Source: Candidatus Onthovivens sp. (GTDB taxonomy: Bacteria; Bacillota_I; Bacilli_A; RFN20; CAG-826). From it: DNA of 64,000 bases. The notes beneath the pieces are model-generated. The model did not search any database and was not told where the DNA came from. It was given only the letters and a program-made list of their open reading frames with translations. Made by a program: the position numbers and the translations under genes. The stretch is taken from positions 937-64,936 of the forward strand of contig DBFJOT010000052.1 of the NCBI GenBank assembly GCA_048405595.1, given 5' to 3'. Positions 1 through 64,000 of the stretch are shown piece after piece. Numbering within the stretch: the stretch's first letter is position 1; each line of letters starts with the position of its first letter.

Positions 1-35
1 CGAGTTAATGGTTCAATAATCTTTCCGAAGTCCAT
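1..35 (-). CDS. 5' end of an unidentified CDS running off the left edge (MDFGKIIEPLT...)
   Basis: ATG at 35..33 is preceded by a GGGAGG Shine-Dalgarno (reverse complement of 43..48). The frame is open to position 1. Too short to name. Confidence 0.3.
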   Translation of the reverse strand, partial: MDFGKIIEPLT

Positions 36-210
36 GAACCAACCTCCCTTCGACACGTTCTAATTAAATTCTTATATACGACATATGTCAAGAGGTACAC
101 AAAATATTTTTGTTTCGTTTTCAAATGAAAGCGCTTATTTTTATTTTTAAAATGTTCTATTTATATTTTGTTTTCGAAAGAACATTTAAAAGATTGTATA
201 TATTATTAGA

Positions 211-238
211 AAATAAAAAGCACGAAACAATTTCGCGC
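211..238 (-). terminator. Rho-independent terminator after the aldo-keto reductase gene
   Basis: On the minus strand GCGCGAAA-UUG-UUUCGUGC forms an 8-bp stem with one G.U pair, followed by UUUUUAUUUU. It starts 3 nt after the stop at 241. Confidence 0.7.
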
Positions 239-240
239 CT

Positions 241-1083
241 TTAAAAATCAATTTCATCAGGATGTTTATATTTTTTTCCGGTTTCTAATTTGATGAGTCT
301 ATCAATATCTTCTTCTTCAAGTTCAAAATCATTATAAAGTAAATTTTCTTTGATTCTATCGATATTTTTAGACTTAACGATTGGTACAGCTCCTAAATCA
401 ATTATAAATCTGATTAAAATTTGAGCTGGTGTTTTTTTGTATTTTGATGCTAACTCAACAACTAATGGATTAGTTAACAATTCTCCTCTTCCTAGAGGTG
501 ACCAAGCTTCAATAACAATACCTTTATTATTTAAATAATTGATTAAGCCTAAATCAACATGTCCTGGATGTAATTCAATTTGATCAACCATCGGTATAAG
601 TTTAGTTTTTCTAACAATTGAAGAAATATGATGTTTTAAAAAATTACTAACACCAATCGATTTAGCTTTTCCTTCTTTATGTATATCTTCTAATGCTCTC
701 CAAGTATCGTAATTTATATCGTCCCATTCATCACCGAATTGTTTTTCATTTGCCGGCCAATGAATTAATAATAAATCAACATACTCTAAATCTAATTTTT
801 CTAAAGATTTTTTAAAAGCTTTCTTTGCTTTTTCATAACCTCTATTAGTATTCCAGATTTTAGTCGTTACAAAGATTTCTTTTCTTGGGATGCCAGAGTC
901 TTTAATTGCTCTTCCGACTTCCTCTTCATTTCCATAAAATTCAGCAGTATCAATATGACGATACCCTTCTTTTAACGCACTTAAGACCGACTGGTAACAT
1001 TCTTCGTCTTCTTCTAAATACGTTCCACATCCAATTTCTGGTATAAAATCACCAGAAGCTAGTTTTATTTTACGCAGCGACAT
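241..1083 (-). CDS. Aldo/keto reductase (2,5-diketo-D-gluconate reductase / YtbE-YvgN-like)
   Basis: 280 aa. AKR hallmarks are GYRHIDTAEFYGNEEEVG, FVTTKIW and DLLLIHWP. A GGAGG RBS lies upstream of the ATG at 1083. Confidence 0.9.
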   Translation of the reverse strand: MSLRKIKLASGDFIPEIGCGTYLEEDEECYQSVLSALKEGYRHIDTAEFYGNEEEVGRAIKDSGIPRKEIFVTTKIWNTNRGYEKAKKAFKKSLEKLDLEYVDLLLIHWPANEKQFGDEWDDINYDTWRALEDIHKEGKAKSIGVSNFLKHHISSIVRKTKLIPMVDQIELHPGHVDLGLINYLNNKGIVIEAWSPLGRGELLTNPLVVELASKYKKTPAQILIRFIIDLGAVPIVKSKNIDRIKENLLYNDFELEEEDIDRLIKLETGKKYKHPDEIDF

Positions 1084-1210
1084 AATTCCTCCAAAGATAA
1101 TAACATTATAGAGTTTTTTTACACTATAAGAAAGGTATTTTTAATATAAAATTTATCTTCTATTTTTAAATAATTATGTCGATAAAAGTACGATGGCATC
1201 GATGTTTTTT

Positions 1211-1254
1211 TAAAAAACCTAGATTATATGTGTTACACATATTAACTCTAGGTT
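1211..1254 (-). terminator. Terminator after hsp20
   Basis: AACCTAGA...TCTAGGTT outer stem with an inner ATATGTG/CACATAT stem, followed by a U-run on the minus strand. It lies directly after the stop at 1262. Confidence 0.65.
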
Positions 1255-1261
1255 CTTTAAA

Positions 1262-1678
1262 CTATTGAATATCGATATATTTGATTTCTTTATTTTCTTC
1301 TTTAACAGGTTTATTAATTGTGATACCAAGTACACCATCTACTAAAGAAGCGCTAATATCTTTATTTTTTACATCTTCTCCGACATAGAAAGCACGTTTG
1401 AAACTTCCATAATATCTTTCACGATGCAAAATTTTACCCTTTTTATCTTTTTCAACATTTTCATTTTTCTTTTCAATGGAAACATTTAAATAACCATCCT
1501 CTAAAGAAATTTTGACATCTTCTTTTTTAACCGATGGGACTTCGATGCTTAATTTGTAGGCACCTTCATTCTCTTCGATATCAGTTTTCATTACCTCATT
1601 CTTATTTTGACTTTCAAATGGAAAATCGAATAAATCAAAAAATGGATCATAACTGTTTCTTCTAATTATATTACTCAT
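1262..1678 (-). CDS. hsp20: Small heat-shock protein, Hsp20/alpha-crystallin family
   Basis: 138 aa. The alpha-crystallin domain pattern is MKTDIEENEGAYKLSIEVPSVKKEDVKISLEDGYLNVSIEKK...RYYGSFKRAFYV...ASLVDGVLGITI. GGAGG RBS. CIRCE operators lie upstream. Confidence 0.9.
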   Translation of the reverse strand: MSNIIRRNSYDPFFDLFDFPFESQNKNEVMKTDIEENEGAYKLSIEVPSVKKEDVKISLEDGYLNVSIEKKNENVEKDKKGKILHRERYYGSFKRAFYVGEDVKNKDISASLVDGVLGITINKPVKEENKEIKYIDIQ

Positions 1679-1702
1679 AAATGTACCTCCATAAATTCAT
1701 TT

Positions 1703-1729
1703 TTAGCACTCGTTTTTCTTAAGTGCTAA
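1703..1729. promoter_or_regulatory. CIRCE (HrcA operator) proximal copy
   Basis: TTAGCACTC-N9-AAGTGCTAA versus the consensus TTAGCACTC-N9-GAGTGCTAA (1 mismatch). It lies between the putative -10 and the hsp20 RBS. Confidence 0.85.
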
Positions 1730-1733
1730 CTAT

Positions 1734-1761
1734 ATTTTAGAACTTTTTAGCACTCTGTCAA
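1734..1761 (-). promoter_or_regulatory. Putative sigma-A promoter of hsp20
   Basis: On the minus strand: TTGACA (1761..1756), 16-nt spacer, TAAAAT (1739..1734). The -35 lies inside the distal CIRCE copy. Confidence 0.6.
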
Positions 1762-1773
1762 TAAGTCTGCTAA
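1747..1773. promoter_or_regulatory. CIRCE-like element, distal degenerate copy
   Basis: TTAGCACTC-N9-GTCTGCTAA. The left arm is perfect and the right arm has 2 mismatches. Confidence 0.6.
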
Positions 1774-1867
1774 TATTTTAGTTTGATTTAAGCTAGGGTT
1801 TTTTAAATAAGTAATTAAAAAACCACCTCTCATTGCATTTAAATTACTTAGGTGGTTGCCTTTAGAT

Positions 1868-2209
1868 TTATTCTTTATCTTTATTTTTTAATGATGCTTC
1901 TAATTCTCTAGAACGAATGGCGTCTAATTCATCTTGATGAAGAACTTTATTAAATTCATTTTCGAATTTTCGTTTTACATCTTCTTGAGACTTTTGTTTG
2001 TTTATATAATTTGCTTTTTTAAGTAAAAAATATCCAAAGAAAAATATAACAAGTCCTAAAACTACCATTCCAAGAGAAATATAGTTCATGTATTCAGGAC
2101 CATCTTGTAATGCCGCTGGCAAAAATAAAAATATAACCATTATTGTTAAGCTGATAGCGGTCAATATTGATCCGAATATATAATAAAAACCTGGTTTTTT
2201 ATTCTTCAT
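1868..2209 (-). CDS. Small membrane protein, unknown function
   Basis: 113 aa with two predicted TM helices and a charged C-terminal tail. AAAGGAAA RBS. Confidence 0.6.
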   Translation of the reverse strand: MKNKKPGFYYIFGSILTAISLTIMVIFLFLPAALQDGPEYMNYISLGMVVLGLVIFFFGYFLLKKANYINKQKSQEDVKRKFENEFNKVLHQDELDAIRSRELEASLKNKDKE

Positions 2210-2228
2210 TAATGATTTCCTTTAAATA

Positions 2229-2672
2229 TTACCACTTATCTTTAGCGTCAAAATAGTCGTTAATAAGTTGGTTTAATAAAAACTCTCTAACCTCTTTTTC
2301 TGTTAATCCATCAATATAATTTTTATAAGAAGCACGAACTCTTTCATATTCTTGTAAGTACTCTTCTTCATTTTCTTCATCATGATATGCATATAAATCT
2401 TTATTAGCTTTTAATGCTTCTTGAGGATAAGCTTCGAAATATGTGGCAACAACGTGTTTACAAATTATCTTTCTTCCTTCTCCGTGTGGGCAAGTACATG
2501 TTGATTCTTTTAAGTGTAATGGATCTAAATGGACATGATAATCCATAACTCCTCTGACTGTTGAATCAAAAGTTCCATCTTCATTGCGTTTTAAATTTGA
2601 AACGCGTTCTTCATTATAGTATTCAAGCCCCTTCCATAATGAATTAAAACTTGCAAGTTTTTTGATACTCAT
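2229..2672 (-). CDS. SWIM zinc-finger domain protein
   Basis: 147 aa. The CxC-x(n)-CxH pattern STCTCPHGEGRKIICKHVVA is typical of SWIM fingers. GAAAGGTG RBS. Confidence 0.65.
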   Translation of the reverse strand: MSIKKLASFNSLWKGLEYYNEERVSNLKRNEDGTFDSTVRGVMDYHVHLDPLHLKESTCTCPHGEGRKIICKHVVATYFEAYPQEALKANKDLYAYHDEENEEEYLQEYERVRASYKNYIDGLTEKEVREFLLNQLINDYFDAKDKW

Positions 2673-2797
2673 ATTCGCACCTTTCTATGAAAAAGTCTTA
2701 ACTTTTTGAAAATTATTAATATTCTTTAAGACTCATAAATTTATTATAAGTCTTAAAACTAAACTTTAAAACAAACTCTTAATAATTATCTAACAAT

Positions 2798-4564
2798 TTA
2801 GTTATTATTAAACTGAAGTTCATAAAGTTTATAATAATGTCCTTTATTTTTTAATAATTCTTGATGAGTTCCTTTTTCAAGAACTTCGCCATTTTGAAGG
2901 ACGATAATTTGGTCGCTGTGTTGAATTGTTGAAAGTCTATGCGCAACAATAAGCATCGTTCCAATATTTTTAATTTTAGATAATGAATCTTGAATCAAAG
3001 CTTCAGTTTCAGTATCAATATTTGCAGTAGCTTCATCTAAAATTAAAATTTGAGGTTTTGCTAATACAGTTCTAGCAAAAGAAAGAAGTTGTCTTTGTCC
3101 ACTTGAGAAATTTTCGCCTCTTTCAATGACTTGTTCGTCGAGTTTTTTATCTAATTTATTAATAAAACTTGAAGCGTTAACGTAATCACATACTTTCATT
3201 ATTTCTTCATCACTATATTTTTCATCATCATATAAAGTAATGTTAGTTCTAATGCTTCCGCTAAATAAGAAAACATCTTGTAGCATTTGTCCGATTGCTT
3301 TTCTTAATGAAGTAATTTTTATGCGAGTTATATCGATGTCATCGATTAAAATTTGCCCTTTTTGAATTTCATAGTTTCTAACAATTAAACTCAAAATCGT
3401 AGTTTTTCCAGCGCCTGTTGCCCCAACGAATGCACAAGTTTCTTTTGGGTTAACAACAAAAGATACATCTTTTAATATCCAATCTTCGTTTTCGTATGCA
3501 AACCATACATTTTTAAACTCAATTTTACCTTTGAAACTATCAATTTCAATAGCATCTTTTCTATCGATAACATCAGGTTTAACATCAAGTAAGTTGAATA
3601 AGCGTTCACTTGCTGTAAATGCTCTTTGAATATGATTAAGTTGATCAGCTAAATTTTGGACAGGATTGAAGAATCTAGAAAGTAATAAATAGAAAGCGAC
3701 AATATCTCCGCTTGCTAATCCAAATGTGATACCAAAATAGAAAGTTAAAGCAATCGCACCAAAATAAATAAATGTAATTAATGGTCTATAAATGCCAAAA
3801 GCTAAAACAACTTTGTATCTAGCTTTTCTAAGTCTTTCATTCTTTTCATTGAATTCTTCAGATTTTCTAATTTCCTGATTGAAAATTTGAATAAGTTTCA
3901 TACCACTTATATTTTCATTTAAGTAAGTATTTAAATCGGAAATATATTCTCTTTCTTTTCTAAAAATTTTACTAACGATTCTACTAAAAACATAAGAAAT
4001 AATGAAAACTACTACTACAACCGCTGTTAAAATAAGACTTAATTTAGGAGAAATTATACACATTGTTGTATAAACAGCAATAATCGTTAAAACATTTCTA
4101 ATAACATTTACTAAAACATTAGTAAATAAATCGCTCATTGAAGAAGTATAATTACAGACTCTAGTGACTAAACTTCCTACAGGCATGTCATTGAATTGGT
4201 TGATTGACATATTTTCAATATGTTCAAATACTTCCATTCTTAAATTGTAGATAATTCTTTGACCAGATTTCTGTAAAATCATCGATTCAATGAACAAAAA
4301 TAATTGGTTAATAAGACTTAAAATAAAGTAACCAACTACAGCTATGATAATGATAGTTAAACTAATATTTTCACTTTTTAAATTATTAACAACTTCACTA
4401 ACGATTAATGGCAATAAAACATCAAGTGCAACATTAATAGCAATTAAAAATAACGCCAAAGCAAAATGCCAAATTTCTGGTTTTACATAATGAAATGTTC
4501 TTTTTATCATGACTGAAAAAGGTATTTTTTTATGTCCCATTAATAAATCTTTTTGGTCACTCAT
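2798..4564 (-). CDS. ABC exporter, fused permease/ATPase (heterodimer partner B, multidrug/lipid-type)
   Basis: Six-TM domain followed by Walker A GATGAGKTT, signature FSSGQRQ and Walker B ILILDEAT. The start was moved to MSDQKD (ATG 4564), which has GAAGGAGGT 8 nt upstream. The ORF-track start is 4582. Confidence 0.9.
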   Translation of the reverse strand: MSDQKDLLMGHKKIPFSVMIKRTFHYVKPEIWHFALALFLIAINVALDVLLPLIVSEVVNNLKSENISLTIIIIAVVGYFILSLINQLFLFIESMILQKSGQRIIYNLRMEVFEHIENMSINQFNDMPVGSLVTRVCNYTSSMSDLFTNVLVNVIRNVLTIIAVYTTMCIISPKLSLILTAVVVVVFIISYVFSRIVSKIFRKEREYISDLNTYLNENISGMKLIQIFNQEIRKSEEFNEKNERLRKARYKVVLAFGIYRPLITFIYFGAIALTFYFGITFGLASGDIVAFYLLLSRFFNPVQNLADQLNHIQRAFTASERLFNLLDVKPDVIDRKDAIEIDSFKGKIEFKNVWFAYENEDWILKDVSFVVNPKETCAFVGATGAGKTTILSLIVRNYEIQKGQILIDDIDITRIKITSLRKAIGQMLQDVFLFSGSIRTNITLYDDEKYSDEEIMKVCDYVNASSFINKLDKKLDEQVIERGENFSSGQRQLLSFARTVLAKPQILILDEATANIDTETEALIQDSLSKIKNIGTMLIVAHRLSTIQHSDQIIVLQNGEVLEKGTHQELLKNKGHYYKLYELQFNNN

Positions 4565-4565
4565 T

Positions 4566-6359
4566 TTATTTACCTCCTTCAACTTCTTTTTCTAACTCTT
4601 GAAGATAAACCATCTTTTGGTACGTTGGTGAAACTTTTAATAATTCTTTATGCGTTCCAAAGCCTTCAACGTTTCCGTTATTTAACACCAAGATTTTATC
4701 TAGAGATTGAACAGTAGAAATACGGCTAGCAACAACAAGTGTTGTCATATTTTTTCTATTTTCTTTAATATGAGAAAGGATAGTTTCTTCGGTTTTAATA
4801 TCAACCGCTGAAACACTATCATCCATAATCATGATAGGACTTTCTTTAATATAAGCTCTAGCAATTGAAATACGTTGCTTTTGTCCGCCACTTAAAGTCA
4901 CACCTCTTTCGCCTGAAATCGTATCATATCCATCTTTAAAATTAACAATGTTGCTATCAACATCAGCAAATATTGCAGCATTTTTAATATTTTCAAATGG
5001 TAAATCCTTATTAGAGAAAGCAATGTTATTTCTTAATTTATCGCTAAATAAAAAGTTATCTTGAGGAACATAAGCAATTACATTTCTAAGCGAAGCAATT
5101 TCACAATCCATGATATCAATTCCATCAATAAATATTTTTCCTTTTGGTATATTATAAAGTCTAAGCAAAGAATTTACTAAAGTCGTTTTGCCGCTACCAA
5201 TCTTTCCAACAATACCAACGGTTTCTCCTTTATTAATTTTAATTGAAACATTTGATAATGAATTATCTTGTCCATCTGGATAAGAGAAGGAAAAATCTTT
5301 AAACTCAATCTCTCCTTTTATTCCTTTTAATATAATAGGATCTTTTATGTTATGAATTTCTTCTTCTTGATCAAGAAACGAAGTAACTCTTCGTAAAGAA
5401 GTTTTAGCTCTACTTCTCATTGTGAAGATTTGGCCCAAAGCCATCATTGGCCAAATAAGTAAATCAAAATAGCCAATAAAAGTGACTAATTCACCAGCAG
5501 TAAATTCAATTTCATATCCGAAAATATTTACTGGTGTACCGGTTGTGAAAGAATAGACGAACCAACCACCAAACCCTAAAATGATCGCTGTAATTAAAGC
5601 GATAATAACCGAAATAAGAACATCAAATAAAACAGATAAACGTACAAAATCGACGTTTACATCTTTATTTTTACGTGCAATTTTAGCAAAAGCATGAAGT
5701 TGTTGAGTTTCCTTAACAAAAGCTTTAATAACTCTAATGCCTGTAAAATTTTCTTGAGCAAAATCGTATAACTTATCAGTTTCCTTTTGTCTTAACTCCC
5801 ATTTCATTTGCATATGTTTTTCTACCATTGCTCCCCATAAAATAATTAATAAAATAGGAATAAGAGCAATTAAAGTTAAAACCCAGTCGGAAATAAACAT
5901 CTTAACTAAGACAAAAATAGATAAGAATCCAGCATCTACTAATTGAACAGTGCCCCAACCAAAATATTCTTCGATGGTTTCTAAGTCAGTAGTAAACCAG
6001 TTCATAATATTTCCAACTTTAGTTTCGTGATAATATCTTTGCGATAATCTTTCGGCCTTAAGAAACATTTCATGTCTTAAGCTAGCTTCAATACCGGTTG
6101 AGGCACGAAAAATAGATAATCTCCAAACAACTCTGCCTATGAACATTCCAAAAGCAACGCCTATAACATAAATAACAATGTTATAAATTTCTTGTTCATG
6201 ACCTGCTACAGTTCCATTATCAAAAAAATCAATAATTTCACCTAAGAATTCAGGTATAAAAAGTTGTAAAACATCAACAAAAATCAACATCAAAACGCCT
6301 GTCGCAAAGTAGGCGAAGTATTTTGCGTAATATTTATTAATATATTTCCCGAATAACAT
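4566..6359 (-). CDS. ABC exporter, fused permease/ATPase (heterodimer partner A)
   Basis: Walker A GKIGSGKTT, signature LSGGQKQR and Walker B IMIMDDS. The likely start is MLFGKYINKY (6359). The longest ORF begins with TTG at 6419. Confidence 0.85.
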   Translation of the reverse strand: MLFGKYINKYYAKYFAYFATGVLMLIFVDVLQLFIPEFLGEIIDFFDNGTVAGHEQEIYNIVIYVIGVAFGMFIGRVVWRLSIFRASTGIEASLRHEMFLKAERLSQRYYHETKVGNIMNWFTTDLETIEEYFGWGTVQLVDAGFLSIFVLVKMFISDWVLTLIALIPILLIILWGAMVEKHMQMKWELRQKETDKLYDFAQENFTGIRVIKAFVKETQQLHAFAKIARKNKDVNVDFVRLSVLFDVLISVIIALITAIILGFGGWFVYSFTTGTPVNIFGYEIEFTAGELVTFIGYFDLLIWPMMALGQIFTMRSRAKTSLRRVTSFLDQEEEIHNIKDPIILKGIKGEIEFKDFSFSYPDGQDNSLSNVSIKINKGETVGIVGKIGSGKTTLVNSLLRLYNIPKGKIFIDGIDIMDCEIASLRNVIAYVPQDNFLFSDKLRNNIAFSNKDLPFENIKNAAIFADVDSNIVNFKDGYDTISGERGVTLSGGQKQRISIARAYIKESPIMIMDDSVSAVDIKTEETILSHIKENRKNMTTLVVASRISTVQSLDKILVLNNGNVEGFGTHKELLKVSPTYQKMVYLQELEKEVEGGK

Positions 6360-6725
6360 AACAAACCATTCCCTTTCAAAATAACGTTTCAATAATAACA
6401 TAGGAATTATTTTTATCAACCAAATATTCCTTATGATTTTCCTTTTTTAACGCTAGAAAAATAAATTATCATCAACATATTTATATTGACTTGTACAAAT
6501 AGCAAAAATAACACTCTTTAAGGTGCTCAAAAAAATAGTTGTAAGATTAATAAATTAAGTTTTTTAAAATTTTGCCTCGTATGTATCAACGGTCAGTCAA
6601 TCGGTACTAGTGGTATAAATATATTTTGTTGATGAAGAATTGCTAGTTAACGGTGTTCTATTCCATATATCACTTTTAGCAGAATATAAATATCCAACGA
6701 GCAATTATTTTCCGTATTATACATA

Positions 6726-7061
6726 TCATTTGTTTCTTGTTAAAAGTTCTTCTTCTAATTCGTTTCTTGCATCATTGTAAAAAGACAAAATATCATCATC
6801 TAAGCGGTTAAATATTTTTAGTTGATTTTCTTTTGCGTATTCTATGCCTCCAAGATATCCACTTCCACAGTCTTGTCTTATATTAGAAATTATATAAAAA
6901 TATCCTTTCTTAAGTAGAATCTTTTTTTGAAAAAAAGAAATATGCTCAAAATTTTCTACATATCCAAAAATTATATATAAAGGTTCCTCATTAAAATCGA
7001 ATGGTTTTATAAATGATCCGCTTTCTCGATAAATAACCGGATCTCCTATTTTATAACGCAT
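6726..7061 (-). CDS. Hypothetical cytoplasmic protein (possible immunity/antidote partner of the upstream decayed gene)
   Basis: 111-aa intact ORF. The ATG is 10 nt after the upstream stop and has a TAAGGG RBS. No recognisable motif. Confidence 0.5.
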   Translation of the reverse strand: MRYKIGDPVIYRESGSFIKPFDFNEEPLYIIFGYVENFEHISFFQKKILLKKGYFYIISNIRQDCGSGYLGGIEYAKENQLKIFNRLDDDILSFYNDARNELEEELLTRNK

Positions 7062-7071
7062 AGCCGTACCC

Positions 7072-8137
7072 TTAAGGATTTACTGGATACCTTTCTGTTG
7101 TACCATCAGCTAATTTTATAAACATAGGACCAAAGAAAGAATGAGCATTATGGATAGCTCCTTTTTTAACGTCATAATATCCGAATGTCCCATCCTTAAG
7201 TTTCTGATACTCAAAAACATGATAATGATTAAAACCATTTATAGTATATTTTTCAGTTTCTAAAAATTTATGATATCCGATTTGATAAGGTTTTCCTAAT
7301 TCATTTAAAATAGTGCTTTCTAATAATTTTGTTCCATTAATCATTAATTCTCTTGCTTTATTATTATACCAAGTGTACGTACTCACACCTAAATCATAAA
7401 CGTTATTATCCTTAATAAAATCAGTAGGCACTAGTTCTTAATAAGCCCAATAAGAAATATAATATTTTTTATCTTCAGAATCATAATACTTCTTAACGTT
7501 TTTCATTAATACAGCCAAATCATTTACTCTTCTTAATAAATCAAGAAAAATCGTTGCCGCCCCTGTTTTGATGACCTTAGAAACCCGGGTAATATCCCTT
7601 TCTCCTATCTTTTCTCTTCCAGCTACTTTTGATTCTTCTCCTTTTGCAACAGCATCATCGAAACAAGAATTTATTAAGTTAGAAAAAGTACTAAATGATC
7701 ACAAAACCAATTTTTAATATCTCTAATTATAGAACTTATAACATCCCAATTTTCAACAATAATCATTGTTAATGCAATGAGAGCACCAACCGCAAGAGCT
7801 ACAGCTAACGGCCAGCCCAGAAGTAGAATCAAACTAGTCGATACTGCCGTTGTTAAAGTAGATATTGAAGCAGTAAAAGCCGTAATTGCGCTTTGTCCTG
7901 ACCCAGCATTAGCTAAAATAGTTATAATACCTGTCGTTGCAACTGCTGTATTTTTTGTTGAATATCAACACTCATAATTCCGATATCAGGTGGTAAAATT
8001 GGATTCGTAGGAGTTATTGGAATTATCGGATTTACCGGAATGTTTGTGTGATTGTATTTCAAATTAGGTTCTAGATTTGTGTATTTAATACTATTGAGAG
8101 ATACATATCTATCAAAATTGTAATCTCTTTTTTGCAA
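7072..8137 (-). pseudogene. Multiply disrupted gene of unknown family; the last fragment is track ORF 7072..7431
   Basis: Four consecutive minus-strand coding fragments. The ORF at 8137..7922 continues in the -1 frame after an A6 tract (...TKNTAVATTGIITILANAGSGQ...IVENWDVISSIIRDIKNWF). There is a second -1 shift near a T5 tract (...FDDAVAKGEESKVAGREKIGERD...YYISYWAY). An in-frame TAA then lies directly before VPTDFIKDNN.... Confidence 0.55.
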
Positions 8138-8178
8138 CTCTATATATTTTAAGTTTTGTTCATAAGTTAATGAGGATT

Positions 8179-8511
8179 CTAATTTTTTTGATATTCAAAC
8201 ATTACATCATGATATTTAGGTGGCACATAATTAAAATCAAAATTTGGCAAATTTACATTTTCTTTATCAATAACATTTAAAGCTGTGATATTAATATAAT
8301 CATCAAATTGTGATTTATAATCTTGAATAGCTAGTTCAAAAATAACATTAAGATCAGTTATCTCTACTTCAGAATTAAATGCTCTTTTTAGAGTAACATT
8401 GATTTTATCTTTTGCGCATCTAATTTGATTAGCGACTGCGCTTTCTCTAAAGCAAAAAGATACACAAATTATACCACTAAATAAAAAGGTGATTATGCTA
8501 TTGAATTTCAT
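8179..8511 (-). CDS. Small secreted or anchored hypothetical protein
   Basis: 110 aa with an N-terminal hydrophobic signal-like segment, MKFNSIITFLFSGIICVSFCF. Confidence 0.45.
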   Translation of the reverse strand: MKFNSIITFLFSGIICVSFCFRESAVANQIRCAKDKINVTLKRAFNSEVEITDLNVIFELAIQDYKSQFDDYINITALNVIDKENVNLPNFDFNYVPPKYHDVMFEYQKN

Positions 8512-8589
8512 ATTAGACTCAAATAATTATTGACTTCTTTGTAGCATAAGATATTTTGAAATTGCAAAGGCTAATATATTTATGTAGGT

Positions 8590-9071
8590 GTAGGCTGCGG
8601 ACGTTTATTTGTATGCATCAGTTTTTATAAATTTAAATCACCAGTGACTATTAAGCCCAAACACAATTTTTATACCTTAAAAAAAGCATTTAATAAATTT
8701 ATAAATGTAATTCGTGACACATCTGATTCATTAATGTTGAATCTTTTATTTTATTATGGGCTGTATGTGGAGAATTAAGAAGTTTGAAAGTTTCTGACTT
8801 TAAAAAAATAGAATCTCAATTGAAAGAGAATTATCAGATAAAGGCAGATTTGGAGGTCAAGCAACTTTTGATGCCAAAATTTTTTTCGATTCATTATTAA
8901 ACTTATGTTTCAAACATTAAAGAATTATTTAATAAAGTTAATTTATTATAAAATTTAGTTCCAAAAAACATAACAAGTTGGCTTAGTCATTCTTCTCTTG
9001 ATATAACATTAAGAGTTTATGCTCATCTTTTACCAGCAAGTAAAGAAGCCGTAAAAAATGTCATCTATTAG
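8590..9071 (+). pseudogene. Tyrosine recombinase (phage-type integrase) remnant
   Basis: The fragments read KHNFYTLKKAFNKFINVIRDTSDSLMLNLLFYYGL, then a frameshift at the box-I Arg codon, then CGELRSLKVSDF, then further stops. The C-terminal piece is WLSHSSLDITLRVYAHLLP..., matching the LGHSS-x-TL-x-YaH catalytic-Tyr motif. The HxxR region is missing. Confidence 0.75.
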
Positions 9072-9088
9072 AATTTTTTATAATTTGT

Positions 9089-9136
9089 GGTTCGACTGAA
9101 GGTTCGAACATTTACGTTTGCAATTAAGGGTCGAAC
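9089..9136. repeat. Three GGTTCGAAC-like 8-9-mers between the integrase remnant and tRNA-Glu
   Basis: GGTTCGAC at 9089..9096, GGTTCGAAC at 9101..9109 and GGGTCGAAC at 9128..9136. The core matches the tRNA T-arm sequence TTCGAACC. Confidence 0.6.
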
Positions 9137-9180
9137 TTTGTTCTAATACAGCTGATACAAATTTTAAGGGTATAAAAAAG

Positions 9181-9202
9181 AAAAACCTCGATAGAATCGA
9201 GG
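9181..9202 (-). terminator. Terminator of the tRNA-Asn/tRNA-Glu unit
   Basis: Minus strand CCUCGA-uucua-UCGAGG followed by UUUUU, 12 nt after the tRNA-Glu 3' end. Confidence 0.75.
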
Positions 9203-9213
9203 ATATTTGCAAA

Positions 9214-9290
9214 TGGTGACCTATACGGGATTCGAACCCATGAATGCATGCGTGAAAGGCATGTGAGTTAAGCCACTTCTCCAATAGGCC
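9214..9290 (-). tRNA. tRNA-Glu (anticodon UUC)
   Basis: Hand-folded cloverleaf. Acceptor GGCCTAT/ATAGGTC, anticodon stem CATGC/GCATG, loop CTTTCAC, T arm ATGGG-TTCGAAT-CCCGT, encoded ACCA 3' end. 77 nt. Confidence 0.85.
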
Positions 9291-9298
9291 ATTGAGCT

Positions 9299-9373
9299 TG
9301 GCGCTGACTATAGGATTCGAACCTACAACCGATCGGTTAACAGCCGATTGCTCTACCGTTGAGCTAAGTCAGC
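9299..9373 (-). tRNA. tRNA-Asn (anticodon GUU)
   Basis: Acceptor GCTGACT/AGTCAGC, D arm GCTC-AACGGTA-GAGC, anticodon stem ATCGG/CCGAT with loop CTGTTAA, T arm GTAGG-TTCGAAT-CCTAT, GCCA end. 75 nt. Confidence 0.9.
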
Positions 9374-9394
9374 ACTTCTTTCAAGCGCTTAAAT

Positions 9395-9423
9395 ATACTA
9401 TCACAGAGAAAAGGCTTGTACAA
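9395..9423 (-). promoter_or_regulatory. Putative promoter of the tRNA-Asn/Glu unit
   Basis: Minus strand: TTGTAC (9423..9418), 17-nt spacer, TAGTAT (9400..9395), then ATT-TAAGCGCTTG. The same post -10 motif occurs at the tRNA-Val promoter. Confidence 0.55.
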
Positions 9424-9430
9424 GAGGAAA

Positions 9431-9470
9431 TTTAAATTTTTTTAATTTTTTTTAAATTTTTTTAATTTTT
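9431..9470. repeat. AT-only tandem repeat (20 nt x 2)
   Basis: TTTAAATTTTTTTAATTTTT occurs twice in tandem upstream of the tRNA promoter. It may act as a UP-element-like or curved-DNA tract. Confidence 0.6.
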
Positions 9471-9530
9471 TTGTTTTTATTTGTTTTAATACCTATAAAA
9501 GCCTTTTCATGAAGCATTTTTTGACTCGGA

Positions 9531-9758
9531 CTATCCAAGTTTCTTTTCGATTAAATCTAAAAGTTCACCGACAGTCTTAATACCTTTTGTCTCTGATGAT
9601 TCAAAAGCAATATTAAATCTATCTTCTAAATCTAATAAGAATTCAACGACATCTAAAGAATCTAAGCCATAAGTTGCAATTGTTGCATTTCTATCGATTT
9701 CAGTAACGTTTAATTTTTCTTTAATCATGCTAATGACTTCATTGTTTTTTTCGCTCAT
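9531..9758 (-). CDS. acpP: Acyl carrier protein
   Basis: 75 aa. The phosphopantetheine-attachment motif is YGLDSLDVVEFLLDLEDRFNI. An extended -10 (TGATATAAT, reverse complement of 9787..9795) lies upstream. Confidence 0.85.
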   Translation of the reverse strand: MSEKNNEVISMIKEKLNVTEIDRNATIATYGLDSLDVVEFLLDLEDRFNIAFESSETKGIKTVGELLDLIEKKLG

Positions 9759-9814
9759 AACTATTCAAGTCCTTTCAATTGCAATCATTATATCATAAAA
9801 GATAATTACGTAAC

Positions 9815-9862
9815 TAAAAGAAAACCTAGAAACATGAGATTAGACCCAATTGCTTCTAGGTT
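9815..9862 (-). terminator. Terminator after the pilin-like gene (end of the Tad-like operon)
   Basis: 9-bp stem AACCTAGAA/TTCTAGGTT (9823..9831 with 9854..9862) and a 22-nt loop, followed on the minus strand by UUUUCUUUU. Confidence 0.55.
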
Positions 9863-9876
9863 ATTGGTAACGCTTT

Positions 9877-10083
9877 TTAGAAAGTTAATGATCCTAATTC
9901 ACTACCACTATTTGTCGAAATAACATCAACACCAGCTGGATTCTTTGTTGGATCGAATTTTTCAAAAGACTGACTAACTTTTGTTGCTGCTCCTTGGAAA
10001 GCGGTATAAAGCGTAAATCCAATTGCTCCAAAAATACTGACTACTAATAAAACTCCTAATAATTGGCCTTTAATTTCTGACAT
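9877..10083 (-). CDS. Flp/pilin-like small protein (candidate major filament subunit)
   Basis: 68 aa. Short charged leader MSEIKG, then QLLGVLLVVSIFGAIGFTLYTAF (about 22 hydrophobic residues), then a small polar C-terminal part. AAAGGAG RBS. It is the last gene of the Tad-like operon. Confidence 0.6.
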   Translation of the reverse strand: MSEIKGQLLGVLLVVSIFGAIGFTLYTAFQGAATKVSQSFEKFDPTKNPAGVDVISTNSGSELGSLTF

Positions 10084-10104
10084 TAATCTTCTCCTTTCAA
10101 ATTA

Positions 10105-10449
10105 TTAACCATATATATTGATAACAGTGTAACGTTTTACCTTAATTTCAATTGGCTCTGTTTCAAAAGCTATTAACTTATAGTCCTTAATCAAGTAATA
10201 ACCTAAAACTTCGCCTTCTTGATAACTGTGGTCTATACTCACTGGTTCAATTCGCGCATTCGCAGATTCTAAAACATATTGTTTTAATGAATCATTAATT
10301 TCCCCTGTTCGAGAAATTTTATAACTGACGCTTAAACTTAAAGCATCTAAGTTTGTGTAATTGAGTTGGATCATTACAAAATCCACTCCGAATAAGAAAG
10401 CTATAAATATAAATAATAAAGATAGCATCATTCCGATTTTAGAAGCCAT
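10105..10449 (-). CDS. TadE-like / pseudopilin-like protein
   Basis: 114 aa. The N-terminal hydrophobic helix MMLSLLFIFIAFLFGVDFVMIQL is followed by a beta-rich domain. The start overlaps the upstream gene by 11 nt. Confidence 0.5.
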   Translation of the reverse strand: MASKIGMMLSLLFIFIAFLFGVDFVMIQLNYTNLDALSLSVSYKISRTGEINDSLKQYVLESANARIEPVSIDHSYQEGEVLGYYLIKDYKLIAFETEPIEIKVKRYTVINIYG

Positions 10450-11107
10450 TAGTCATGCCTCCTATGATATTGACAATGATCAATAACATCGTCAGTAATA
10501 TGTATCCACTTCCTAATAGAGATAAAGTTGTAAATACATCCATCTTTTTATATCTATTAAGCATATCTTCTTTTAAATAACGACTTTTAAAATTATCAAA
10601 TAAAGAGATAAATTGATTTAAATAGTTTTCAGTGAAGCCTCCATCAATCATTTGATATAAAGAAATCATTACTTCTTCTATAACTTTATTTTTGAAACTA
10701 TTTCCAAACTCAATAAAAGGTAATATGCTTTTATCATCATCTATTCTTTCTAAGAAATTAGTAATTTCTCTTTTCATTTCTATTGAAGTATATTCACTAG
10801 CTTGCTTTAAAGAACGATAGACACTTTCTTTATTACTTAGATAAATTCTTAAATAAGAAAACACTTCAATAAATTCCATTTCTAAATGTCGTCTTCTATT
10901 TTCAAGCATGTAATCGTAACGTTTAAATAAAAAATAGATGATTCCTAAGCTAACAATTAATCCAAAAGATAATAAAACTAAATTATTAGTTAAAAAATAT
11001 ATAACAAATGAGATAGCTAAACTTAATGTAATTAAACTAGTTAGAATCGCTACTTCTTTTTTTAAATCTAAATTTAATTTTTCTATCTTTTCTTTGAATT
11101 TCTTCAT
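10439..11107 (-). CDS. TadC-like platform protein (single T2SSF/GspF-type domain)
   Basis: 222 aa. Two N-terminal TM helices, a helical cytoplasmic domain and one C-terminal TM. AAAGGAG RBS 8 nt before the ATG at 11107. Confidence 0.6.
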   Translation of the reverse strand: MKKFKEKIEKLNLDLKKEVAILTSLITLSLAISFVIYFLTNNLVLLSFGLIVSLGIIYFLFKRYDYMLENRRRHLEMEFIEVFSYLRIYLSNKESVYRSLKQASEYTSIEMKREITNFLERIDDDKSILPFIEFGNSFKNKVIEEVMISLYQMIDGGFTENYLNQFISLFDNFKSRYLKEDMLNRYKKMDVFTTLSLLGSGYILLTMLLIIVNIIGGMTNGF

Positions 11108-11813
11108 GTTTAGTTTCTCCTTTATATATGAAAGCTAAATCAAATATTCTTGTGGTGTAAGCATAATAAACTCCTAAAAACATCAAATAGTATCCTAAAA
11201 TCAAAAGTGGAAAATAACTTAATGTATCTTTGACTTCTTTAACAAATGAAGATAAAGCTACTTGAAGAATCGCTAATATAATAAAAGTAAATCCCCAACT
11301 AACTAAAAAATCTCTTTCTTTTCTTTTTGACGTTAATTCGAATTCATGAATTCTATTTTCAAGATTACGAGTATCATGAATTAATAATTTAGAAATATCT
11401 AAAATGTTAGCTCCTGATTCAACATATTGATTAATGATATTGACGAAAACTGTATATAAAGGAAGTTCGAAATATTTATTCAAGTATTCGATTTTAACTT
11501 CGACGTTTAAATGATCTATTGAACTCATTTGTTGTCTTAAAGATTCACTAGCATTTTCTTTCATAGCTTCATAAGTTGCATTAATTGAATTTGTAACACT
11601 TAATGAAATAATGAAGTTATTCATAAAACTTATTGCTTCATAATTTCTATCAATCTTTTTACTAAACTCACTAGCTTTAAAATTATACAGTCCGAAAAAG
11701 AAGAGCAAATAAAGTAAACAAACAATGATAGTTAATATCAAATCTCCAGTAACTAAGTAGAAAATCCCCGTAAAACCTAAGCAAAATAGGCTATATATCA
11801 AATATTTTGACAT
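11037..11813 (-). CDS. TadB-like platform protein (single T2SSF/GspF-type domain)
   Basis: 258 aa with a 2 TM + cytoplasmic helical domain + 2 TM layout. It overlaps the ATPase gene by 16 nt and the next gene by 71 nt. Confidence 0.6.
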   Translation of the reverse strand: MSKYLIYSLFCLGFTGIFYLVTGDLILTIIVCLLYLLFFFGLYNFKASEFSKKIDRNYEAISFMNNFIISLSVTNSINATYEAMKENASESLRQQMSSIDHLNVEVKIEYLNKYFELPLYTVFVNIINQYVESGANILDISKLLIHDTRNLENRIHEFELTSKRKERDFLVSWGFTFIILAILQVALSSFVKEVKDTLSYFPLLILGYYLMFLGVYYAYTTRIFDLAFIYKGETKHEEIQRKDRKIKFRFKKRSSDSN

Positions 11814-12865
11814 GTTTTGGTCCTTCTAACTTCATCGTTATATGAATTATATTCAAGTTCATTTAATTCAAAGTCTTTTTTAAATGAGTCATTAATTTCA
11901 TCAAATTCATTAGGATAAACATATAACTTTTTATATACTGAGTTACAATTTGTACCTATTTCATCCACATATCTCACATACATTTTTTTCTCAAAATCAT
12001 AATAAGAATTTAAGTGAACAATTAATTTAAAATGATCATAGATATCACTTAGCGTTTCTTCATAAATTAAAGACTCATTTCCGATCATCGCCATACGAGC
12101 CATTCTTTTATATGTGAACTCACTTCTTTTAGAGTGAAGTGTTGTGATTGTTGGGTGGCCACTCATAACACTGCTTAATAAAGTAAGCATTTCTTTACCT
12201 CTAGCTTCACCAACAATTAGCCAATCAGGAGTACTTCTTAAAGCATTTTTAATCAATGTGTCGATATCCACTTTGCTATTTTCTGATACGCGATTAAGCC
12301 AAGTTAATGAATCGATATCTTTAACAAAATAATCCGTTTCAAGTTCGTTAATATTATCAATTGTTATGATTCGAGAAAATGGTGGCAACTTTGATAATAG
12401 ATACTTTTGAAATTCTGTTTTTCCAGTGCCTGTTTTACCACTTATAACAATTGAGTTATTACTTTTTAAAGCAAAGTTAATTAACTTATAAGCTAATGGG
12501 TTAACAAATCCATCATTATCTTTAATTCTTAATTTCTCATATCCAATTCTTATAGAGAATGTAGTCGTTTTTTCTCTATTTTTTCGACTAATTGAGCTAT
12601 GAGTCGCATTAATTCTATATCTGCCAACACTTACATCTAAAATCGGATTAGTATAACTAAAAAGCGAATCAGTTAAATTAGCTATTTGTCTAATGAATGA
12701 ATAAGCTTCATTTTTTGTGATAGATAAGTCACTTTTCAATCTACCTTTAAGATTATCTTTATAATATACAGTTTCTCCATTGTACGAGATGTCAGTAATA
12801 GAATCTTCTTTTAATAAATCTTTTAAAAAACTATTTTCAATATATTCAACAATTTTATCAATCAT
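11798..12865 (-). CDS. CpaF/TadA/VirB11-family secretion ATPase
   Basis: 355 aa. Walker A ISGKTGTGKTEF, TIDNINELE (Asp box-like), Walker B/catalytic Glu DWLIVGEARGKE, His box SGHPTITTLHS. Confidence 0.85.
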   Translation of the reverse strand: MIDKIVEYIENSFLKDLLKEDSITDISYNGETVYYKDNLKGRLKSDLSITKNEAYSFIRQIANLTDSLFSYTNPILDVSVGRYRINATHSSISRKNREKTTTFSIRIGYEKLRIKDNDGFVNPLAYKLINFALKSNNSIVISGKTGTGKTEFQKYLLSKLPPFSRIITIDNINELETDYFVKDIDSLTWLNRVSENSKVDIDTLIKNALRSTPDWLIVGEARGKEMLTLLSSVMSGHPTITTLHSKRSEFTYKRMARMAMIGNESLIYEETLSDIYDHFKLIVHLNSYYDFEKKMYVRYVDEIGTNCNSVYKKLYVYPNEFDEINDSFKKDFELNELEYNSYNDEVRRTKTCQNI

Positions 12866-13284
12866 AAATCCTTCTCCGTTACTTCAAAACTACCTTTTCC
12901 TTTGAAAGTGAATATTTTGTTATATTGACATTCAAAGTAAAGATCAATTTTTTTAATTCTCTCTGTATATGAGCCGCTACAATAAACATATTTTTTGTTT
13001 GTCTTATCGTATTTATAGTAGACAAAACCAATTTTGTATTTATCTATTTCACCTTTAAGTGTCTTTTTAAAATATGCATTAACTTCTTCTTTGAATATCG
13101 TTGGATTGTAACAAGGTTCAAAATATGTTCCTGAATAATCAATATGTAAAATAGAATTCGATACATGATTTGGTGTAAGTTCATTAAATGTTCTAGAAAT
13201 AAACATACCTTTCATTGCGATACCTGAAAAAGACATAATCGCAATCATTATCGACATTGAAAAATAAAGTATTGAACTTGTCAC
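12862..13284 (-). CDS. N-terminally anchored hypothetical protein in the Tad-like operon
   Basis: 140 aa with one N-terminal TM helix (ILYFSMSIMIAIMSFSGIAM). ATGA overlaps at both ends. Confidence 0.55.
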   Translation of the reverse strand: MTSSILYFSMSIMIAIMSFSGIAMKGMFISRTFNELTPNHVSNSILHIDYSGTYFEPCYNPTIFKEEVNAYFKKTLKGEIDKYKIGFVYYKYDKTNKKYVYCSGSYTERIKKIDLYFECQYNKIFTFKGKGSFEVTEKDL

Positions 13285-14423
13285 ACTAATTCTTCCTTCA
13301 TAAATTTTTGATAAATATCGTCGCTTATAGTTTCACTTTTAGAATCAATAATTCGATTATCTGGATGCTCGTTTAAAAATTCTACTTTAAAAGGGTAAAC
13401 AACATTAATTCCAGTAGAAAAAATATTTTTGATATATAAAGCGCACTCTACTTCTTTATACATTTCATATTTACCTTTAGGCATAAAAAATTGAGTACAA
13501 GGAGCTGGATATTCAAACTCTTTACTATTTTTACTCATTAAGTGAGTTCTTCTATCTACATAATAATTATAATTAAATGATAAGTAGTTTAAGTTATTGT
13601 AACTTGTATGACTTTTAGAAAGCCAATTTCCTACATAACCTTCAAATCTAGGATCGATAAGATCATAAGCTTTTTTCATATATCCATAATCATCTTTAAT
13701 AAATACATATGAGCTATCATAAGTTAAATACTTACGATTAAATGGGCGTAAATATATTTTTTCAACAGGAACACGCAAATAATAATTTTCATAAATTAAA
13801 GATGGTAAATTGTATATTTCAACTCTAATTTCTTCATTGCTAAGTAATCCATTTTTAAATTTTGCATACCAGAAAACTCTTAGTTCTTTAGAAGTTAAAA
13901 CAATTTCTTTAGGCTTACTTAATTTGAAATCAACTTTATTAATGACATCTGGATTAAGCGGCTCATAGCAGCTAATAGTAAATGTTGCCCATGATTTCAT
14001 TTTTGTAAAATCGATAATTAAATCAAACGGAGTTCTAGTGTGATAAGTCTTTTTAGGAATATGTTTTTGTCCTAACACATATGTTTCACCTTCAGCCGTA
14101 GTCATTGCAAACTTTATATATAATGATTCATACGTAAAATGAACTATATTGACACTAGTTTTATAAGTATCGCCAGTATAATCATCTATATTTATATAAA
14201 AATCTTCAATGGTAGCAAAATCATGTTGCGAAATAGGGATATTTACTATATCACCTGGATCTGGTAATGTTCTTTCAAAGTCATATCTAGGTATAATTTT
14301 TTTATCTTTAGCATCAATCGCTTCATAATCAAACGCTCTATTTATCTTATTAGTTGCTTCATTTTGAAACCCAACCGATAACAAAGAAGCACTTAATGAT
14401 AATAATTTAATAAGTTTAATCAT
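13281..14423 (-). CDS. Secreted hypothetical protein, first gene of the Tad-like operon
   Basis: 380 aa. Signal-peptide-like N-terminus MIKLIKLLSLSASLLSVGF. AAAGGAGG RBS. Tyr/Asn/Lys-rich with no recognisable motif. Confidence 0.6.
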   Translation of the reverse strand: MIKLIKLLSLSASLLSVGFQNEATNKINRAFDYEAIDAKDKKIIPRYDFERTLPDPGDIVNIPISQHDFATIEDFYINIDDYTGDTYKTSVNIVHFTYESLYIKFAMTTAEGETYVLGQKHIPKKTYHTRTPFDLIIDFTKMKSWATFTISCYEPLNPDVINKVDFKLSKPKEIVLTSKELRVFWYAKFKNGLLSNEEIRVEIYNLPSLIYENYYLRVPVEKIYLRPFNRKYLTYDSSYVFIKDDYGYMKKAYDLIDPRFEGYVGNWLSKSHTSYNNLNYLSFNYNYYVDRRTHLMSKNSKEFEYPAPCTQFFMPKGKYEMYKEVECALYIKNIFSTGINVVYPFKVEFLNEHPDNRIIDSKSETISDDIYQKFMKEELV

Positions 14424-14572
14424 TTAACCTCCTTTCGCCTTCTTAGGCCCTTTTCACCAATCACAAACAACTGAACTTTCAATTTTTTCATTTTTTCTTA
14501 AATATTTTTTATCACAACTTAATTTATGATATTTAAATTCAATTTGTTTAAAAATATTTCTACTTTTTACCT

Positions 14573-14612
14573 CCTTTACTAACACAAAAGATTGAAGATA
14601 GGTTTTTTTCAA
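14573..14612 (+). repeat. Copy A of a 40-nt intergenic element (CCTTyACTAACACAAAAG-N12-TTTTTTTCAA)
   Basis: An identical 13-mer ACTAACACAAAAG and 10-mer TTTTTTTCAA occur at the same 25-nt offset as in copy B (32403..32442). Confidence 0.7.
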
Positions 14613-14660
14613 AATTCATAGAAAATATTTAAAATTATTTATGTGTTACCTACATAAAAT

Positions 14661-14668
14661 GATAGAAT
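14661..14668 (+). promoter_or_regulatory. Extended -10 promoter element of gmk (likely leaderless mRNA)
   Basis: TGATAGAAT ends 6 nt before the ATG at 14675. There is no Shine-Dalgarno in between. Confidence 0.45.
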
Positions 14669-14674
14669 CTATCT

Positions 14675-15217
14675 ATGATTATTCTTATAGGACCTAGCGC
14701 AAGCGGAAAAACAGAGATTGCTAAATATTTAATATCTAATTTTTCTTTTGAAAAATTTGTTACAACAACTACTAGAGCACCTAGAGTTGGTGAAATTAAC
14801 GATGTCGATTATCATTTTATTGATACTCAAAAATTTAAAGACTTAATTTCTAAAAATAAATTCATTGAATACGTTAATTATAACGATAACTTTTATGGTA
14901 CAACTTTAGAAGAAATTGATGATAAAAAAGTATTAATCTTAGAACCAAAAGGTTTGATTGCATTCAAAAAATTAAACGATTCAAAAATCGTATCTTTTTA
15001 TATCGATGCTTCTTTAGAAACCAGAAAAGAAAGAATGATTTTAAGAAAAGACGATCCTAAAGAAATTACAAAGCGTATTGAAAATGACGATATCTATTTC
15101 GAAAGCGCAAAAAAAGAGGCATCATTTATTATCAAAAATAATAATGACACCTCTATTAAAGATTCAGCTAATAAGATTTATGAAATTTATCAAGATGTTT
15201 TAAGTAAACTTAATTAA
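14675..15217 (+). CDS. gmk: Guanylate kinase-family protein
   Basis: 180 aa. P-loop IGPSASGKTE, TTTRAPRVGEINDVDYHFI and FIEYVNYNDNFYGT. Confidence 0.8.
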   Translation: MIILIGPSASGKTEIAKYLISNFSFEKFVTTTTRAPRVGEINDVDYHFIDTQKFKDLISKNKFIEYVNYNDNFYGTTLEEIDDKKVLILEPKGLIAFKKLNDSKIVSFYIDASLETRKERMILRKDDPKEITKRIENDDIYFESAKKEASFIIKNNNDTSIKDSANKIYEIYQDVLSKLN

Positions 15218-16587
15218 TCATCTTGTCCACTTATACTTTCAATTACTTTTTTATGGAAAGGTTTATCTTCCTCTTCTTTTTCATTTACTTTAATTTTAAG
15301 TTTCTCAATTGTTTGTTTTTCATCAATAGCGATAACTTTCATTTCTAAATTTTTATATATAATTACATCATTTAATTTAGCGAAATTATCATCTAAAAGC
15401 TCGATACAAAAACCGCCAATTGTGACATATTCAGTATCAATTTCTTCGTAATCTAGATCGAAAAGGTCGCAAAAGTCTTCTAAATTCATCTTACCATCGA
15501 CGATATATGAACCATTTTTAGTCTTAACATATGGTTCTTCAGGATCATCGCTTTCATCCCAAATTTCACCAACGATTTCTTCTAATATATCTTCCATCGT
15601 AAGAACACCTTCAGTTCCGCCATACTCATCAAGGATAACAGCGAAATGTTGATGTGTTTCTTTAAAACGAATTAAAATATCATTGATTTCCATTGAACGA
15701 GGGAAAGTAAGATGTTTTAAAAGAATATCTTTAATAGCAACTTCTTTATTTTCAAGTCTAATTCTTACAAGTGTTTTAGTTAAAACATAACCAATAATAT
15801 TATCAATAGAATCTTCATAAACTGGGATTCTTGAATAAATATATGTACGTTCATCTTTTAAGACTTCATTTAAATCATCATTAATATCAATCGCATAAAC
15901 ATCAACTCTAGGAGTCATAATTTCATAAGCTTCAGTTGAAGCATAATCAATTGTTCCATGTAATAATTCAGCTTTATCTTCATCGACAACTCCACTTTCT
16001 TCGATTTCATCGACCATTTCATGAAGTTCATCATCACCAATTTTAATTTCATTAACATTTTTAGTAATCGGATAAGATACAATTTTGCCAAATGTTGTAA
16101 CAAAAATTGTGATTGGGAAGAATAAATATCTTAAGCCATTAATGATATTACTATAAAGAACTGAGAATTTAAGGTTATAAATTTTACCAATTGACTTAGC
16201 GATAATTTCTCCAAAAGTAATTTTAAAGACTAAAACAATTAAGGAAGCACTTAAACCGAATGTTTCACTAATTGTTTCGATATTCGGATTATCTTTAAAT
16301 ACAATTAAAGCAATATTAACACCTAAAAGTGTAGCAATAGTATCAAGACCTGCGTTAACTGTATCATTTAACAATAAAATTGTTGAAATAGTTTGATCAT
16401 ATTCATTAGCTAACTTATATCCTCGACGCAATGATTTCTTAGTAGGATTTTCGTTATACATTCTTTCAAGTTTATTTATATTTACACTTCCATAAACCAT
16501 ATCACTACTTGAAAAGAACATACTTAAGAAAAGTAATACAACGAGAATTAAAGAATAGACTAATATTAAAATTTGTTCGTTACTCAT
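15214..16587 (-). CDS. CNNM/CorC-HlyC family membrane protein (DUF21 + CBS pair + CorC_HlyC)
   Basis: 457 aa. N-terminal 4-TM DUF21, the CBS region (...IMTPRVDVYAID...IPVY...) and a C-terminal transporter-associated domain. Confidence 0.85.
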   Translation of the reverse strand: MSNEQILILVYSLILVVLLFLSMFFSSSDMVYGSVNINKLERMYNENPTKKSLRRGYKLANEYDQTISTILLLNDTVNAGLDTIATLLGVNIALIVFKDNPNIETISETFGLSASLIVLVFKITFGEIIAKSIGKIYNLKFSVLYSNIINGLRYLFFPITIFVTTFGKIVSYPITKNVNEIKIGDDELHEMVDEIEESGVVDEDKAELLHGTIDYASTEAYEIMTPRVDVYAIDINDDLNEVLKDERTYIYSRIPVYEDSIDNIIGYVLTKTLVRIRLENKEVAIKDILLKHLTFPRSMEINDILIRFKETHQHFAVILDEYGGTEGVLTMEDILEEIVGEIWDESDDPEEPYVKTKNGSYIVDGKMNLEDFCDLFDLDYEEIDTEYVTIGGFCIELLDDNFAKLNDVIIYKNLEMKVIAIDEKQTIEKLKIKVNEKEEEDKPFHKKVIESISGQDD

Positions 16588-17702
16588 TTTTCACTAGCCT
16601 CTTTAAGAACATTTGTTCTTTTTTCATTAATCTCGCCTACTAATTCTTCGAGAATATCTTCCATAGTAATCATGCCAATGACTTTATCATTGTCTTTTAC
16701 TATCGCGATGTGTTTCTTTTCTTTGTTAAATTCTTTAAAGATATCATCAACTTTAGCATCTTTTGATACAACAAAAGGTTTTGTTAAAACACTTCTAATA
16801 TCGACATGCTTATCTTCGCAATATTCTTTAAAATAACTTTTAACATTTAAAATTCCTACGATGTTATCGATATTTTCATCATAAATAGGAATACGAGAAT
16901 AAGTCGTATTTAAAATAGCTTCATTAAGTTTTTCAGCAGTTAAGCCATTAATATCAAGAGCGAAAATTTTCTCTTTAGGAGTTAATACTTCATTGACTGA
17001 AATTGAATCAAAATAGAATGCTCTATTTAAAATTTTTATTTCATTAGGTTCAAAAAGTTCTTCGCTTTCTTCACTTTCTTCGTCCTCTTCATCATTATTT
17101 TCAACAGCTTCATCAGCGCTAAGAATAAAATCTTCTTTTGTTAAAATGTTTTCATCTTTAATTTTGAATATTTTATGAACAAGGATCAAAATTCCTTGGA
17201 AAATAATTCTGATAGGCGTTAAAAGAATGTACACAAAATAAACAGGGTAAGCTAAAAAATAGCATAACCTATTCGGTATTTCTTTTGAAATAATTTTAGG
17301 AACTGTGTCACTTACAATATAGACTAAAAAGCCCATGACAACAGTTGATAAAATTGCTTCTACACCATCTTGTAAACCATACATTTTTGCTAAATTATAA
17401 AATAACATAGCACTTAAAAACGATGTAAGAGTTTGAACGATATTATTCCCTACTAAAATAGTGACTAAAGTATTGTCAAATTTTTCAATTAATTTAACAA
17501 TAATTTTAGCCGTAATTTTTCCTTCGTCTGCAAGTACCTTAAAATGATACTTATTACAATTACTAAAGGCATTTTCTCCTGCACTAAATAGTGCGCTTAT
17601 TAATAAAAGTATTGCTATGATTATCCAACATACCCAATCAGGCATTCCATAAACTGTATGATAATCAATTGAATTCGTAAGTAATATAAAATTCGGGTCC
17701 AT
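16584..17702 (-). CDS. CNNM-family membrane protein (DUF21 + CBS pair, no CorC_HlyC tail)
   Basis: 372 aa. SAGENAF DUF21 motif and CBS pair (VLTPKEKIFALD...IPIYDENIDNIVGIL). The start may be the internal MPDWVCW at 17645. Confidence 0.8.
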   Translation of the reverse strand: MDPNFILLTNSIDYHTVYGMPDWVCWIIIAILLLISALFSAGENAFSNCNKYHFKVLADEGKITAKIIVKLIEKFDNTLVTILVGNNIVQTLTSFLSAMLFYNLAKMYGLQDGVEAILSTVVMGFLVYIVSDTVPKIISKEIPNRLCYFLAYPVYFVYILLTPIRIIFQGILILVHKIFKIKDENILTKEDFILSADEAVENNDEEDEESEESEELFEPNEIKILNRAFYFDSISVNEVLTPKEKIFALDINGLTAEKLNEAILNTTYSRIPIYDENIDNIVGILNVKSYFKEYCEDKHVDIRSVLTKPFVVSKDAKVDDIFKEFNKEKKHIAIVKDNDKVIGMITMEDILEELVGEINEKRTNVLKEASEK

Positions 17703-17728
17703 ATTTGTTTAATACTATATCAAATTGT

Positions 17729-18307
17729 TTATTCTTTGACAATATGATGATGTCTGCATCTAGCTTCATAGCTTTCACTAGCTCCAACCAAAACAATTGG
17801 ATCTTTGATCGATGCAGGTTCCCCATTGATTAATCTTTGAGTTCTTGTTGCTTCTTTACCGCAGACGCAACAAATAGCAGTTAATTTCGTAACAAACTCT
17901 GCCTTAGCTAGTAACTTTGCAACGATATCAAATGGATCTCCTTTAAAATCAAGGTCTAATCCAGCAGCTATAACTCTAATACCTTTGTTAGCAAATTTAT
18001 CGATGATTTCGATGATTTCATCATCGAAAAATTGAACTTCATCAATACAAATTGCATCTAAATTTTTATCTAAGTATTTTAAAATTTCGTGGCTTTTAAC
18101 TATAGAAATAGCTTTATAAGTTTTTTTGTTATGAGATACAACTTCTGTTTCACTGTATCTATTATCGATTGATGGTTTAAATACTAAAAATTTCTTTTTA
18201 GCATATACTAATCTATTAATTCTTCTTAATAATTCTTCACTTTTACCGGCAAACATCGGTCCGCAAATAACTTCGAGCGAACCACCTGCTATATCATCGT
18301 GTCCCAT
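17729..18307 (-). CDS. tdk: Thymidine kinase
   Basis: [12 protein letters not shown]-loop, DEVQFF and a C-terminal Zn ribbon (CxxCG...CRHHH). The start was moved to MGHDD (ATG 18307), which has an AAAGGA RBS. The track start is 18355. Confidence 0.9.
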
Positions 18308-18376
18308 TAAAATCCTTTCAAAATAAATGAGAAACTTCATTTTGAAGCTTCTCATTTATATATTTAGTTTTTAAAA

Positions 18377-20656
18377 CTATTTGTTCTTTAATTGACTTGC
18401 GTAATCGATTTGACCTTCTTCACTAATTTGTGTGAGGTTTTGTGTATTCATACAATCAACAACCAAGTCTCTTGCGCGTTGGAGAGAACTATCACTCTTA
18501 ACTCTAAATACGAGAGGAATATCTCTATAAAGTTCTTTGAATGATGCATCACCAACTGGAACTGCTGTGTTTAAGTAATTCTTTGGATCTAAAGCTAAGT
18601 AAATCTTTAGATGTGACCCACCCATTGTAATCTTACAATAAGTTTTCTTATGTAATCTGAACGTATCTCCACTATTACTAACTCTATCTTTTAATCCGTA
18701 ACTCATTAATAAATTCTTGAGTGAATTATAAGCTAATACAAGGTCAGTTCCGCTTGTAAGCAATTTTTCTTGGAAATTAAGTTTGACAGCTTCAACTTTC
18801 TTAATTTCTTTTTCTTTTCCTCTAATTTCTGGTTGTGGAATTAAAGGACGTTTAGCTGGTTCAACAGGTGTTTCTTTAACAGTTGGAACTTCTTTAATCA
18901 CTTCTTTAATAATTTGTTGAGGTTTTTCAACTTCTTTAACGTAAACTGGTACTTCTTGAATAGTTTCTTTTTCTTCAACTTTAATTGATTTTAAAGCTTC
19001 TTGAAGTTGTGTACTAATTAATGTACGTAATTCTTCTTCATCAATTGTTGCTTCTTCCTCTTCTGGAGTTTCTGGAAGTGGGAATTCTTCAACTTCTTCT
19101 TCAATCTTTGTTGGAATAGCAACAACGATTGGTGGAATAATTTTTTCTTCTTGTGCAGTTGGAAGAACAGCTTTTGATTCTTCTTGAATTTTTGCTTCTT
19201 CTGTTAAAGCTTCATCTAAATGAGTTCTAATTTCCTCAGCAGGTTTAACTTCTTCAGCCTTCTTTTCTTCAACAGGTTTTTCTTCTGCTTTTGGAAGTAA
19301 ATCTTGAACACTATCTTTGATTAATGTTTTTAAATCATCAAGAGTTAAAACATCATAATCATCTTCGATAGTATGTGTTTCTTGTAAATCCTTTGTTGCT
19401 TCAAGAGCTACTTCAGGAGTAATTAAATTATTTTCTTTTAAGATATCATAGACAGCACTCTTAATATCGTCTTTTGTTAATGAATCATTAGTTGATGTAA
19501 CTGGTGCTGGTTGAGGAGCTACTGTTCTAGCTCTACTTGTTCCATAAATTGATGTTGTATTTTCATCAATTTGGTTACTTCTTAATTGATTTTCATCACG
19601 TCCGTTTGTGATATATTGGACGATTAATGGAGCGTTATTTCCGGTATGAACTGTATTTCCACCTGCAGGAATCGTATTTACTTGAGCGCCATATGGGTAA
19701 GGACCATAGCCATATTGATTCATATATGGATTTGGATTAGCACCTGTGTATCCCATAGCTGCTTGTTGTTGTTGGACGTAAGGATTATTGCTTTCATAAG
19801 CATTTGCATCCTTCTTACCTTTTTTACCTTTTTTGCTTTTTTCAGTTTGTTGATTAGCAATATTTTCGTAGCCGTGGTTTTTATAGAATTGTTGTCTTCT
19901 CTTTCTTTCGGCTTTTTCAAGATAATCATATTTATGTTGATGTAAGTAAAGCGGAATACCAACATAGATATTTGCGATTGCTTGCCATAATAATGGGAGA
20001 AGCATAATTAATAAGACAACTAATCCAACGACTAATGTCCAAGCTTTAACTTTTGTACCCATTCCGAAAGCAGGATTATTGCTGACGGATAAAATATTCT
20101 TTAAGAGTAAGAATAATGGTCCAGTTGTAGCATTTCCGCCACCTGCGATTTGATATGCTTCATTTCCATAAATCGCGCCATGAAAACCAACGATTAAGAA
20201 TGAGATACAAAATGTTGGAATAGCAAACCAAATAATATTGAATAAACTTGATTTTTTCTTTTTGTAAATAAATAATCCGAAGATTAATGTGTAAAGAACA
20301 TATAAACCATAGACTGCAATAACTAATGCAAATCCATAGAATGTTAATGAGTTAATAAAATTACCTGAAACCCACCATGAAGCTTCAAATAAATGGTTAA
20401 AGAAATTGAAATATTCTTTTCCCCATAATTTGAGTCCTGGCCACCATGTATTCCAGAATGCATTTTGGAATGCTGCACTGATGGTTTCCATTTTAGTAAA
20501 CTCAGAAAGAGCAACCGCTGGAGCGCCAAATACTAATTCGTTAACACCTGCTTGAACAAGGTTAGTTGTCATAAAGGTTAAGAAAAAGAATAAGACAGCT
20601 AATCCACTAAATAATGTAGTTAATAATATACCTTTTGTAATTCTTCCCTTAGTCAT
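18377..20656 (-). CDS. Large membrane protein, paralog 1 (N-terminal polytopic domain, long disordered linker, conserved C-terminal domain)
   Basis: 759 aa. About 6 TM helices, a basic stretch, a Q/N/Y/G/P-rich segment and an E/K/P/V-rich linker. The C-terminal roughly 130 aa are shared with 20672..22636. GGGGAGG RBS. Confidence 0.75.
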   Translation of the reverse strand: MTKGRITKGILLTTLFSGLAVLFFFLTFMTTNLVQAGVNELVFGAPAVALSEFTKMETISAAFQNAFWNTWWPGLKLWGKEYFNFFNHLFEASWWVSGNFINSLTFYGFALVIAVYGLYVLYTLIFGLFIYKKKKSSLFNIIWFAIPTFCISFLIVGFHGAIYGNEAYQIAGGGNATTGPLFLLLKNILSVSNNPAFGMGTKVKAWTLVVGLVVLLIMLLPLLWQAIANIYVGIPLYLHQHKYDYLEKAERKRRQQFYKNHGYENIANQQTEKSKKGKKGKKDANAYESNNPYVQQQQAAMGYTGANPNPYMNQYGYGPYPYGAQVNTIPAGGNTVHTGNNAPLIVQYITNGRDENQLRSNQIDENTTSIYGTSRARTVAPQPAPVTSTNDSLTKDDIKSAVYDILKENNLITPEVALEATKDLQETHTIEDDYDVLTLDDLKTLIKDSVQDLLPKAEEKPVEEKKAEEVKPAEEIRTHLDEALTEEAKIQEESKAVLPTAQEEKIIPPIVVAIPTKIEEEVEEFPLPETPEEEEATIDEEELRTLISTQLQEALKSIKVEEKETIQEVPVYVKEVEKPQQIIKEVIKEVPTVKETPVEPAKRPLIPQPEIRGKEKEIKKVEAVKLNFQEKLLTSGTDLVLAYNSLKNLLMSYGLKDRVSNSGDTFRLHKKTYCKITMGGSHLKIYLALDPKNYLNTAVPVGDASFKELYRDIPLVFRVKSDSSLQRARDLVVDCMNTQNLTQISEEGQIDYASQLKNK

Positions 20657-20671
20657 AGAATTGTGCCTCCC

Positions 20672-22636
20672 CTATTCTTCATCTTCACCATCGTCGAAAT
20701 CGTCATTTTCGAATTCAACGCTGTTAAGATCTGTTGCCCAATCACGTGTTTCAAGTTGCTTGACTTGTTCAAGACCATGTTTATCCATACAGTCTCTAAT
20801 CAATTCTTCGCCTCTTCTTAATGATAAGCCACTCTTAACTTTGAAGACTAATGGTGTTTCTTTATAAATTGCTTTACTAGAAGCATCTTTAATTGGATAA
20901 GTTGTATCAACATAATCTGCAGGATTTAATGCAAGATAAAGTTTTAATGATTTACCAGCAATTGTAATCTTACAATAAGTAACACGATGTAATCTAAATG
21001 TGTCGCCACTATTTGAAACTCTGTTGTTTAATCCATAAGATTTTAATAATGATTTTAACTCATTATATGCATCTCTTAATCCTTGATCTGCACTTTCCAT
21101 TCTGACTATAAATGGAATTCTAATAATTTTTGGTGTTCCATTACTTGTTAAAGGAATGTCAGCAGGATATTCTTTTTTCTCTTCTACTTCAGGAGTAGGT
21201 GTTTCTTCTTTTGCTTCTTCGACTGTTTCAACTTCTGGAGTTGTTTCTTCAGCTTTTTCTTCTGGAAGTTCTTCAACAACCGTTTCTTCTACAACTGTAT
21301 CTGGAGCAACAGTTTCATCGATTACTTCTGGAGTAACTTCAGTTTCAACAGTTTTTGTTTCTTCAACTGGAGTAGTTTCTTCTACTACAGGTGTTTCACT
21401 AACTTCTTCAATTTTTTCTTCTTTAACAGGAATTTTTATTTCGACTGGTTTTTGGATAACTGTTTCTTTAGTGATTACAAATTCGCTTAAAGCTTTTGAA
21501 AGTTCTTCAGCGATAATTTCGTGAATTCTTTCGGTGTTTAATTTTGCCTTTGGTTCACTTTTAGGTGGTTCAGGCTTTTTTACAGGTTTTTGTTTGAATT
21601 CTTCACCTGCACTTGCTGGCATAGCGAAGACGATTGGTGAAGGATAAATTTTCTTTTCTTCTTCTTGTTCAAATGAAGAAGCGCATGTTTCTTCTACTTT
21701 AAGTTTTTCGTCAGCACTTTTATTTGAGTTTGTTGCTTTGACGATTGCTTCAGCGATTAATTGTGCGTTTTTTTCTTGTTTATATTGATCAGCGAGTTTT
21801 AAAGCTTCTTGTCTTTCAAATTCATCTCTAACTACAGTTCTAACTTCATCAGCAGTTAATGATTTTTGAACGATTGTTTGATTTGGATAAGATGTATCTT
21901 GTGATTCGAAAATAGGACCACTCTTACCATATTTATCATAGCGTTTTAAAATTAAAACACCTTTCTTCTTTGGTTCAGGTTGAACAATTGGAGTTTCAGT
22001 AATTTTTTCGACTTGTTTTGTTGTGACTGTTTCAGTTGCAATTGCAATTTCTTCTTTCTTAAATAATCTAACTAATGTTACAAAGAAGATTCCGATAACA
22101 CCAATTAATGAGAATAAGATAGCAATAACTAAGCAATAAGCATAGATTGACCATCCAAAGTTAACACCTTCTGCTTTAAATAAAAGTAATTCAGCAAATT
22201 GTTTTGCCAACAAACCAGGTTGAATATATGCTGGGTTTAAATAGTTGCTGTAATATAATCCTAAATATGCATAGAGAATTCCACCACAGAGTACTAAATT
22301 TAAAATACTAACAAAGATGTATTTAGCTTTCTTTTTAGCACAAGCAATTGTGAATGCGATAAAGAACGCTAAACCTGTTAATGTAATTCCGATATACCAA
22401 ACGATATCAGCATAAAGATGTGAGAAGTCCCAAAGCATACCCTCTTTTAATGCTCCGAAAACATCTACATAGGTTCCAAATTCATTGAACCAGTTAACGG
22501 CTTTAGGAACAACATTTCCGCCTTCATTTAATGATCCGGATAAGACTGTTCCAAGTAAGATTAACACCCATGTGACAACTGTCCATGTAATAGTCCAGAT
22601 TGTCCAGTGTCTTAGCGTATGGTTTTTCTTTTTCAT
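20672..22636 (-). CDS. Large membrane protein, paralog 2
   Basis: Same architecture as paralog 1. The linker is T/E/V/P-rich, and the C-terminal SNSGDTFRLHRVTYCKITIAGKSLKLYLALNPADY...PLVFKVKSGLSLRRGEELIRDCM matches paralog 1. The start was moved to MKKKNH (22636), which has a GAGGGAGAG RBS. Confidence 0.75.
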   Translation of the reverse strand: MKKKNHTLRHWTIWTITWTVVTWVLILLGTVLSGSLNEGGNVVPKAVNWFNEFGTYVDVFGALKEGMLWDFSHLYADIVWYIGITLTGLAFFIAFTIACAKKKAKYIFVSILNLVLCGGILYAYLGLYYSNYLNPAYIQPGLLAKQFAELLLFKAEGVNFGWSIYAYCLVIAILFSLIGVIGIFFVTLVRLFKKEEIAIATETVTTKQVEKITETPIVQPEPKKKGVLILKRYDKYGKSGPIFESQDTSYPNQTIVQKSLTADEVRTVVRDEFERQEALKLADQYKQEKNAQLIAEAIVKATNSNKSADEKLKVEETCASSFEQEEEKKIYPSPIVFAMPASAGEEFKQKPVKKPEPPKSEPKAKLNTERIHEIIAEELSKALSEFVITKETVIQKPVEIKIPVKEEKIEEVSETPVVEETTPVEETKTVETEVTPEVIDETVAPDTVVEETVVEELPEEKAEETTPEVETVEEAKEETPTPEVEEKKEYPADIPLTSNGTPKIIRIPFIVRMESADQGLRDAYNELKSLLKSYGLNNRVSNSGDTFRLHRVTYCKITIAGKSLKLYLALNPADYVDTTYPIKDASSKAIYKETPLVFKVKSGLSLRRGEELIRDCMDKHGLEQVKQLETRDWATDLNSVEFENDDFDDGEDEE

Positions 22637-22661
22637 ATTTCTCTCCCTCAAACCTCACTAA

Positions 22662-23552
22662 TTAAACAGTTCCACTAGAACCAAGTACCTTTGATGTAAT
22701 TGCATCTGTGACATCTTTTAAGAAATAGTCAAATGCGTTTTGGAAGTTAACGTTTTCGCCAGTTTCTTTAACAGTCTCAGATATTATATATAAAGGATTA
22801 AGTCCCATACTGTCCAAAGTATTAATAAATGGTCTACAAATTTGTGATGTCGTAGACAATGGATCCATATTTTCTATGATTCCAGAGTAATTGTTAACAA
22901 ATTCACTTATTTTGCTGATGTGATCAGGTAACAATGTACTAATAGCTTGATATAAATTGCTAGATGTATCTTTTAATGGAGTAATTATGTTGTTGTCAAT
23001 TCCTTGCAATGGTGAGAACATGACGCTTATAACAACAATTCCAATGATTGCGTATCCTGCAGCTCCTACAAAAATTCCAACAATTCGAGGTATAAAACCT
23101 TTTCTCATGAATTTCGGAGTAATCCATCTTATTATCAACCAATAAAGAATGGTAGAGAGTAAGAATGCAACTGGAAGCATCAAAGTTGCAACAACTGATG
23201 TAGCGGCAAATTTGCATAAAAAACTTGCATTAAGGATTAAATAATTAGGATCCAAATCAAAATTTTGAAGTAACAATACCGCTTCTTCAACCGTCTTAAG
23301 TTCAAATACAACGCCTAAGCTTTCAGTCATGTCTATTCGAATTGGCTGAATCCAACCTTGTGTAACCAGCCAATCTATAAGATCATACCTTACAAATTTT
23401 GCAATATAATCAGTAACACCGGATTTGAGGAAGACGACCATGCCAATGGCAAAAATTGTTAAACCGATAAAGGTCCTCCACCAACCCCTGATTAGACCTA
23501 GTATTAAACCTAAGACAACAAACCCAATGAGAATAAAGTCTGTATAATTCAT
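22662..23552 (-). CDS. CvpA-like polytopic membrane protein (putative)
   Basis: 296 aa. The N-terminus FILIGFVVLGLILGLIRGWWRTFIGL resembles CvpA-family starts. The rest is multi-TM and unassigned. Confidence 0.45.
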   Translation of the reverse strand: MNYTDFILIGFVVLGLILGLIRGWWRTFIGLTIFAIGMVVFLKSGVTDYIAKFVRYDLIDWLVTQGWIQPIRIDMTESLGVVFELKTVEEAVLLLQNFDLDPNYLILNASFLCKFAATSVVATLMLPVAFLLSTILYWLIIRWITPKFMRKGFIPRIVGIFVGAAGYAIIGIVVISVMFSPLQGIDNNIITPLKDTSSNLYQAISTLLPDHISKISEFVNNYSGIIENMDPLSTTSQICRPFINTLDSMGLNPLYIISETVKETGENVNFQNAFDYFLKDVTDAITSKVLGSSGTV

Positions 23553-23732
23553 ACTACTTAATATTTTAATAACTTTTAGTAAATTTATAAAGTTAAAATA
23601 ACGTTAATTAGAAACTTTTTTTGCCGATTTACGAGTATAATGAACCAAATCGTCACTATCACATTTTTGGCTTTAAAAGATAATTTACTTTTTCCAAAAA
23701 TAGTAAATGATAAAATTTTTTTAAAAAAGTAC

Positions 23733-23761
23733 TTGCCATACCCTTATAGCGATGGTAAACT
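23733..23761 (+). promoter_or_regulatory. Putative promoter of tRNA-Val
   Basis: TTGCCA (23733..23738), 17-nt spacer, TAAACT (23756..23761), then AAT-TAAGCGCTTG running into tRNA position 1. Confidence 0.55.
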
Positions 23762-23773
23762 AATTAAGCGCTT

Positions 23774-23849
23774 GGGTACTTAGCTCAGCTGGGAGAGCAT
23801 CTGTTTGACGTACAGAAGGTCGTAGGTTCGATCCCTGCAGTACCCACCA
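23774..23849 (+). tRNA. tRNA-Val (anticodon GAC)
   Basis: Acceptor GGGTACT/AGTACCC, D arm GCTC-AGCTGGGA-GAGC, anticodon stem TCTGT/ACAGA with loop TTGACGT, T arm GTAGG-TTCGATC-CCTGC, ACCA end. 76 nt. Confidence 0.9.
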
Positions 23850-23864
23850 AGCTTAATATTAATG

Positions 23865-23891
23865 ACTCGACAGAAATGTCGAGTTTTTTTG
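23865..23891 (+). terminator. Terminator after tRNA-Val
   Basis: ACTCGAC-agaaat-GTCGAGT followed by TTTTTTT. Confidence 0.8.
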
Positions 23892-23917
23892 TTCTTATAA
23901 CTAAAAATCAATAAAAA

Positions 23918-24008
23918 AAGATTCCTTACTAGAGAATAGAAGCACACAGATGCTAATAATTTTTTAGAATGGAAAGGAGGTACTGTGTCAATAATTGTAA
24001 GGAATCTT
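23918..24008 (-). terminator. Long compound hairpin downstream of the M18 aminopeptidase gene
   Basis: 12-bp outer stem AAGATTCCTTAC/GTAAGGAATCTT and an inner ACACAG/CTGTGT stem, flanked by A-run/T-run. It could terminate transcription from either direction. Confidence 0.5.
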
Positions 24009-24033
24009 TTTGTTTATTAACTAAATTATATCA

Positions 24034-25404
24034 CTAGGCTTTTTTTAAGAAAGTAGAATATGCTAAATAAGCTTCGTAAAGATCGATTTTAGAAACAATT
24101 TCCATTGGAGAATGCATATTTAAGACTGCAATTCCTGCGTCAATTACGTCCATATCGAGATTTGCAAGGATATAAGCGATAGTTCCACCGCCGCCTTGAT
24201 CAACTCTACCGAGTTCAGCTGTTTGATAATAGATTCCATCTTGTTCTAAGATGTTTCTTAAATGAGCGACGAATTCTGGATTTGCATCATTGCATCCTCT
24301 CTTTCCGCCACTACCTGTATATTTATTAAAGACGATACCTTTATTTAAGAAAGCACTATTTTTTAATTCATTTACTTCTAAGAATAAAGGATCAACACCA
24401 GCTGAGACATCACTTGATAACATTCTTGAATTTGTTAAAGCATTTCTTAATGCTAATGGTGAAGTTTCATTTGATTTAACTAATAATGTAGCAATTGTAT
24501 TTTCGAAGAATCTTGATTGGGCACCAGTTGCACCAATTGATCCTACTTCTTCTTTATCAACTAAAATGCAGCAACTTGTTCTTTCTGGAATATCTTTTAA
24601 ATCTAAGATAGCCATTAATGAAGTATAAGCACAGCATCTATCATCATGCCCATAACCTGCAACCATAGATGAATCTAAACCATAGCTTCTAGCTTTTCCA
24701 GCTGGAACTACTTCAATTTCAGCACTTAAGAAATCTTCTTCTTCGATTCCGTATTTTTCATTTAAAATTCTTAAAACATTAGCTTTTACTGCGTCTTTTT
24801 CAGTTCCATCAAGTGGTAAAGTACCGACTGTAATATCAAGTTTTTCTCCTTCGATAACCTTAGCAGCAGTTTTTGTTAATTGTTCTTGCGATAAATGAAT
24901 TAATAAATCACTGATACCAACAATAGGATCTTTTGGATCATCACCGATATTTACATCAACTTTAGTTCCATCTTTTTTAACAATGACTCCATATAATGCA
25001 AGTGGAATAGTAACCCATTGATATTTTTTGATTCCGCCATAATAATGAGTATCTAATAAAGCGAATCCTGTTGATTCATAAAGTGGATTTTGTTTGATAT
25101 CAATTCTAGGTGAATCAATATGAGCACCTAAAATATTTAAACCTTTTTCAATTTTTTCTTTACCAATTACATAAAGAGCAATATTTTTGTCTCTATTAAT
25201 TACATAAACTTTATCTCCAGGTTTTAAAGTTTCAACTTCGTTTAAATCTTTAAATCCAAATTTTTTAGCTAATTCAAGTGAATTTTTTGTTGCTAAACGT
25301 TCTGTTTTTGAAGCACTTAAAAATTCCATATAGTTTTCTGCAAAATCGAAAACTTTTTTCATTTCTTCGCCTTTGTATTTTTCAAATGCGTATTTACCGT
25401 ACAT
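24034..25404 (-). CDS. M18-family aminopeptidase (aminopeptidase 1 / aspartyl aminopeptidase-like)
   Basis: Typical M18 blocks: GAHIDSPRID, GYGHDDRCCAY, VDKEEVGS, and GGGTIA...LNMHSP. The start was moved to MYGKYAF (25404), which has a GGAGGAA RBS. Confidence 0.85.
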   Translation of the reverse strand: MYGKYAFEKYKGEEMKKVFDFAENYMEFLSASKTERLATKNSLELAKKFGFKDLNEVETLKPGDKVYVINRDKNIALYVIGKEKIEKGLNILGAHIDSPRIDIKQNPLYESTGFALLDTHYYGGIKKYQWVTIPLALYGVIVKKDGTKVDVNIGDDPKDPIVGISDLLIHLSQEQLTKTAAKVIEGEKLDITVGTLPLDGTEKDAVKANVLRILNEKYGIEEEDFLSAEIEVVPAGKARSYGLDSSMVAGYGHDDRCCAYTSLMAILDLKDIPERTSCCILVDKEEVGSIGATGAQSRFFENTIATLLVKSNETSPLALRNALTNSRMLSSDVSAGVDPLFLEVNELKNSAFLNKGIVFNKYTGSGGKRGCNDANPEFVAHLRNILEQDGIYYQTAELGRVDQGGGGTIAYILANLDMDVIDAGIAVLNMHSPMEIVSKIDLYEAYLAYSTFLKKA

Positions 25405-25442
25405 ATATTCGTTCCTCCATTTCAAAATTATATATCATTTAA

Positions 25443-26747
25443 CTAAAATAGTTTAATCGATGCATCATTTAATTCAAAAGATTTTTCCATAAATGATTTT
25501 GTTAAGTTAAATAAATGAGTTACATCTTTTGAACCGATTACTTCGAAATTAGAATGCATTGCAAGTTGAGGTAATCCAATATCAACACTTAAAAATGAAA
25601 CATGGCTATTTGAAATATTTCCTAAAGTGGATCCACCTCTTACATCACTTCTATTAAAGAATTCTTGATAAGCAATATTGTTGCCCTCACATAATTCTTT
25701 AACAAATGAAGTTGATAAAGCATCACTTGTGTAAAGCATATTGGCGTTATGTTTAATAACAACACCTTTATTTATTAAACATTTGTTTTTGTTATCGCTT
25801 AATTCAGGATGATTTGGATGGATTGCGTGAGCATTGTCAGCACTAAGTAAGATTGATTTTGCAATAGCCATAAAATAATCTTCTTCGGTTTTACCTAATG
25901 ATAAAACAATTCTTCTTAAGGTATCATTAAGGAATGTTGAATCAGCTCCATTATTTGATAAACTTCCTACTTCTTCGTTATTAAAGGAAGCAAAAACATC
26001 GATCCCATCTTTATTTTTTGAATTAATAAATCCATATAAAGAAGTAAATGCAGCACTTAAATCATCAAGTTTTGGTCCTGCGATAAAATCTTTTTCGAAT
26101 CCGATAACTCTAGTTTTATCTCTGTTATATAAATAAAGATCTTCTGAAATAAAAGTTTCACCTTCTTCTAAAAAAGAATTGATTAAATCTTCATAATGGG
26201 TTCCGTTTTCTTTTGCAACACCAATAATTGGGCATAAATCGATTTGGTTATTGTATTTAAATCCATTATTGATTTCTCTATTTTGGTGGATTGCAACATT
26301 AGGAATAATGCATGTATCATCATTTGAATCAACTAACTTCGAGAAAATTTGATTATCTTTTTTATATACAATTCTCCCAGCGATACCTAAAGGTTTATCA
26401 AGCCATGAAGAAATAATCATTCCTCCATAACCTTCTACCTTTAATTTTTCATAGCCATTTTCAACAATGGTTGGATCGCTTTTAATTTTATATGTTGGTG
26501 AGTCAGTATGACTTGCAATTAATTTTAAATATAATTTTTCGATTTTTTCCGGTAAAGAAAAAGCAATTACACTAGATAAATTTCTAGTTATAAAATATTT
26601 ATGTCCTTCTTTTAAATTAAAAGGTTGGCTTTCTTTTAATTCTTCAAAGCCGTTTTTTAATAAAATTTCTTTAATTTTATTGACGCTATGGTATTCGCTT
26701 TTTGAGCAATTTAGCGCTTCAATCACTAATTCATTAATGTTATTCAC
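25443..26747 (-). CDS. M18-family aminopeptidase (second, divergent copy)
   Basis: 434 aa. ASHTDSPTYKIK, PKLDDLSAAF, FNNEEVGS and GGSTLG...GLPQLAMHS. Apparent GTG start. Confidence 0.85.
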   Translation of the reverse strand: MNNINELVIEALNCSKSEYHSVNKIKEILLKNGFEELKESQPFNLKEGHKYFITRNLSSVIAFSLPEKIEKLYLKLIASHTDSPTYKIKSDPTIVENGYEKLKVEGYGGMIISSWLDKPLGIAGRIVYKKDNQIFSKLVDSNDDTCIIPNVAIHQNREINNGFKYNNQIDLCPIIGVAKENGTHYEDLINSFLEEGETFISEDLYLYNRDKTRVIGFEKDFIAGPKLDDLSAAFTSLYGFINSKNKDGIDVFASFNNEEVGSLSNNGADSTFLNDTLRRIVLSLGKTEEDYFMAIAKSILLSADNAHAIHPNHPELSDNKNKCLINKGVVIKHNANMLYTSDALSTSFVKELCEGNNIAYQEFFNRSDVRGGSTLGNISNSHVSFLSVDIGLPQLAMHSNFEVIGSKDVTHLFNLTKSFMEKSFELNDASIKLF

Positions 26748-26766
26748 TTTTGTTCCCTATTAATAA

Positions 26767-27150
26767 TTAACTTTGCTTGCAAAACATTCTAAAAGATATT
26801 CTAGTCTTAGACTTAATGAGCTTGTCGTAAATTTTCCCATTTAAAAACATCGGTCTTAGCCATTCAAAAATAATTTTCGATTGTTCCTCTTTATATTCTT
26901 TATATTGTTGAGAACCAATAAACATACCTTTAGTAGTATCGATATAAGCTAAAAGTGTTCCGTTAAATTTTTGAAATCTTACACCTTTAATCTCTTCAAT
27001 TCCGAATGTAAACTTTTCATCTAGCGTGTCAAAAATAAGTTTATTATCACGTAAACATACTAAGCACTTTTGATAATTTGCCAAATTCCTAAACAATGTT
27101 TGTTGAGGCGATGTAATTAAAATAATTCTAGAATATAACGTTTTGATCAT
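26767..27150 (-). CDS. Hypothetical protein
   Basis: 127-aa ORF with a GAAAGG RBS and no recognisable motif. Confidence 0.5.
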   Translation of the reverse strand: MIKTLYSRIILITSPQQTLFRNLANYQKCLVCLRDNKLIFDTLDEKFTFGIEEIKGVRFQKFNGTLLAYIDTTKGMFIGSQQYKEYKEEQSKIIFEWLRPMFLNGKIYDKLIKSKTRISFRMFCKQS

Positions 27151-27462
27151 TTAATTAAACCTTTCAATTAAATATTATAATCTATAAAAAATTTTAACGA
27201 ACTTAATATAATCTAAAATCTTACTTACACATTATAAAAATCATATTGTTTAGAAATATTGTAATTTGTTTTGTATTATGCTACAACCATTTTTCATCCA
27301 TGAATTTCAAAGTTTTTATAATTTTAAGACTTTTTTAAATACACAACATTTTAATAAATCTATATCAATTTGAAGCATATAAAAATTTTGAAGTTTCTTT
27401 GTTGACATAACATAAAACCTACCTTTAAACTATTCTAGGTTAAAAGAGAGGATAAAAAATTA

Positions 27463-29706
27463 ATGAAACAAGAATGGAGAAATTTTAATACCGGTCACTG
27501 GGTAGATGAAATCGATGTTAGAGACTTCATCCAAAAGAACTACACACATTACAGTGGCGATGATAGCTTCCTTGCTGAACCAACAGAAGCTACAAACACT
27601 CTTTGGGGAGAAATCAAACGTCTTCAAAAGCTCGAAAGAGAAAGAGGCGGCGTTTTAGATATGGAAGCTGATGTCGTAAGCGGAATTAGTGCTTATGGAG
27701 CAGCTTATATCACAGAAGACAAAACTTTAGAAAAAGTCGTCGGTCTTCAAACAGATAAACCACTTAAAAGAGCTTTCATGCCTTATGGCGGAATCAAAAT
27801 GGCTGAAGAGTCATTGTTAACTTATGGATATACACCAAATCCAGAATTCCATACAATTTTCACTAAATATCACAAAACACATAACCAAGGTGTTTTCGAT
27901 GTTTATACAAAAGAAATCAAAACAGCTAGACACGCTAAAATCATCACAGGTTTACCAGATACTTATGGTAGAGGAAGAATCGTTGGTGACTATAGAAGAA
28001 TCGCACTTTATGGTATTGATTTCTTAATTGAAAAGAAACAAGCTGATTTACTTGAACACGAATGCGGCGTTATGCACGAAGATATTATTAGAGTTCGTGA
28101 AGAAATCGCTGATCAAATCAAAGCATTAAAAGAAATGAAAGTCATGGCAGAAAGCTATGGTTATGACATTTCAAAACCAGCTACAAACGCTAGAGAAGCA
28201 TTCCAATGGTTATACTTCGGTTACCTTGCTGCTATCAAAACACAAAATGGCGCTGCTATGTCAGTTGGTAGAATCTCAACTTTCTTAGATATTTACATTG
28301 AAAGAGATTTAGCTGAAGGAAAATTAACAGAAAGCGAAGCACAAGAATTAGTCGACCAAATCGTTTTAAAATTCAGAATGGTTAAATTCGCTAGAGTCCC
28401 TTCATACAATCAACTTTTCTCAGGCGATCCGGTCTGGGCTACACTTGAAGTTGCAGGTTTAGGTATGGATGGAAGAGATTTAGTCACTAAAAACGACTTC
28501 CGTTTCTTACATACACTCGAAAACATGGGACCATCACCAGAACCAAACTTAACTGTTTTATATTCTTCACGCTTAAGTGAAAGCTTCAAAAAGTATGCAA
28601 GTAAAATTTCAATCACTACTTCATCAATTCAATACGAAAACGATGATGTTATGAGACCAATTTGGGGTGATGATTACTCAATCTGCTGCTGTGTCAGTGC
28701 TACTCAAACTGGTAAAGAAATGCAATTCTTTGGAGCTAGAGCTAACTTAGCTAAATGTTTACTTTACGCAATCAACGGCGGTAAAGATGAAATTTCAAAA
28801 CTCCAAGTTGGACCTGCATATCAACCAATTACAACAGAATATTTAGACTATTCAGAAGTCTTAACAAAATACGATGCTATGATGGATTGGTTAGCAAAAG
28901 TTTATGTTAACGCTCTCAACTTAATCCACTATATGCACGATAAATATTACTATGAAGCTGCTGAAATGGCTTTAATCGATACAGATGTTAGAAGAACATT
29001 CGCAACAGGTATCGCAGGATTTAGCCACGTTGTCGACTCATTAAGTGCTATCAAATACGCTAAAGTTAAACCAATCAGAGACGAAAACGGAATCGCAATC
29101 GATTTCGAAATCGAAGGTGACTTCCCAAGATATGGTAACGATGATGATAGAGCTGATGAAATCGCAGTCAAGTTACTCAAAATGTTCATGAATAAAGTTA
29201 GAAAGAATCCAACTTATAGAAATTCAGAACCAACAACTTCAATCTTAACAATTACATCTAACGTTGTTTACGGTAAAGCAACTGGTACATTACCAGACGG
29301 AAGAAAGAAAGGCGAACCATTAGCACCTGGCGGAAACCCAAGCTATGGAGCTGAAAAGAACGGACTTTTAGCTTCACTTAACTCTGTTGCTAAATTACCT
29401 TATGAATATGCTCTCGATGGAATTTCAAACACACAAACAATTTCACCAGACGCATTAGGTCACTCATTAGAAGAAAGAACAAACAACTTAGTTAATATTC
29501 TCGATGGATATTTTGACCAAGGCGCTCACCACTTAAATGTTAACGTCTTTGGAACAGAAAAATTAATCGATGCTATGAATCACCCTGAAAAAGAAGAATA
29601 CGCAAACTTCACTATCAGAGTTAGTGGTTACGCAGTTAAATTCATCGACCTTACAAAAGAACAACAACTCGACGTTATTGCTAGAACATGTCACAAGACA
29701 ATCTAG
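27463..29706 (+). CDS. pflB: Formate C-acetyltransferase (pyruvate formate-lyase)
   Basis: 747 aa. Active-site Cys pair context YSICCCVSA and the glycyl-radical motif [12 protein letters not shown] near the C-terminus. Confidence 0.95.
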
Positions 29707-29735
29707 CAATTTCCTTGATAGAATCGAGATAATTC

Positions 29736-30464
29736 ATGATTTTAGGTAAAGTTCATTCAATAGAAACTTTTGGTGCAGTTGATGGACCAGGAATAAGATT
29801 TGTTATCTTTTTAAAGGGGTGCAATATGAGATGTAAATATTGCCATAACCCTGATACTTGGTTTGGAAGTGCTTGCGAAACTAAAACTGCTGAAGAATTA
29901 ATTTCCAAAGCTTTAAAATATAAAACTTACTGGAAAAAAGAAGGCGGAATTACTGTTAGTGGCGGAGATCCTTTAGTACAAATTGATTTTCTTATTGAGT
30001 TATTCACTTTAGCTAAAAAGCATGGAATCAACACTTGTATTGATACAAGTGGGGAGCCATTTAAAGAAGATAGCGATTATCTTGACAAAATGGATAAGTT
30101 ACTTGAATTAACTGATTTAGTTATTCTTGATTTAAAAGAAATGAATAACCAAAAACATAAATGGTTAACTTCAAGAAGTAACGAAAATATCCTTAAGTTC
30201 GCTAGATACTTAAGTGATAAAAATAAGAAAATGTGGATTCGTCACGTTTTAGTTCCAACTATTACAGATGATGAAACAGATTTAGTTGAATTAAAAAACT
30301 TTGTTCACACTTTAAATAACGTAGAGAAATTCGAAATTCTTCCTTATCATTCATTTGGAACTTTTAAATATAAAGAACTTAATCTGCCATATCAACTTCT
30401 TGATATAAAAGAACCAACCGAAGAAGAGATAAAAAGAGCCAAAAGAATTCTCGAAATTAATTAA
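29736..30464 (+). CDS. pflA: Pyruvate formate-lyase activating enzyme (radical SAM)
   Basis: 242 aa. GxDGPGIRFVIFLKGCNMRCKYCHN contains the CxxxCxxC cluster motif. It lies directly downstream of pflB. Confidence 0.95.
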   Translation: MILGKVHSIETFGAVDGPGIRFVIFLKGCNMRCKYCHNPDTWFGSACETKTAEELISKALKYKTYWKKEGGITVSGGDPLVQIDFLIELFTLAKKHGINTCIDTSGEPFKEDSDYLDKMDKLLELTDLVILDLKEMNNQKHKWLTSRSNENILKFARYLSDKNKKMWIRHVLVPTITDDETDLVELKNFVHTLNNVEKFEILPYHSFGTFKYKELNLPYQLLDIKEPTEEEIKRAKRILEIN

Positions 30465-30467
30465 TTA

Positions 30468-30496
30468 AGCTTTGAGATAATCTCAAGGCTTTTTTC
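30468..30496 (+). terminator. Terminator after pflA
   Basis: 10-bp stem AGCTTTGAGA-taa-TCTCAAGGCT (one G.U pair) followed by TTTTTT. Confidence 0.8.
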
Positions 30497-30544
30497 TTTA
30501 CTATTTTATCGCATTAAACTTAGTTTTTATCTTATAATTAATAC

Positions 30545-31015
30545 ATGAAATTCTTTATGTCAAAACTCGTTTACAACATAATTTGTAACATACCTGTTTG
30601 CTTCTTTTTATGCTTAGCTGCTAGCCTAGTTCACGGAGTAGATATTGATTGGGTTAATTTTGGAATTAACTTTAGTGTTTCGTTTGTCCTAGCAATGTTT
30701 ATTGGGCTATTTATTCCTTTAACCGCTATCGGTAGATGGTTCACTGCTTTATTCCATGTTCGTAATGATACTTATACAGGTAATATAAAATACCGAATTC
30801 TCGCAACTTTAATAAGTACTCTTATCTTTTTTATAATTATTAATCCAACATTAACTATCTTAAATTTCTTTTTACTTAAAAGCCAAACTGGTTATGAGTG
30901 TTTTATAGATTGGCTAATCAACATTCCTTTAATGATAATTGTAGGTTTTACTTCTTCTTTTATCAGTGATTTTTTAGCTTATAAAGCTGCTCATAAAATC
31001 GATGATAGGTTCTAA
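30545..31015 (+). CDS. Hypothetical 4-TM membrane protein
   Basis: 156-aa hydrophobic ORF of no recognisable family. No clear SD. Confidence 0.5.
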   Translation: MKFFMSKLVYNIICNIPVCFFLCLAASLVHGVDIDWVNFGINFSVSFVLAMFIGLFIPLTAIGRWFTALFHVRNDTYTGNIKYRILATLISTLIFFIIINPTLTILNFFLLKSQTGYECFIDWLINIPLMIIVGFTSSFISDFLAYKAAHKIDDRF

Positions 31016-31060
31016 AACCTTGCAAAACATAGATATTTTTACTTTAGAAAGGGCTTTTTT

Positions 31061-31837
31061 ATGAATTTTACTCTAATTACAGGAGCAAGTAGCGGCTTAG
31101 GAAAAGAGTTCGCTAAAATTTACGCTCAACACGGAAACAATTTAATTTTAGTCGATATTAATATAGCCGGACTTACCAAATGTAAAGAAGAAATCTTAAG
31201 CATTAATAAAGATCTAGTTGTTGTTACTCAAAAATGCGATTTAAGTAAAATCGAAGAAGTTAAAAAGTTAACAGCAAAACTCATTACCAAAGACGTATTC
31301 GTTAACAATTTAATGAACGCTGCTGGATTCGGAGACAGAGAAGATTTTAAAGACATGGACATTGATAAACAAATCAATATGACGAATCTAAACTGCAATG
31401 CATTATTATATTTAACCAAGTTCTTCTTAAAAGATATGATCTTCAAAAACGAAGGCCATATTATTAATGTCGCTTCTATCGCCGCTTTTATGCCTGGTCC
31501 ATTTATGTCAACTTATCATGCCACAAAAGCCTATGTTTTACTTCTAGGAGAAGCGATTTCTTACGAGTTAAAAGATACAAATGTAAAGCTACTTACACTT
31601 TGCCCAGGACCTTTTAATTCTAATTTTGTAAAGCTTGCTCATAACGATTATACATTTAGTAAGATTAAACCATTCGAAGCAAGTAAAGTTGCTCTTATTG
31701 GCTATAAAAAATCTCAAAAAGGTAAGTCACTTTATATAGTTGGCTTTAAAAATAGATTCACTTGTTTCGTTACGAGATTCGCACCAAGAAAACTTGTAAC
31801 TAAAATAAGTGCGAAAACTACGAAAAAAGGAGTTTAA
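31061..31837 (+). CDS. Short-chain dehydrogenase/reductase (SDR)
   Basis: TGASSGLGKEF cofactor motif, NAAG, and catalytic YHATKAY (YxxxK). Confidence 0.85.
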   Translation: MNFTLITGASSGLGKEFAKIYAQHGNNLILVDINIAGLTKCKEEILSINKDLVVVTQKCDLSKIEEVKKLTAKLITKDVFVNNLMNAAGFGDREDFKDMDIDKQINMTNLNCNALLYLTKFFLKDMIFKNEGHIINVASIAAFMPGPFMSTYHATKAYVLLLGEAISYELKDTNVKLLTLCPGPFNSNFVKLAHNDYTFSKIKPFEASKVALIGYKKSQKGKSLYIVGFKNRFTCFVTRFAPRKLVTKISAKTTKKGV

Positions 31838-31838
31838 T

Positions 31839-32399
31839 ATGAAAATTAGTTTAGGAACAAAAGCATTAATTTACCCTCAACCAGTTCTTTTAATATCAAG
31901 TTATGATGCTTCATTATCTCCAAATATTATGACTGCAGTTCGGGGAGGAGTCGCTGATATTGATAAAATTTTTATCTGTATTGACCACAATCATAAAACA
32001 ATGGAGAATATTTTACTCCATAAAGAATTCACAGTTTCAATTGGAACAAGTGACTATGTGAAAAATGCCGACTACGTTGGTATCGTCAGTCAAAAGAAGG
32101 AAATAAATAAAGTAGAAAAAAGCGGATTCACTTTAACTAAATCAGAAAATGTTAAAGCACCTATCATCAATGAACTTCCTTTAACACTAGAATGTAAATT
32201 AATAAGTTTTGATCCTTCAACGGATTATCTTTTCGGGCGAGTCGTTAATGTATTATGTGAAGAAAATATATTAACCGAAAACAAAAAAATCGATTTAAGA
32301 AAATTAAAACCATTAATTTACGATACATCAAACCATAAATATGTAAGTGTTGGCGAAGACGTTGGTGATGCTTTTAAAGATGGAAAGCTTCTTTTTTAA
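31839..32399 (+). CDS. Flavin reductase-like (FMN-binding split-barrel) protein
   Basis: Starts MKISLGTKALIYPQPVLLISSYD. The ATG at 31839 is 1 nt after the SDR stop and has an AAAAGGAG RBS. The track start is 31809. Confidence 0.7.
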   Translation: MKISLGTKALIYPQPVLLISSYDASLSPNIMTAVRGGVADIDKIFICIDHNHKTMENILLHKEFTVSIGTSDYVKNADYVGIVSQKKEINKVEKSGFTLTKSENVKAPIINELPLTLECKLISFDPSTDYLFGRVVNVLCEENILTENKKIDLRKLKPLIYDTSNHKYVSVGEDVGDAFKDGKLLF

Positions 32400-32402
32400 T
32401 TC

Positions 32403-32442
32403 CCTTCACTAACACAAAAGGATCAATCTTGATTTTTTTCAA
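32403..32442 (+). repeat. Copy B of the 40-nt intergenic element
   Basis: CCTTCACTAACACAAAAG-N12-TTTTTTTCAA, 4 nt after the flavin-reductase stop. See copy A at 14573..14612. Confidence 0.7.
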
Positions 32443-32459
32443 TTTTTCCTAAAATTAAC

Positions 32460-34943
32460 TTATCTTTTTTTCAGATGAGTTATTTTTAATTCGCTATTAG
32501 CAAAAAATATTTTTGTTTTTTCAGGATTCCCTAACCAATTCTTATCATTTAAGTAATCTGGAATTGTATTAGCCCCAAATAGAAATACATTTAGAGTTTT
32601 ATCTTCGTATGGATAAAAAATCGGTGGTTCTTCATTTGATTCTGCTCGAACAATATTTAATTTACTTCCTAGTCTCACTTTATTAGCGATAATTTTGCTA
32701 TTCACACATAAAGTAACCCATAAATTTTCATCTTTACCGCTACAATCATTGCCTTGAACAACAAATTCATCGACTTCAACATTACAAGTTGGATAAAAAT
32801 AACTTCGAGTTTCTAAAACAAGTCTATCAAGTTTAATTGGAACATCAGAATATAAATTCCGATCACTTCGACTATAAACAATAATTTCTTTATTATTGAA
32901 ATTTTCATCTAACCATAAATTTATATTCATGCACCTTTTTCCTGGAACAAATTCTTCTAATTCGAGAGTATCAAAATTAAAATGTTTCTTAGCAATTTCT
33001 TTTAATCCATCACCAGTAATCAACTTTTTAATCTTTCCAAAATCTCTATTAAATTCAATCGGCAAAACTTTAACTTGATCACTAAGTTCAACCGTTACAT
33101 CTCCATTTTGAACAAAACCATATTCTCCAATTCTCATTATAGTTTTAGTTTTAACGTTTAAAGGATTACCTAACCTTACATATTTTACTTTTGGACAATT
33201 AATAAAGATGTCTTCATTTAATTTAGACTTTCCATTTAAATTTCCGATATCAACCGATATTAAATTAGGTAAATTATCAAATGCTCCGCTTTCAATTTGA
33301 ACAGTTTCACTTTCAATAACTAAATGTTTAATTGAATTGTTATCTTTTAAAGCGCCTTTTTTAATCTTATCAACAGTAAAATCATCAATCGCTGAAGGAA
33401 TATAAAGAGTTGCAGTATCGTCTTCAATAGAAGTAATTTCAGCAGTTTTGTTTTTTATGCTATATGAGTAAGCAATTTTTGAGCCACTAAAAATCGGAGT
33501 AAGGCCGATATCGTGATCGAAATTATAAATAAAGTCGAATTCTAAAGTATCATATTCATCAATATAATATCTTTCAATAATTCTAGATTCGTCACTTGAT
33601 GTTCTTGGCAAATGAACTTCTTCGTCATATTTGACTGTAAGTTCTGGCAAATAACAATCATAAAATGAAATTGTATAGGTATTTGCTTCATAAATTGCGT
33701 CTAGAGTAACAACATCATCGAAAATAGTATTTTCATTGATTGGTTTATTGTTATATCTGAATTCAATAAACTTATATCCTTTTTTAATTATTTTAGGCAA
33801 ATTATATAAGTCATCAAAATAAAAATTATCAATTGTAAGTGGGTAATTAGGATCAATAAAAGATCCGCCATTTAGATTTAAGAAAGCTTTAGTCTCATAA
33901 CTATTATAGATAGGAAAAATAGATAAATCTTTTTTGACTGACAAATATTCTTCACTATTCCGTTTCATAAATCTTTTATTAGGTATTTGAGGTAAGATTG
34001 GTGGTTCAACTTTATCTAAATATAAAGCCTCTTCTTCAGTAACTAAAACACCTTTATCGTTATAAAATTTAACATTAAATGATTTTTTATTTAATTTGCC
34101 TGTAATCTTAATGTCACTATTAATAGGAGTTGAAAAATCAAATGGTTGATCATTTAAATAATAACCTTCAAGTTCATATCCTTCATGACGATAAATTAAA
34201 TTTTTAGCAGTTTTTCCATGATAAACATATTCTTTAATTTCTTCACCGCTCAAATCAAAATAATAAGTTACTTCGTGATAATTATCTAAAGTATTATTAT
34301 TTTCATCATCTTTAGAACCATTATTTTCAGTTGTTGTAACATTATTTATAGAAGTTAACCCAAAAACAAGAGAGGTTGTAAGCAAAAGGATATTCGATAA
34401 AATAAGAAGCATAATTAAAAATACAGAAGACTTTTCACTTCTTTTTTTAGGTTTAACTATATCAACCATATCAGTTGCTTCTTGAACAACTACTTTCTTT
34501 TCAATTATTCCAGAATAAAATTCCTCATAATTTACGTGATAAAAATTAGCAATTTTAATAAACTCTAGTGTATTAGGAAAAGATTCACCATTTTCCAATT
34601 TAGAAACACGTGTTTTATTAATGTTTAATTCATTTGCGAAATCGGCTTGAGTAATTTGAGCCTTTTCTCTTAAAAATTTTAATCTAGCTGTAAACTTTTC
34701 CGCCTCAAAAGGAGGGATTTCTTTATATTCCTCAATATGATCAATATCTGCATTTAAGAAACAATCTAAACTTACATTTAAAATTTCTATAAGCTTACCA
34801 ACGAGTCTTATATCAATTTTAACATCCCCTGTTTCAAATTTACGGATTGCCTGTGGAGTATAATTTATCGAATCCCCTACTTCTTGAAGAGAAAGCCCCA
34901 AAGCCTTTCTTCTAGCTTTGATAAATTCATTCAATTCCATCAT
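32460..34943 (-). CDS. Membrane-tethered regulator: two XRE-type HTH domains + TM + extracellular Listeria-Bacteroides-type repeats and BspA-like LRR
   Basis: HTH1 is FIKARRKALGLSLQEVGDSINYTPQAIRKFETG and HTH2 is LKFLREKAQITQADFANELNINKTRVSKLENG. The TM is VFLIMLLILSNILLLTTSLVFGL. The repeats are of the form ...GYELEGYYLNDQPFDFSTPI.... An LRR-like part follows (IESGAFDNLPNLISVDIG). The likely start is MMELNEF (34943). Confidence 0.75.
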   Translation of the reverse strand: MMELNEFIKARRKALGLSLQEVGDSINYTPQAIRKFETGDVKIDIRLVGKLIEILNVSLDCFLNADIDHIEEYKEIPPFEAEKFTARLKFLREKAQITQADFANELNINKTRVSKLENGESFPNTLEFIKIANFYHVNYEEFYSGIIEKKVVVQEATDMVDIVKPKKRSEKSSVFLIMLLILSNILLLTTSLVFGLTSINNVTTTENNGSKDDENNNTLDNYHEVTYYFDLSGEEIKEYVYHGKTAKNLIYRHEGYELEGYYLNDQPFDFSTPINSDIKITGKLNKKSFNVKFYNDKGVLVTEEEALYLDKVEPPILPQIPNKRFMKRNSEEYLSVKKDLSIFPIYNSYETKAFLNLNGGSFIDPNYPLTIDNFYFDDLYNLPKIIKKGYKFIEFRYNNKPINENTIFDDVVTLDAIYEANTYTISFYDCYLPELTVKYDEEVHLPRTSSDESRIIERYYIDEYDTLEFDFIYNFDHDIGLTPIFSGSKIAYSYSIKNKTAEITSIEDDTATLYIPSAIDDFTVDKIKKGALKDNNSIKHLVIESETVQIESGAFDNLPNLISVDIGNLNGKSKLNEDIFINCPKVKYVRLGNPLNVKTKTIMRIGEYGFVQNGDVTVELSDQVKVLPIEFNRDFGKIKKLITGDGLKEIAKKHFNFDTLELEEFVPGKRCMNINLWLDENFNNKEIIVYSRSDRNLYSDVPIKLDRLVLETRSYFYPTCNVEVDEFVVQGNDCSGKDENLWVTLCVNSKIIANKVRLGSKLNIVRAESNEEPPIFYPYEDKTLNVFLFGANTIPDYLNDKNWLGNPEKTKIFFANSELKITHLKKR

Positions 34944-35161
34944 TAACAATTTTAGCCGATATATTCGGCTTTTTAAACAAAAAATCATTAAATATTCTTT
35001 TTAGTTTAAAAATTCCTTATATCGTAACTATTAAATTTAAACTAAAACCATTAAATTATAAGTATAAGGTTAAACCAAATAAAACCTTATAAAATCTATC
35101 CGATTTAAGTTAGTCGGGTAAAGAAAATATCATTATATTTTGCGATTTAGGGGTTCGAAAA

Positions 35162-35181
35162 AGAAAAGCATATGCTTTTCT
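35162..35181. promoter_or_regulatory. Perfect 20-bp palindrome in the divergent regulator intergenic region (candidate operator)
   Basis: AGAAAAGCAT|ATGCTTTTCT. Further inverted repeats are TATAAGGTT/AACCTTATA (35063..35091) and GTTATA-GGGG-TATAAC (35201..35216). Confidence 0.45.
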
Positions 35182-35295
35182 GAACGCGAAAATTATTGAT
35201 GTTATAGGGGTATAACTTTCTTTAATTAAAAATCAATATTTTACATAAGGTTCATCGTTTTCGTTACCCTCCAAATTAGGAGGCTAAAAATAGTT

Positions 35296-35508
35296 ATGAA
35301 CAAAACTTTCTCAGTTCTTTACATCTACGATTTACTCTTAGAAGGTAAACACTTTCAATCAAGTGATTTGCCATGTGTCTTAAATTGTTCTTTAAGAACA
35401 GCTAAAAGATACATTTCAGCAGTTAAAGATTACGTAGAAAAAAACCATGAAGGTAAAGTTGTTAAATATAGCGCTAGAGATAAAAGCTACTGCTTAATGG
35501 ATAAATAG
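35296..35508 (+). CDS. Small HTH protein (HTH_11/YafY N-terminal-like)
   Basis: 70 aa. The LYIYDLLLEGKHFQSSDLPCVLNCSLRTAKRYISAVKDYV pattern resembles a DeoR/YafY-type wHTH. AGGAGG lies 12 nt upstream. Confidence 0.5.
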   Translation: MNKTFSVLYIYDLLLEGKHFQSSDLPCVLNCSLRTAKRYISAVKDYVEKNHEGKVVKYSARDKSYCLMDK

Positions 35509-35599
35509 GGGTTAAAAAATAACTGAGTAACGATTTCGTTACTCAGTTATTTTTTTCAAAAACCTTTTAATTCAAAGGTTTTTTGTTTTGATTCATCTT

Positions 35600-38500
35600 T
35601 TATTCAGTTAATCTTAAACGTAATTTAACTTTTTCTCCGTGATAAAGAATTGTGATTTCTTGTTCTTCATATAAAGGATATGAATAATCGATATAATCTT
35701 TAATATCTTTAAAAGTAATGTCTTCAATAAGTTCATTTACATATATACCATGATCTCTTTTACTATAAGGTAAATAAATAAAGTGTTTCGTTTCTCTAGT
35801 AACATTTAAAACATAATCATCGTTTAAAGGATTCGAAACGCTAATATCACTATCAACTCTCATATCTTGATCCTCAACATTATATGGTTTAACGACATTA
35901 TAAATCACTTCGATAGATTCAGTTGTTGTTTGTAGATTTTCGTTATCAAACTTCTTTATATCAATTTTAGCTAAGCCTTCTCCGGTAAAGGATGTATCTA
36001 TATAACTATTGTTGTCATATATACTAATATATTCAGATTGCTTAAATACAGTTGATACATATTCTGGATTTTGATAATCCTCATAGACATATAAAATTCC
36101 TTTAGATATATCTCTGTCGCTGAATTTAACTTTAGAGCCGTAAACAAAAGCAAATTCATCACCAGCGTTTCCTAAAAAATATTTATCAATATATTCTTGT
36201 TTTAATCTATATAAACGAAATTCATATGGAATTCCTTGATAATAATCAGTTACTTCTCCATAACTATTTATTTCCATTTTTGTATAATCTAATTTGTTAT
36301 CAAAATCATTTGCCGTTAATTTAATATCTCTTGATTCCCTATAAGAACTATTCATCGTCATATCACCAAAATCATAATTCTCTTCAATTGTAAAATCTAA
36401 AACTTTATCTTCAAATCTAGTCGCTCCAATAAAAGAGTAATATTCGTTTTCTCTTGAGTGAATCGATTTTGAGTATGAAATAGCTTCTCTAGCATTAAAG
36501 GTTAACTCTATTTGTTTGGACTCAATATCTTTATCGGTAATAGTAACATTTAATTTTTGTAAGCCTATCATATTAAATGTATATTTTGTTTCATTAGTTC
36601 CATTAATTCCAACAATATCTAAAAAACGAAGATCTTCTTTTCTGATTTTGTAAAAAACAGTAAATTTTTCATCGACATATATTGCTTTGCAATTATAAAC
36701 ACTACCTCCACTTATCGCTTTTAAATCTATTTCTTTATTTAAAGGTACATTGAAATCATCAACGCATGTAAAATTAATTACATCTTTTGGATCATATAAA
36801 TACACAGTTCCGAATAGAAATTGTTCGTTATATTTTATAGCGACATATTGTCGGCCCGTTTTTGTTCTATCTACACCTAAAATCTCAGGAATATTAATTT
36901 CAACACCATTAAATCCACTCTTAAATTTTAAAGAAGTAGAATCGAAATCTAGAGGAAGATAATTTTCTCGTAGATTCCATAGCTCGTTGTATTCACCTTC
37001 TTGTTCTAACTTTAACGATAAATTTAAATTATCAACAGTATATGAAACTGCAATATCTTTACTGCTATCTAAGTTAAAAATTAAGATATCTGTTTTTTTA
37101 TTATTCGTACTAAATCCCTTAACTTTAGATTCATCTAATTTAATAATTTCAGTTTCTTTATTAGGCTCAGTTTTATAAAGTGTTAGATCCAACTTATCAC
37201 CTTGTTTATAATCTGTCTTTCCTTTAAGTGCATATCTAGTTACACTATTTTCAATTTGCATTTTTCCTAATAATTCGCTTTCAACGAAACTCTTATAATA
37301 AGTCTCGTCTTCTTCTGTTAATGTTTTGATGTCTTTTTTAGATGCGTTTTCAATTTCTTCTAAAATTTTATCGATATTCAAATTGCTATTAATTTCACCA
37401 ATGCTGAAATCAGTAGTATTTGTGAAACATGTATTGACATTAATAATTGAAGGATCCTCATAATTGTTATCAAAAGTAGCACTATTAAAAACATTTTTGA
37501 ATAAATAATTATTTTTTTCAATCGCTTGAGGAATAGCTTCTTTTACTAATAAAGCTTCATTTCCTAAATTCGTATAAGCTCTCATGAAGGCTTTACTTGC
37601 ATGAATAAACGATTCTGAATATTTAATATCTTGTGAGTTATTAAATAGCACTTTTATGAAATTTAATTCATTTATAGTTATATCTTTTGCTATAAAGCCA
37701 ATAAATTTAAAGACTCTATATAAATGATGAATATCTTTAGTTATTTCAGGCATTAATTCTTTGTATTTAGTTAAAATCCAACCAGAAGAACTTCTTAATT
37801 CATAAGGAGCCACATTATCGTTATTCATATTATCGATAAAGCCTAAGGCATTTAAAAATATCGGAAAACTATCTTTATTACAGAATCCTTCAGTTATTAA
37901 TTGACCAAAAAGGTTACAAGCTTCAGCGAATTCTTTTTCATTTCCTTCAAAACTTCCTGACATTAAAAACTTAAAAATCGTTACTGTATGCTTTGCAATT
38001 GTGTCTACATCTCTAGTAACAGCAAAAATTTTGCCCCAAAGTTTATATCCAAATTCACAAAGAATATAAAGGTTGCGTTGTAAGTCTTCATCAAAATAAT
38101 TATTGCCTTTAGGCGCCAAAGTGGTATCTACTTTAAATTGTTCTACAAATTCTTTAACACCTTCAATATTCGAATAATGTTCAAGTATATATTCTTTCTC
38201 TTGAACATATTGCATAGATATGAAATTGTTCGTATTTTCAAAGTAATTAAAATCGTTAACAATAACTGTGGTACCAAAATAGAAAGCAGCTACACAAGTA
38301 TACCAAACTGGTAAAGACATGTTATCATAGACATTTTTGAAGTATGTCATGATTTCTTTTACATCGTCTTTATTACTCCAATCATATTTATTTTGTGAAA
38401 TTTTTTCTAAAGTTCTGTTGAAAACGATTTTATCAGCATCAAGTAATTCTTTTTTAGTAACACCTGTTTTTTGAGGTAAAGTAGCAAACTCAGGATGATT

Positions 38501-39484
38501 ATTTACTGAATATTCCCATTCACCATTAATAAAATAAAATGCTTTGCTAAATGTTTCTAATCCATTTAATACTTCTATAAATTCTTCTGGAGTTTTGATA
38601 TCTGTTTCATGTTCTTTTACAAGTTTACCAGTAAGTTCAAACCCTTTATCTAATTTGCTAAGTGCGCTTTCATGAATAAATTTAACTTCAAGTTTATTTA
38701 CTCCATCTACTGGTGTAAATAATCTAGTATCAACATTAAAATCTTTATTGTTAAAAATAATCTTGTCAACAATGTATTCAGGTTTAAGAGTAATTTCAAC
38801 TTCAATTTTTTCGTCTTTATTACCTTGAATTGCACTAGGAGTAACTACACCTCCTTCATTATGAACTACATCAAGCGACCAGTCATAATGAACTTCTTCC
38901 ACTTTTTTAAAACTAACTTTTAATTTATTTTTGCCTTCAACAGGTGTAAAAGTTCTAGTATCTAAGCTATATTCAACTTTATTAAATTCAATACTTTTAA
39001 TTTCATATCCTGGATCAGGATTAATGGTTACATTTACAGTTTCACCAACTTTTCCTTTTAATTTATCAGCTTCAACAACACCATGATTTCCATTAAGAAT
39101 TATATGTAACTCGAATTGGTTTTTGATTGGTTTTGCACCTGGATCAATAATCGTTCCGTGCTCATCAGCAAAAACAACTTCAACCTTGTTTTCACCTGAT
39201 ACAGGTTGAAATTCAAAAGTTGTAACTCCTTGGGATTTTATTTCTCCATTAACTTTTATATGTGCGACAGTATATCCATCGTTAAGTTCAACTTCAATTT
39301 TTACAGTTTCACCGACTTCACCTTGAGTTTTGTCTGATTTAACAATTCCTCCTCCATCATAATTTTGAGTTAAGAAAATACTAAATTTTTCTTTGGTAGC
39401 TTCACAGCTTGTTAATCCTTGGGTAACTAAAAAAGATCCTCCAAGTAATAAATTAAGTGTTAAATAAAATTTTTTTCTAAGCAT
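35600..39484 (-). CDS. Giant surface lipoprotein with three N-terminal InlB-B-repeat-like Ig domains
   Basis: 1294 aa. Lipobox LVTQGLTS|C. Three repeats of about 80 aa (...GGGIVKSDKTQGEVGETVKIEVELNDGY..., ...HGVVEADKLKGKVGETVNVTINPDPGY..., ...GGVVTPSAIQGNKDEKIEVEITLKPEY...). The remainder is unassigned. Confidence 0.8.
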   Translation of the reverse strand: MLRKKFYLTLNLLLGGSFLVTQGLTSCEATKEKFSIFLTQNYDGGGIVKSDKTQGEVGETVKIEVELNDGYTVAHIKVNGEIKSQGVTTFEFQPVSGENKVEVVFADEHGTIIDPGAKPIKNQFELHIILNGNHGVVEADKLKGKVGETVNVTINPDPGYEIKSIEFNKVEYSLDTRTFTPVEGKNKLKVSFKKVEEVHYDWSLDVVHNEGGVVTPSAIQGNKDEKIEVEITLKPEYIVDKIIFNNKDFNVDTRLFTPVDGVNKLEVKFIHESALSKLDKGFELTGKLVKEHETDIKTPEEFIEVLNGLETFSKAFYFINGEWEYSVNNHPEFATLPQKTGVTKKELLDADKIVFNRTLEKISQNKYDWSNKDDVKEIMTYFKNVYDNMSLPVWYTCVAAFYFGTTVIVNDFNYFENTNNFISMQYVQEKEYILEHYSNIEGVKEFVEQFKVDTTLAPKGNNYFDEDLQRNLYILCEFGYKLWGKIFAVTRDVDTIAKHTVTIFKFLMSGSFEGNEKEFAEACNLFGQLITEGFCNKDSFPIFLNALGFIDNMNNDNVAPYELRSSSGWILTKYKELMPEITKDIHHLYRVFKFIGFIAKDITINELNFIKVLFNNSQDIKYSESFIHASKAFMRAYTNLGNEALLVKEAIPQAIEKNNYLFKNVFNSATFDNNYEDPSIINVNTCFTNTTDFSIGEINSNLNIDKILEEIENASKKDIKTLTEEDETYYKSFVESELLGKMQIENSVTRYALKGKTDYKQGDKLDLTLYKTEPNKETEIIKLDESKVKGFSTNNKKTDILIFNLDSSKDIAVSYTVDNLNLSLKLEQEGEYNELWNLRENYLPLDFDSTSLKFKSGFNGVEINIPEILGVDRTKTGRQYVAIKYNEQFLFGTVYLYDPKDVINFTCVDDFNVPLNKEIDLKAISGGSVYNCKAIYVDEKFTVFYKIRKEDLRFLDIVGINGTNETKYTFNMIGLQKLNVTITDKDIESKQIELTFNAREAISYSKSIHSRENEYYSFIGATRFEDKVLDFTIEENYDFGDMTMNSSYRESRDIKLTANDFDNKLDYTKMEINSYGEVTDYYQGIPYEFRLYRLKQEYIDKYFLGNAGDEFAFVYGSKVKFSDRDISKGILYVYEDYQNPEYVSTVFKQSEYISIYDNNSYIDTSFTGEGLAKIDIKKFDNENLQTTTESIEVIYNVVKPYNVEDQDMRVDSDISVSNPLNDDYVLNVTRETKHFIYLPYSKRDHGIYVNELIEDITFKDIKDYIDYSYPLYEEQEITILYHGEKVKLRLRLTE

Positions 39485-39562
39485 AAAAAAATCACCCCTT
39501 AAATTTGATATATATATTATAGTATTTTGAAACTCATATCATAAGTGACAGATATTTGAAAA

Positions 39563-42289
39563 TCACTTACGTAAAATCTCTTTTATTGTAAGTTTATTAA
39601 TTTTAAATATCGGTAAAAAATGAAGAATAATAATTAAAGAGAAACTAATTAAAACAATTAGCCAAAAAACAAATGGAGTAATATTCATAAGCGAAAAACC
39701 ACCAAAGAAATTTAATGTTGGTTTTAAGAAATTCGACATTGAAAATAAAATCAAATAACTTAATCCAATTCCAATGCCTGAAGCGAATAAGCTCATAATA
39801 ATTCCTTCTAAAGCATTGATGCTTCTTATATCACTTTTTCTTATTCCTAAAGACATATAAATTCCAATATTATAAATCTCATTATTTATAAAATCATAAA
39901 GGATTACGCCCACTAAAATTATAGAAATAAAAGCGATTAAAATCGAAATGATTATAAGTATTTTTGTAACAATAGAAAATATTTCTAAAGTCATATCAAA
40001 GGACATTCCACTCACATCAAATAAGGTAATTATATCTGATGTGTCTGTTGCCATTTTATTGAATTCATCAATATAATTTATAAAATATTCTTTTTCGCTG
40101 TTGTTACTTGGATAGTATGTAATGGCGCTTACATAGTCGATTAGCCCTAAACTTTTTACGTTATTAAAATAACTAGTGAAATCGTTAGTTTTCATTACAA
40201 TTTCATCTAAAATTGTTGGTGTGTTTATTGTAAAAGTACCATCATAAGTTATGAAAAAATTAGATTCAAAATCTCTCATGATATATGATCTTTTATCATC
40301 TTTACTTGTATAAATTCCATCATTATCAACATCTTTCCATTCTGGATGATTTGCTAAATAAGCATCATTTAATATATCGCTATCAAAATAAATTCCAGGA
40401 GCAAAAGAACTGATTAATTTTTCATTATCTAATTTATAAACACCAACTATAGTAGCTTTATTTTGGTTATCTTCTTCATAAATTCTTCTTAAACTTTCTC
40501 CAGTTTTTTCTTTGTAACATTTTAAGTTTCTATGTGAAATTAAAGATAATAAAAGTTCTTCAACTTGATCTTTATCATTGAAATTAATCTTATCTAAGTC
40601 GTAAACTACTTCTTTATCTAAATAAGGATATAATTTCTTTAAAAAATCAACACCTTCAGGTGTGGAAGTTAATTCATCTGATGAATTTAAAGATTGGAGA
40701 ATATCAATATTTTCTTCGATTAATTTATATAAAGAATTTAAATCTTTACCTTCATTAATTAATTGATATTCACGTTTAAAAAATATCCCATCTACAGCTT
40801 TCGTTTTAGCTAATTGAGTATAGTATTTATTTTGTGGAATAAATTTATATGTTAAACCTAAAAAATCATCTACAGATAAATCTTTTTTATTTAAATAACT
40901 GCTTAAACCAAACGAAGTAATATAATTTTCACTTAATGAATGATCTTGCCCGACAATTAAAATCGCTTCATTTTTATTTTGAGGCGCTCTACCTTTAATT
41001 AAAACATAGTCTTCATTAAGAACTTTTTCATTTTCAGGTAAAACATTGAAGTAATTTATAGAATCATTAAATGTTCTTTCACTAAAAGAATAAGAACCCA
41101 CTTCAACATGATTTATATCCTCATAATTACTTTTAACTAAAGCATCTAAAGTATAATTTTTTGTATATACAAGATTCTTTTTATATTTAGAATCCATTTT
41201 TTCTAAATGTTCAATGAGTTTATAGTTAATATTATTTTTTGTAAGAACAGTGCCAGCTTCATTTATATTAATATGAAAAGGCTTATCTAAATAATCAGAA
41301 TTATGATCTTTATTATTTTCTGGATTTAAAAGTAAATCAATATTCGTAATATACGGTTCGATTGAAATCGGATATTTCGAAAAAGATAAGTCATTAATAT
41401 CTTTTAAATAATTAGAAAAGCCATCACTAATTAAGCAAGTCGAGGAAATAATTGTAATAATCATAAGAAGAGCAAAACCAATTATTCCAGTTTTAAATTT
41501 ACGCGCTTTAAAATTAGTAAAAGCAAGTTTACATTTATTTAAAAACGATAACCTTCTAATTATTTGATTTTCTGATGTCGTTAAAGTATCGTCTATATCG
41601 TTACTATTTGAATTTTTAGCAAAAGTTTCGCTAATATTTTTATTCTTCAAAGTTAATATAACATCAGCATATTCTTTTGCTAAATCAACATTATGCGTTA
41701 CTAAAATTACAAGATGATCTTTGCTTATTTCACTAAGTGTTTTCATTATTTCAACACTAGTTTCTTCATCTAAACTACCTGTTGGTTCATCTGCTAAAAT
41801 GATTTTTGAACCTTTAATTAACGCTCTAGCAATAGCGACGCGTTGCTTTTCTCCTCCAGAAAGAAATTTTACTTTTGAATATCTTTTATTTTCTATTTTC
41901 AAAAGGTTTAAAACTTCGCTAAGCTTTTCTTGAATTTCTTCTTTTTTTATTTTTCTAGCTGATAAAGACAAAAGAATATTTTCTTCAACATTTAAGGATT
42001 CAATAATATTATTTGATTGAAAAATAAATGAAACAATTTCATTTAAATAATCCGATTTAGCATTTGATGGTATTTCATTTACTTTTTTCTCATTATAAAA
42101 AATATCACCACTCGTTGGATCATCAATTCCGCCGATTATGTCTAATAAAGTAGTTTTACCACTGCCAGAATATCCTAAAATTGTATATAAACCACTGTCC
42201 TTAAAAGTATAATTTACACCATTTAAGATTTCTAATTTACTACCATCATGTTGTATAAAATGTTTAGAAACATTACTTAACTCAATCAT
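39563..42289 (-). CDS. Fused MacB/FtsX-type ABC transporter (ATPase + permease with large extracytoplasmic domain)
   Basis: 908 aa. Walker A GYSGSGKTTLL, signature LSGGEKQRVAIARAL and Walker B ILADEPTG. TM1 is at about residue 270, followed by a loop of about 480 aa and three C-terminal FtsX-type TM helices. Confidence 0.85.
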   Translation of the reverse strand: MIELSNVSKHFIQHDGSKLEILNGVNYTFKDSGLYTILGYSGSGKTTLLDIIGGIDDPTSGDIFYNEKKVNEIPSNAKSDYLNEIVSFIFQSNNIIESLNVEENILLSLSARKIKKEEIQEKLSEVLNLLKIENKRYSKVKFLSGGEKQRVAIARALIKGSKIILADEPTGSLDEETSVEIMKTLSEISKDHLVILVTHNVDLAKEYADVILTLKNKNISETFAKNSNSNDIDDTLTTSENQIIRRLSFLNKCKLAFTNFKARKFKTGIIGFALLMIITIISSTCLISDGFSNYLKDINDLSFSKYPISIEPYITNIDLLLNPENNKDHNSDYLDKPFHININEAGTVLTKNNINYKLIEHLEKMDSKYKKNLVYTKNYTLDALVKSNYEDINHVEVGSYSFSERTFNDSINYFNVLPENEKVLNEDYVLIKGRAPQNKNEAILIVGQDHSLSENYITSFGLSSYLNKKDLSVDDFLGLTYKFIPQNKYYTQLAKTKAVDGIFFKREYQLINEGKDLNSLYKLIEENIDILQSLNSSDELTSTPEGVDFLKKLYPYLDKEVVYDLDKINFNDKDQVEELLLSLISHRNLKCYKEKTGESLRRIYEEDNQNKATIVGVYKLDNEKLISSFAPGIYFDSDILNDAYLANHPEWKDVDNDGIYTSKDDKRSYIMRDFESNFFITYDGTFTINTPTILDEIVMKTNDFTSYFNNVKSLGLIDYVSAITYYPSNNSEKEYFINYIDEFNKMATDTSDIITLFDVSGMSFDMTLEIFSIVTKILIIISILIAFISIILVGVILYDFINNEIYNIGIYMSLGIRKSDIRSINALEGIIMSLFASGIGIGLSYLILFSMSNFLKPTLNFFGGFSLMNITPFVFWLIVLISFSLIIILHFLPIFKINKLTIKEILRK

Positions 42290-42436
42290 TAAAACCCCTA
42301 ATAACGTTATTTACGTTCTTAATTATTATAGTTTAATAAGCACTTTTTATCTACTTTATAAAATTTAAGAAAAGTTAATCTATGTCATTAAAAGATTGAT
42401 TTCATCAATATTTTTTTAATTTCATCGTTTCAACTA

Positions 42437-42474
42437 CAAAAAAAGAACTTACAGTTTTAATCCCATAAGTTCTT
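42437..42474 (-). terminator. Terminator after the GH3 gene
   Basis: 9-bp stem AAGAACTTA/TAAGTTCTT (42443..42451 with 42466..42474), followed on the minus strand by a U-run. Confidence 0.65.
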
Positions 42475-42493
42475 ATCATTTTTATTGTTTTAA

Positions 42494-45481
42494 CTATTCA
42501 GAAACAACTACATCACCCATTTTTTTGAATTTGTACATTCTAAATGAGACATAAACTAATCCACTTAAAGCAAATGTGAATAAGCAAACATCTGCTGCTA
42601 CTGTACCGATTCTCCATGGTGACATTGTACGTGTGATAATTGTTCCAGCTGCAACACCATTAATTGCGTTACTATAAACTGACATATATGTAACGTTTTT
42701 AATTGATTTTCTAATTGCTTGTCTAGCAGTTGCACTTTCTGTATCTGCAAATGGTTTTACGAAAGTTAATTGTATATCTGTTCCAGCTCTTATACCTTGA
42801 TCAGCATCCATATATCCATAAAGGTTGAAGTCACTTTCAGCAACACCTTCAAAGCCCCATTCACCTCTTAAAACATTTGTCATAAGGGCTTTGCTTCCTC
42901 CTGCCCAAGTTGTTCCGATTCTATTGAATGAAGACATGACAGCTTTAGCGCCTTTAATTTCTTTTTGAGAAACAGTTCCTAATTCATCACTGATATAATT
43001 TACAGTAACTGAAGAGTTCTTAATAGCTAATTCGAAAGGTTTTAAGTAAATTTCTCTTAAAGCTTGTTCGTTTAACCATGTACAAAGATTACCATTTCTA
43101 AATGCTTCTTGATCATTTACAGCAAAGTGTTTAAGGTAAGCAACACATCCTTTTTCTGCTGATCCTTTAACAACTTCAGCTGCAATTAATCCGCCTAATA
43201 CACCATCTTCACTATAGTATTCGAAGTTTCTTCCAGCAAATGCACTACGATGTGTATTCATAGCTGGTCCATACCAACCTGTATATCCAAGTTGAAGTGC
43301 TTCTTCACCAACTGTTTCACCCATTTTTTTAGCTAATTCTTTATTGAATGTAGCAGCTAAAATTGGTTCTGACATATATGCACATGCATTTGGACGGTTT
43401 CCCCACATGACTGAGAATCCTTGAGGACCATCATGATCTTCTGTTGCTTGTTTACTAATGCTTTCAATTGCTGGAGTATTGAATGCGCATCTATTTAAAT
43501 ATTCAGCTGCTTTTTTATAATCTTCATCTGTAAGTTGATCTAATAATAAATCCCATGTGTCATCTGTATAATCTAATCCTCTTAAATCAATTGAACCAAT
43601 GCCGTTTGATGCACCAACTGTTGGTTGAACATCTCCTTCATTGTTTTTATTTGTATAAGGTTTAATTAATTCTTCGATTGTTCCAAAATCACCAAGTGTA
43701 TTTTTAGGATCAGCATCAGCTTCAACTGGAGCTGATGGATATGTGTCTTTGAAATTGCTACGTGACATATTTGTAGCTTTTCCTGTAGTAGGTGTATCAC
43801 TAAATTTAGCATTTACATCATTGAATTGGTTTCCGCTAAATTCAAAGTCACTTGTTCTACCATTTTTAAAGATTTTTTCATTTAATTTAAATTCGAATGT
43901 TTGTTCTTCGTTGTTAAATTTAGTAACTTCATGTGAATTTTCTTTAACTTGAATCTTGTATGTTCCTTTATCTAAAACATAAGCTTGATTAACTTTATAA
44001 TCATATGAAGCCATATCTTCAACATTAATTTTAAACTTTAAGAATACTTCTTGATTTGGTTCTAATGTTGAAGTTTTGCCAAATTCTAAAAGGTTTGTGC
44101 TAGCTTTTTCAATTCCACCCTTTGTATATGGTGCTGTGTAATATAATTGAACTTCTTCTTTTCCAGCGACATTACCTGTATTTTTAACTCTAACTTCAAG
44201 CTCAATAAAATCACCACTTACAGTTGATTTTGTGATTTCTTTTTCGAAAGTAGTATAGCTTAAACCATAACCAAATGGATAAACTACTGCATCATCATAA
44301 TTGATAAATCCTTCTTCGCTAGCTGTTTCATAATATTTATAGCCAACGTAAATTCCTTCTTCATATTCAACAAAATGAGCTGTATAACCATAGTTGGCAG
44401 CATCACCTTGTCCGACTTGGCCTTCTTTATTGATGCCAGTGTATGCGTGAATTCCATTTCTACTGAAGTTAACAAATGTAGGATCTTTAGTTAAATCTTC
44501 AACATAAATATCAGGTAAACTTGCTGAAGGGTTAACTTTACCAGCTAAAATGCTACCTAAAGCATTAAATCCAGTACTTCCAGCACTTCCACACCAAACA
44601 ATACCACTAATTTTTTCATCTTTATCTAAATCACCAAGTTCCATTGCGTTACTACTATTAATTGCAACGACAACTTTTGAATAGTTTTCTTTAGCGAAAG
44701 AGATAACATCTTTTTCTTCTTTAGTTAATTCAAGTTGGTGTTGTCCATCAGCGTAATTATTTGCTTCTGATTTTGCATTTGGTGAACTTTTTAAAATTTC
44801 TTTTGATTGAGTTGTATTTAAATCTCTTTTTAAATCAGTTGAAAGATCTCCACCTTCTCCTCCACCTCTAGAAACGACAACTAAAGCAACGTTATCTTTT
44901 TTAATATCGAATGTGAATTTTGAAGCAGGTACTTCACCAATAAAATATTGGCTTTTTTCATGATTATCCATAACGATATTTGTTTTTGGATAATCTTTTA
45001 ATTCGATTCCTTTATAGAAATCATAAGCACCACTATCAACTTTAAATCCAGCTTTTTCTAATCCTGATTTTGGAGTAGCAGCTTTAGATGCATCAACGTT
45101 ACCGCTTCCACTTCCACCATAAACTGAATCAATACTTCCTCTTCCTAATAAAGTAATTTCTTTGTTAGTGCTGATTGGTAAAGTACCATCATTTTTAAGT
45201 AAAACGAATCCTTCATTACAAATTTCTTCAGTTAATTTTTCGCCTGCTGCTTTACTTTCATCACTACTATTAAGTTTTTTCTTATAGTATTGTGTGTCCC
45301 AACCTTCAGTACCTTCAGCTTGTGTTTTGACGATTTCACCTCTTCCAAGATAAATATCAAAAATGTTTGATAAGTAGCTGTTGTTAGAAACAATTTCAAA
45401 AGCAAGACCTAAAACAGTTGCTGCTGAAATGCAAGGAATCCAAATTCCTAAAAGTTTCTTTTTCGAAAATTTTTTTGCCAT
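42494..45481 (-). CDS. Glycoside hydrolase family 3 (beta-glucosidase-like), domain-permuted, with TM segments at both termini
   Basis: 995 aa. The N-terminal half has GH3 C-domain-like motifs (FVLLKNDGTLPI, VVSRGGGEGGD) plus FnIII-like GYGLSYTTFE. The C-terminal half has catalytic-domain-like motifs (GPAMNTHRSAFAGRNFEYYSEDG, LKHFAVNDQE, AVMSSFNRIG, GVAESDF). AGGAG RBS. Confidence 0.85.
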   Translation of the reverse strand: MAKKFSKKKLLGIWIPCISAATVLGLAFEIVSNNSYLSNIFDIYLGRGEIVKTQAEGTEGWDTQYYKKKLNSSDESKAAGEKLTEEICNEGFVLLKNDGTLPISTNKEITLLGRGSIDSVYGGSGSGNVDASKAATPKSGLEKAGFKVDSGAYDFYKGIELKDYPKTNIVMDNHEKSQYFIGEVPASKFTFDIKKDNVALVVVSRGGGEGGDLSTDLKRDLNTTQSKEILKSSPNAKSEANNYADGQHQLELTKEEKDVISFAKENYSKVVVAINSSNAMELGDLDKDEKISGIVWCGSAGSTGFNALGSILAGKVNPSASLPDIYVEDLTKDPTFVNFSRNGIHAYTGINKEGQVGQGDAANYGYTAHFVEYEEGIYVGYKYYETASEEGFINYDDAVVYPFGYGLSYTTFEKEITKSTVSGDFIELEVRVKNTGNVAGKEEVQLYYTAPYTKGGIEKASTNLLEFGKTSTLEPNQEVFLKFKINVEDMASYDYKVNQAYVLDKGTYKIQVKENSHEVTKFNNEEQTFEFKLNEKIFKNGRTSDFEFSGNQFNDVNAKFSDTPTTGKATNMSRSNFKDTYPSAPVEADADPKNTLGDFGTIEELIKPYTNKNNEGDVQPTVGASNGIGSIDLRGLDYTDDTWDLLLDQLTDEDYKKAAEYLNRCAFNTPAIESISKQATEDHDGPQGFSVMWGNRPNACAYMSEPILAATFNKELAKKMGETVGEEALQLGYTGWYGPAMNTHRSAFAGRNFEYYSEDGVLGGLIAAEVVKGSAEKGCVAYLKHFAVNDQEAFRNGNLCTWLNEQALREIYLKPFELAIKNSSVTVNYISDELGTVSQKEIKGAKAVMSSFNRIGTTWAGGSKALMTNVLRGEWGFEGVAESDFNLYGYMDADQGIRAGTDIQLTFVKPFADTESATARQAIRKSIKNVTYMSVYSNAINGVAAGTIITRTMSPWRIGTVAADVCLFTFALSGLVYVSFRMYKFKKMGDVVVSE

Positions 45482-45533
45482 GTTATTCTCCTAAATTCGA
45501 TATGGACTTTAAAAACTAATAACCCACATCATT

Positions 45534-45547
45534 TGAAAGCGCTTTCA
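45534..45547. promoter_or_regulatory. Catabolite-responsive element (cre), perfect palindrome
   Basis: TGAAAGCGCTTTCA fits TGWAANCGNTNWCA at every constrained position. It lies 53 nt upstream of the GH3 start codon. Confidence 0.7.
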
Positions 45548-45620
45548 TTTTAGGTATTTTTAAAATTATCGTGTCATAAATAGGCGTGAATGAACAAAAA
45601 AATTACGCGAGATGTATATT

Positions 45621-46910
45621 TTATTTGATTGGTAAGAAAACATTTACTTCAAAAGAACCATCATCTTTTGACTTAAAAGTGACTTTACCATTATATTTTT
45701 TTGCTATATACACTATAGATTTACTTCCAAAACCATGTAAGGAATTATCTTTAGTCGTTATAGGCATATCATTTAAAAATTTAACTTTGCCATCATGAGC
45801 ATTTATTGTTTGGATAATTACAAATCCTTGTTTTGTTTTAACATTAAGTTGAGCAACTCTTCTATCTTTTGGTAATTTTAAAACAGCTTGTATAGCATTA
45901 TCTAATAAGTTACCAAACAAAGAATAAATATCCATTTGATCCATAAAATTTAAAGCTTCGCCATCTATTAAACTAGAAAATACTATGTCATGTTTATGAC
46001 AATAAAATTTCTTATCTTGAATTAAAATATCTAAAGTAGGATTACCTGTTTTAATTGAATTATCATAAATTTGAACTTCTTTTTCCAAATCATCAAGAGC
46101 CCTAACTTCATTTTCTTCAGTTACAACTTGTCTTAAATCACGAATTTGATGTCTTAAATCGTGAGTTTTAATATTTATCGAATCGATGTTAGCTTTGACT
46201 TGTTTATAATATTCATTTTCTTTATCAAGCAGATTAACTAACGTTTTCTTTTCATACTCTAAAAAACCAAAATTAAATAGATTAAATTGGGTAATTAATA
46301 GCAATAAGCACGATGTAATCGAATAAATTGAGATCGTAATAAACGTTCTATCAAAAGATTCTACAACTGGAGCATACATACTTAACACATAAACAATTAA
46401 TATTGTGATACCCATTAACGTATAAATATATTTATTATTCATTGCATCTAAACTATGATTTTCAGTTCTTAAAACGAAAATTAAATAGAATAAAATACTG
46501 AAAAATAAATTCCCAAATAAGAAAATTAATAAACTATCATATCCATAAAGTGAGACATTAATACCAACGATTAAAAAAGCTGTACTTTTATCTGCTAGAT
46601 TTTGCATAGCATAACTTGCCATCGCGAAGAAAAACATTTGTTTTAATCCAACTTTTGTACTTACTAAGAACGGAATTAAAGATAAAATAAAAATCATTAA
46701 GAAATTAAATCTAAACCACCCGCCTAAAATTATATCAATATTAAAATATGTAATTAAAAACGTTGCTAATATAAAAAGAGCAAAACAAATAGGAAAAATT
46801 ATCCAAAAATATTTCCTTCTTTCAATGTAAGGTAAAAATAAACACTCATTTATCGATAAAGGTAATATAAATCGACAAAGATAATATAAGAAAAAGAATC
46901 CTTGTGTCAT
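45621..46910 (-). CDS. Sensor histidine kinase, AgrC/LytS-like GHKL (HPK10-type)
   Basis: 429 aa. About 6 N-terminal TM helices, H-box THDLRHQIRDL, N-box LFGNLLDNAIQA and G-box GFGSKSI. ATGA overlap with the response regulator gene. Confidence 0.8.
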   Translation of the reverse strand: MTQGFFFLYYLCRFILPLSINECLFLPYIERRKYFWIIFPICFALFILATFLITYFNIDIILGGWFRFNFLMIFILSLIPFLVSTKVGLKQMFFFAMASYAMQNLADKSTAFLIVGINVSLYGYDSLLIFLFGNLFFSILFYLIFVLRTENHSLDAMNNKYIYTLMGITILIVYVLSMYAPVVESFDRTFITISIYSITSCLLLLITQFNLFNFGFLEYEKKTLVNLLDKENEYYKQVKANIDSINIKTHDLRHQIRDLRQVVTEENEVRALDDLEKEVQIYDNSIKTGNPTLDILIQDKKFYCHKHDIVFSSLIDGEALNFMDQMDIYSLFGNLLDNAIQAVLKLPKDRRVAQLNVKTKQGFVIIQTINAHDGKVKFLNDMPITTKDNSLHGFGSKSIVYIAKKYNGKVTFKSKDDGSFEVNVFLPIK

Positions 46911-47635
46911 ATGGATTCTCCTAAAAAGTCATAAAAATCTTCTTCGAATTGTTTCTTTCTTAATCTAGAAAGTGGAATTGTATAATCACCTACAATAACT
47001 TCGTTATTATTAAAAGATGTGACATGTTTTAAATTTACTAAATAGCATCGATGACATTTACTAAAACCATAACGAGAATATTTAGCTGAAAATTCTTCTA
47101 AAGATAATCTTGTTCTAATTTCACCTTCATTAGTAACGATTATTAAGTCGTGATTCATGACTTCGGTATAAAGAATATCTCTCATAAGGATTTTTTTCTT
47201 TTCGCCTTGGACATTTAAAACTATGTAAGCTTCTTCGTTATTTTTAATATTCGATATTGCTTTATCAACAATTGTTTTCATGAATTTATAATTAATTGGT
47301 TTTAATACATAACCTAAAGCGTCAACACTATAACCTTTAATTGCGAAATCTGGCGAAGACGAAATGATAATAATATTCGTATACATCGACACTTTTCTTA
47401 AAGATAATGAAGTTTGAATGCCATCAAAAGAAGGCATAATCATATCCATAAACACAATATCATATGAATGAACGTTGGAATTTAAAAACTTATTTCCGTC
47501 ATCAAAAAAACTAATATCAAATTTTACATTAGGTGTATCTTTTTGATATTGAATTAAAGCTTCTTTTGTTGCCGCTTGATCTTTTAAGTTATCATCAACA
47601 ATTGCAACATTAATGTTTTTTACGTTTTCACTCAT
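46907..47635 (-). CDS. LytTR-family response regulator (AgrA/LytR-type)
   Basis: 242 aa. Receiver domain (VAIVDD...DIVFMDMIMP...) followed by a LytTR DNA-binding domain (...FSKCHRCYLVNLKHV...). Confidence 0.85.
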   Translation of the reverse strand: MSENVKNINVAIVDDNLKDQAATKEALIQYQKDTPNVKFDISFFDDGNKFLNSNVHSYDIVFMDMIMPSFDGIQTSLSLRKVSMYTNIIIISSSPDFAIKGYSVDALGYVLKPINYKFMKTIVDKAISNIKNNEEAYIVLNVQGEKKKILMRDILYTEVMNHDLIIVTNEGEIRTRLSLEEFSAKYSRYGFSKCHRCYLVNLKHVTSFNNNEVIVGDYTIPLSRLRKKQFEEDFYDFLGESI

Positions 47636-47749
47636 AATTTAACCTATTAAAAGATAACATTTATGTGTCACTTCTTACAATAATATTTCATTTAGTTTTA
47701 TGATACTAATATTAACAAAATAGATCGCCATCGTTAGATTAAGTGCTTA

Positions 47750-48179
47750 TTATCGAATCTTTTTAGTCATTACAAGTTCACCGTTGATATCTAAAGATTC
47801 ATTAAAATCAAATTCAAGTAAATAATTTTCATAAACACTTAAAAACAATATATCATATTCAAATTCAATTTTGATATTTTCAATTAAAGCTAATAAAGCT
47901 TCTTTTCCATATTCATGTCCTTGATATTTTTCATCTATAAAAAATCTATCAAGCCAAAGTTCATATTGGTAACTATATTTATATAATACATACACTGCAA
48001 ATCCAATTAAAAAGTTATCTTTATAAATTCCTGCAGCATTCCAAAAAGGGAATTTAATAGATTTTTTCAATTGAATCTTTTGAACTTTCTACATAATTAA
48101 TTTGGCTACTTTTAACATGTAAGGCTTCAATTTCTTTTATATTTTTTCTGTTACATTTAATAAATTTTTATACACTCAT
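47750..48179 (-). pseudogene. GNAT acetyltransferase, disrupted
   Basis: ATG-AGT-GTA-TAA gives a stop at codon 4. Then KFIKCNRKNIKEIEALHVKSSQINYVESSKDSIEKIY, then a +1 frame change at an A6 tract into the 106-aa track ORF. That ORF carries the GNAT core FFIDEKYQGHEYGKEALLALI. Confidence 0.6.
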
Positions 48180-48305
48180 AACGTTCTTCTATTTGTCATT
48201 TAGTGTCATCGCACTGCTAATTTTTAATCAATTTAAGGAGGTTAAAATATTCCTTAGATTTGATTTTCAATTAGCATTTGACAAGTAAACTGAATTATGT
48301 GCACA

Positions 48306-48345
48306 TAAAAAGCCTGCAAATTAAGCGTTTTTACTTATAGCAGGC
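48306..48345 (-). terminator. Weak terminator after the M32 carboxypeptidase gene
   Basis: GCCTGC/GCAGGC stem with a 22-nt loop, followed by UUUUU on the minus strand. Confidence 0.4.
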
Positions 48346-48355
48346 CTTAAATTCG

Positions 48356-49870
48356 TTAAAGTTTATAAATTTCAGAATATTTTTCAACCAAGTATTCTTT
48401 AAAATCTGTTGGATCTAATTCACGAAGAGTTAAACTTTTAATCCATTCTTTAGGTGAAAGATAAGTAGCACTATCAAATACATTTTCTTTCATCCATTTA
48501 ACAATTTCTTTAATGTTATTTTCTAAAATTAATTTTTTAACATTAACTTCATTTTTCATACGATTAAAATACATTGCGTTATATGCATTACCTATAGCGT
48601 ATGTTGGGAAATATCCAAATCCACCAGTCCAATGAATATCTTGAAGAATTCCATTAGCGTCGTTATCAACTTTAACGCCTAAATATTCTTCATATTTTTT
48701 GTTCCATAATTCATTTAAATGTTCTAAAGATATATTTCCATTAACAATTTCTTTTTCAATTTCATATCTAATAATAATATGAAGTGTATATGTTAATTCA
48801 TCTGCTTCAGTTCTTATCAAACCTGGTTTTACTTCATTAACTGCTAAATAAAGTTCTTCTTCACTTACATCGTCAAATGTAGGAGCAAACATTTCTTTAA
48901 ATTTTGGATAAATAAGATGGATAAATTCTTTAGAGCGGCCGATTCTATTTTCGAAGAATCTAGAAACACTTTCGTCTTCGCCTAATGAGCGAGTGCCATC
49001 GACAAAATGTTTATAACTTTTTTCTGATACATTTTGGCCAAAAATTCCATGTCCACCTTCATGAACAACTGAATATATATTAGAAATGAAATTATCTTCA
49101 TAAACGTGGGTTGTTACTCTATGATCGTTTTGACTAATTGAAGTTGTAAATGGATGTTCACTAAATCCTAAAGCACCTCTACTTAAGTCATAGCCGATAA
49201 CATCTAATAAATATTTACCAAACTCAATTTGTTTATATTTATCAACTTTTCTTGTAGTAAAATCGGTTCTAATTTTAACATCTGAAGATTGAATCTTTTT
49301 AAGTAAAGGAACAATAGCTTCTTTTAATTCATTAAAGAAATTATCAAGAAGATCAGTTGTCATATCACCTTCATATTCTTCCATTAAATCATTAAGTTTA
49401 TTTCCTTTTGTTGGAAGTTTACTTAATTCCAATTTTAAATTTGTAGCTTCGACAATTTTTTCAAGAGTTGGTTTAAATAAAGAATAATCTTTCTTTTCTT
49501 TAGCGTTTATCCAACTTAAATATGCTTCGCTATAAATTGATGAAATCTTATTTTGGATCGCTGGAGTTATATTTTTATTTCTTAAATAGTTATCATGAAG
49601 TAATGTGATTAATCTTTTATCATATTTACATTCAATTTCGTTGAGACTTTCATATAAGTTAACGACTAAATCTTTGTATTTCTTAGAATTTGTTAATTTG
49701 AAAATTTGAGCTTGAAGTTCAATGATATCTTTACCATGCTCTTCAATTCCCTTAAAAGGAGCTTGAGTTTCTTGATCGAAATTAATAACTTCAATCATAT
49801 GAGATAATCTTTGCTTCTTAGTTAATATCTTTTTTAATTCAATTAATTCTTTTTCTATATTTTTATTCAT
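48356..49870 (-). CDS. M32 carboxypeptidase (Taq-type thermostable carboxypeptidase 1 family)
   Basis: 504 aa. HPF motif (SEHPFTT), DHRVTT, zinc motif VHEGGHGIF (HExxH), and IHWTGGFGYFPTYAIG. Confidence 0.9.
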   Translation of the reverse strand: MNKNIEKELIELKKILTKKQRLSHMIEVINFDQETQAPFKGIEEHGKDIIELQAQIFKLTNSKKYKDLVVNLYESLNEIECKYDKRLITLLHDNYLRNKNITPAIQNKISSIYSEAYLSWINAKEKKDYSLFKPTLEKIVEATNLKLELSKLPTKGNKLNDLMEEYEGDMTTDLLDNFFNELKEAIVPLLKKIQSSDVKIRTDFTTRKVDKYKQIEFGKYLLDVIGYDLSRGALGFSEHPFTTSISQNDHRVTTHVYEDNFISNIYSVVHEGGHGIFGQNVSEKSYKHFVDGTRSLGEDESVSRFFENRIGRSKEFIHLIYPKFKEMFAPTFDDVSEEELYLAVNEVKPGLIRTEADELTYTLHIIIRYEIEKEIVNGNISLEHLNELWNKKYEEYLGVKVDNDANGILQDIHWTGGFGYFPTYAIGNAYNAMYFNRMKNEVNVKKLILENNIKEIVKWMKENVFDSATYLSPKEWIKSLTLRELDPTDFKEYLVEKYSEIYKL

Positions 49871-50185
49871 TTTTCTACCTCACCTCTAGATTGTCTCATA
49901 TAACATTCGTTTATCAAAATGTAAAGATTAGAAAAGCTACACATTTTCGTTTTAAGGCCCTCTTTTATTAAAAGGTATTTAACTACCTTCAAATACTATT
50001 ATTACTAAAAGTGCCTTTATTTCGGCCTATAGAGCATCTATAGCCCCTTAAAAAACACTTGCAACCATCAAATAACGCTTCACTATAATGCAAATCTAAT
50101 GAGCAGCAAAGATTTGATTCCATCGAGCTTTTTATGATATTTATTAATTTAAATACATGTAATAATTATCATTAATTATAATTTT

Positions 50186-50296
50186 TAGTCATCAGTTTTT
50201 TTCTTTTTATTTTTAAAATATCTATAAACTATTATTCCTAAAGCACATAGTACAACTGTTAAAGAAATAATAATACCAATGAGTCTATGTTCCATT
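50186..50296 (-). CDS. Unlisted 36-aa single-TM peptide downstream of the cydC-like gene
   Basis: MEHRLIGIIISLTVVLCALGIIVYRYFKNKKKKTDD. The ATG abuts the upstream stop (TAAATG) and GAGG lies 8 nt upstream. By my count the upstream stop is 50297..50299, 1 nt off the ORF-track end. Confidence 0.45.
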
Positions 50297-51951
50297 TATC
50301 TAGCCTCATTAATTTTATATACTCGATCACAAATCGATAAAGTAGATGCTCTATGAGAAATAATTACAATAGACATTTCACCTTTATATTTTTTCAAGGC
50401 ATTTAAAACAATGCCTTCATTAATTGCATCAATGTTTGAAGTTGCTTCATCTAAAAGTAATAATTTTGGTTTTCTTAAAAATACTCTTGCTAATCCTAAA
50501 CGTTGTTTTTCTCCACTTGAGAAGTTGTCTTTTAAATCACTGATTTTAGTATCAAATCCCTTGGGTAAATTTAAAATATATTGATAAATACTAGCATTTT
50601 TAGTGGCTTCAATCACTTCATCTTTAGACGCTGATGGATTAGCAATTAATAAATTCTCTAAAATGGTTCCTCTAAATAAATAAGTCGTTTGGGAAAACAA
50701 ATTTACATTATTATAAATATTTTCAATCTTAATATCTTTAATGTTTCGCTCGTTATATAAAATTTCACCTTCACTAGGATCATAAAAACGCATCAATAAT
50801 TTTAATAAAGTAGATTTCCCACTTCCACTAGGCCCTAAAATTCCAACAATTTCATTTTTATTAACTTCTAAAGATAGATGTTTTAAAATTACTTCATCAT
50901 CGTACTTAAAAGTTATGTTTTTAACTTCTAATTTATTAAATTCAAAAGTAAGAGGATTAGCCGAATCAATGACTTGAGGCTTTTCTTCTAATAAATCAAT
51001 AACTCTATTTCCACTAGCAAAAGTCATTGCTAAGTTACCTGGCAATTGACTTAACGCTAATACACTTCCAAAAGATGAAGTTAAGGCAACAAAAGCTAAA
51101 ATTATATTAGGTGAAGCTATTAAATTTTCCTTAATCAAAACACCACCAACTCCAATTATTAACAAATTCATTAATAAAATTACAGTTGTAGTAACGTTTT
51201 TAAAGAAAGCACCTTTATTTTCAAGTTTTGTATTTAATTCAATTAAAGATTTTGACTTTTTATTCATTTCCTTAATTCGATTATTTTCATTATTGCTTGA
51301 TAAAATTTCATAGTATCCATAAATCGAGTCAAGATAAAATTCTTCAAATTTACCAAGTTCACTTCTATATTTTTTGCCATATTTATTGCTGACAAGATAA
51401 TAAATTGTCGGAACGATTACTCCTAAAATAATATAACTTAATAAAGCAATTAAAGCTAAATACCAAGAAGTCATAAATCCAATAAAAAGGAAAACTGTTG
51501 TAGATGTTAAAACCGCGATTAATAAAGGAGAAATTGTATGAGCATAAAATACTTCTAATGTTTCAATATCGCTTTGTAATAAAGAAATGATCTCGCCTTT
51601 ATTTTTAGCATCAAGTTTACTTGGAGAAAGCTCTCTTAATTTATGAAATAATTTGTTTCTTATAAGTGCTAAAAGTTTAAAGGCCATAAAGTGATTAAAA
51701 TATTGTTCTCCGTATCTTATTACACCTCTAAAAATCCCACTTATTCCAATGATTAAAAAGATCGTTAAATAAGAGCAATACACTTCAACTCCCATAAATT
51801 TTACAATAGCTAAAGCGCCAAAAATAGTTATATTCATAGCGAGAATAAACCCAAGTGTTCCAAGTAATGTAGCGAATAAAATTACGTAAATGAAAGGGCC
51901 AACAAACTTAATAAGTTCATATATTACTTTAAATACATTACGCTTTTTCAT
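50296..51951 (-). CDS. ABC exporter permease/ATPase, CydC-like
   Basis: 551 aa. Walker A GPSGSGKSTLL, signature FSSGEKQRLGLARV and Walker B LLLLDEATS. It overlaps the upstream partner by 14 nt. Confidence 0.8.
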   Translation of the reverse strand: MKKRNVFKVIYELIKFVGPFIYVILFATLLGTLGFILAMNITIFGALAIVKFMGVEVYCSYLTIFLIIGISGIFRGVIRYGEQYFNHFMAFKLLALIRNKLFHKLRELSPSKLDAKNKGEIISLLQSDIETLEVFYAHTISPLLIAVLTSTTVFLFIGFMTSWYLALIALLSYIILGVIVPTIYYLVSNKYGKKYRSELGKFEEFYLDSIYGYYEILSSNNENNRIKEMNKKSKSLIELNTKLENKGAFFKNVTTTVILLMNLLIIGVGGVLIKENLIASPNIILAFVALTSSFGSVLALSQLPGNLAMTFASGNRVIDLLEEKPQVIDSANPLTFEFNKLEVKNITFKYDDEVILKHLSLEVNKNEIVGILGPSGSGKSTLLKLLMRFYDPSEGEILYNERNIKDIKIENIYNNVNLFSQTTYLFRGTILENLLIANPSASKDEVIEATKNASIYQYILNLPKGFDTKISDLKDNFSSGEKQRLGLARVFLRKPKLLLLDEATSNIDAINEGIVLNALKKYKGEMSIVIISHRASTLSICDRVYKINEAR

Positions 51952-53635
51952 ACTTAGCCTCGCTTTCTAAATTATTTTGATAGTCATACAACCTTGCAAA
52001 TTCAACACATTTCACTTTTAAAGACTTAAAATCTCCATTTGCAATAATCTTTTTATTTCCAAGGTAATAAATATTGTTGCTATTAATTACACTTTTTAAT
52101 CTATGTGAAATAAATAAAACAATCTTAGATTTACTTAACTCGTAAATCTTGTTTAAAATAATTTCTTCGCTTTCGACATCAATATTAGATGTAGCCTCAT
52201 CGAATATATAAAAATCAAATTCTTTAGATAGATAAAATGCTAAAATTAATCTTTGTTTTTCTCCACCAGAAATATTAGATATTGTATCGTTAATCACTGA
52301 ATCTAATGATAGATTTTCTAGTCTCACTTCTTTTAAAAGCGAAAGCATTTTTTCATCACTTAAACGTGAATTATAAAACTTAAAATTTTCTCTAATTGAA
52401 GTATGAAACAAGAACGAATTATTACTCACATAGCAGACCTTTTCGTAAAAAGAATTTGATTGAATTTCATCAATATTAAGATCATCAAATAATATTTCGC
52501 CTTCATTTGCTTTAAGGATTTTTGAAGTTAATTTCGCTAGAGTGGATTTTCCACTTCCTGATACTCCAACTATACTATTAAATCCCGTTGATAATTCTAA
52601 AGAAATATCATCCAAGATTTTTTCATCTTCATAAGAAAAGCTTAAATTTTTAACCTTAATGTTTTTAATTTCTTGAATATTTTTTGTGCCATCAACATAG
52701 TCATTTTCATTTAATAATTTAATTACTTTTTTTCCAGCTGTCGCTCCATTCATTGCAACATGAAAACTACTTCCTAACCCTCTTAAAGGTAAAAAGAATT
52801 CAGCACCAACAAGAATCAAAAATAATGTTAAATAAACACTTAAGCCATTTTGCATCGCTATAAGTGATAAAATAATTCCCAATCCAGCTCCACCATAAGC
52901 AACTAAATCCATAATTGTGATTGATGCAAGTTGCATAGTTAAAACTTTCATTGTTATTTTTCTAAATTCTTCACTTTCTTCTTTCATCTTTTCTTCTTTA
53001 GCTTTATCAAAAGTGAATATTTTTAATTCTTTCATTCCATAAACGTTATCCAAAAATGAATCACCTAAAGAAGTATATTGATCCCGATATTTATTAAAAA
53101 TTCTTTTCGCCCGTTTAGAAACTAAAATTATTGAAATAGGAATTAAAGGAACTGCTGCTAAATAAATTAAAGCAACCTTGTAGTCAATAAATACAAAAAT
53201 AATAAAAAGAAGAATCGGAGCAATCATTGCATAAAAAAATGAAGGGATATATGTTGAAAAATATAATCTAAGTTGTTCTATTCCTTCAGTAGAAAGTTGA
53301 GCCATCTCTTGAATTGAAAAAGGTGTTTTCCCATGAACTTTTAAATATTTGAGATAGGTATCGTTTCTTAATTTATACGTTACATAATTTGCTAAACTAG
53401 TTGATAAAAATGATGATAATTTATATAGGACAATTCTAACAACAATTAACCCTATAGAAACACAAATTTTTACGATTGCATCAATATAATTTTGATCAAT
53501 GAAATCTTTTATCATAAAAGATAATAAGAAAGTTGTTCCTACATTAATCAACAATCCAATCACATTAAAAAAAGTAATTAAGTATAGATATTTCTTTTTT
53601 TCAGATATGTAATTCAATAATTCTTTATCTAACAT
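51938..53635 (-). CDS. ABC exporter permease/ATPase, CydD-like
   Basis: 565 aa. Walker A GVSGSGKSTLA, signature ISGGEKQRLILA and Walker B IFDEATS. Confidence 0.8.
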   Translation of the reverse strand: MLDKELLNYISEKKKYLYLITFFNVIGLLINVGTTFLLSFMIKDFIDQNYIDAIVKICVSIGLIVVRIVLYKLSSFLSTSLANYVTYKLRNDTYLKYLKVHGKTPFSIQEMAQLSTEGIEQLRLYFSTYIPSFFYAMIAPILLFIIFVFIDYKVALIYLAAVPLIPISIILVSKRAKRIFNKYRDQYTSLGDSFLDNVYGMKELKIFTFDKAKEEKMKEESEEFRKITMKVLTMQLASITIMDLVAYGGAGLGIILSLIAMQNGLSVYLTLFLILVGAEFFLPLRGLGSSFHVAMNGATAGKKVIKLLNENDYVDGTKNIQEIKNIKVKNLSFSYEDEKILDDISLELSTGFNSIVGVSGSGKSTLAKLTSKILKANEGEILFDDLNIDEIQSNSFYEKVCYVSNNSFLFHTSIRENFKFYNSRLSDEKMLSLLKEVRLENLSLDSVINDTISNISGGEKQRLILAFYLSKEFDFYIFDEATSNIDVESEEIILNKIYELSKSKIVLFISHRLKSVINSNNIYYLGNKKIIANGDFKSLKVKCVEFARLYDYQNNLESEAKYEKA

Positions 53636-54062
53636 CTTGCTCCACTTCCTTTCTCAAATTCTCCTTTAGCCTAATAAACTCTTCTTTTGTAACTGGTCTA
53701 ACCATAAAAACAAAATAAGCACATTTAAAAGTTATGATTAAAGGAAAAACTATAGTCATCGCTAAATTATTAACGAAATAAAGTGAAGTCATTAATAAAG
53801 CGGAGACAGAGGAAATCAATATCACTTCGCTTTTAACTGTCATTACTTTATTTTTTTGAAAATTTTCCAAATACTTTTTGTAGATTTTGCTATTGAGGAA
53901 CCGCTTATTAAACTTTTCACTCGATTTAACAAAACAAAAACTAGTAAGTAATAAAAAAGGTACAGTAGGTAAAATCGGAATTACTATTCCTATTATTCCT
54001 AGCCCCAAAGATATAAATCCGATAATCAACAAAATAAATCTTATAATTTTATTCTTATACAT
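53625..54062 (-). CDS. DUF454/YbaN-family inner-membrane protein
   Basis: 145 aa. LGLGIIGIVIPILPTVPFLLLTSFCFVKSSEKF is the characteristic YbaN N-terminal motif. AAGGAGAA RBS. Confidence 0.75.
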   Translation of the reverse strand: MYKNKIIRFILLIIGFISLGLGIIGIVIPILPTVPFLLLTSFCFVKSSEKFNKRFLNSKIYKKYLENFQKNKVMTVKSEVILISSVSALLMTSLYFVNNLAMTIVFPLIITFKCAYFVFMVRPVTKEEFIRLKENLRKEVEQDVR

Positions 54063-54173
54063 TCCTTTATTCTCCTTGCAGTTGTTAGTTCTAACTAACT
54101 TTATCTTATGCTTTATCGATTGCTTTTATAGCAACATAACAAATATATGGTTTAGACCATTCAATTTATAAAT

Positions 54174-54473
54174 TTATTTTGACTTACCTGAAGTAAACAG
54201 ATGCTTAAATAATAAAACCGGATGATAGAAAAGCATTCTTGGACCGCTGTATCGCATAACTTTTTTAATCTTTTCTTTATAAGCGTCTTGATAACAATGA
54301 ATCTTGCATTTCGAACAGAATGTTTTTTTATCTTGAAAAGGACACTTGTCCAATCGAAAATTTACGTATTTGATTAAATCGTTTTTTTCGTCTTCAAATT
54401 GATGTTTAAGCTTCTTGTCATAATATAGTTCAATCATCAATTTTACTATTTTTCTTTCCTTTTCAATCTTCAT
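54174..54473 (-). CDS. Nitrous-oxide-stimulated promoter family (YgbA-like) Cys-rich protein
   Basis: 99 aa. ...RLDKCPFQDKKTFCSKCKIHCYQ...IKKVMRYSGPRMLFYHP matches the YgbA_NO family pattern. Confidence 0.8.
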   Translation of the reverse strand: MKIEKERKIVKLMIELYYDKKLKHQFEDEKNDLIKYVNFRLDKCPFQDKKTFCSKCKIHCYQDAYKEKIKKVMRYSGPRMLFYHPVLLFKHLFTSGKSK

Positions 54474-54495
54474 ATCATCTCCTAAATCACGCTAG

Positions 54496-54509
54496 TTAGT
54501 CATGACTAA
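54496..54509. promoter_or_regulatory. Perfect 14-bp palindrome (candidate operator) overlapping the ygbA-like operon start site
   Basis: TTAGTCATGACTAA lies 3 nt downstream of the putative -10 and about 22 nt upstream of the ATG. Confidence 0.5.
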
Positions 54510-54512
54510 TTA

Positions 54513-54540
54513 ATTTTAAGCAATTTGAAATTTGAGTCAA
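54513..54540 (-). promoter_or_regulatory. Putative promoter of the ygbA-ybaN-ABC operon
   Basis: Minus strand: TTGACT (54540..54535), 16-nt spacer, TAAAAT (54518..54513). Confidence 0.55.
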
Positions 54541-54851
54541 CAAATATTGTAATTTTATTGACAGCATATTCTAATTAAGTATCTCAGTTAGCGAACTTAA
54601 TCATTAAAAGCATTACAAAACACGATTATTTAATTATATAAAGTGATTTTGTATTAAAACAAAGCAGTTAATGTACTTCTTTATTATTTTTTTAAAAAAG
54701 AAGGCGTCATTACTTTTTGAAGCAATTAAAGATTCATATCAAAAACTATCTATTGGCTTGGCGCATAAAATGTATTTATTAATAACAGTAATTTATCGTC
54801 TAGGTCTCATTTAAAGCTATCGGACATATTAATATTTTTAAAGTTTTTTCC

Positions 54852-54887
54852 AAAATAAAAAAGATTAATATATCAAAATATTAATCT
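54852..54887 (-). terminator. Terminator after tRNA-Glu(CUC)
   Basis: Perfect 10-bp stem AGATTAATAT/ATATTAATCT with a 6-nt loop, followed on the minus strand by UUUUUAUUUU. Confidence 0.75.
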
Positions 54888-54901
54888 ATAGTTTCAAAAT
54901 A

Positions 54902-54978
54902 TGGTACTGCGTACGGGATTCGGACCCGTGAATGACGCCTTGAGAGGGCGTTGAGTTAAGCCACTTCTCCAACGCAGC
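54902..54978 (-). tRNA. tRNA-Glu (anticodon CUC) with an atypical T-loop
   Basis: Acceptor GCTGCGT/ACGCAGT (G1.U72). The D arm is identical to that of the tRNA-Glu(UUC) at 9214. Anticodon stem ACGCC/GGCGT with loop CTCTCAA. The T arm ACGGG-TCCGAAT-CCCGT has C at position 55. ACCA end. Confidence 0.7.
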
Positions 54979-55029
54979 AGCGTTATAATAATACCAAAAA
55001 ATTCAAAAATTTAAAATATTTTTATAGTT

Positions 55030-55057
55030 AAAATGCAGCCCATATGAGCTGCATTTT
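55030..55057 (-). terminator. Hairpin directly after gltX
   Basis: 10-bp stem AAAATGCAGC/GCTGCATTTT with an 8-nt loop. Only a short U tail follows, so it may be partial or leaky. Confidence 0.5.
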
Positions 55058-55062
55058 CGTTC

Positions 55063-56727
55063 TTATAATGTATTTAAAACCAACTTAATTCTTCTTGTGA
55101 TTTCTTCTTCACCTAAAATTTTCATAATAGCGAATAAATTAGGTGTTACTTTTCTTCCAACTAATGTGACACGAAGGATTTCACAAGCATCATTTACATT
55201 TCCTACATACGCACTTGGATCTTGTTTATAAAGTTTGTTGTCGCCACAGAATCCAAATTCGCCCGAAATAGCCTTTACATTTTGGAACCATGTATTTTCA
55301 TCATTTTCTAATGCGTAGTTACCAAGATAAGAATTCAAGAATTTAGAAACGATTTCTTTAGAAATATTTTGATTAAATTCGAGTGTATTATCTTCTACTA
55401 ACTTATTAAATTCATCTTGATCAAAAAATGAAATTACAGGATAGATATCACTATATTTAGCATAATCCTTTCTAGGATTTTTCTTCTCTCTTTCGATATT
55501 TAAAATTTCTAAATATTTGGAGTAATCTTTCTCAATGAATTTTAATAATTTTTCATCATATTTTTTTGCATACTCATATGACTTAGAACCAATTTCTTCT
55601 TTAGTCATTTTGCTTAAAATCTCTTTTGAATAGAAAATTAATTTGTCGTTATCGAATAAAGCACCATCAAGTGACATTTTCTTTAAAGAGAATTTAAAAT
55701 GATTTAAATCATAATCCTTAGTTTGAACGATAAAATCTTCATAATTAGAATTAGCAATTGTCATCAAATAAACTAAAAGTGCTTTTGGTTCATAACCTTC
55801 TTTTAAGAAGAAATCAACACTAGCTTCAGGGTCTTTACGTTTTGACAATTTACGTTTATTTCCGTTATCTAATTTCATAATAACAGGTAAATGAGCATAC
55901 TTAGGAGCTTTAAATCCTAAAACTTTGAACATTTCAATATGAATCGGAAGTGAAGGTAACCATTCTTCTCCTCTAGTAACTAAATTTGTGTGCATAAAAT
56001 GATCATCGCAAATATGAGCAAAATGGTATGTAGGTAATCCATCACCTTTAAAAATAACGATATCTTGATCGTTTTCGGTTAATAATAAATCGCCTCTTAT
56101 TTCATCGTGAACTTTAATTTTATTTAGATGATTACCTCTTGATTTAAATCTAATAACAAAAGGTTTTCCTTCTTTAATATATTCAATAGCTGTTTCTGGA
56201 GCTAAATCACGATACTTAGCATATTTACCGTAAACACCAGTAATTTCTTTATTTTTAGTTTGCTCTTCTCTTAATTCGGTTAATTCAGTCTCAGTTAAGA
56301 AACAAGGATATGCGTCTCCCCTGATTAAAAGTTCTTTAATAACCGTTTCGTAAATTGTTTTTCTTTTTGATTGAACGTAAGGGCCATAAATTCCTTCTTC
56401 GCAATCGCCTAAATATCCTTCATTAGGAATAATATCAAACTCTTTTAATTGTCTTAATAAAAGTTTATCGCTACCTTCAATTTCACGTTTTGTATCTGTA
56501 TCTTCAAGTCTAGTATAAAAAATACCATTTGTATCTTTTGCAATTTTAGAAGCTACTAATGATGTAAATAAACTTCCTGTATGTAAAAATCCAGTTGGAG
56601 ATGGAGCGAAACGAGTAACCTTCATTCCTTCTTTTAATTCACGTTCAGGATATCTATTTTCCAAGTCTTCAAGTGACTCAGTAATGTGTGGAAAAATCAA
56701 ATTTGCAAGTTCTTTTCTAGTGTCCAT
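55063..56727 (-). CDS. gltX: Glutamate--tRNA ligase, long divergent form
   Basis: 554 aa. RFAPSPTGFLHTGSLFTSL (HIGH region reads HTGS), RLEDTDTKR, and KMSKS-type LSKRK. Confidence 0.8.
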   Translation of the reverse strand: MDTRKELANLIFPHITESLEDLENRYPERELKEGMKVTRFAPSPTGFLHTGSLFTSLVASKIAKDTNGIFYTRLEDTDTKREIEGSDKLLLRQLKEFDIIPNEGYLGDCEEGIYGPYVQSKRKTIYETVIKELLIRGDAYPCFLTETELTELREEQTKNKEITGVYGKYAKYRDLAPETAIEYIKEGKPFVIRFKSRGNHLNKIKVHDEIRGDLLLTENDQDIVIFKGDGLPTYHFAHICDDHFMHTNLVTRGEEWLPSLPIHIEMFKVLGFKAPKYAHLPVIMKLDNGNKRKLSKRKDPEASVDFFLKEGYEPKALLVYLMTIANSNYEDFIVQTKDYDLNHFKFSLKKMSLDGALFDNDKLIFYSKEILSKMTKEEIGSKSYEYAKKYDEKLLKFIEKDYSKYLEILNIEREKKNPRKDYAKYSDIYPVISFFDQDEFNKLVEDNTLEFNQNISKEIVSKFLNSYLGNYALENDENTWFQNVKAISGEFGFCGDNKLYKQDPSAYVGNVNDACEILRVTLVGRKVTPNLFAIMKILGEEEITRRIKLVLNTL

Positions 56728-56758
56728 AAATTTCCTCTCATTTTTTTAAAAATACCTA

Positions 56759-56788
56759 TTGACACAAATCCAAATTGTGTCTTATAAT
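56759..56788 (+). promoter_or_regulatory. Consensus sigma-A promoter of tRNA-Gly
   Basis: TTGACA (56759..56764), 18-nt spacer, TATAAT (56783..56788), 11 nt before the tRNA 5' end. The spacer contains the inverted repeat GACACAA-N7-TTGTGTC. Confidence 0.7.
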
Positions 56789-56799
56789 ATTCAAGCAAC

Positions 56800-56873
56800 G
56801 CAGGTGTAGTTCAGTGGTAGAACACCACCTTGCCAAGGTGGTTATGCGGGTTCGATTCCCGTCACTTGCTCCA
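56800..56873 (+). tRNA. tRNA-Gly (anticodon GCC)
   Basis: Acceptor GCAGGTG/CACTTGC, D arm GTTC-AGTGGTA-GAAC, anticodon stem CCACC/GGTGG with loop TTGCCAA, T arm GCGGG-TTCGATT-CCCGT, TCCA end. 74 nt. Confidence 0.9.
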
Positions 56874-56886
56874 AACCACAATTAAT

Positions 56887-56911
56887 CCTCGATTAAGTTC
56901 GAGGTTTTTTT
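56887..56911 (+). terminator. Terminator after tRNA-Gly
   Basis: CCTCGA-ttaagt-TCGAGG followed by TTTTTTT. Confidence 0.8.
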
Positions 56912-57176
56912 ATTGCTTTTTTTAGTTTTAAACAATTAAATCGATAGCCTTGTTGCACTTGAATAAGTTTATCATTAAATATTTATCTTATCTATATTAA
57001 TAGATAAGATTATTAACTTTTTTTAAAGAATTTTCGTTTTTTTGTCGGTCTTATTGTCTTCTTTTTGCTTTACCTTTTCCATCTTTTTTTCTAAGCGAAG
57101 AATCTTTTTACTTTTAGTTTTTACTTCTTCTGTTTTAAAAAATCTTTTTAACTGGCTTCAATGCACTTTCTTTATC

Positions 57177-57623
57177 TTATGCAATCGCTTGAACTAAAAG
57201 ATCAATTTCATTAATCACTAAGCGATAGATTACTTCGATTACTACTTGTAATAGCCAAAAGATAATTAATAATGTTATTAAAATGATTGTAACCGTATTA
57301 ACATCGTTTATTGTAATATAAAGTTCATATAGTGCGATAAAAAGTGAACAAGCTAGAAGAATAAGTCTTATGATTTTGTAGTACTTTTTAACAATGTTTC
57401 TAAACCATTTAAATTGAAACTTTAGATTAACTAAATAAAAAGTAAAATAGATAGAAACTATCACCATTAAAACGATGTTAATTATTAAATTTCCAATTCC
57501 TAAAGATAGAGCGAAAATCAAATAAGTTATCATTAAGGTCAAAGTAATCGTTTTAAATAAAACTAATCCAATTTTTAGATCTCGCTTTACTTTTTCAATT
57601 GCAGCTTTTCTGTACTTTAACAT
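57177..57623 (-). CDS. Hypothetical 4-TM membrane protein
   Basis: 148-aa hydrophobic ORF with a TGGAGAA RBS. Confidence 0.55.
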   Translation of the reverse strand: MLKYRKAAIEKVKRDLKIGLVLFKTITLTLMITYLIFALSLGIGNLIINIVLMVIVSIYFTFYLVNLKFQFKWFRNIVKKYYKIIRLILLACSLFIALYELYITINDVNTVTIILITLLIIFWLLQVVIEVIYRLVINEIDLLVQAIA

Positions 57624-57691
57624 AAATGTTCTCCAATAATTATTTTATCACACATCATCTTTTTGATTCTAAGCAAAGAAAAAAAGGAGTA

Positions 57692-58867
57692 CTACTCCTT
57701 TTTATCATTTTCTTTATTATCATTTGTAGAATCAGAACTATCGTTTTTTGACTCTAAAGCTTCTTCGTTAGTTTTTTGAGCAGCCTTTTTATTAGCTTCT
57801 TCCATTAATTGTTTTACATGTTCTAAATTCTTTTGAACGTCATCAAGTTTTTTAGCTTCCTCAGTTTGAGTAGAATTTAAACTAGTTCTTGCCATTGATA
57901 ATTCTTTACTAGCTCCTTCGATAAAAACATTTAAGAAGTAATTTGAATAGCTAGGCCAAATCGATTCATGGAAATTAAATACAAGAGGTAAGAATGGAAG
58001 TAAAGCAATTACAGCTACTAAGATGCTTGTGAATCCAAGTAAAGGTAGTTCTATAGTTGATGGTCCTAAATAACCAATAAGGAAATAAGTTAATGTAAAG
58101 GAAACAACATATAAAGCAGTAAGTGGCCATAAAGTTTTATAATACAACTTACAATATTCGCCTTTTCTTTGACGCATAGTCATCTTATAAACATAAGTTA
58201 CAAGACGATTTGGAGCACCAAGCAAAGCAGGCGCTAAGAAATATCTAATTGTGTTTTTAGTGATTGCGTGAATAAAGAAATATGTTGAAATAAAAGTACT
58301 AAAGAAACCAGTAAGCATCATAGTTGAGCGAATTAAATCTTTATAATTATGCAAAACTAGCTCTAATTGAGTTAAATAGTTAGGGTCAGACATATTTAAA
58401 GCTGATAACTCTTTAAATAAAGGTGCTAATGCACTACCTTCACTTTGAGCAAATAAGCTTAGAATTAATAGCGATAATGTATCAATAAATAAATAAATTA
58501 AGAAACTTTTAATTAATGAATCCCAAATTCTAAGTTGACCATTGAAAGGAGGTCTAGTTCCAATCATATAAGTCTTTAAGAATGAAGTATATTTAACATC
58601 ATCTCTTTTTTTAGTATTAAGTACGCCATTGCAAGCAAAGAAACTATAAATAAATGGAGCAACTAATCCAATGATCATTGAGATTGTTAATAAGACGAAT
58701 AATTGCCCAAATATAGTGGTTTCTAATGCAGAAAAAATCCCGGTATTAAATATTCCAACACATATCAAATAAATTAAAAATACTCCTACCGTTATTGTTA
58801 AACTGAATAGGAGAGTTGTTGGCAAATCACGTAAAAATCTTTTATAAATGTTTTTAAAATCTTTCAT
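57692..58867 (-). CDS. Hypothetical polytopic membrane protein with an acidic/Lys-rich C-terminal tail
   Basis: 391 aa with about 8 TM helices and a low-complexity tail. AAAGGAG RBS. Confidence 0.6.
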   Translation of the reverse strand: MKDFKNIYKRFLRDLPTTLLFSLTITVGVFLIYLICVGIFNTGIFSALETTIFGQLFVLLTISMIIGLVAPFIYSFFACNGVLNTKKRDDVKYTSFLKTYMIGTRPPFNGQLRIWDSLIKSFLIYLFIDTLSLLILSLFAQSEGSALAPLFKELSALNMSDPNYLTQLELVLHNYKDLIRSTMMLTGFFSTFISTYFFIHAITKNTIRYFLAPALLGAPNRLVTYVYKMTMRQRKGEYCKLYYKTLWPLTALYVVSFTLTYFLIGYLGPSTIELPLLGFTSILVAVIALLPFLPLVFNFHESIWPSYSNYFLNVFIEGASKELSMARTSLNSTQTEEAKKLDDVQKNLEHVKQLMEEANKKAAQKTNEEALESKNDSSDSTNDNKENDKKE

Positions 58868-58878
58868 TATACTCCTTT

Positions 58879-59571
58879 TTAATCTTCGTCATCACTTCCA
58901 CGATTACTATTTTTACCATAAAGTCTTGAAATATCTTTAACAGCAAATTCAAGTTGTTTTTGATCCATATTTTTAACATTACGTTTTTCAATAGTTTTAA
59001 TCACTTTCTTTAAGCTCTTTTTAGGAACGATAAAACTATCTTCTTTATTTAGCTCACCTGCGTTTTTAATAACACAGTTATCATTAATTAAAACAATTGA
59101 CACGAAAAAGCTTGGATCGATTTGTGTTATTAATGATAATTTTTCAAGTCTTTTTTCATTAACTTGCATTGGGTTTTCCATTTCAAATTTCTTTCCATCA
59201 TTTGAATAAAAAATCCAAGTATTATCTTCTTTATTACCGCTTATCGCTCCACGATAGAAACGGTCTTTAATAACATAAATATATTTATCACCGAACAAGA
59301 CATGGTCAATTCGACAAACAAGTTGATTATTATTTTTAATAACTAAATTGTTGATTAAATAATAGTCATTGATGTCTGCGATTTGACGTATCTTCTTATA
59401 ATAAATTTTTTGGAAATTTTTAAATGTATAATGACGTCTAATAAAAGGGAATGCGAAAAGAAATACAGCGAATACTGCAATTAAAACAACGCTCGCAACA
59501 AAAATTACGAAGCCTTGTGGATTCTTTTCTTTGTCTAAAAAGTCTGCTAATACATTTAATAAAGAGTGCAT
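58879..59571 (-). CDS. NERD (nuclease-related) domain protein with an N-terminal TM anchor
   Basis: 230 aa. TM helix FVIFVASVVLIAVFAVFLFAF, followed by ...QLVCRIDHVLFGDKYIYVIKDRFYRG..., which is typical of NERD domains. Confidence 0.6.
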   Translation of the reverse strand: MHSLLNVLADFLDKEKNPQGFVIFVASVVLIAVFAVFLFAFPFIRRHYTFKNFQKIYYKKIRQIADINDYYLINNLVIKNNNQLVCRIDHVLFGDKYIYVIKDRFYRGAISGNKEDNTWIFYSNDGKKFEMENPMQVNEKRLEKLSLITQIDPSFFVSIVLINDNCVIKNAGELNKEDSFIVPKKSLKKVIKTIEKRNVKNMDQKQLEFAVKDISRLYGKNSNRGSDDED

Positions 59572-59588
59572 TTGATTACCATTTTACA

Positions 59589-60296
59589 TTATGCTAAAGA
59601 TAATGCAAGTTCACACATTCTTTTTAAGGTAGAACTTCTTTCTTCTTGAGTCATATCTTTTTCGTCTTTGTTAACGAATGAATCACTAACTGTTAAAATG
59701 CAAAGAGCTTTTTTCTTGCATCTAGCTGCGTTAATAAATAAACCATAGCTTTCCATTTCAACACCTAATAAGCCTAATTCTTGTGGTGTTTTGTAGAAAT
59801 CTTTATCTGGATCATAGAAAATATCGCTTGAGAAAATTGGTCCGACATGAATTGGAATATTTAATTTTAAAGCATTGTTATAAGCTTTATACATTAAACC
59901 AAAGTCACTGCATGGAGCAAGGTGAATTCCTTTAGCTTCATAATGTGCACCATAGTTTGAATTTGAGAAAGCACTTGTTGCAACAATGACATCACCAACA
60001 TGACATTCTTTTTGATATGCACCACATGTTCCAATTCTAATAATATTTTCAACGCCATAGAAATTGAATAATTCCCATGAATAAATTCCAATTGAAGGAA
60101 CTCCCATTCCGCTAGCCATAACGCTAACTTCTCTACCTTCTTTTGTTTTTCCAGTATAACCTAAGATACCTCTTACGTTTGTTACTTCTTTATAATCAAC
60201 TAAAAATGTTTCAGCGATCCATTTCGCTCTTAATGGGTCACCTGGCATAAGTACAGTTTTCGCAAAAACAGCATCGTCTTTAATATGTGTAGACAT
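59589..60296 (-). CDS. deoD: Purine nucleoside phosphorylase, DeoD type
   Basis: 235 aa. THIKDDAVFAKTVLMPGDPLRAKWIAETFL, MASGMGVPSIGIYSWEL, RIGTCGA and VEMES. Confidence 0.9.
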   Translation of the reverse strand: MSTHIKDDAVFAKTVLMPGDPLRAKWIAETFLVDYKEVTNVRGILGYTGKTKEGREVSVMASGMGVPSIGIYSWELFNFYGVENIIRIGTCGAYQKECHVGDVIVATSAFSNSNYGAHYEAKGIHLAPCSDFGLMYKAYNNALKLNIPIHVGPIFSSDIFYDPDKDFYKTPQELGLLGVEMESYGLFINAARCKKKALCILTVSDSFVNKDEKDMTQEERSSTLKRMCELALSLA

Positions 60297-60306
60297 AATT
60301 TTCCTC

Positions 60307-60951
60307 CTAGTCTAATAACATTTTATTGTTTAAGGCCGCATCAATAATGCGATCATAATTTTCAGGATTAATTTTGTGAGATAAATTTGGCAAATGGTCT
60401 TTGTCGAAAAATTTAACATCACAAGTTTCGTGTGTATGTTCCTTAATTAATTTTACAAACTTTGCTTTAAATATTAAAGCGTATTCAGGCACAACATCGA
60501 AAGTTTTTTGGCTACGTGGACTAATTTTCTTATAAGGAGTTTGATTTATAACACCTACCAACTCAATATCTTCAATTTGAGCACCAGCTTCTTGCATAAT
60601 TTCATTTGTTATAGCTTCTTTAGGCGAATCATAAAGATCACACCATCCACCAGGAAGCCCATAAAGTTGTTCTTCACTTTCTTCGACAAATAAAATTTCG
60701 TTTTTATCATTTAATACTACACAGCGACAACTAACACTTGGTGTAGGATAAATGTTTCTTAATAAGGCATTTGGTTTTTCAAAGTTTAATTCATCAAAAT
60801 GTCCTAGCATTTTCATTGAGATTCTTTCGAGTTCATCGTAATTTTCTAAAGCATAAGAGTCCTTAGAAAAAAGCTTCCCAATTTTAGCAATCGAAAGTAC
60901 TTTAATTACAAAGTCATAATAGTTTGTGTATTTAAAGTCTTTATTCTTCAA
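60307..60951 (-). CDS. Nudix hydrolase with an N-terminal Nudix_N-type helical domain
   Basis: 214 aa. The Nudix box is GLPGGWCDLYDSPKEAITNEIMQEAG. Confidence 0.8.
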   Translation of the reverse strand: MKNKDFKYTNYYDFVIKVLSIAKIGKLFSKDSYALENYDELERISMKMLGHFDELNFEKPNALLRNIYPTPSVSCRCVVLNDKNEILFVEESEEQLYGLPGGWCDLYDSPKEAITNEIMQEAGAQIEDIELVGVINQTPYKKISPRSQKTFDVVPEYALIFKAKFVKLIKEHTHETCDVKFFDKDHLPNLSHKINPENYDRIIDAALNNKMLLD

Positions 60952-61798
60952 CAGTTTTACCTCCAGTTGAACTATCAGCGCTTAAAACATCAGTTTCAGT
61001 CATGATATTAACAAAAGCTTTATAGAAAGTTTCTGGAGCAAAGCTTTCGAGTTCTCCATTATATGCAATAGATATTTTTCCAGTCTCTTCACTAACAACA
61101 ACTGTAACAGCATCACATATATCACTAATTCCAATTGCAGCTCTATGTCTAGAACCATATTTTCCAATTAAAGGCTTTGTTGTAGGAGTATAATAAACGC
61201 TCGCTGCAAGGATTGTATTTCCTCTAATAACAACTGCACCATCATGGAGTCTTGTTCCTGGGTAAAAAATTGTAATCAATAATTCATAATTTACTGGAGC
61301 ATATAAAATTGTTCCATTTTTACTAATATCAGTTAGATTATCTTTTCTTTCGAAAGTCATAATCGCACCGATTTTATGTTTACTTAAATATAAAGTTGTT
61401 TCGTTAATTGTCTTATATAAGTCTTCGTGTGAGTACAAATGATCAACATTTGCAGGTTTTTTATTCAAACCCTTATCATTTGTACGTTGGCTAAACTTAT
61501 TAGCGAACAAATAGCGAGTTTCAGCTAAGTTGACAAATAAACCAACTATTGAAAATAAAATTACAACTCCAAGCATGACATATTTAAAAGCGCTAAGTTT
61601 TAAAATATCAGCTAGTAAGAATAACAAACTTGAGCCAAGTAAAGTATAGAAAACAAATTTTCTTTTTACAAAGTAATCAACAAAGACATTTAATACAGCT
61701 AAAGCGAGCAAAGCAAAAATAAAGTCAGTAAGACCGTTAGCATCAAATGGTGAAAAAATTGTTTCAAAATTTTCTGCTAAGACCACTAAGTTATTCAT
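60941..61798 (-). CDS. cdaA: Diadenylate cyclase CdaA (c-di-AMP synthase)
   Basis: 285 aa. Three N-terminal TM helices and a DAC domain with HDGAVVIRGNTILAA, GSRHRAAIGIS and VVVSEETG. Confidence 0.9.
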   Translation of the reverse strand: MNNLVVLAENFETIFSPFDANGLTDFIFALLALAVLNVFVDYFVKRKFVFYTLLGSSLLFLLADILKLSAFKYVMLGVVILFSIVGLFVNLAETRYLFANKFSQRTNDKGLNKKPANVDHLYSHEDLYKTINETTLYLSKHKIGAIMTFERKDNLTDISKNGTILYAPVNYELLITIFYPGTRLHDGAVVIRGNTILAASVYYTPTTKPLIGKYGSRHRAAIGISDICDAVTVVVSEETGKISIAYNGELESFAPETFYKAFVNIMTETDVLSADSSTGGKTVEE

Positions 61799-63221
61799 GT
61801 TTTACCCCCAATTTTTTGAGAATATCACGGGCAACAAATACACCATTCGCACCAGCTTGAGCTAAACCACGAGTAATTCCAGCGCCATCTCCTCCGACAT
61901 AAAGATTTTTAATCTTTGTTTCAAAGTTATTTCCACATTCTACTTTGTCACTATAGAACTTTGCTTCAACTCCATATAATAAAGTATGGTCGTTAGCAAT
62001 ACCTGGAGTAACATGATCTAATGCTTCAATCATTTCGATAATTGATTGAAGTGTTTTATATGGAAGGATTAAAGCTAAATCGCCAGGGACAGCTTCTTTT
62101 AATGTTGGTTCAACAAAGCCTTCACTAATACGTTTTTCTGTTGAACGTCTTCCTTTTTTGATATCACCATATCTTTGAACAATAACTGTACCGCCGCTTA
62201 ATTTATTTGCAAGTGCGCTAATATCTTGAGCGTATTCATTACTATCTTTAAATGGTTCTGTTAATGTATGTGAAACAAGTAAAGCGAAATTTGTATTTGT
62301 ACTTCCTAATTCACTTGAATTATAAGCATGTCCGTTAGCGGTAATAATTCCATTGTTATTTTCAATAACAACGTGTCCGCTTGGGTTTGAGCAGAAAGTT
62401 CTAACGGTTGTTCCTACGCTTGTTGAGTAAATAAATTTTCCTTCATAAAGGTTTTTATTAATATCATCCATGATAACATCATTAGTTTCAACTCTAACCC
62501 CGATATCAACACGGTTGTTAGAAACTTTAACTTTATGTTTTTTAAGCATTGAACTAAGCCATTTTGAACCAGGTCTACCAACGTTTAAAATGACATAAGG
62601 TGCATAATATTCGTTATCTTTTGAATCTTTAACACCTGTTACTTGTCCATTTTCTTCGATTACATCGATAATTTCTGTTGAGAACTTCATATCGACACCA
62701 TTAGCTTTAAGCTCTTCATAAATTGATTTTAATAAAGCTAGATTAACTTCTGTTCCTAAGTGTCTGACTCTACTTCTAAGCAATTTTAAGCCAACAGCAA
62801 GACCGACTTTTTCAATTTCTAATATTTCTTTAGTATTTGGATCAGTAATAATATCTGGAGCTCCGTGTTTTAAGTTAATTTCATCAACATACTTAATTAA
62901 ATCGATAACTTCTTTTTTGGATAAATATTCATCCATCCAACCACCAAATTCATTAGTGATGTTAAATTTTCCATCACTAAAAGCACCACATCCGCCAAAT
63001 CCGCTAGTCATTGAGCATGATGGATAGCAACCACTATTACCATAAATGTCTTGAGGACATTGCTTAATTTTTCCTTCTAAAACAGGACAGGTACGATGAT
63101 AAATATCTTTACCTTTATCAGCTAAAAGAACCTTTAAATTTTTGTTCTTAGTTATAAGTTCATAAGCACAATAAATCCCACATGGACCTGCACCAACAAT
63201 AATTACATCATACTTGTTCAT
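61791..63221 (-). CDS. FAD-dependent oxidoreductase (COG2509-like uncharacterised dehydrogenase)
   Basis: 476 aa. Dinucleotide fold YDVIIVGAGPCGIYCAYEL and a C-terminal GGDGAGITRG motif. Confidence 0.75.
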   Translation of the reverse strand: MNKYDVIIVGAGPCGIYCAYELITKNKNLKVLLADKGKDIYHRTCPVLEGKIKQCPQDIYGNSGCYPSCSMTSGFGGCGAFSDGKFNITNEFGGWMDEYLSKKEVIDLIKYVDEINLKHGAPDIITDPNTKEILEIEKVGLAVGLKLLRSRVRHLGTEVNLALLKSIYEELKANGVDMKFSTEIIDVIEENGQVTGVKDSKDNEYYAPYVILNVGRPGSKWLSSMLKKHKVKVSNNRVDIGVRVETNDVIMDDINKNLYEGKFIYSTSVGTTVRTFCSNPSGHVVIENNNGIITANGHAYNSSELGSTNTNFALLVSHTLTEPFKDSNEYAQDISALANKLSGGTVIVQRYGDIKKGRRSTEKRISEGFVEPTLKEAVPGDLALILPYKTLQSIIEMIEALDHVTPGIANDHTLLYGVEAKFYSDKVECGNNFETKIKNLYVGGDGAGITRGLAQAGANGVFVARDILKKLGVKHE

Positions 63222-63381
63222 ATTTTCACCCTCAGCAAACGTTAATATTATATATAATATTAGAATTAAAATAAAGAAGTCTAAAAATAGTTAATCATTT
63301 TTTTCTTTTTTTGAACATTTTAGTTGACTTTTCCTATTTATTTTTATTCTAAACCCTTGCAAAAACTTATTTAATTAGTTT

Positions 63382-64000
63382 TTAACAATTTTTTTCACCT
63401 AACTTAAATTCTTCTTCAGTTTCAACTAGCATGTCATATAAAGGTAAATTTTTAAATACTTTTGTAACTAAAAACGTAGAAAAAATCAAAAGTGCTCCTA
63501 AAAACGAAGCTCTGTTAAAGACATAAAATGACCCTGTTGAATACATTAAATTAGAGAAAAACAAAGTCAAAGCAGTTAGTGGTGCTTCGCTTATAAAAGC
63601 AAAAAACATACACATTGTAAGTAGAATAATATAGGCTCTATAATCACCATCAATGCCAATTAAGTTTTCAAAAGTTAGCGAAGAAATAGCGCCAATCAAA
63701 GCGCCTAAACTTAATGAAGGAATGATCAATCCGCCCGTCACTTTTCCGTTTCCAATGATGGAAGTTAAAGCAAGTCTAAAAGCAAGAAGTAATAATAAAA
63801 GATATATCGATTTATACTCCAACGATCCTTGAATGATTTTATCTCCACCCCCTAAAAAGTCAGAAATTGTATACCCTAGAATCAACATCAACAAAAAGAA
63901 AATAAATCCACGATATTTAATAATGAAATTTTCATCATGCTTTATGTAGAATACTTTAATCCTTCTAATTATAAATAGAAAAATAGGAGCAACAACAATC
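63382..64000 (-). CDS. ClC-family chloride channel/antiporter, C-terminal part (gene continues beyond the window)
   Basis: GGLIIPSLSLGALIGA matches the ClC GxFxP-type selectivity motif. The frame stays open upstream of the track TTG start through position 64000. Confidence 0.7.
   Translation of the reverse strand, partial: IVVAPIFLFIIRRIKVFYIKHDENFIIKYRGFIFFLLMLILGYTISDFLGGGDKIIQGSLEYKSIYLLLLLLAFRLALTSIIGNGKVTGGLIIPSLSLGALIGAISSLTFENLIGIDGDYRAYIILLTMCMFFAFISEAPLTALTLFFSNLMYSTGSFYVFNRASFLGALLIFSTFLVTKVFKNLPLYDMLVETEEEFKLGEKNC

Follow-up and report, generated by a model that had tools for sequence, protein, structure and literature searches.

Which kind of machine is encoded by a compact chromosomal operon that combines a secretion-type ATPase with two polytopic membrane proteins and two small pilin-like proteins? 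The operon, found in a Candidatus Onthovivens genome, comprises seven co-directional genes (g1 to g7 in order of transcription) at positions 9877-14423 of the minus strand, to which the gene coordinates below refer, within a window of 64 kb, i.e. the whole stretch of DNA that was analysed. Based on comparisons of gene order, sequence profiles and structural models, we consider it probable that these genes encode a much reduced and strongly diverged filament machine of the Tad type (type IVc-like). The initial annotation had also read the locus as a minimal monoderm type IV filament machine with Tad-like anatomy, which proved largely right, although the relationship emerges only by deep comparison.

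Organisation, distribution and host of the operon

All seven ORFs were recovered where they had originally been placed, and the overlaps of 4, 4, 16, 71 and 11 nt between successive genes from g1 to g6 were borne out, with 21 nt separating g6 from g7. A ribosome-binding site of the GGAG type lies 5-10 nt 5' of every start (AAAGGAGG for g1), and the genes are translationally coupled, with a single intrinsic terminator closing the operon (9816..9862, minus strand). Folding of the minus-strand RNA of positions 9800-9876 gives a strong main hairpin (9823-9862) followed by UUUUCUUUU, at -21.4 kcal/mol (z = -5.19; 0 of 200 shuffled sequences fold as well), confirming the terminator annotated after g7; it had escaped a simple scan because the stem contains an internal bulge, disallowed in that scan. 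Upstream, a non-coding gap (14424..14674) is common to g1 and a divergent gmk-like gene starting at position 14675 of the plus strand. This gap presumably holds the operon promoter; a consensus scan returned no minus-strand sigma-70-type match there. In most relatives the gap is occupied by an extra gene of ~100 aa, which is absent here.

The start of g5 (10439..11107) is placed later in public gene calls, giving forms of 141 or 210 aa. Conservation within the g5 family extends to the N-terminal 20 residues of the longest form (222 aa), which are preceded by their own ribosome-binding site; for these reasons the long form, with its 71-nt overlap with g4, is probably correct.

The identical locus is present on 13 public contigs, and g3-g7 are colinear in about 55 of 72 related genome loci. 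This core keeps its synteny in about 55 MAG species, where it is mostly flanked by gmk and acpP, and at 48 related loci the ATPase gene is also preceded by genes in the positions of g1 and g2; hence, the ORFs are not chance ORFs. The conserved synteny argues for vertical inheritance of the locus and against a mobile element. In conjunction with the breadth of the g5 family, which forms 587 clusters at 50% identity, none with a precomputed Pfam domain, it also points to purifying selection on a working machine. A defence-system search of the locus returned no match, and a phage-family search yielded nothing beyond weak generic ATPase matches to g3.

The relatives are uncultured gut 'Bacilli' MAGs, including Ca. 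Onthovivens, which we take to be placed by GTDB in the order RFN20. The wall-less host originally supposed is not evident from the window, in which TGA serves as a stop codon, and peptidoglycan loss is predicted for only some RFN20 families (PMC10868615).

The ATPase and the membrane platform

The product of g3 (11798..12865, 355 aa) is a T2SSE-superfamily (PilT/VirB11/TadA) ATPase of the hexameric type (Pfam T2SSE, 2.5e-21), in agreement with its earlier assignment as a CpaF/TadA/VirB11-type enzyme on the motifs GKTGTGKT, IVGEARG and SGHPTITTLHS, all of which are present. Walker A, the Walker B glutamate and the His box are intact, the latter without an extra residue as in afGspE, while the Asp box reads IDN and not IED. 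The top single match in both HMM and PDB searches is VirB11; however, its NCBIfam score (6.7e-36) of 124 bits is half of the family cut-off of 250, and g3 falls far under the cut-offs of the VirB11, TadA-type, FlaI and TrbB models alike. In the PDB, HP0525, afGspE, CpaF and FlaI are about equally distant. VirB11 ATPases of type IV secretion systems (T4SS; HP0525, Brucella VirB11, TrbB) share the size of g3 (about 330-355 aa) and its two-domain core, whereas Tad ATPases are about 100 residues longer. In a rough neighbour-joining tree, g3 groups with Firmicutes plasmid 'VirB11-like' ATPases and then with the ATPase of the pXO1 Tad locus.

The ATPase gene is followed by g4 (11037..11813, 258 aa) and g5 (222 aa), whose polytopic products were initially described as two half-size GspF-like platform proteins. 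They are indeed paralogues (hhalign 95%, E 3.6e-8, 170 columns) and their family profiles show affinity to TadB and TadC, although the window proteins themselves have no T2SSF match in Pfam or NCBIfam searches, such that homology emerges only with family profiles. For g4, with four predicted transmembrane segments flanking a ~120-aa cytoplasmic domain, the family profile matches a profile of eight annotated TadB proteins (81.8%, E 1.1e-5, 143 columns) but not TadC (2%), its EQGGNIL aligns with ETGGNL of TadB (an E-x-GG-x-L signature), and the family consensus covers positions 1-123 of 125 in Pfam T2SSF at E = 0.07. We read g4 as a TadB-like platform subunit with a single diverged T2SSF domain.

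The TadC-like character of g5 is seen through an intermediate. Directly compared to TadB or TadC, g5 reaches only about 10%, but its family matches the ORF at the TadC position of the pXO1 Tad locus (79.6%, E 1.5e-5), which in turn matches TadC (86.5%, E 4.5e-6). The pXO1 locus is a bona fide Tad locus, carrying CpaB/RcpC (3e-13), a ParA-like TadZ and a CpaF-family ATPase. Pfam T2SSF is matched by 9 of 55 g5-family members (best E 2.3e-5). The AF2 model of g5 (pLDDT 83) superposes well only on the EpsF/GspF cytoplasmic domain (2vmb_B; TM 0.63, rmsd 3.3 A) and on SpoIIIAB, with global E-values >1. We note that these Tad comparisons, at hhalign 80-95% and with small reference profiles of 8-9 sequences, are not decisive.

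The closest relative outside the clade, overlooked in the first reading, is a colinear block on Firmicutes conjugative plasmids (pAW63 CDS19-25, pXO2, pBT9727, Listeria pLIS33 and a Paraclostridium bifermentans plasmid). Here, the same order is found as in the operon: an N-anchored protein of ~125 aa, the ATPase, two polytopic proteins (about 270 and 240-257 aa), an N-anchored protein of ~120 aa and hydrophobic peptides of 47-49 aa. The plasmid 'VirB11' ATPases are 32-37% identical to g3, but are extended by 50-90 residues at the N-terminus and retain IED in the Asp box. Profile comparisons match g5 (92%), g6 (94%, E 1.2e-7, to the ~120-aa protein after the platform genes) and, weakly, g2 (59%, E 9e-5, 103 columns, to the ~125-aa protein before the ATPase) to their plasmid counterparts; the match of g4 is also weak, and an equivalent of g1 is absent from the plasmids. 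The plasmid blocks lie within tra regions, whereas the window locus is chromosomal, between housekeeping genes and vertically inherited. In the literature on the block, only the ATPase is named 'VirB11', the neighbours being hypothetical (PMC1196294, PMC9673590).

Pilin-like proteins, leading genes and absent Tad components

The last two genes, g6 (10105..10449, 114 aa) and g7 (9877..10083, 68 aa), are the only window ORFs with a pilin-type N-terminal pattern. The g6 family begins with M-S-x-K-I-[GSA], after which comes a hydrophobic helix; D23, L34 and D35 are invariant, and its charge distribution fits an N-in/C-out topology. These features suggest a candidate minor pilin analogous to TadE/TadF. 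The 'TadE-like' label draws on the pilin-type N-terminus and is not supported by profile and PDB searches: a weak match to Pfam TadF (E 0.14) is the sole TadE/F signal, comparison of the g6 profile to TadE/F profiles was negative, and a PDB sequence search returned no match.

The Flp-sized g7 product is a candidate major pilin, in which a short class-III-like leader, MSEIKG followed by QLLG, precedes a hydrophobic helix and a short variable tail. Throughout the clade, ten N-terminal residues (MSEIKGQLLG) vary little or not at all: 36 homologues all share M1, E3, K5, Q7, L9 and F18, and S2, G6 and G10 are at least 90% conserved, in proteins otherwise 27-49% identical, bar one close relative (73%). 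Cleavage would occur after G6, leaving a mature protein of about 62 aa. The earlier description of g7 as pilin-like agrees with these N-terminal features, while Pfam Flp and PDB searches gave no match, and neither g6 nor g7 is detectably related in sequence to TadE/F, Flp or a pilin of solved structure. As a canonical Flp, g7 was rejected: its 6-residue leader has the KG ending of type IVa and Com pilins, Gln stands at +1, and both the G/XXXXEY motif and a Glu at +5 are missing.

The two leading genes had been described as having no recognisable family, and searches of profile libraries indeed came back empty for both. The product of g1 (13281..14423, 380 aa) carries an N-terminal signal or anchor, and its positional equivalents at the 48 related loci (310-403 aa, hydrophobic N-terminus) are only 11-24% identical, marking it as fast-evolving. 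It has no Pfam, NCBIfam, PADLOC or PHROG match and no similarity to CpaB. The AF2 model is poor (pLDDT 54) except for a confident beta-sandwich at about residues 61-170, with only generic Ig/FnIII-like structural matches. The product of g2 (12862..13284, 140 aa, GTG start, 4-nt overlap with the g1 stop) has one N-terminal transmembrane helix and equivalents of 123-158 aa at 48 loci, and is likely a conserved accessory component of uncertain topology; positive charges after the helix (K25, R31) suggest that its C-terminal domain may be cytoplasmic.

Several standard Tad components are absent from the DNA examined. The window encodes no A24 peptidase, TadZ, CpaB or secretin, and neither does ~1 Mb of DNA from related loci. 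In agreement with the first reading, neither a TadZ-type ATPase nor a secretin is found in the locus or the 64-kb window. Its claim that a prepilin peptidase is missing is valid as far as the locus, the window and the regions flanking the 72 related loci are concerned. In bifidobacteria, tadV normally lies apart from the tad locus (PMC7979991).

Proposed mechanism and alternative readings

Taken together, the data support placement of the machine in the type IV filament superfamily, with Tad-like anatomy as judged from sequence. As in Tad/Flp systems (type IVc), particularly Gram-positive ones like bifidobacterial tad and the pXO1 locus found in the Bacillus cereus group, the ATPase gene precedes two single-domain platform paralogues in the order tadA-tadB-tadC; a very small putative major subunit with no globular head and minor-pilin-like N-anchored proteins are likewise shared. 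The T2SSE ATPase with intact catalytic motifs, and the topology and near-invariant N-termini of g7 and g6, as expected of type IV pilins, speak for this assignment. Against it stand the altered Asp box, the preference of g3 for the VirB11 model with its closest outside relatives in conjugation regions, the Flp and TadE/F features missing from g6 and g7, and the lack of a prepilin peptidase in the DNA examined. In addition, the operon is without the TadZ/CpaE and CpaB/RcpC that pXO1 carries, g4 and g5 are shorter than Tad platform proteins (220-260 compared to about 300 aa) and undetected by standard HMMs, and g1 and g2 are extra conserved genes without Tad counterpart.

We propose that g4 and g5 form a membrane platform and that a hexamer of g3 attaches to its cytoplasmic domains. 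ATP-driven movements would then draw g7 subunits out of the membrane and pile them up as a thin helical filament of Flp size, with g6, and possibly g2, acting in priming or capping. An A24 prepilin peptidase encoded away from the operon would probably cleave both g7 and g6 behind the conserved residue 6 (Gly, or else Ala/Ser). The signal-bearing g1 may be a filament-associated or co-displayed surface protein, e.g. an adhesin, while secretin, CpaB and TadZ would be unneeded in a single-membrane, thin-walled or wall-less cell. Such a filament would likely help the cells adhere to the host, to mucus or to other cells in the gut.

Alternatively, the operon may encode a competence pseudopilus, in which a short g7 fibre would take hold of extracellular DNA and pass it to a ComEC-type channel, in place of a comG operon lost from these reduced genomes, a reading that we regard as rather unlikely. 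ComG pseudopili resemble the operon in being monoderm, secretin-free and composed of several small pilin-like proteins with short K-G prepilin leaders; the g7 and g6 leaders are both six residues long, although the Lys of g6 is set one position further away from the predicted cleavage site. The vertical inheritance of the locus as a set of core genes, in a clade that is host-associated and has reduced genomes, would also fit, and natural transformation of Micrococcus luteus requires Flp/Tad pili. However, the locus is not a comG operon, as the ComGA score of 60 bits falls well short of the model's cut-off of 300, ComGB has both domains in one protein where the operon has two half-size paralogues, and g6 and g7 have no FTL-x-E motif of Com pilins. 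Furthermore, comE, comF and dprA are absent from the window and examined flanks, and nothing ties the locus to DNA. A piston-like, T2SS-style secretion or surface-display device, with g1 as cargo of a short g7/g6 pseudopilus within the envelope, appears highly improbable. The constant first position of g1, its signal-like N-terminus and its exposed-like rate of evolution would be compatible with such a role, as would the very short, variable g7 tail, but a Sec signal is enough for export of g1 from a single-membrane cell, there is no secretin and no outer membrane, and g1 has no similarity to known T2SS substrates, its model being uninformative. We know of no monoderm T2SS-like secretion system with this anatomy.

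The plasmid relatives raise a further alternative, which seems distinctly unlikely, namely that the operon is a domesticated remnant of a conjugative element, with g3 as a VirB11-type T4SS ATPase, g2 and g4-g7 as T4SS accessory membrane proteins, and DNA or protein crossing the membrane with no filament formed. The VirB11 match, the affinity of g3 to the plasmid ATPases and the homology of g5, g6 and g2 to the ATPase neighbours all favour it; the plasmid blocks adjoin VirD4-, VirB4-, VirB2/TrbC-like and pLS20_p028-type genes, and one MAG copy from a deep branch (L068) falls with the plasmid ATPases and has a plasmid-like block. Nevertheless, the clustering with conjugative VirB11 extends to the ATPase and not to T4SS neighbours: nothing in the 64-kb window is a T4SS component, with no VirB4, VirD4, relaxase or VirB6/8-like gene, and the position, mostly gmk-acpP, is kept in about 48 species, contrary to an integrated element. 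The coupling of g3 to a g4/g5 platform and pilin-like genes is not shared by T4SS VirB11 systems, and, to our knowledge, canonical T4SS have no TadB/TadC-like platform proteins. As the plasmid blocks also hold small Flp-like peptides resembling pXO1 Tad pilins, the plasmid module itself is more probably Tad-like.

Finally, the candidate pilins of the operon are reminiscent of those of archaeal type IV pili (Epd-like, adhesion), which have short leaders with a basic residue at -2, Gly/Ala/Ser at -1, frequently Gln at +1, and no Glu at +5. Archaeal systems differ from the operon in their single large FlaJ/PilC-type platform and an ATPase of about 500 aa, and g3 is no closer to afGspE/FlaI than to VirB11/CpaF. 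Tad systems are reportedly thought to derive from archaeal-type machines.

Operon structure and the g3 ATPase

Seven minus-strand genes, g1 to g7, occupy window positions 9877-14423, exactly where the initial annotation had placed a compact Tad/Flp-like operon without a prepilin peptidase, and the overlaps of 4, 4, 16, 71 and 11 nt between them are confirmed. All seven are preceded by a GGAG-type ribosome-binding site at proper spacing. The 71-nt overlap is probably real, since conservation across the g5 family includes residues 1-20 of the 222-aa g5 product, even though public gene callers place the g5 start later (141 or 210 aa). The terminator proposed after the last gene was recovered as a hairpin followed by a U-tract, 3' of g7 at 9823-9862 (-), with a folding energy of -21.4 kcal/mol (z = -5.2); it had been overlooked by a simple scan because its stem contains an internal bulge, disallowed in that scan. 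TGA serves as a stop in 6 of 39 genes and tryptophan is always encoded by TGG, and the genome therefore uses code 11 and not the Mycoplasma code. The locus is found identical on 13 public contigs. A tRNA-Glu(UUC) and tRNA-Asn(GUU) pair at 9214-9373 (-) directly follows acpP and the operon.

In searches of the seven proteins against Pfam, NCBIfam, PADLOC and PHROGs, the ATPase g3 alone was recognised, and public collections show a Pfam match for only one of the seven products. g3 is a T2SSE-family ATPase (PF00437, 2.5e-21, 76 bits versus a cut-off of 24.9) with intact catalytic motifs, i.e. Walker A, the Walker B glutamate and the His box, and the motifs originally quoted for it are all present. 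Judged by its model scores, g3 fits none of the curated subfamilies. Among the NCBIfam models, it reaches 97 bits against TadA-type ATPases (TIGR03819, cut-off 373), 82 bits against FlaI (cut-off 550) and 123.9 bits against VirB11 (TIGR02788, cut-off 249.95), the latter with the best-scoring stretch limited to residues 128-291, which rules out a VirB11 equivalog; the scores are also far under the cut-offs of the PRK13900, PRK13851 and TrbB models. A standard comG operon, likewise considered at the outset, is ruled out by the ComGA score (NF041000, 60 bits versus 300), the split platform and the lack of an FTLxE motif. The solved structures of HP0525, afGspE, CpaF and FlaI are all at a similar distance from g3.

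For placement of the ATPase we used a rough neighbour-joining distance tree (227 columns, 100 bootstraps) with references from annotated plasmids and PDB alignments, to be read as indicative only. In this rough tree, the chromosomal clade that includes g3 groups with 'VirB11-like' ATPases of Firmicutes plasmids (support 51-73), followed outwards by the ATPase of the pXO1 Tad locus (83) and then HP0525-type VirB11 (70), with proteobacterial CpaF placed far from g3. The Asp box of g3 (window 12340-12363, residues 168-175) reads T-I-D-N-I-N-E-L. The I-D-N form is found in the window clade and I-E-D is kept in deeper-branching relatives, plasmid ATPases, VirB11 and CpaF; the substitution is a clade-wide change beside the catalytic site.

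Platform proteins, pilin candidates and parts not found

The two platform candidates, g4 and g5, directly follow g3 in overlapping reading frames, i.e. the platform is divided into two half-size proteins, which are paralogous (hhalign 95%, E 3.6e-8, 170 columns). The GspF-like nature initially ascribed to them finds support at the profile level but not for the single window proteins, which have no T2SSF match in Pfam or NCBIfam and no precomputed domain in public collections. PF00482 is matched individually by 9 of 55 g5 homologues and 1 of 51 g4 homologues (best E 2.3e-5), and the g4 consensus covers the whole T2SSF profile at E 0.07. The AF2 model of g5 (pLDDT 83) gives only two good superpositions on solved structures, the EpsF/GspF cytoplasmic domain and SpoIIIAB, both with a global E above 1; the EpsF cytoplasmic domain superposes best (TM 0.63, rmsd 3.3 Å, global E 2.5), and SpoIIIAB shares the GspF fold. 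Each of these lines, like the TadB and TadC profile matches given below, lies under a curated threshold, and the evidence leans towards a T2SSF domain in g4 and g5.

The two families were also compared to Tad proteins. The g4 family matches a profile of eight PGAP-annotated TadB proteins (81.8%, E 1.1e-5), with its E-Q-G-G-N-I-L segment aligned to E-T-G-G-N-L of TadB and the GG motif in register, and gives no match to the TadC profile. The g5 family matches the ORF at the TadC position of pXO1 (79.6%, E 1.5e-5), which in turn matches the TadC profile (86.5%, E 4.5e-6). We assign g4 as TadB-like and g5 as TadC-like with moderate confidence. Signal came only from the eight-sequence TadB and TadC profiles and by way of pXO1; proteobacterial TadB/C profiles built from 2-4 sequences gave a negative hhalign result, and the g4 and g5 family profiles have no matches among PDB sequences. 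Annotation failed as a bridge, as the pXO1 TadC homologues are all 'hypothetical' and the g5-family matches are without a precomputed Pfam domain. The pXO1 locus itself is a bona fide Tad locus, with CpaB/RcpC (3e-13), an ATPase of the CpaF family and a ParA-like TadZ. The TadB of this locus matches T2SSF only at E 0.014, so that faint HMM signals are normal among the Tad platforms of Bacillota. In B. anthracis pXO1, the TadC-position ORF is interrupted (L080:9020-9932, coordinates of the pXO1 locus), with the frame breaking after about 236 aa and no CDS annotated, whereas on plasmids of B. cereus and B. thuringiensis a single hypothetical protein is annotated for the homologous stretch; in B. 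anthracis, the pXO1 Tad locus may be non-functional.

The candidate pilins, g6 and g7, share an N-in/C-out charge pattern and are the only ORFs of this kind in the window. g7, the small candidate major pilin, combines an MSEIKG-QLLG N-terminus, a hydrophobic helix and a short variable tail often ending in Leu-x-Tyr/Phe. M1, E3, K5, Q7, L9 and F18 are invariant in the g7 family and S2, G6 and G10 at least 90% conserved, and the remainder is 27-49% identical, save for one close relative (73%). At the C-terminus (window 9877-9885), about half of the homologues end in Leu/Ile-x-Tyr/Phe (LTF, LLF, LHY, LSY, LRY), an aromatic ending that is conserved although the preceding tail is hypervariable. g6 starts with M-S-x-K-I-[G/S/A], followed by a hydrophobic helix and an invariant Asp. 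These highly conserved N-termini (MSEIKG/Q... in g7) would be suitable as class III signals for predicted cleavage by an A24 peptidase. The 6-residue leader of g7, ending in K-G, resembles that of type IVa/Com prepilins, and its small size is like that of Flp. The G/XXXXEY motif and long leader of Flp are absent from g7, which has no EY, Ile or Val replaces the Glu at +5, and neither g6 nor g7 contains the FTLxE of the ComGC-type K-G/F-T-L-x-E. For g7, neither the Pfam Flp model nor an hhalign comparison to two Flp sequences gives a match. For g6, a weak Pfam TadF match (E 0.14) covers the N-terminal region and hhalign against 4-5 TadE/F sequences is negative; the resemblance to TadE/F is one of topology and N-terminal pattern only. 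The g6 and g7 family profiles also have no matches among PDB sequences. As sequence methods thus link neither protein to TadE/F, Flp or solved pilins, their assignment is based on features and context.

An A24 peptidase, TadZ, CpaB and a secretin are found neither in the operon nor among the window ORFs scanned, in agreement with the initial annotation, which had remarked on the missing peptidase, TadZ/CpaE and secretin. The same holds for about 1 Mb of sequence comprising the window and 72 related loci (1343 ORFs), a weak test using a 2-sequence TadV HMM and a GxGD motif scan. An A24 peptidase was also not detected by Pfam on 10 small polytopic window ORFs or by hhalign of orphan membrane ORFs. 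In bifidobacteria, tadV is located outside the tad locus (PMC7979991), and absence of the peptidase from the locus alone is therefore not unusual.

The leading genes, g1 and g2, show no similarity to CpaB, and hhalign with a thin proteobacterial CpaB profile (2-4 sequences) was negative. g1 has just 6 database homologues, and its AF2 model is poor (pLDDT 54) except for a beta-sandwich at approximately residues 61-170, for which Foldseek returns generic Ig/FnIII-like matches only. g2 is a conserved N-anchored protein whose C-terminal domain, by the positive-inside rule, could face the cytoplasm.

Related loci on chromosomes and plasmids

g3 has more than 1000 relatives in a 90% cluster database, nearly all metagenomic, the few named being 'Bacilli bacterium'. 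For the g5 family, a representative-library search across 1.84 billion proteins yielded 587 clusters (50% identity); it listed close members only and hence gave no remote bridge. A scan of one genome per species identified the 72 related loci, chiefly in gut and rumen 'Bacilli' MAGs, Candidatus Onthovivens among them; the cultured 'Mollicutes bacterium LVI' contributes two complete genomes. g3-g7 are colinear in about 55 of the 72, and most colinear loci lie, as does the window operon, between gmk-like and CNNM/CBS genes at one end and acpP at the opposite end, an arrangement predominating in about 48 species. Positional equivalents of g1 and g2, 11-24% identical to the window proteins, precede the ATPase in 48 loci; those of g1 have 310-403 aa and a hydrophobic N-terminus, those of g2 123-158 aa and an N-terminal transmembrane helix. 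The operon is a chromosomal, vertically inherited locus under purifying selection and not a mobile element. Defence-system, prophage and integrated-conjugative-element readings are ruled out by the lack of matches, the synteny and the flanking genes.

Approximately 36 of these 48 loci contain a gene of about 100 aa before the g1 equivalent (e.g. L013:6292-6612, L022:6296-6625, L036:6253-6591 and L061:6134-6436, in related-locus coordinates), with no transmembrane segment and a conserved INN-D/E-FF...YP-x-WW...TYYR-x-K motif. It is absent from window positions 14424-14674 and from the window's own sub-clade (L001-L009). The gene could encode an operon-specific regulator or a cytoplasmic component; Pfam gives no match, leaving the guess of a sigma/HTH-like regulator without Pfam backing.

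The nearest annotated relatives of g3, identified by tblastn against plasmids, are 'CpaF/VirB11 family' ATPases of Firmicutes plasmids (pXO2, Listeria pLIS33, a Paraclostridium bifermentans plasmid and B. thuringiensis plasmids), with 31-32% identity over approximately 330-350 residues. The plasmid block follows the order of the window: an N-anchored protein of about 125 aa, the ATPase, two polytopic proteins (about 270 and 240-257 aa), an N-anchored protein of about 120 aa and small hydrophobic peptides (47-49 aa), in an arrangement identical in the loci L073, L074 and L079. In profile comparisons, g5 and g6 match their plasmid counterparts P5 (92%, E 6e-7) and P6 (94%, E 1.2e-7), g2 is weakly linked to P2 (59%, E 9e-5) and g4 matches P4 at only 12%. 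Profile comparison supports homology of the ATPase neighbours, and the relationship of the window operon is one of homology to an unnamed plasmid block, not of belonging to any defined family. The plasmid peptides (...SWG-MLALVLAG...) are similar to the Flp-like pilins encoded in the Tad locus of pXO1 (...ENG-MLIALAVII...), and the 'VirB11' blocks themselves look Tad-like. Previously, the ATPase alone was called a VirB11 homologue and the neighbouring pAW63 CDS19-25 were left hypothetical (PMC1196294, PMC9673590). We found no paper in the searched literature on the locus in RFN20-like Bacilli or on the plasmid 'VirB11' neighbours as pilus genes.

A further version, on an uncultured Firmicutes MAG contig (L068:5217-10343), has an ATPase that groups with those of the plasmids (bootstrap 90), two N-anchored proteins before the ATPase and a 536-aa polytopic protein after the platform genes. 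This version is probably part of an integrative or conjugative element and, if so, would link the chromosomal and plasmid forms.

Proposed filament assembly and its alternatives

We consider it reasonably probable, and better supported than any other reading, that the operon encodes a minimal, strongly diverged Tad-type filament machine operating as follows. The g3 hexamer would be seated on the g4/g5 platform and polymerise g7, with g6 and perhaps g2 as minor subunits and g1 as a variable surface partner. The 6-residue leaders would be trimmed by an unlinked peptidase. If this reading is right, Bacilli of a major uncultured clade, abundant in rumen and gut, carry a conserved filament machine that has escaped annotation pipelines and is a candidate factor in colonisation, aggregation or DNA uptake. 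The 'VirB11' of pXO2/pAW63-type plasmids would then be the motor of a Tad-like module and not a T4SS ATPase, which bears on Gram-positive mating-pair formation. The smallest set of components for a type IV filament machine would comprise an ATPase, a platform in two halves, a minor pilin or two and a single tiny pilin. Tad-like type IV filament machines are known as a kind, and the locus is not a new category.

Alternatively, the same machine may serve DNA uptake; this seems unlikely, the comG resemblance being rejected for the ATPase, the platform and the pilin N-termini. Slightly less likely again is a domesticated T4SS/VirB11 accessory block that forms no filament. Grouping of the ATPase with conjugative VirB11 proteins, combined with T4SS matches among its neighbours, had been named as evidence against a filament machine. 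g3 indeed groups with plasmid 'VirB11-like' ATPases, but none of its neighbours in the window is a T4SS component, and VirB4, VirD4, VirB6/B8-like genes and a relaxase are absent from the 64-kb window. A piston-type device for the secretion of g1 is improbable; such a device would make g1 the cargo, as opposed to the surface partner of the filament.

Going beyond the Tad-type filament machine, we tentatively raise the doubtful possibility that the window operon is the chromosomal, vertically inherited form of an unrecognised type IV filament subfamily confined to Bacillota and mollicute-like lineages. If true, Gram-positive conjugative plasmids (pXO2, pAW63, pLIS33) would carry the mobile form as their 'VirB11 block' and would produce a mating pilus of Tad-like type, which is generally not attributed to Gram-positive conjugation. 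In gut Bacilli with a lost or thinned wall, domestication would have turned the machine into the main surface filament, and its pilins with their invariant 6-residue leader might use non-TadV processing, or none.

The genus Ca. Onthovivens is placed in order RFN20 by GTDB. Peptidoglycan loss is predicted for only some RFN20 families (PMC10868615, PMC7301438), and the carriers are otherwise predicted to be poor in surface proteins (PMC10868615). No peptidoglycan genes are present in the window, 64 kb being too little to establish wall-lessness. A distantly related version of the module is found in the cultured mollicute LVI A0039 (g5 versus its counterpart M5, 71% in profile comparison), which is wall-less by electron microscopy and makes the reading testable (PMC11527720).

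Elsewhere in the window, two adjacent large polytopic membrane proteins of 759 and 659 aa are encoded at 18377-20656 and 20672-22651 (-), with no Pfam match at E <= 0.001. A 1294-aa protein at 35600-39484 (-), with a lipoprotein-like N-terminus (...LTSC...) and no Pfam match, adjoins a fused ABC/FtsX transporter at 39563-42289. Finally, in an 842-aa protein at 32460-34988 (-), BspA-type leucine-rich repeats occur together with two HTH_3-type DNA-binding domains at the N-terminus and a transmembrane segment, an unusual architecture for a putative membrane-tethered regulator.

Follow-up and report, generated by a model that had tools for sequence, protein, structure and literature searches.

A tandem pair of membrane-anchored proteins with a basic C-terminal domain of predicted double-wing fold in an uncultured Bacilli bacterium

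FtsK and SpoIIIE combine an anchor of four transmembrane (TM) helices, a long linker and a cytoplasmic DNA-handling module. Frataxin-like iron binders such as Fra, a DUF1801/YdhG protein, use an acidic ridge. DUF5655 proteins have no known function and hardly figure in the literature searched, with a single passing mention. YjbR/MmcQ proteins (PF04237), which are either small and soluble or joined to EVE, TerB or GNAT domains, have been described as 'double-wing' predicted DNA binders resembling T4 MotA, with the N-terminal domain of McrB being structurally close (PMC7641849, PMC3424535); their DNA binding is a structural prediction only (PMC7641849).

The window, that is, the whole 64,000-nucleotide stretch of DNA that we analysed, belongs to the genome of a Bacilli bacterium of the gut or rumen that is uncultured, and contains, adjacent on the minus strand, two open reading frames (ORFs) at 18377–20656 (759 aa) and 20672–22651, the latter running from 20672 to 22636 (654 aa) when read from an ATG; both lie in tandem where the initial annotation had placed them. 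For the upstream paralogue, the ATG at 22636 is a better start than the TTG at 22651, because a GAGGGAGAG Shine-Dalgarno sequence, which overlaps that TTG, lies 5 nt upstream of the ATG, and because the close relatives P0251 and P0252 (98–99% identical over their full length) are equally long at 654 aa. Read in this way, the gene (20672–22636 with its stop codon, minus strand) encodes a four-TM anchor, a linker, a basic C-terminal domain and an acidic tail. The downstream paralogue (18377–20656, also with its stop codon and on the minus strand), whose ATG follows a GGGGAGG sequence 9 nt before it, shows the same layout in a more diverged form by BLASTP and tblastn.

In the AlphaFold model of the upstream paralogue, the anchor (residues 1–192; 22061–22636, minus strand) is predicted with pLDDT 85–90 and consists of TM helices 6–36, 74–100, 104–133 and 160–192, besides two short loop helices. 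Hydropathy places the corresponding hydrophobic segments of the downstream paralogue (residues 1–236; 19949–20656, minus strand) at approximately 6–38, 100–131, 136–163 and 199–234, with a KKKK motif in the TM2–TM3 turn and a basic stretch following TM4. Four TM helices thus replace the previously suggested number of about six, and 86 of the 104 family members likewise show exactly four hydrophobic segments; for this anchor of the upstream paralogue, Foldseek detected no significant structural neighbour in the PDB. Lysine and arginine make up 0.26 of residues in predicted inner segments vs 0.05 in outer loops, and among the 86 of 104 members that have exactly four segments, 99% are richer on the inner side. 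From this positive-inside bias, the predicted topology is N-in/C-in, and therefore both tails are cytoplasmic, which answers a point that the initial annotation had left to topology prediction. The same domain is also found behind the cytoplasmic C-terminus of an aquaporin, and some proteins for which hydropathy predicts no TM segment carry it as well. By analogy only, FtsK/SpoIIIE proteins likewise begin with four TM helices, continue with a long flexible linker that varies in length and end in a cytoplasmic module; they have no homology to the window proteins, and a likeness in nucleic-acid contact would hold only if the function proposed below holds.

The linkers, delimited by charge and motifs together with the AlphaFold model of the upstream and the ORF of the downstream protein, are 310–380 residues long with pI 4.7–4.9, and carry a net charge of -27 in the upstream (residues 193–500; 21137–22060, minus strand) and -23 in the downstream paralogue (residues 237–619; 18800–19948, minus strand). 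While this agrees with the acidic linker described initially, the linkers are not low-complexity throughout. In the upstream paralogue, AlphaFold predicts conserved helices at 262–304 and 368–386 (pLDDT 72–80), two LTxEE(V/I)RxVV-type motifs lie at 260–273 and 366–379, and the motifs GVLILKRY (226–233) and PSPIVFAMP (332–340) are found. In the downstream paralogue, the basic juxtamembrane stretch is followed by a Q/N/Y/G/P-rich segment, so that the first part of the linker of this 759-aa protein is not acidic, then by PLIVQY (343–348), LTxDD(I/L)K-type helices and an acidic E/K/P/V-rich part. Linker motifs number a median of 2 per protein, compared to 0.0005 in shuffled sequences. Overall, the linker is mostly disordered and net-acidic, with short conserved amphipathic helices of the LTxEE(I/V)RxII type and hydrophobic motifs. 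The repetitive linker coding sequence also gives rise to long antisense ORFs (19646–19945 and 21156–21524).

Alignment, AlphaFold, Foldseek and PADLOC delimit a basic alpha/beta domain (pI 9.5, pLDDT 89.7) at residues 502–640 of the upstream paralogue (20717–21133, minus strand), with the invariant core R..SNSGDTFRLH...GKSLKLYLALNP..Y...P..FKVKS; by model and charge, it is followed by an acidic tail that is predicted to be disordered (residues 641–654, FENDDFDDGEDEE; 20675–20716, minus strand). In the downstream paralogue, BLASTP, alignment, tblastn and charge place the domain (pI 9.4) and a short tail at residues 620–759 (18380–18799, minus strand). The C-terminal peptides quoted for the two proteins in the initial annotation are exact. 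The domain carries a net charge of +6/+7 in the paralogues, and copies across the family have a median pI of 9.2, with 87% above 8. No Pfam or NCBIfam profile matched the domain and no PDB chain matched it by sequence, and these profiles revealed no ATPase or other enzymatic domain in the window proteins.

Using two independent AlphaFold models, Foldseek returned E. coli YjbR (2fki) first and DUF1801/YdhG structures next, the matches being modest (TM ~0.45–0.59, E=1e-2 at best). The resemblance to YjbR (probability 1.00, TM 0.56–0.59, rmsd 3.7–4.3 Å over ~97 residues) is at the level of the fold only, comprising a two-layer alpha/beta arrangement with an open beta-sheet; sequence identity is 11–12%, the window domain is ~20 residues longer with its own conserved motifs, and its family is membrane-tethered or arrayed, unlike YjbR proteins. 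PF04237 matched neither the window proteins at E≤1 nor any of 30 domain copies at E≤0.1. DUF1801/YdhG structures (Fra, 'bacterial frataxin'; 2oc6, 9t2w) reached TM 0.45–0.53 with probability 0.66–0.77; PF08818 did not match the window proteins, one distant family member showed a DUF1801 sequence match (6e-5), and these proteins differ in architecture from ours, whose basic domain is without the Fra-type acidic iron-handling surface. For DUF5655 (PF18899), the family member P0240 scored 62.8 bits (3.6e-17 for the whole protein, 1.3e-4 for one copy), whereas neither the window proteins nor 29 of the 30 domain copies sampled gave a match, so that by sequence the tie of the window domain is transitive, at superfamily level, and marginal per single domain (1/30 copies). 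The second-ranked BFVD structure is a DUF5655 phage protein, A0A8S5UUZ7 (E=1.8e-3, probability 1.00, rmsd 3.1 Å over 109 columns), with TM values of only 0.54 (query) and 0.37 (target). According to these models, the domain is an unnamed, very large family within the YjbR/YdhG(DUF1801)/DUF5655 'double-wing' fold group. While the domain still has no named family to which it could be assigned, as in the initial annotation, and no well-characterised family claims it, it is not an orphan fold, since the structure prediction called for at the time yielded a YjbR-like domain with pLDDT ~90. Taken jointly, we consider the anatomy, location and fold assignment highly probable.

An exhaustive search, extending the survey of distribution and fusions proposed initially, recovered 3156 clusters at 50% identity; proteins carry a single copy of the domain or arrays of as many as 7. 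The anchors of the domain are unrelated to one another and include the window four-TM module, an aquaporin, a SipW-like peptidase and single TM helices, and arrays of 3–7 copies stand behind soluble DUF2357 N-termini. P0307 carries a probable zinc ribbon (CxxC...CxxC; sub-threshold NCBIfam match), and 4 of 29 diverse members contain a uL15-like Ribosomal_L27A domain. One clade has a split gene, in which the free domain protein of 173 aa has at its start a single copy of the repeat that occupies its partner's linker, which suggests docking in trans.

The two paralogues match each other with E=1e-43 in BLASTP, mostly from their last ~135 residues, which are ~50% identical by tblastn, bearing out the shared layout and domain reported initially. 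Each of the two has 1:1 orthologues in the genomes of 22 related species (L001–L022), while L023–L080 hold a single-copy gene, to which the upstream paralogue is the nearer copy; the downstream paralogue is restricted to the clade with the tandem pair. The layout of anchor, linker and C-terminal domain is kept in ~100 proteins from 80 related loci, and across these 80 species-level loci the genes keep a stable synteny with gmk, CNNM genes and a T2SSE cluster. The genes are real, old and chromosomal, and represent an ancient tandem duplication. An artefact, either an assembly duplication or spurious ORFs from low-complexity DNA of the kind that produces the long antisense ORFs, is refuted and carries a negligible probability: similarity between the two genes at the DNA level is confined to 68% over 221 nt, the frames are intact with their own Shine-Dalgarno sites, both copies have orthologues in the 22 genomes, and the domain is confidently folded in the model.

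Upstream lies a gene for a 296-aa polytopic membrane protein (22662–23552, minus strand), whose stop is 25 nt before the upstream paralogue. The initial annotation had placed the pair between a CvpA-like gene and tdk; the former label is weak, as PF02674 scored 19.7 bits over residues 5–43 only, below the gathering cut-off of 29.3, and NCBIfam profiles found nothing in this protein, whereas tdk, encoding thymidine kinase (PF00265, E=3e-56; 17729–18355, minus strand), was recovered 21 nt after the downstream paralogue and serves as context only. We treat the 296-aa neighbour as context rather than a proven part of the system, because its adjacency (19 loci, with 20 loci of the clade having room upstream) is confined to the tandem-pair clade. 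The CvpA-like gene, the upstream and downstream paralogues, tdk and two CNNM/CBS genes are closely spaced in this order on the same strand, and this run looks like one operon.

Our leading reading, to which we assign a probability of roughly 35%, is that of a membrane-tethered double-wing protein pair whose head has a polyanion as its ligand, most probably nucleic acid. The architecture suggests a tethering or scaffolding role, in which the basic C-terminal domain would be the functional head, a module that binds some polyanionic macromolecule. The basic and aromatic residues conserved in it (R38, R47, H49, K55, K64, Y66, K98 and K100 in domain numbering) should line the exposed face of the open beta-sheet, because they alternate with core residues along the strands, a placement derived from strand periodicity alone. 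Judging roughly from linker length, anchor and linker would keep the partner no more than some tens of nanometres away from the membrane; the acidic linker may serve as a spacer that the anionic membrane repels, or may instead compete intramolecularly for the basic head, and the two paralogues may work together. The basic pI of the domain, in the paralogues and across the family, suggests a polyanion or nucleic acid, and the 3156 clusters, unrelated anchors and soluble arrays would fit a cytoplasmic binding module. DNA or RNA as the ligand is a tentative proposal, to which the predicted DNA binding of YjbR would point by analogy, as may the partners DUF2357, the probable zinc ribbon and Ribosomal_L27A, judging from sequence. 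Against it, strongly acidic linkers are seldom, though sometimes, found beside a nucleic-acid binder, and a DAGK-type lipid kinase directly upstream in 27 single-copy loci could indicate membrane lipids. The neighbouring genes gave no nucleic-acid signal, and the fold does not single out a ligand because its group includes type III secretion chaperones as well as the iron-handling protein Fra/YdhG.

The head could instead bind a protein or an extended peptide, the pair being a membrane scaffold that recruits or self-assembles a cytoplasmic complex, possibly through the PLIVQY and PSPIVFAMP linker motifs of its own or the sister protein. Conserved short linker motifs are typical of protein-protein contacts, the linker repeat on the 173-aa protein is consistent with such docking, and paralogues retained side by side would fit a hetero-oligomer; however, the fold-class chaperones Spa15 and InvB appear among the Foldseek matches with probability 0.1–0.2 and rmsd 8–10 Å, no partner gene co-varied with the family in the contexts that were read, and a polyanion is the better match for the consistently basic surface and for arrays of as many as 7 copies behind nuclease-associated N-termini, leaving protein docking a rather doubtful though serious alternative. 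Another possibility is a sensor in which the domain binds a small anionic ligand, be it a phospholipid head group, a second messenger of the nucleotide type or, as in Fra/YdhG, a metal, and modulates the attached membrane protein or membrane lipid metabolism. This would accommodate the DUF1801/YdhG 'frataxin' matches, the fusion to an aquaporin-family channel, the lipid kinase of the 27 loci, a type that recurs at the distant member P0312, two genes upstream, and the SNSGD.FRLH loop-strand, invariant within the close subfamily. We nevertheless regard such a sensor as improbable, given that 300-residue linkers and 3–7-copy tandem arrays are atypical of regulatory sensor domains, that SNSGD/H49 is not conserved in the wider family, that the acidic ridge of iron binders is missing from this basic domain, and that lipid-kinase synteny within Bacilli may be mere inherited gene order.

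A role in anti-phage defence is suggested by DUF2357 (McrBC-associated) N-termini and by matches to PADLOC PDC-S18 models (3.5e-25 for the family member P0108, 1.7e-12 for P0307 and a weak 1.6e-3 for the upstream paralogue), PDC entries being putative defence families, candidates only (PMC11514479). The C-terminal third of PDC-S18 is homologous to the window domain, but the alignment covers model positions ~206–329 of 365 rather than the full length, the downstream paralogue is unmatched, and the window genes share the domain alone, differing in membrane anchor, long linker and housekeeping synteny. A domain in common with defence proteins is insufficient to make a window protein one, and the stable synteny across 80 species-level loci, rather than a variable island, together with the lack of tblastn matches to the domain in phage and plasmid collections, led us to disfavour defence as very unlikely.

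If our preferred reading of a polyanion-binding tether is correct, these proteins would carry a basic double-wing head on interchangeable membrane anchors via acidic disordered linkers, encoded by a duplicated core gene of an uncultured Bacilli lineage from the gut that has a reduced genome, with arrays of the same domain reused across Bacillota. It is an unlikely but conceivable outcome that the pair is the founding example of a new class of bacterial membrane-to-nucleoid (or membrane-to-RNA/ribosome) tethers, which would be a functional counterpart of the chromatin tethers of the eukaryotic inner nuclear membrane.

The analysis shows that a long, acidic and mostly disordered linker, with short helices and motifs conserved along it, ties a basic cytoplasmic domain to the inner side of the membrane. 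As the initial annotation had proposed, this domain is shared by a tandem pair of paralogues, which BLASTP aligns at E=1e-43 and whose last ~135 residues are ~50% identical. The possibility that the genes are assembly duplicates was rejected, because the sole DNA similarity between them reaches 68% over 221 nt.

The window (G+C ~28%) reads cleanly in genetic code 11, with the downstream paralogue, of 759 aa, at 18377–20656 on the minus strand, and the adjacent upstream paralogue called as an ORF at 20672–22651 on the same strand. For the latter, the ATG at 22636, which yields a 654-aa protein, is the better start, because a GAGGGAGAG Shine-Dalgarno sequence lies 5 nt before it, the alternative TTG start falls within that site, and the closest relatives (P0251 and P0252, 98–99% identical over their full length) are also 654 aa long. 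The ATG of the downstream paralogue is preceded by GGGGAGG at 9 nt. The gene for a 296-aa membrane protein (22662–23552, minus strand) ends 25 nt before the upstream paralogue; 15 nt separate the two paralogues, and tdk (17729–18355, minus strand) follows 21 nt past the downstream one, confirming the neighbour expected on that side, with two CNNM/CBS genes beyond it on the same strand. The membrane protein on the other side is in place as well, but its likeness to CvpA is weak only. Together, the CvpA-like gene, both paralogues, tdk and the two CNNM/CBS genes look like one operon, whose promoter would be placed in the 23553–23773 gap. Upstream of the CvpA-like gene, the intergenic gap measures 482 nt and also contains a tRNA-Val(GAC) (23774–23849, plus strand), followed by a terminator-like hairpin (23864–23885); Rfam and tRNA scans ahead of the operon gave this tRNA, on the opposite strand, and no regulatory RNA. 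Long antisense ORFs within both genes (19646–19945 and 21156–21524, plus strand), whose translations are S/T/V-rich or I/L/F-rich, are most likely not genes; they reflect the repeats in the E/K/V/T-rich coding sequence of the linkers. Other tandem paralogues flank the pair, namely M18 aminopeptidases (24034–25425 and 25443–26747, minus strand) and the CNNM/CBS genes of CorC/HlyC type (15214–16587 and 16584–17702, minus strand, with a 4-nt ORF overlap), and tandem duplication is common in this neighbourhood.

Scanning one genome per GTDB species, we found 339 stretches encoding a relative, and the best 80 were examined. Their submitter labels are varied, mostly uncultured Bacilli, "Mollicutes", Bacillales and Erysipelotrichaceae MAGs; they include Candidatus Onthovivens, Enteromonas and Alloenteromonas, and a small number of bins are filed under Bacteroidales, Lachnospiraceae, Paludibacteraceae or Parasutterella. 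Titles that give a source point to rumen or faeces. The tandem pair is present in the 22 closest loci. In all 22, the upstream copy scores best against the upstream copy of the window, and in 20 the downstream copy scores best against its downstream counterpart, with orthology of the downstream copy clear in the closest twelve (L001–L012) and a small margin in several of L013–L022, two of which (L015 and L022) score marginally better against the upstream copy. Nearly all of the remaining 58 loci, which are single-copy, score higher against the upstream copy. By these copy-by-copy scores, the duplication is older than at least 22 species-level lineages, and the 759-aa protein is the more diverged copy.

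Across the same best 80 of 339 loci, downstream synteny is stable, comprising two CNNM/CBS genes, gmk on the opposite strand and a T2SSE-type ATPase cluster, and tblastn of the domain against phage and plasmid collections returned zero matches. The gene is chromosomal and its place is conserved; it is not part of a mobile element or an island. The ATPase cluster, which keeps its place past gmk in most related loci, consists in the window of six co-directional ORFs (10105–14423, minus strand), in which the sole Pfam match is a T2SS/T4P-type ATPase (T2SSE, 11801–12865); it may represent a system of the pseudopilus or competence kind, some of whose components lack annotation. Upstream, the weakly CvpA-like membrane protein directly precedes the pair in 19 of the 20 pair loci with upstream room (L010 and L012 offer too little and were left out). 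Single-copy orthologues are preceded by a 290-aa ORF that we considered as the CvpA-like gene and rejected, as it is a DAGK-type kinase: 27 single-copy loci, drawn from 72 loci with upstream room of which 52 are single-copy, have a DAGK_cat (YegS/BmrU-type) lipid kinase directly upstream (for example L025 3158–4036 and L059 3180–4058), preceded in L025, the locus read, by an ORF that looks by eye like CTP synthase.

The membrane anchor had been described as about six TM helices; we find four instead. Of 104 family proteins, 86 show exactly four hydrophobic segments by hydropathy, and the AlphaFold model of the 654-aa protein places helices at residues 6–36, 74–100, 104–133 and 160–192 (pLDDT 85–90), along with two short helices in outer loops that were probably counted in. 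Lysine and arginine are dense in the N-terminus, the TM2–TM3 turn and the 25 residues past TM4 (0.26 per residue across the family, against 0.05 in the remaining two loops), and the inner side is the richer one in 99% of members. Because of this bias the topology is assigned as N-in/C-in with a cytoplasmic tail, which settles the side of the tail that had been left for checking. A Foldseek search with the full-length model returned no significant membrane-protein match for the anchor, the best being MgtE-like proteins and NarI at a probability of ≤0.14.

Between anchor and domain lies a linker of 313 residues in the upstream paralogue (net charge −27, pI 4.65) and 383 in the downstream one (−23, pI 4.87). 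It is thus net-acidic, as initially described, but not simply of low complexity, since orthologue alignments and AlphaFold reveal conserved blocks, helices and motifs. Along the alignments, we observed a KKKGxLIxKRYDKxG block, a ~43-residue helix starting LTxEEVRxxIRDE, a YPSPIVFAMP block and a second helix, LxExxVKEIIAxEIxxALKDF; in the model of the 654-aa protein, helices span residues 262–304 and 368–386 (pLDDT 72–80) and the rest of the linker is disordered. Helices of the LTxEE(I/V)RxII type, defined by a loose pattern, occur at a median of 2 per family protein, compared with 0.0005 in shuffled sequences, and a P(L/F)(L/I/V)(I/V)QY motif is found in 71 of 104 family proteins. In the 759-aa protein, the early linker is abundant in Q, N, Y, G and P.

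The C-terminal domain is the best-conserved part of the proteins. Among 40 aligned sequences, invariant positions (domain numbering) include R38, G43, D44, F46, R47, L48, H49, T57, G60, L63, K64, Y66, L69, P71, Y74, P80, K87, Y90, P94, F97, V99, S101, S104 and R107. Its lack of a named family holds up, with nothing above noise for either full protein in Pfam or NCBIfam, nothing credible for the domain in the PDB by sequence (a single sequence and two profiles), and "hypothetical protein" as the only name for the domain-bearing part in all naming sources; a further protein search with a divergent profile matched the same unnamed fragments only. AlphaFold, given the 40-sequence alignment, models the domain confidently (mean pLDDT 89.7, pTM 0.84) as a two-layer alpha/beta structure in the order helix, four strands, short helix, two strands and long helix. 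Foldseek against the PDB ranks E. coli YjbR first (2fki; probability 1.00, E=1.1e-2, TM 0.56 on the target), the top four also holding the DUF1801/YdhG structures 2oc6 and 9t2w and the Vibrio structure 2od0, with type III secretion chaperones at lower ranks and low probability. The same order was obtained with the domain taken from an independent full-length model (YjbR TM 0.59), and against BFVD the second match is an annotated DUF5655 protein (E=1.8e-3, rmsd 3.1 Å).

Sequence links to named families run through divergent relatives only. P0240, a clear family member that carries five arrayed copies and comes from a Clostridia MAG, matches PF18899 (DUF5655) at 3.6e-17 over the whole protein and at 1.3e-4 when one copy is taken alone; one family member matches DUF1801 at 6e-5; and PADLOC PDC-S18 models match, in the domain region only, two arrayed members, P0108 (3.5e-25) and P0307 (1.7e-12), and the upstream paralogue (1.6e-3). 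A DndE match on the array protein P0101 was set aside, its E=9e-9 being the total from seven repeats in which every stretch taken singly falls short of significance. The literature on DUF5655, PDC-S18 and DUF4268 is essentially empty, with one passing mention of DUF5655 and none of PDC-S18. We conclude that the domain, although without a Pfam or NCBIfam model, belongs by fold to the YjbR/YdhG/DUF5655 group, as a distinct unnamed family outside the YjbR, YdhG and DUF5655 Pfam families as now drawn.

The survey of distribution and fusion partners that had been proposed reveals a large family with a range of anchors and arrays. An exhaustive HMM search over 1.84 billion cluster representatives (50% identity) returned 3156 proteins at E≤1e-3 and 2639 at E≤1e-10. 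Most of the best 150 of the 3156 are built like the window proteins: the N-terminus is basic, 4 TM helices and a linker follow, and there is one copy of the domain. Other members join a soluble ~450-aa N-terminus matching DUF2357 to 3–7 domain copies with acidic spacers between them (P0101, P0106, P0108 and P0187), a SipW-like signal-peptidase membrane module to 3 copies (P0103), or a single TM helix to 2–4 copies (several members). Polytopic or coiled-coil N-termini are combined with a uL15-like (Ribosomal_L27A) domain in 4 of 29 diverse members (best E=3.1e-15), C-terminally in P0311 and P0312, the two of the four that were read. Many divergent members have a conserved DY..PYE..LIE.GLIK extension after each domain copy. 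In P0308 (L090 826–2205), an aquaporin-family (MIP) channel is followed by an acidic linker and one C-terminal copy; its cluster has 212 members, with Candidatus Onthovivens and other Bacilli MAGs among the named sources. Aquaporin C-termini are cytoplasmic, which argues for a cytoplasmic domain, in agreement with the TM-free architectures. The domain is thus used by a second membrane protein in related lineages of Bacilli.

In one clade (L081, L082 and L083) the gene is split. At L081, a 531-aa 4TM protein with an EEYYxxLxKELPxL-repeat linker (4394–5989) is followed 11 nt later, in a different frame and in the same synteny as the intact gene, by a 173-aa soluble protein, P0055, comprising one such repeat and the domain (6001–6522). 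At least 13 clusters start M(R/H)KY(D/E)EAYY, so the split is a conserved feature rather than an error of sequencing. The neighbourhoods of the distant architectures P0307, P0312 and P0308 held no informative partner genes; P0307, a DUF2357-like, zinc-ribbon array (L084), is flanked by proteins of 607 aa (302–2125) and 1591 aa (5743–10518) without Pfam matches.

The domain would act as a binding module. It is basic, with a pI of 9.4–9.5 in the window proteins, a family median of 9.2 and values >8 in 87% of 214 copies. Hydrophobic core residues alternate along the predicted strands with a set of conserved polar ones (R38, R47, H49, K55, T57, K64, Y66, K98 and K100), and for this reason the polar set should line the open face of the beta-sheet. 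In YjbR and T4 MotA, which are of the double-wing type, this open face is the proposed DNA-contact surface (PMC7641849), and the conserved polar residues of the window domain are predicted on the same face; McrB-N has also been compared with double-wing proteins (PMC3424535). Fusions to DUF2357, a zinc ribbon and the uL15-like domain agree with this. In combination, the basic pI, the predicted sheet-face residues and the fusion partners make nucleic acid the most likely ligand, and we put the chance that the proteins are membrane tethers for DNA or RNA at about one in three.

The main rival to a nucleic-acid tether is that the domain docks a protein or peptide, in line with a fold class common to secretion chaperones, with the conserved motifs in the linkers and with the split-gene clade, which suggests docking in trans. 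A role as a small-ligand or lipid sensor seems less likely; the DAGK_cat kinase near family genes, which recurs two genes upstream of the distant member P0312 (L087 5106–6077), is a weak hint of a lipid connection, and its adjacency could reflect a membrane-lipid link or inherited synteny. A defence role is likewise less likely, and a defence-system reading of the window pair was considered and rejected.

The YjbR/YdhG/DUF5655 fold group itself is already known; the domain family, its membrane-tethered and arrayed architectures, and its conserved syntenic presence in a Bacilli lineage appear to be undescribed. The family is large (3156 clusters at 50% identity) and without a Pfam or NCBIfam match on the proteins scanned; one widespread lineage of uncultured Bacilli from gut and rumen keeps it in the chromosome as a conserved gene whose position is conserved too. 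These results give curators material for a domain model, with which thousands of proteins would gain an annotation and the features common to DUF5655 and PDC-S18 proteins would become clearer. The double-wing placement, the cytoplasmic side and the catalogue of anchors and arrays turn an anonymous ORF pair into a testable hypothesis, namely that the proteins tether nucleic acid, or some other polyanion, to the membrane; a nucleic-acid tether, if true, would bear on how the chromosome or translation is organised at the membrane in small-genome Bacillota.
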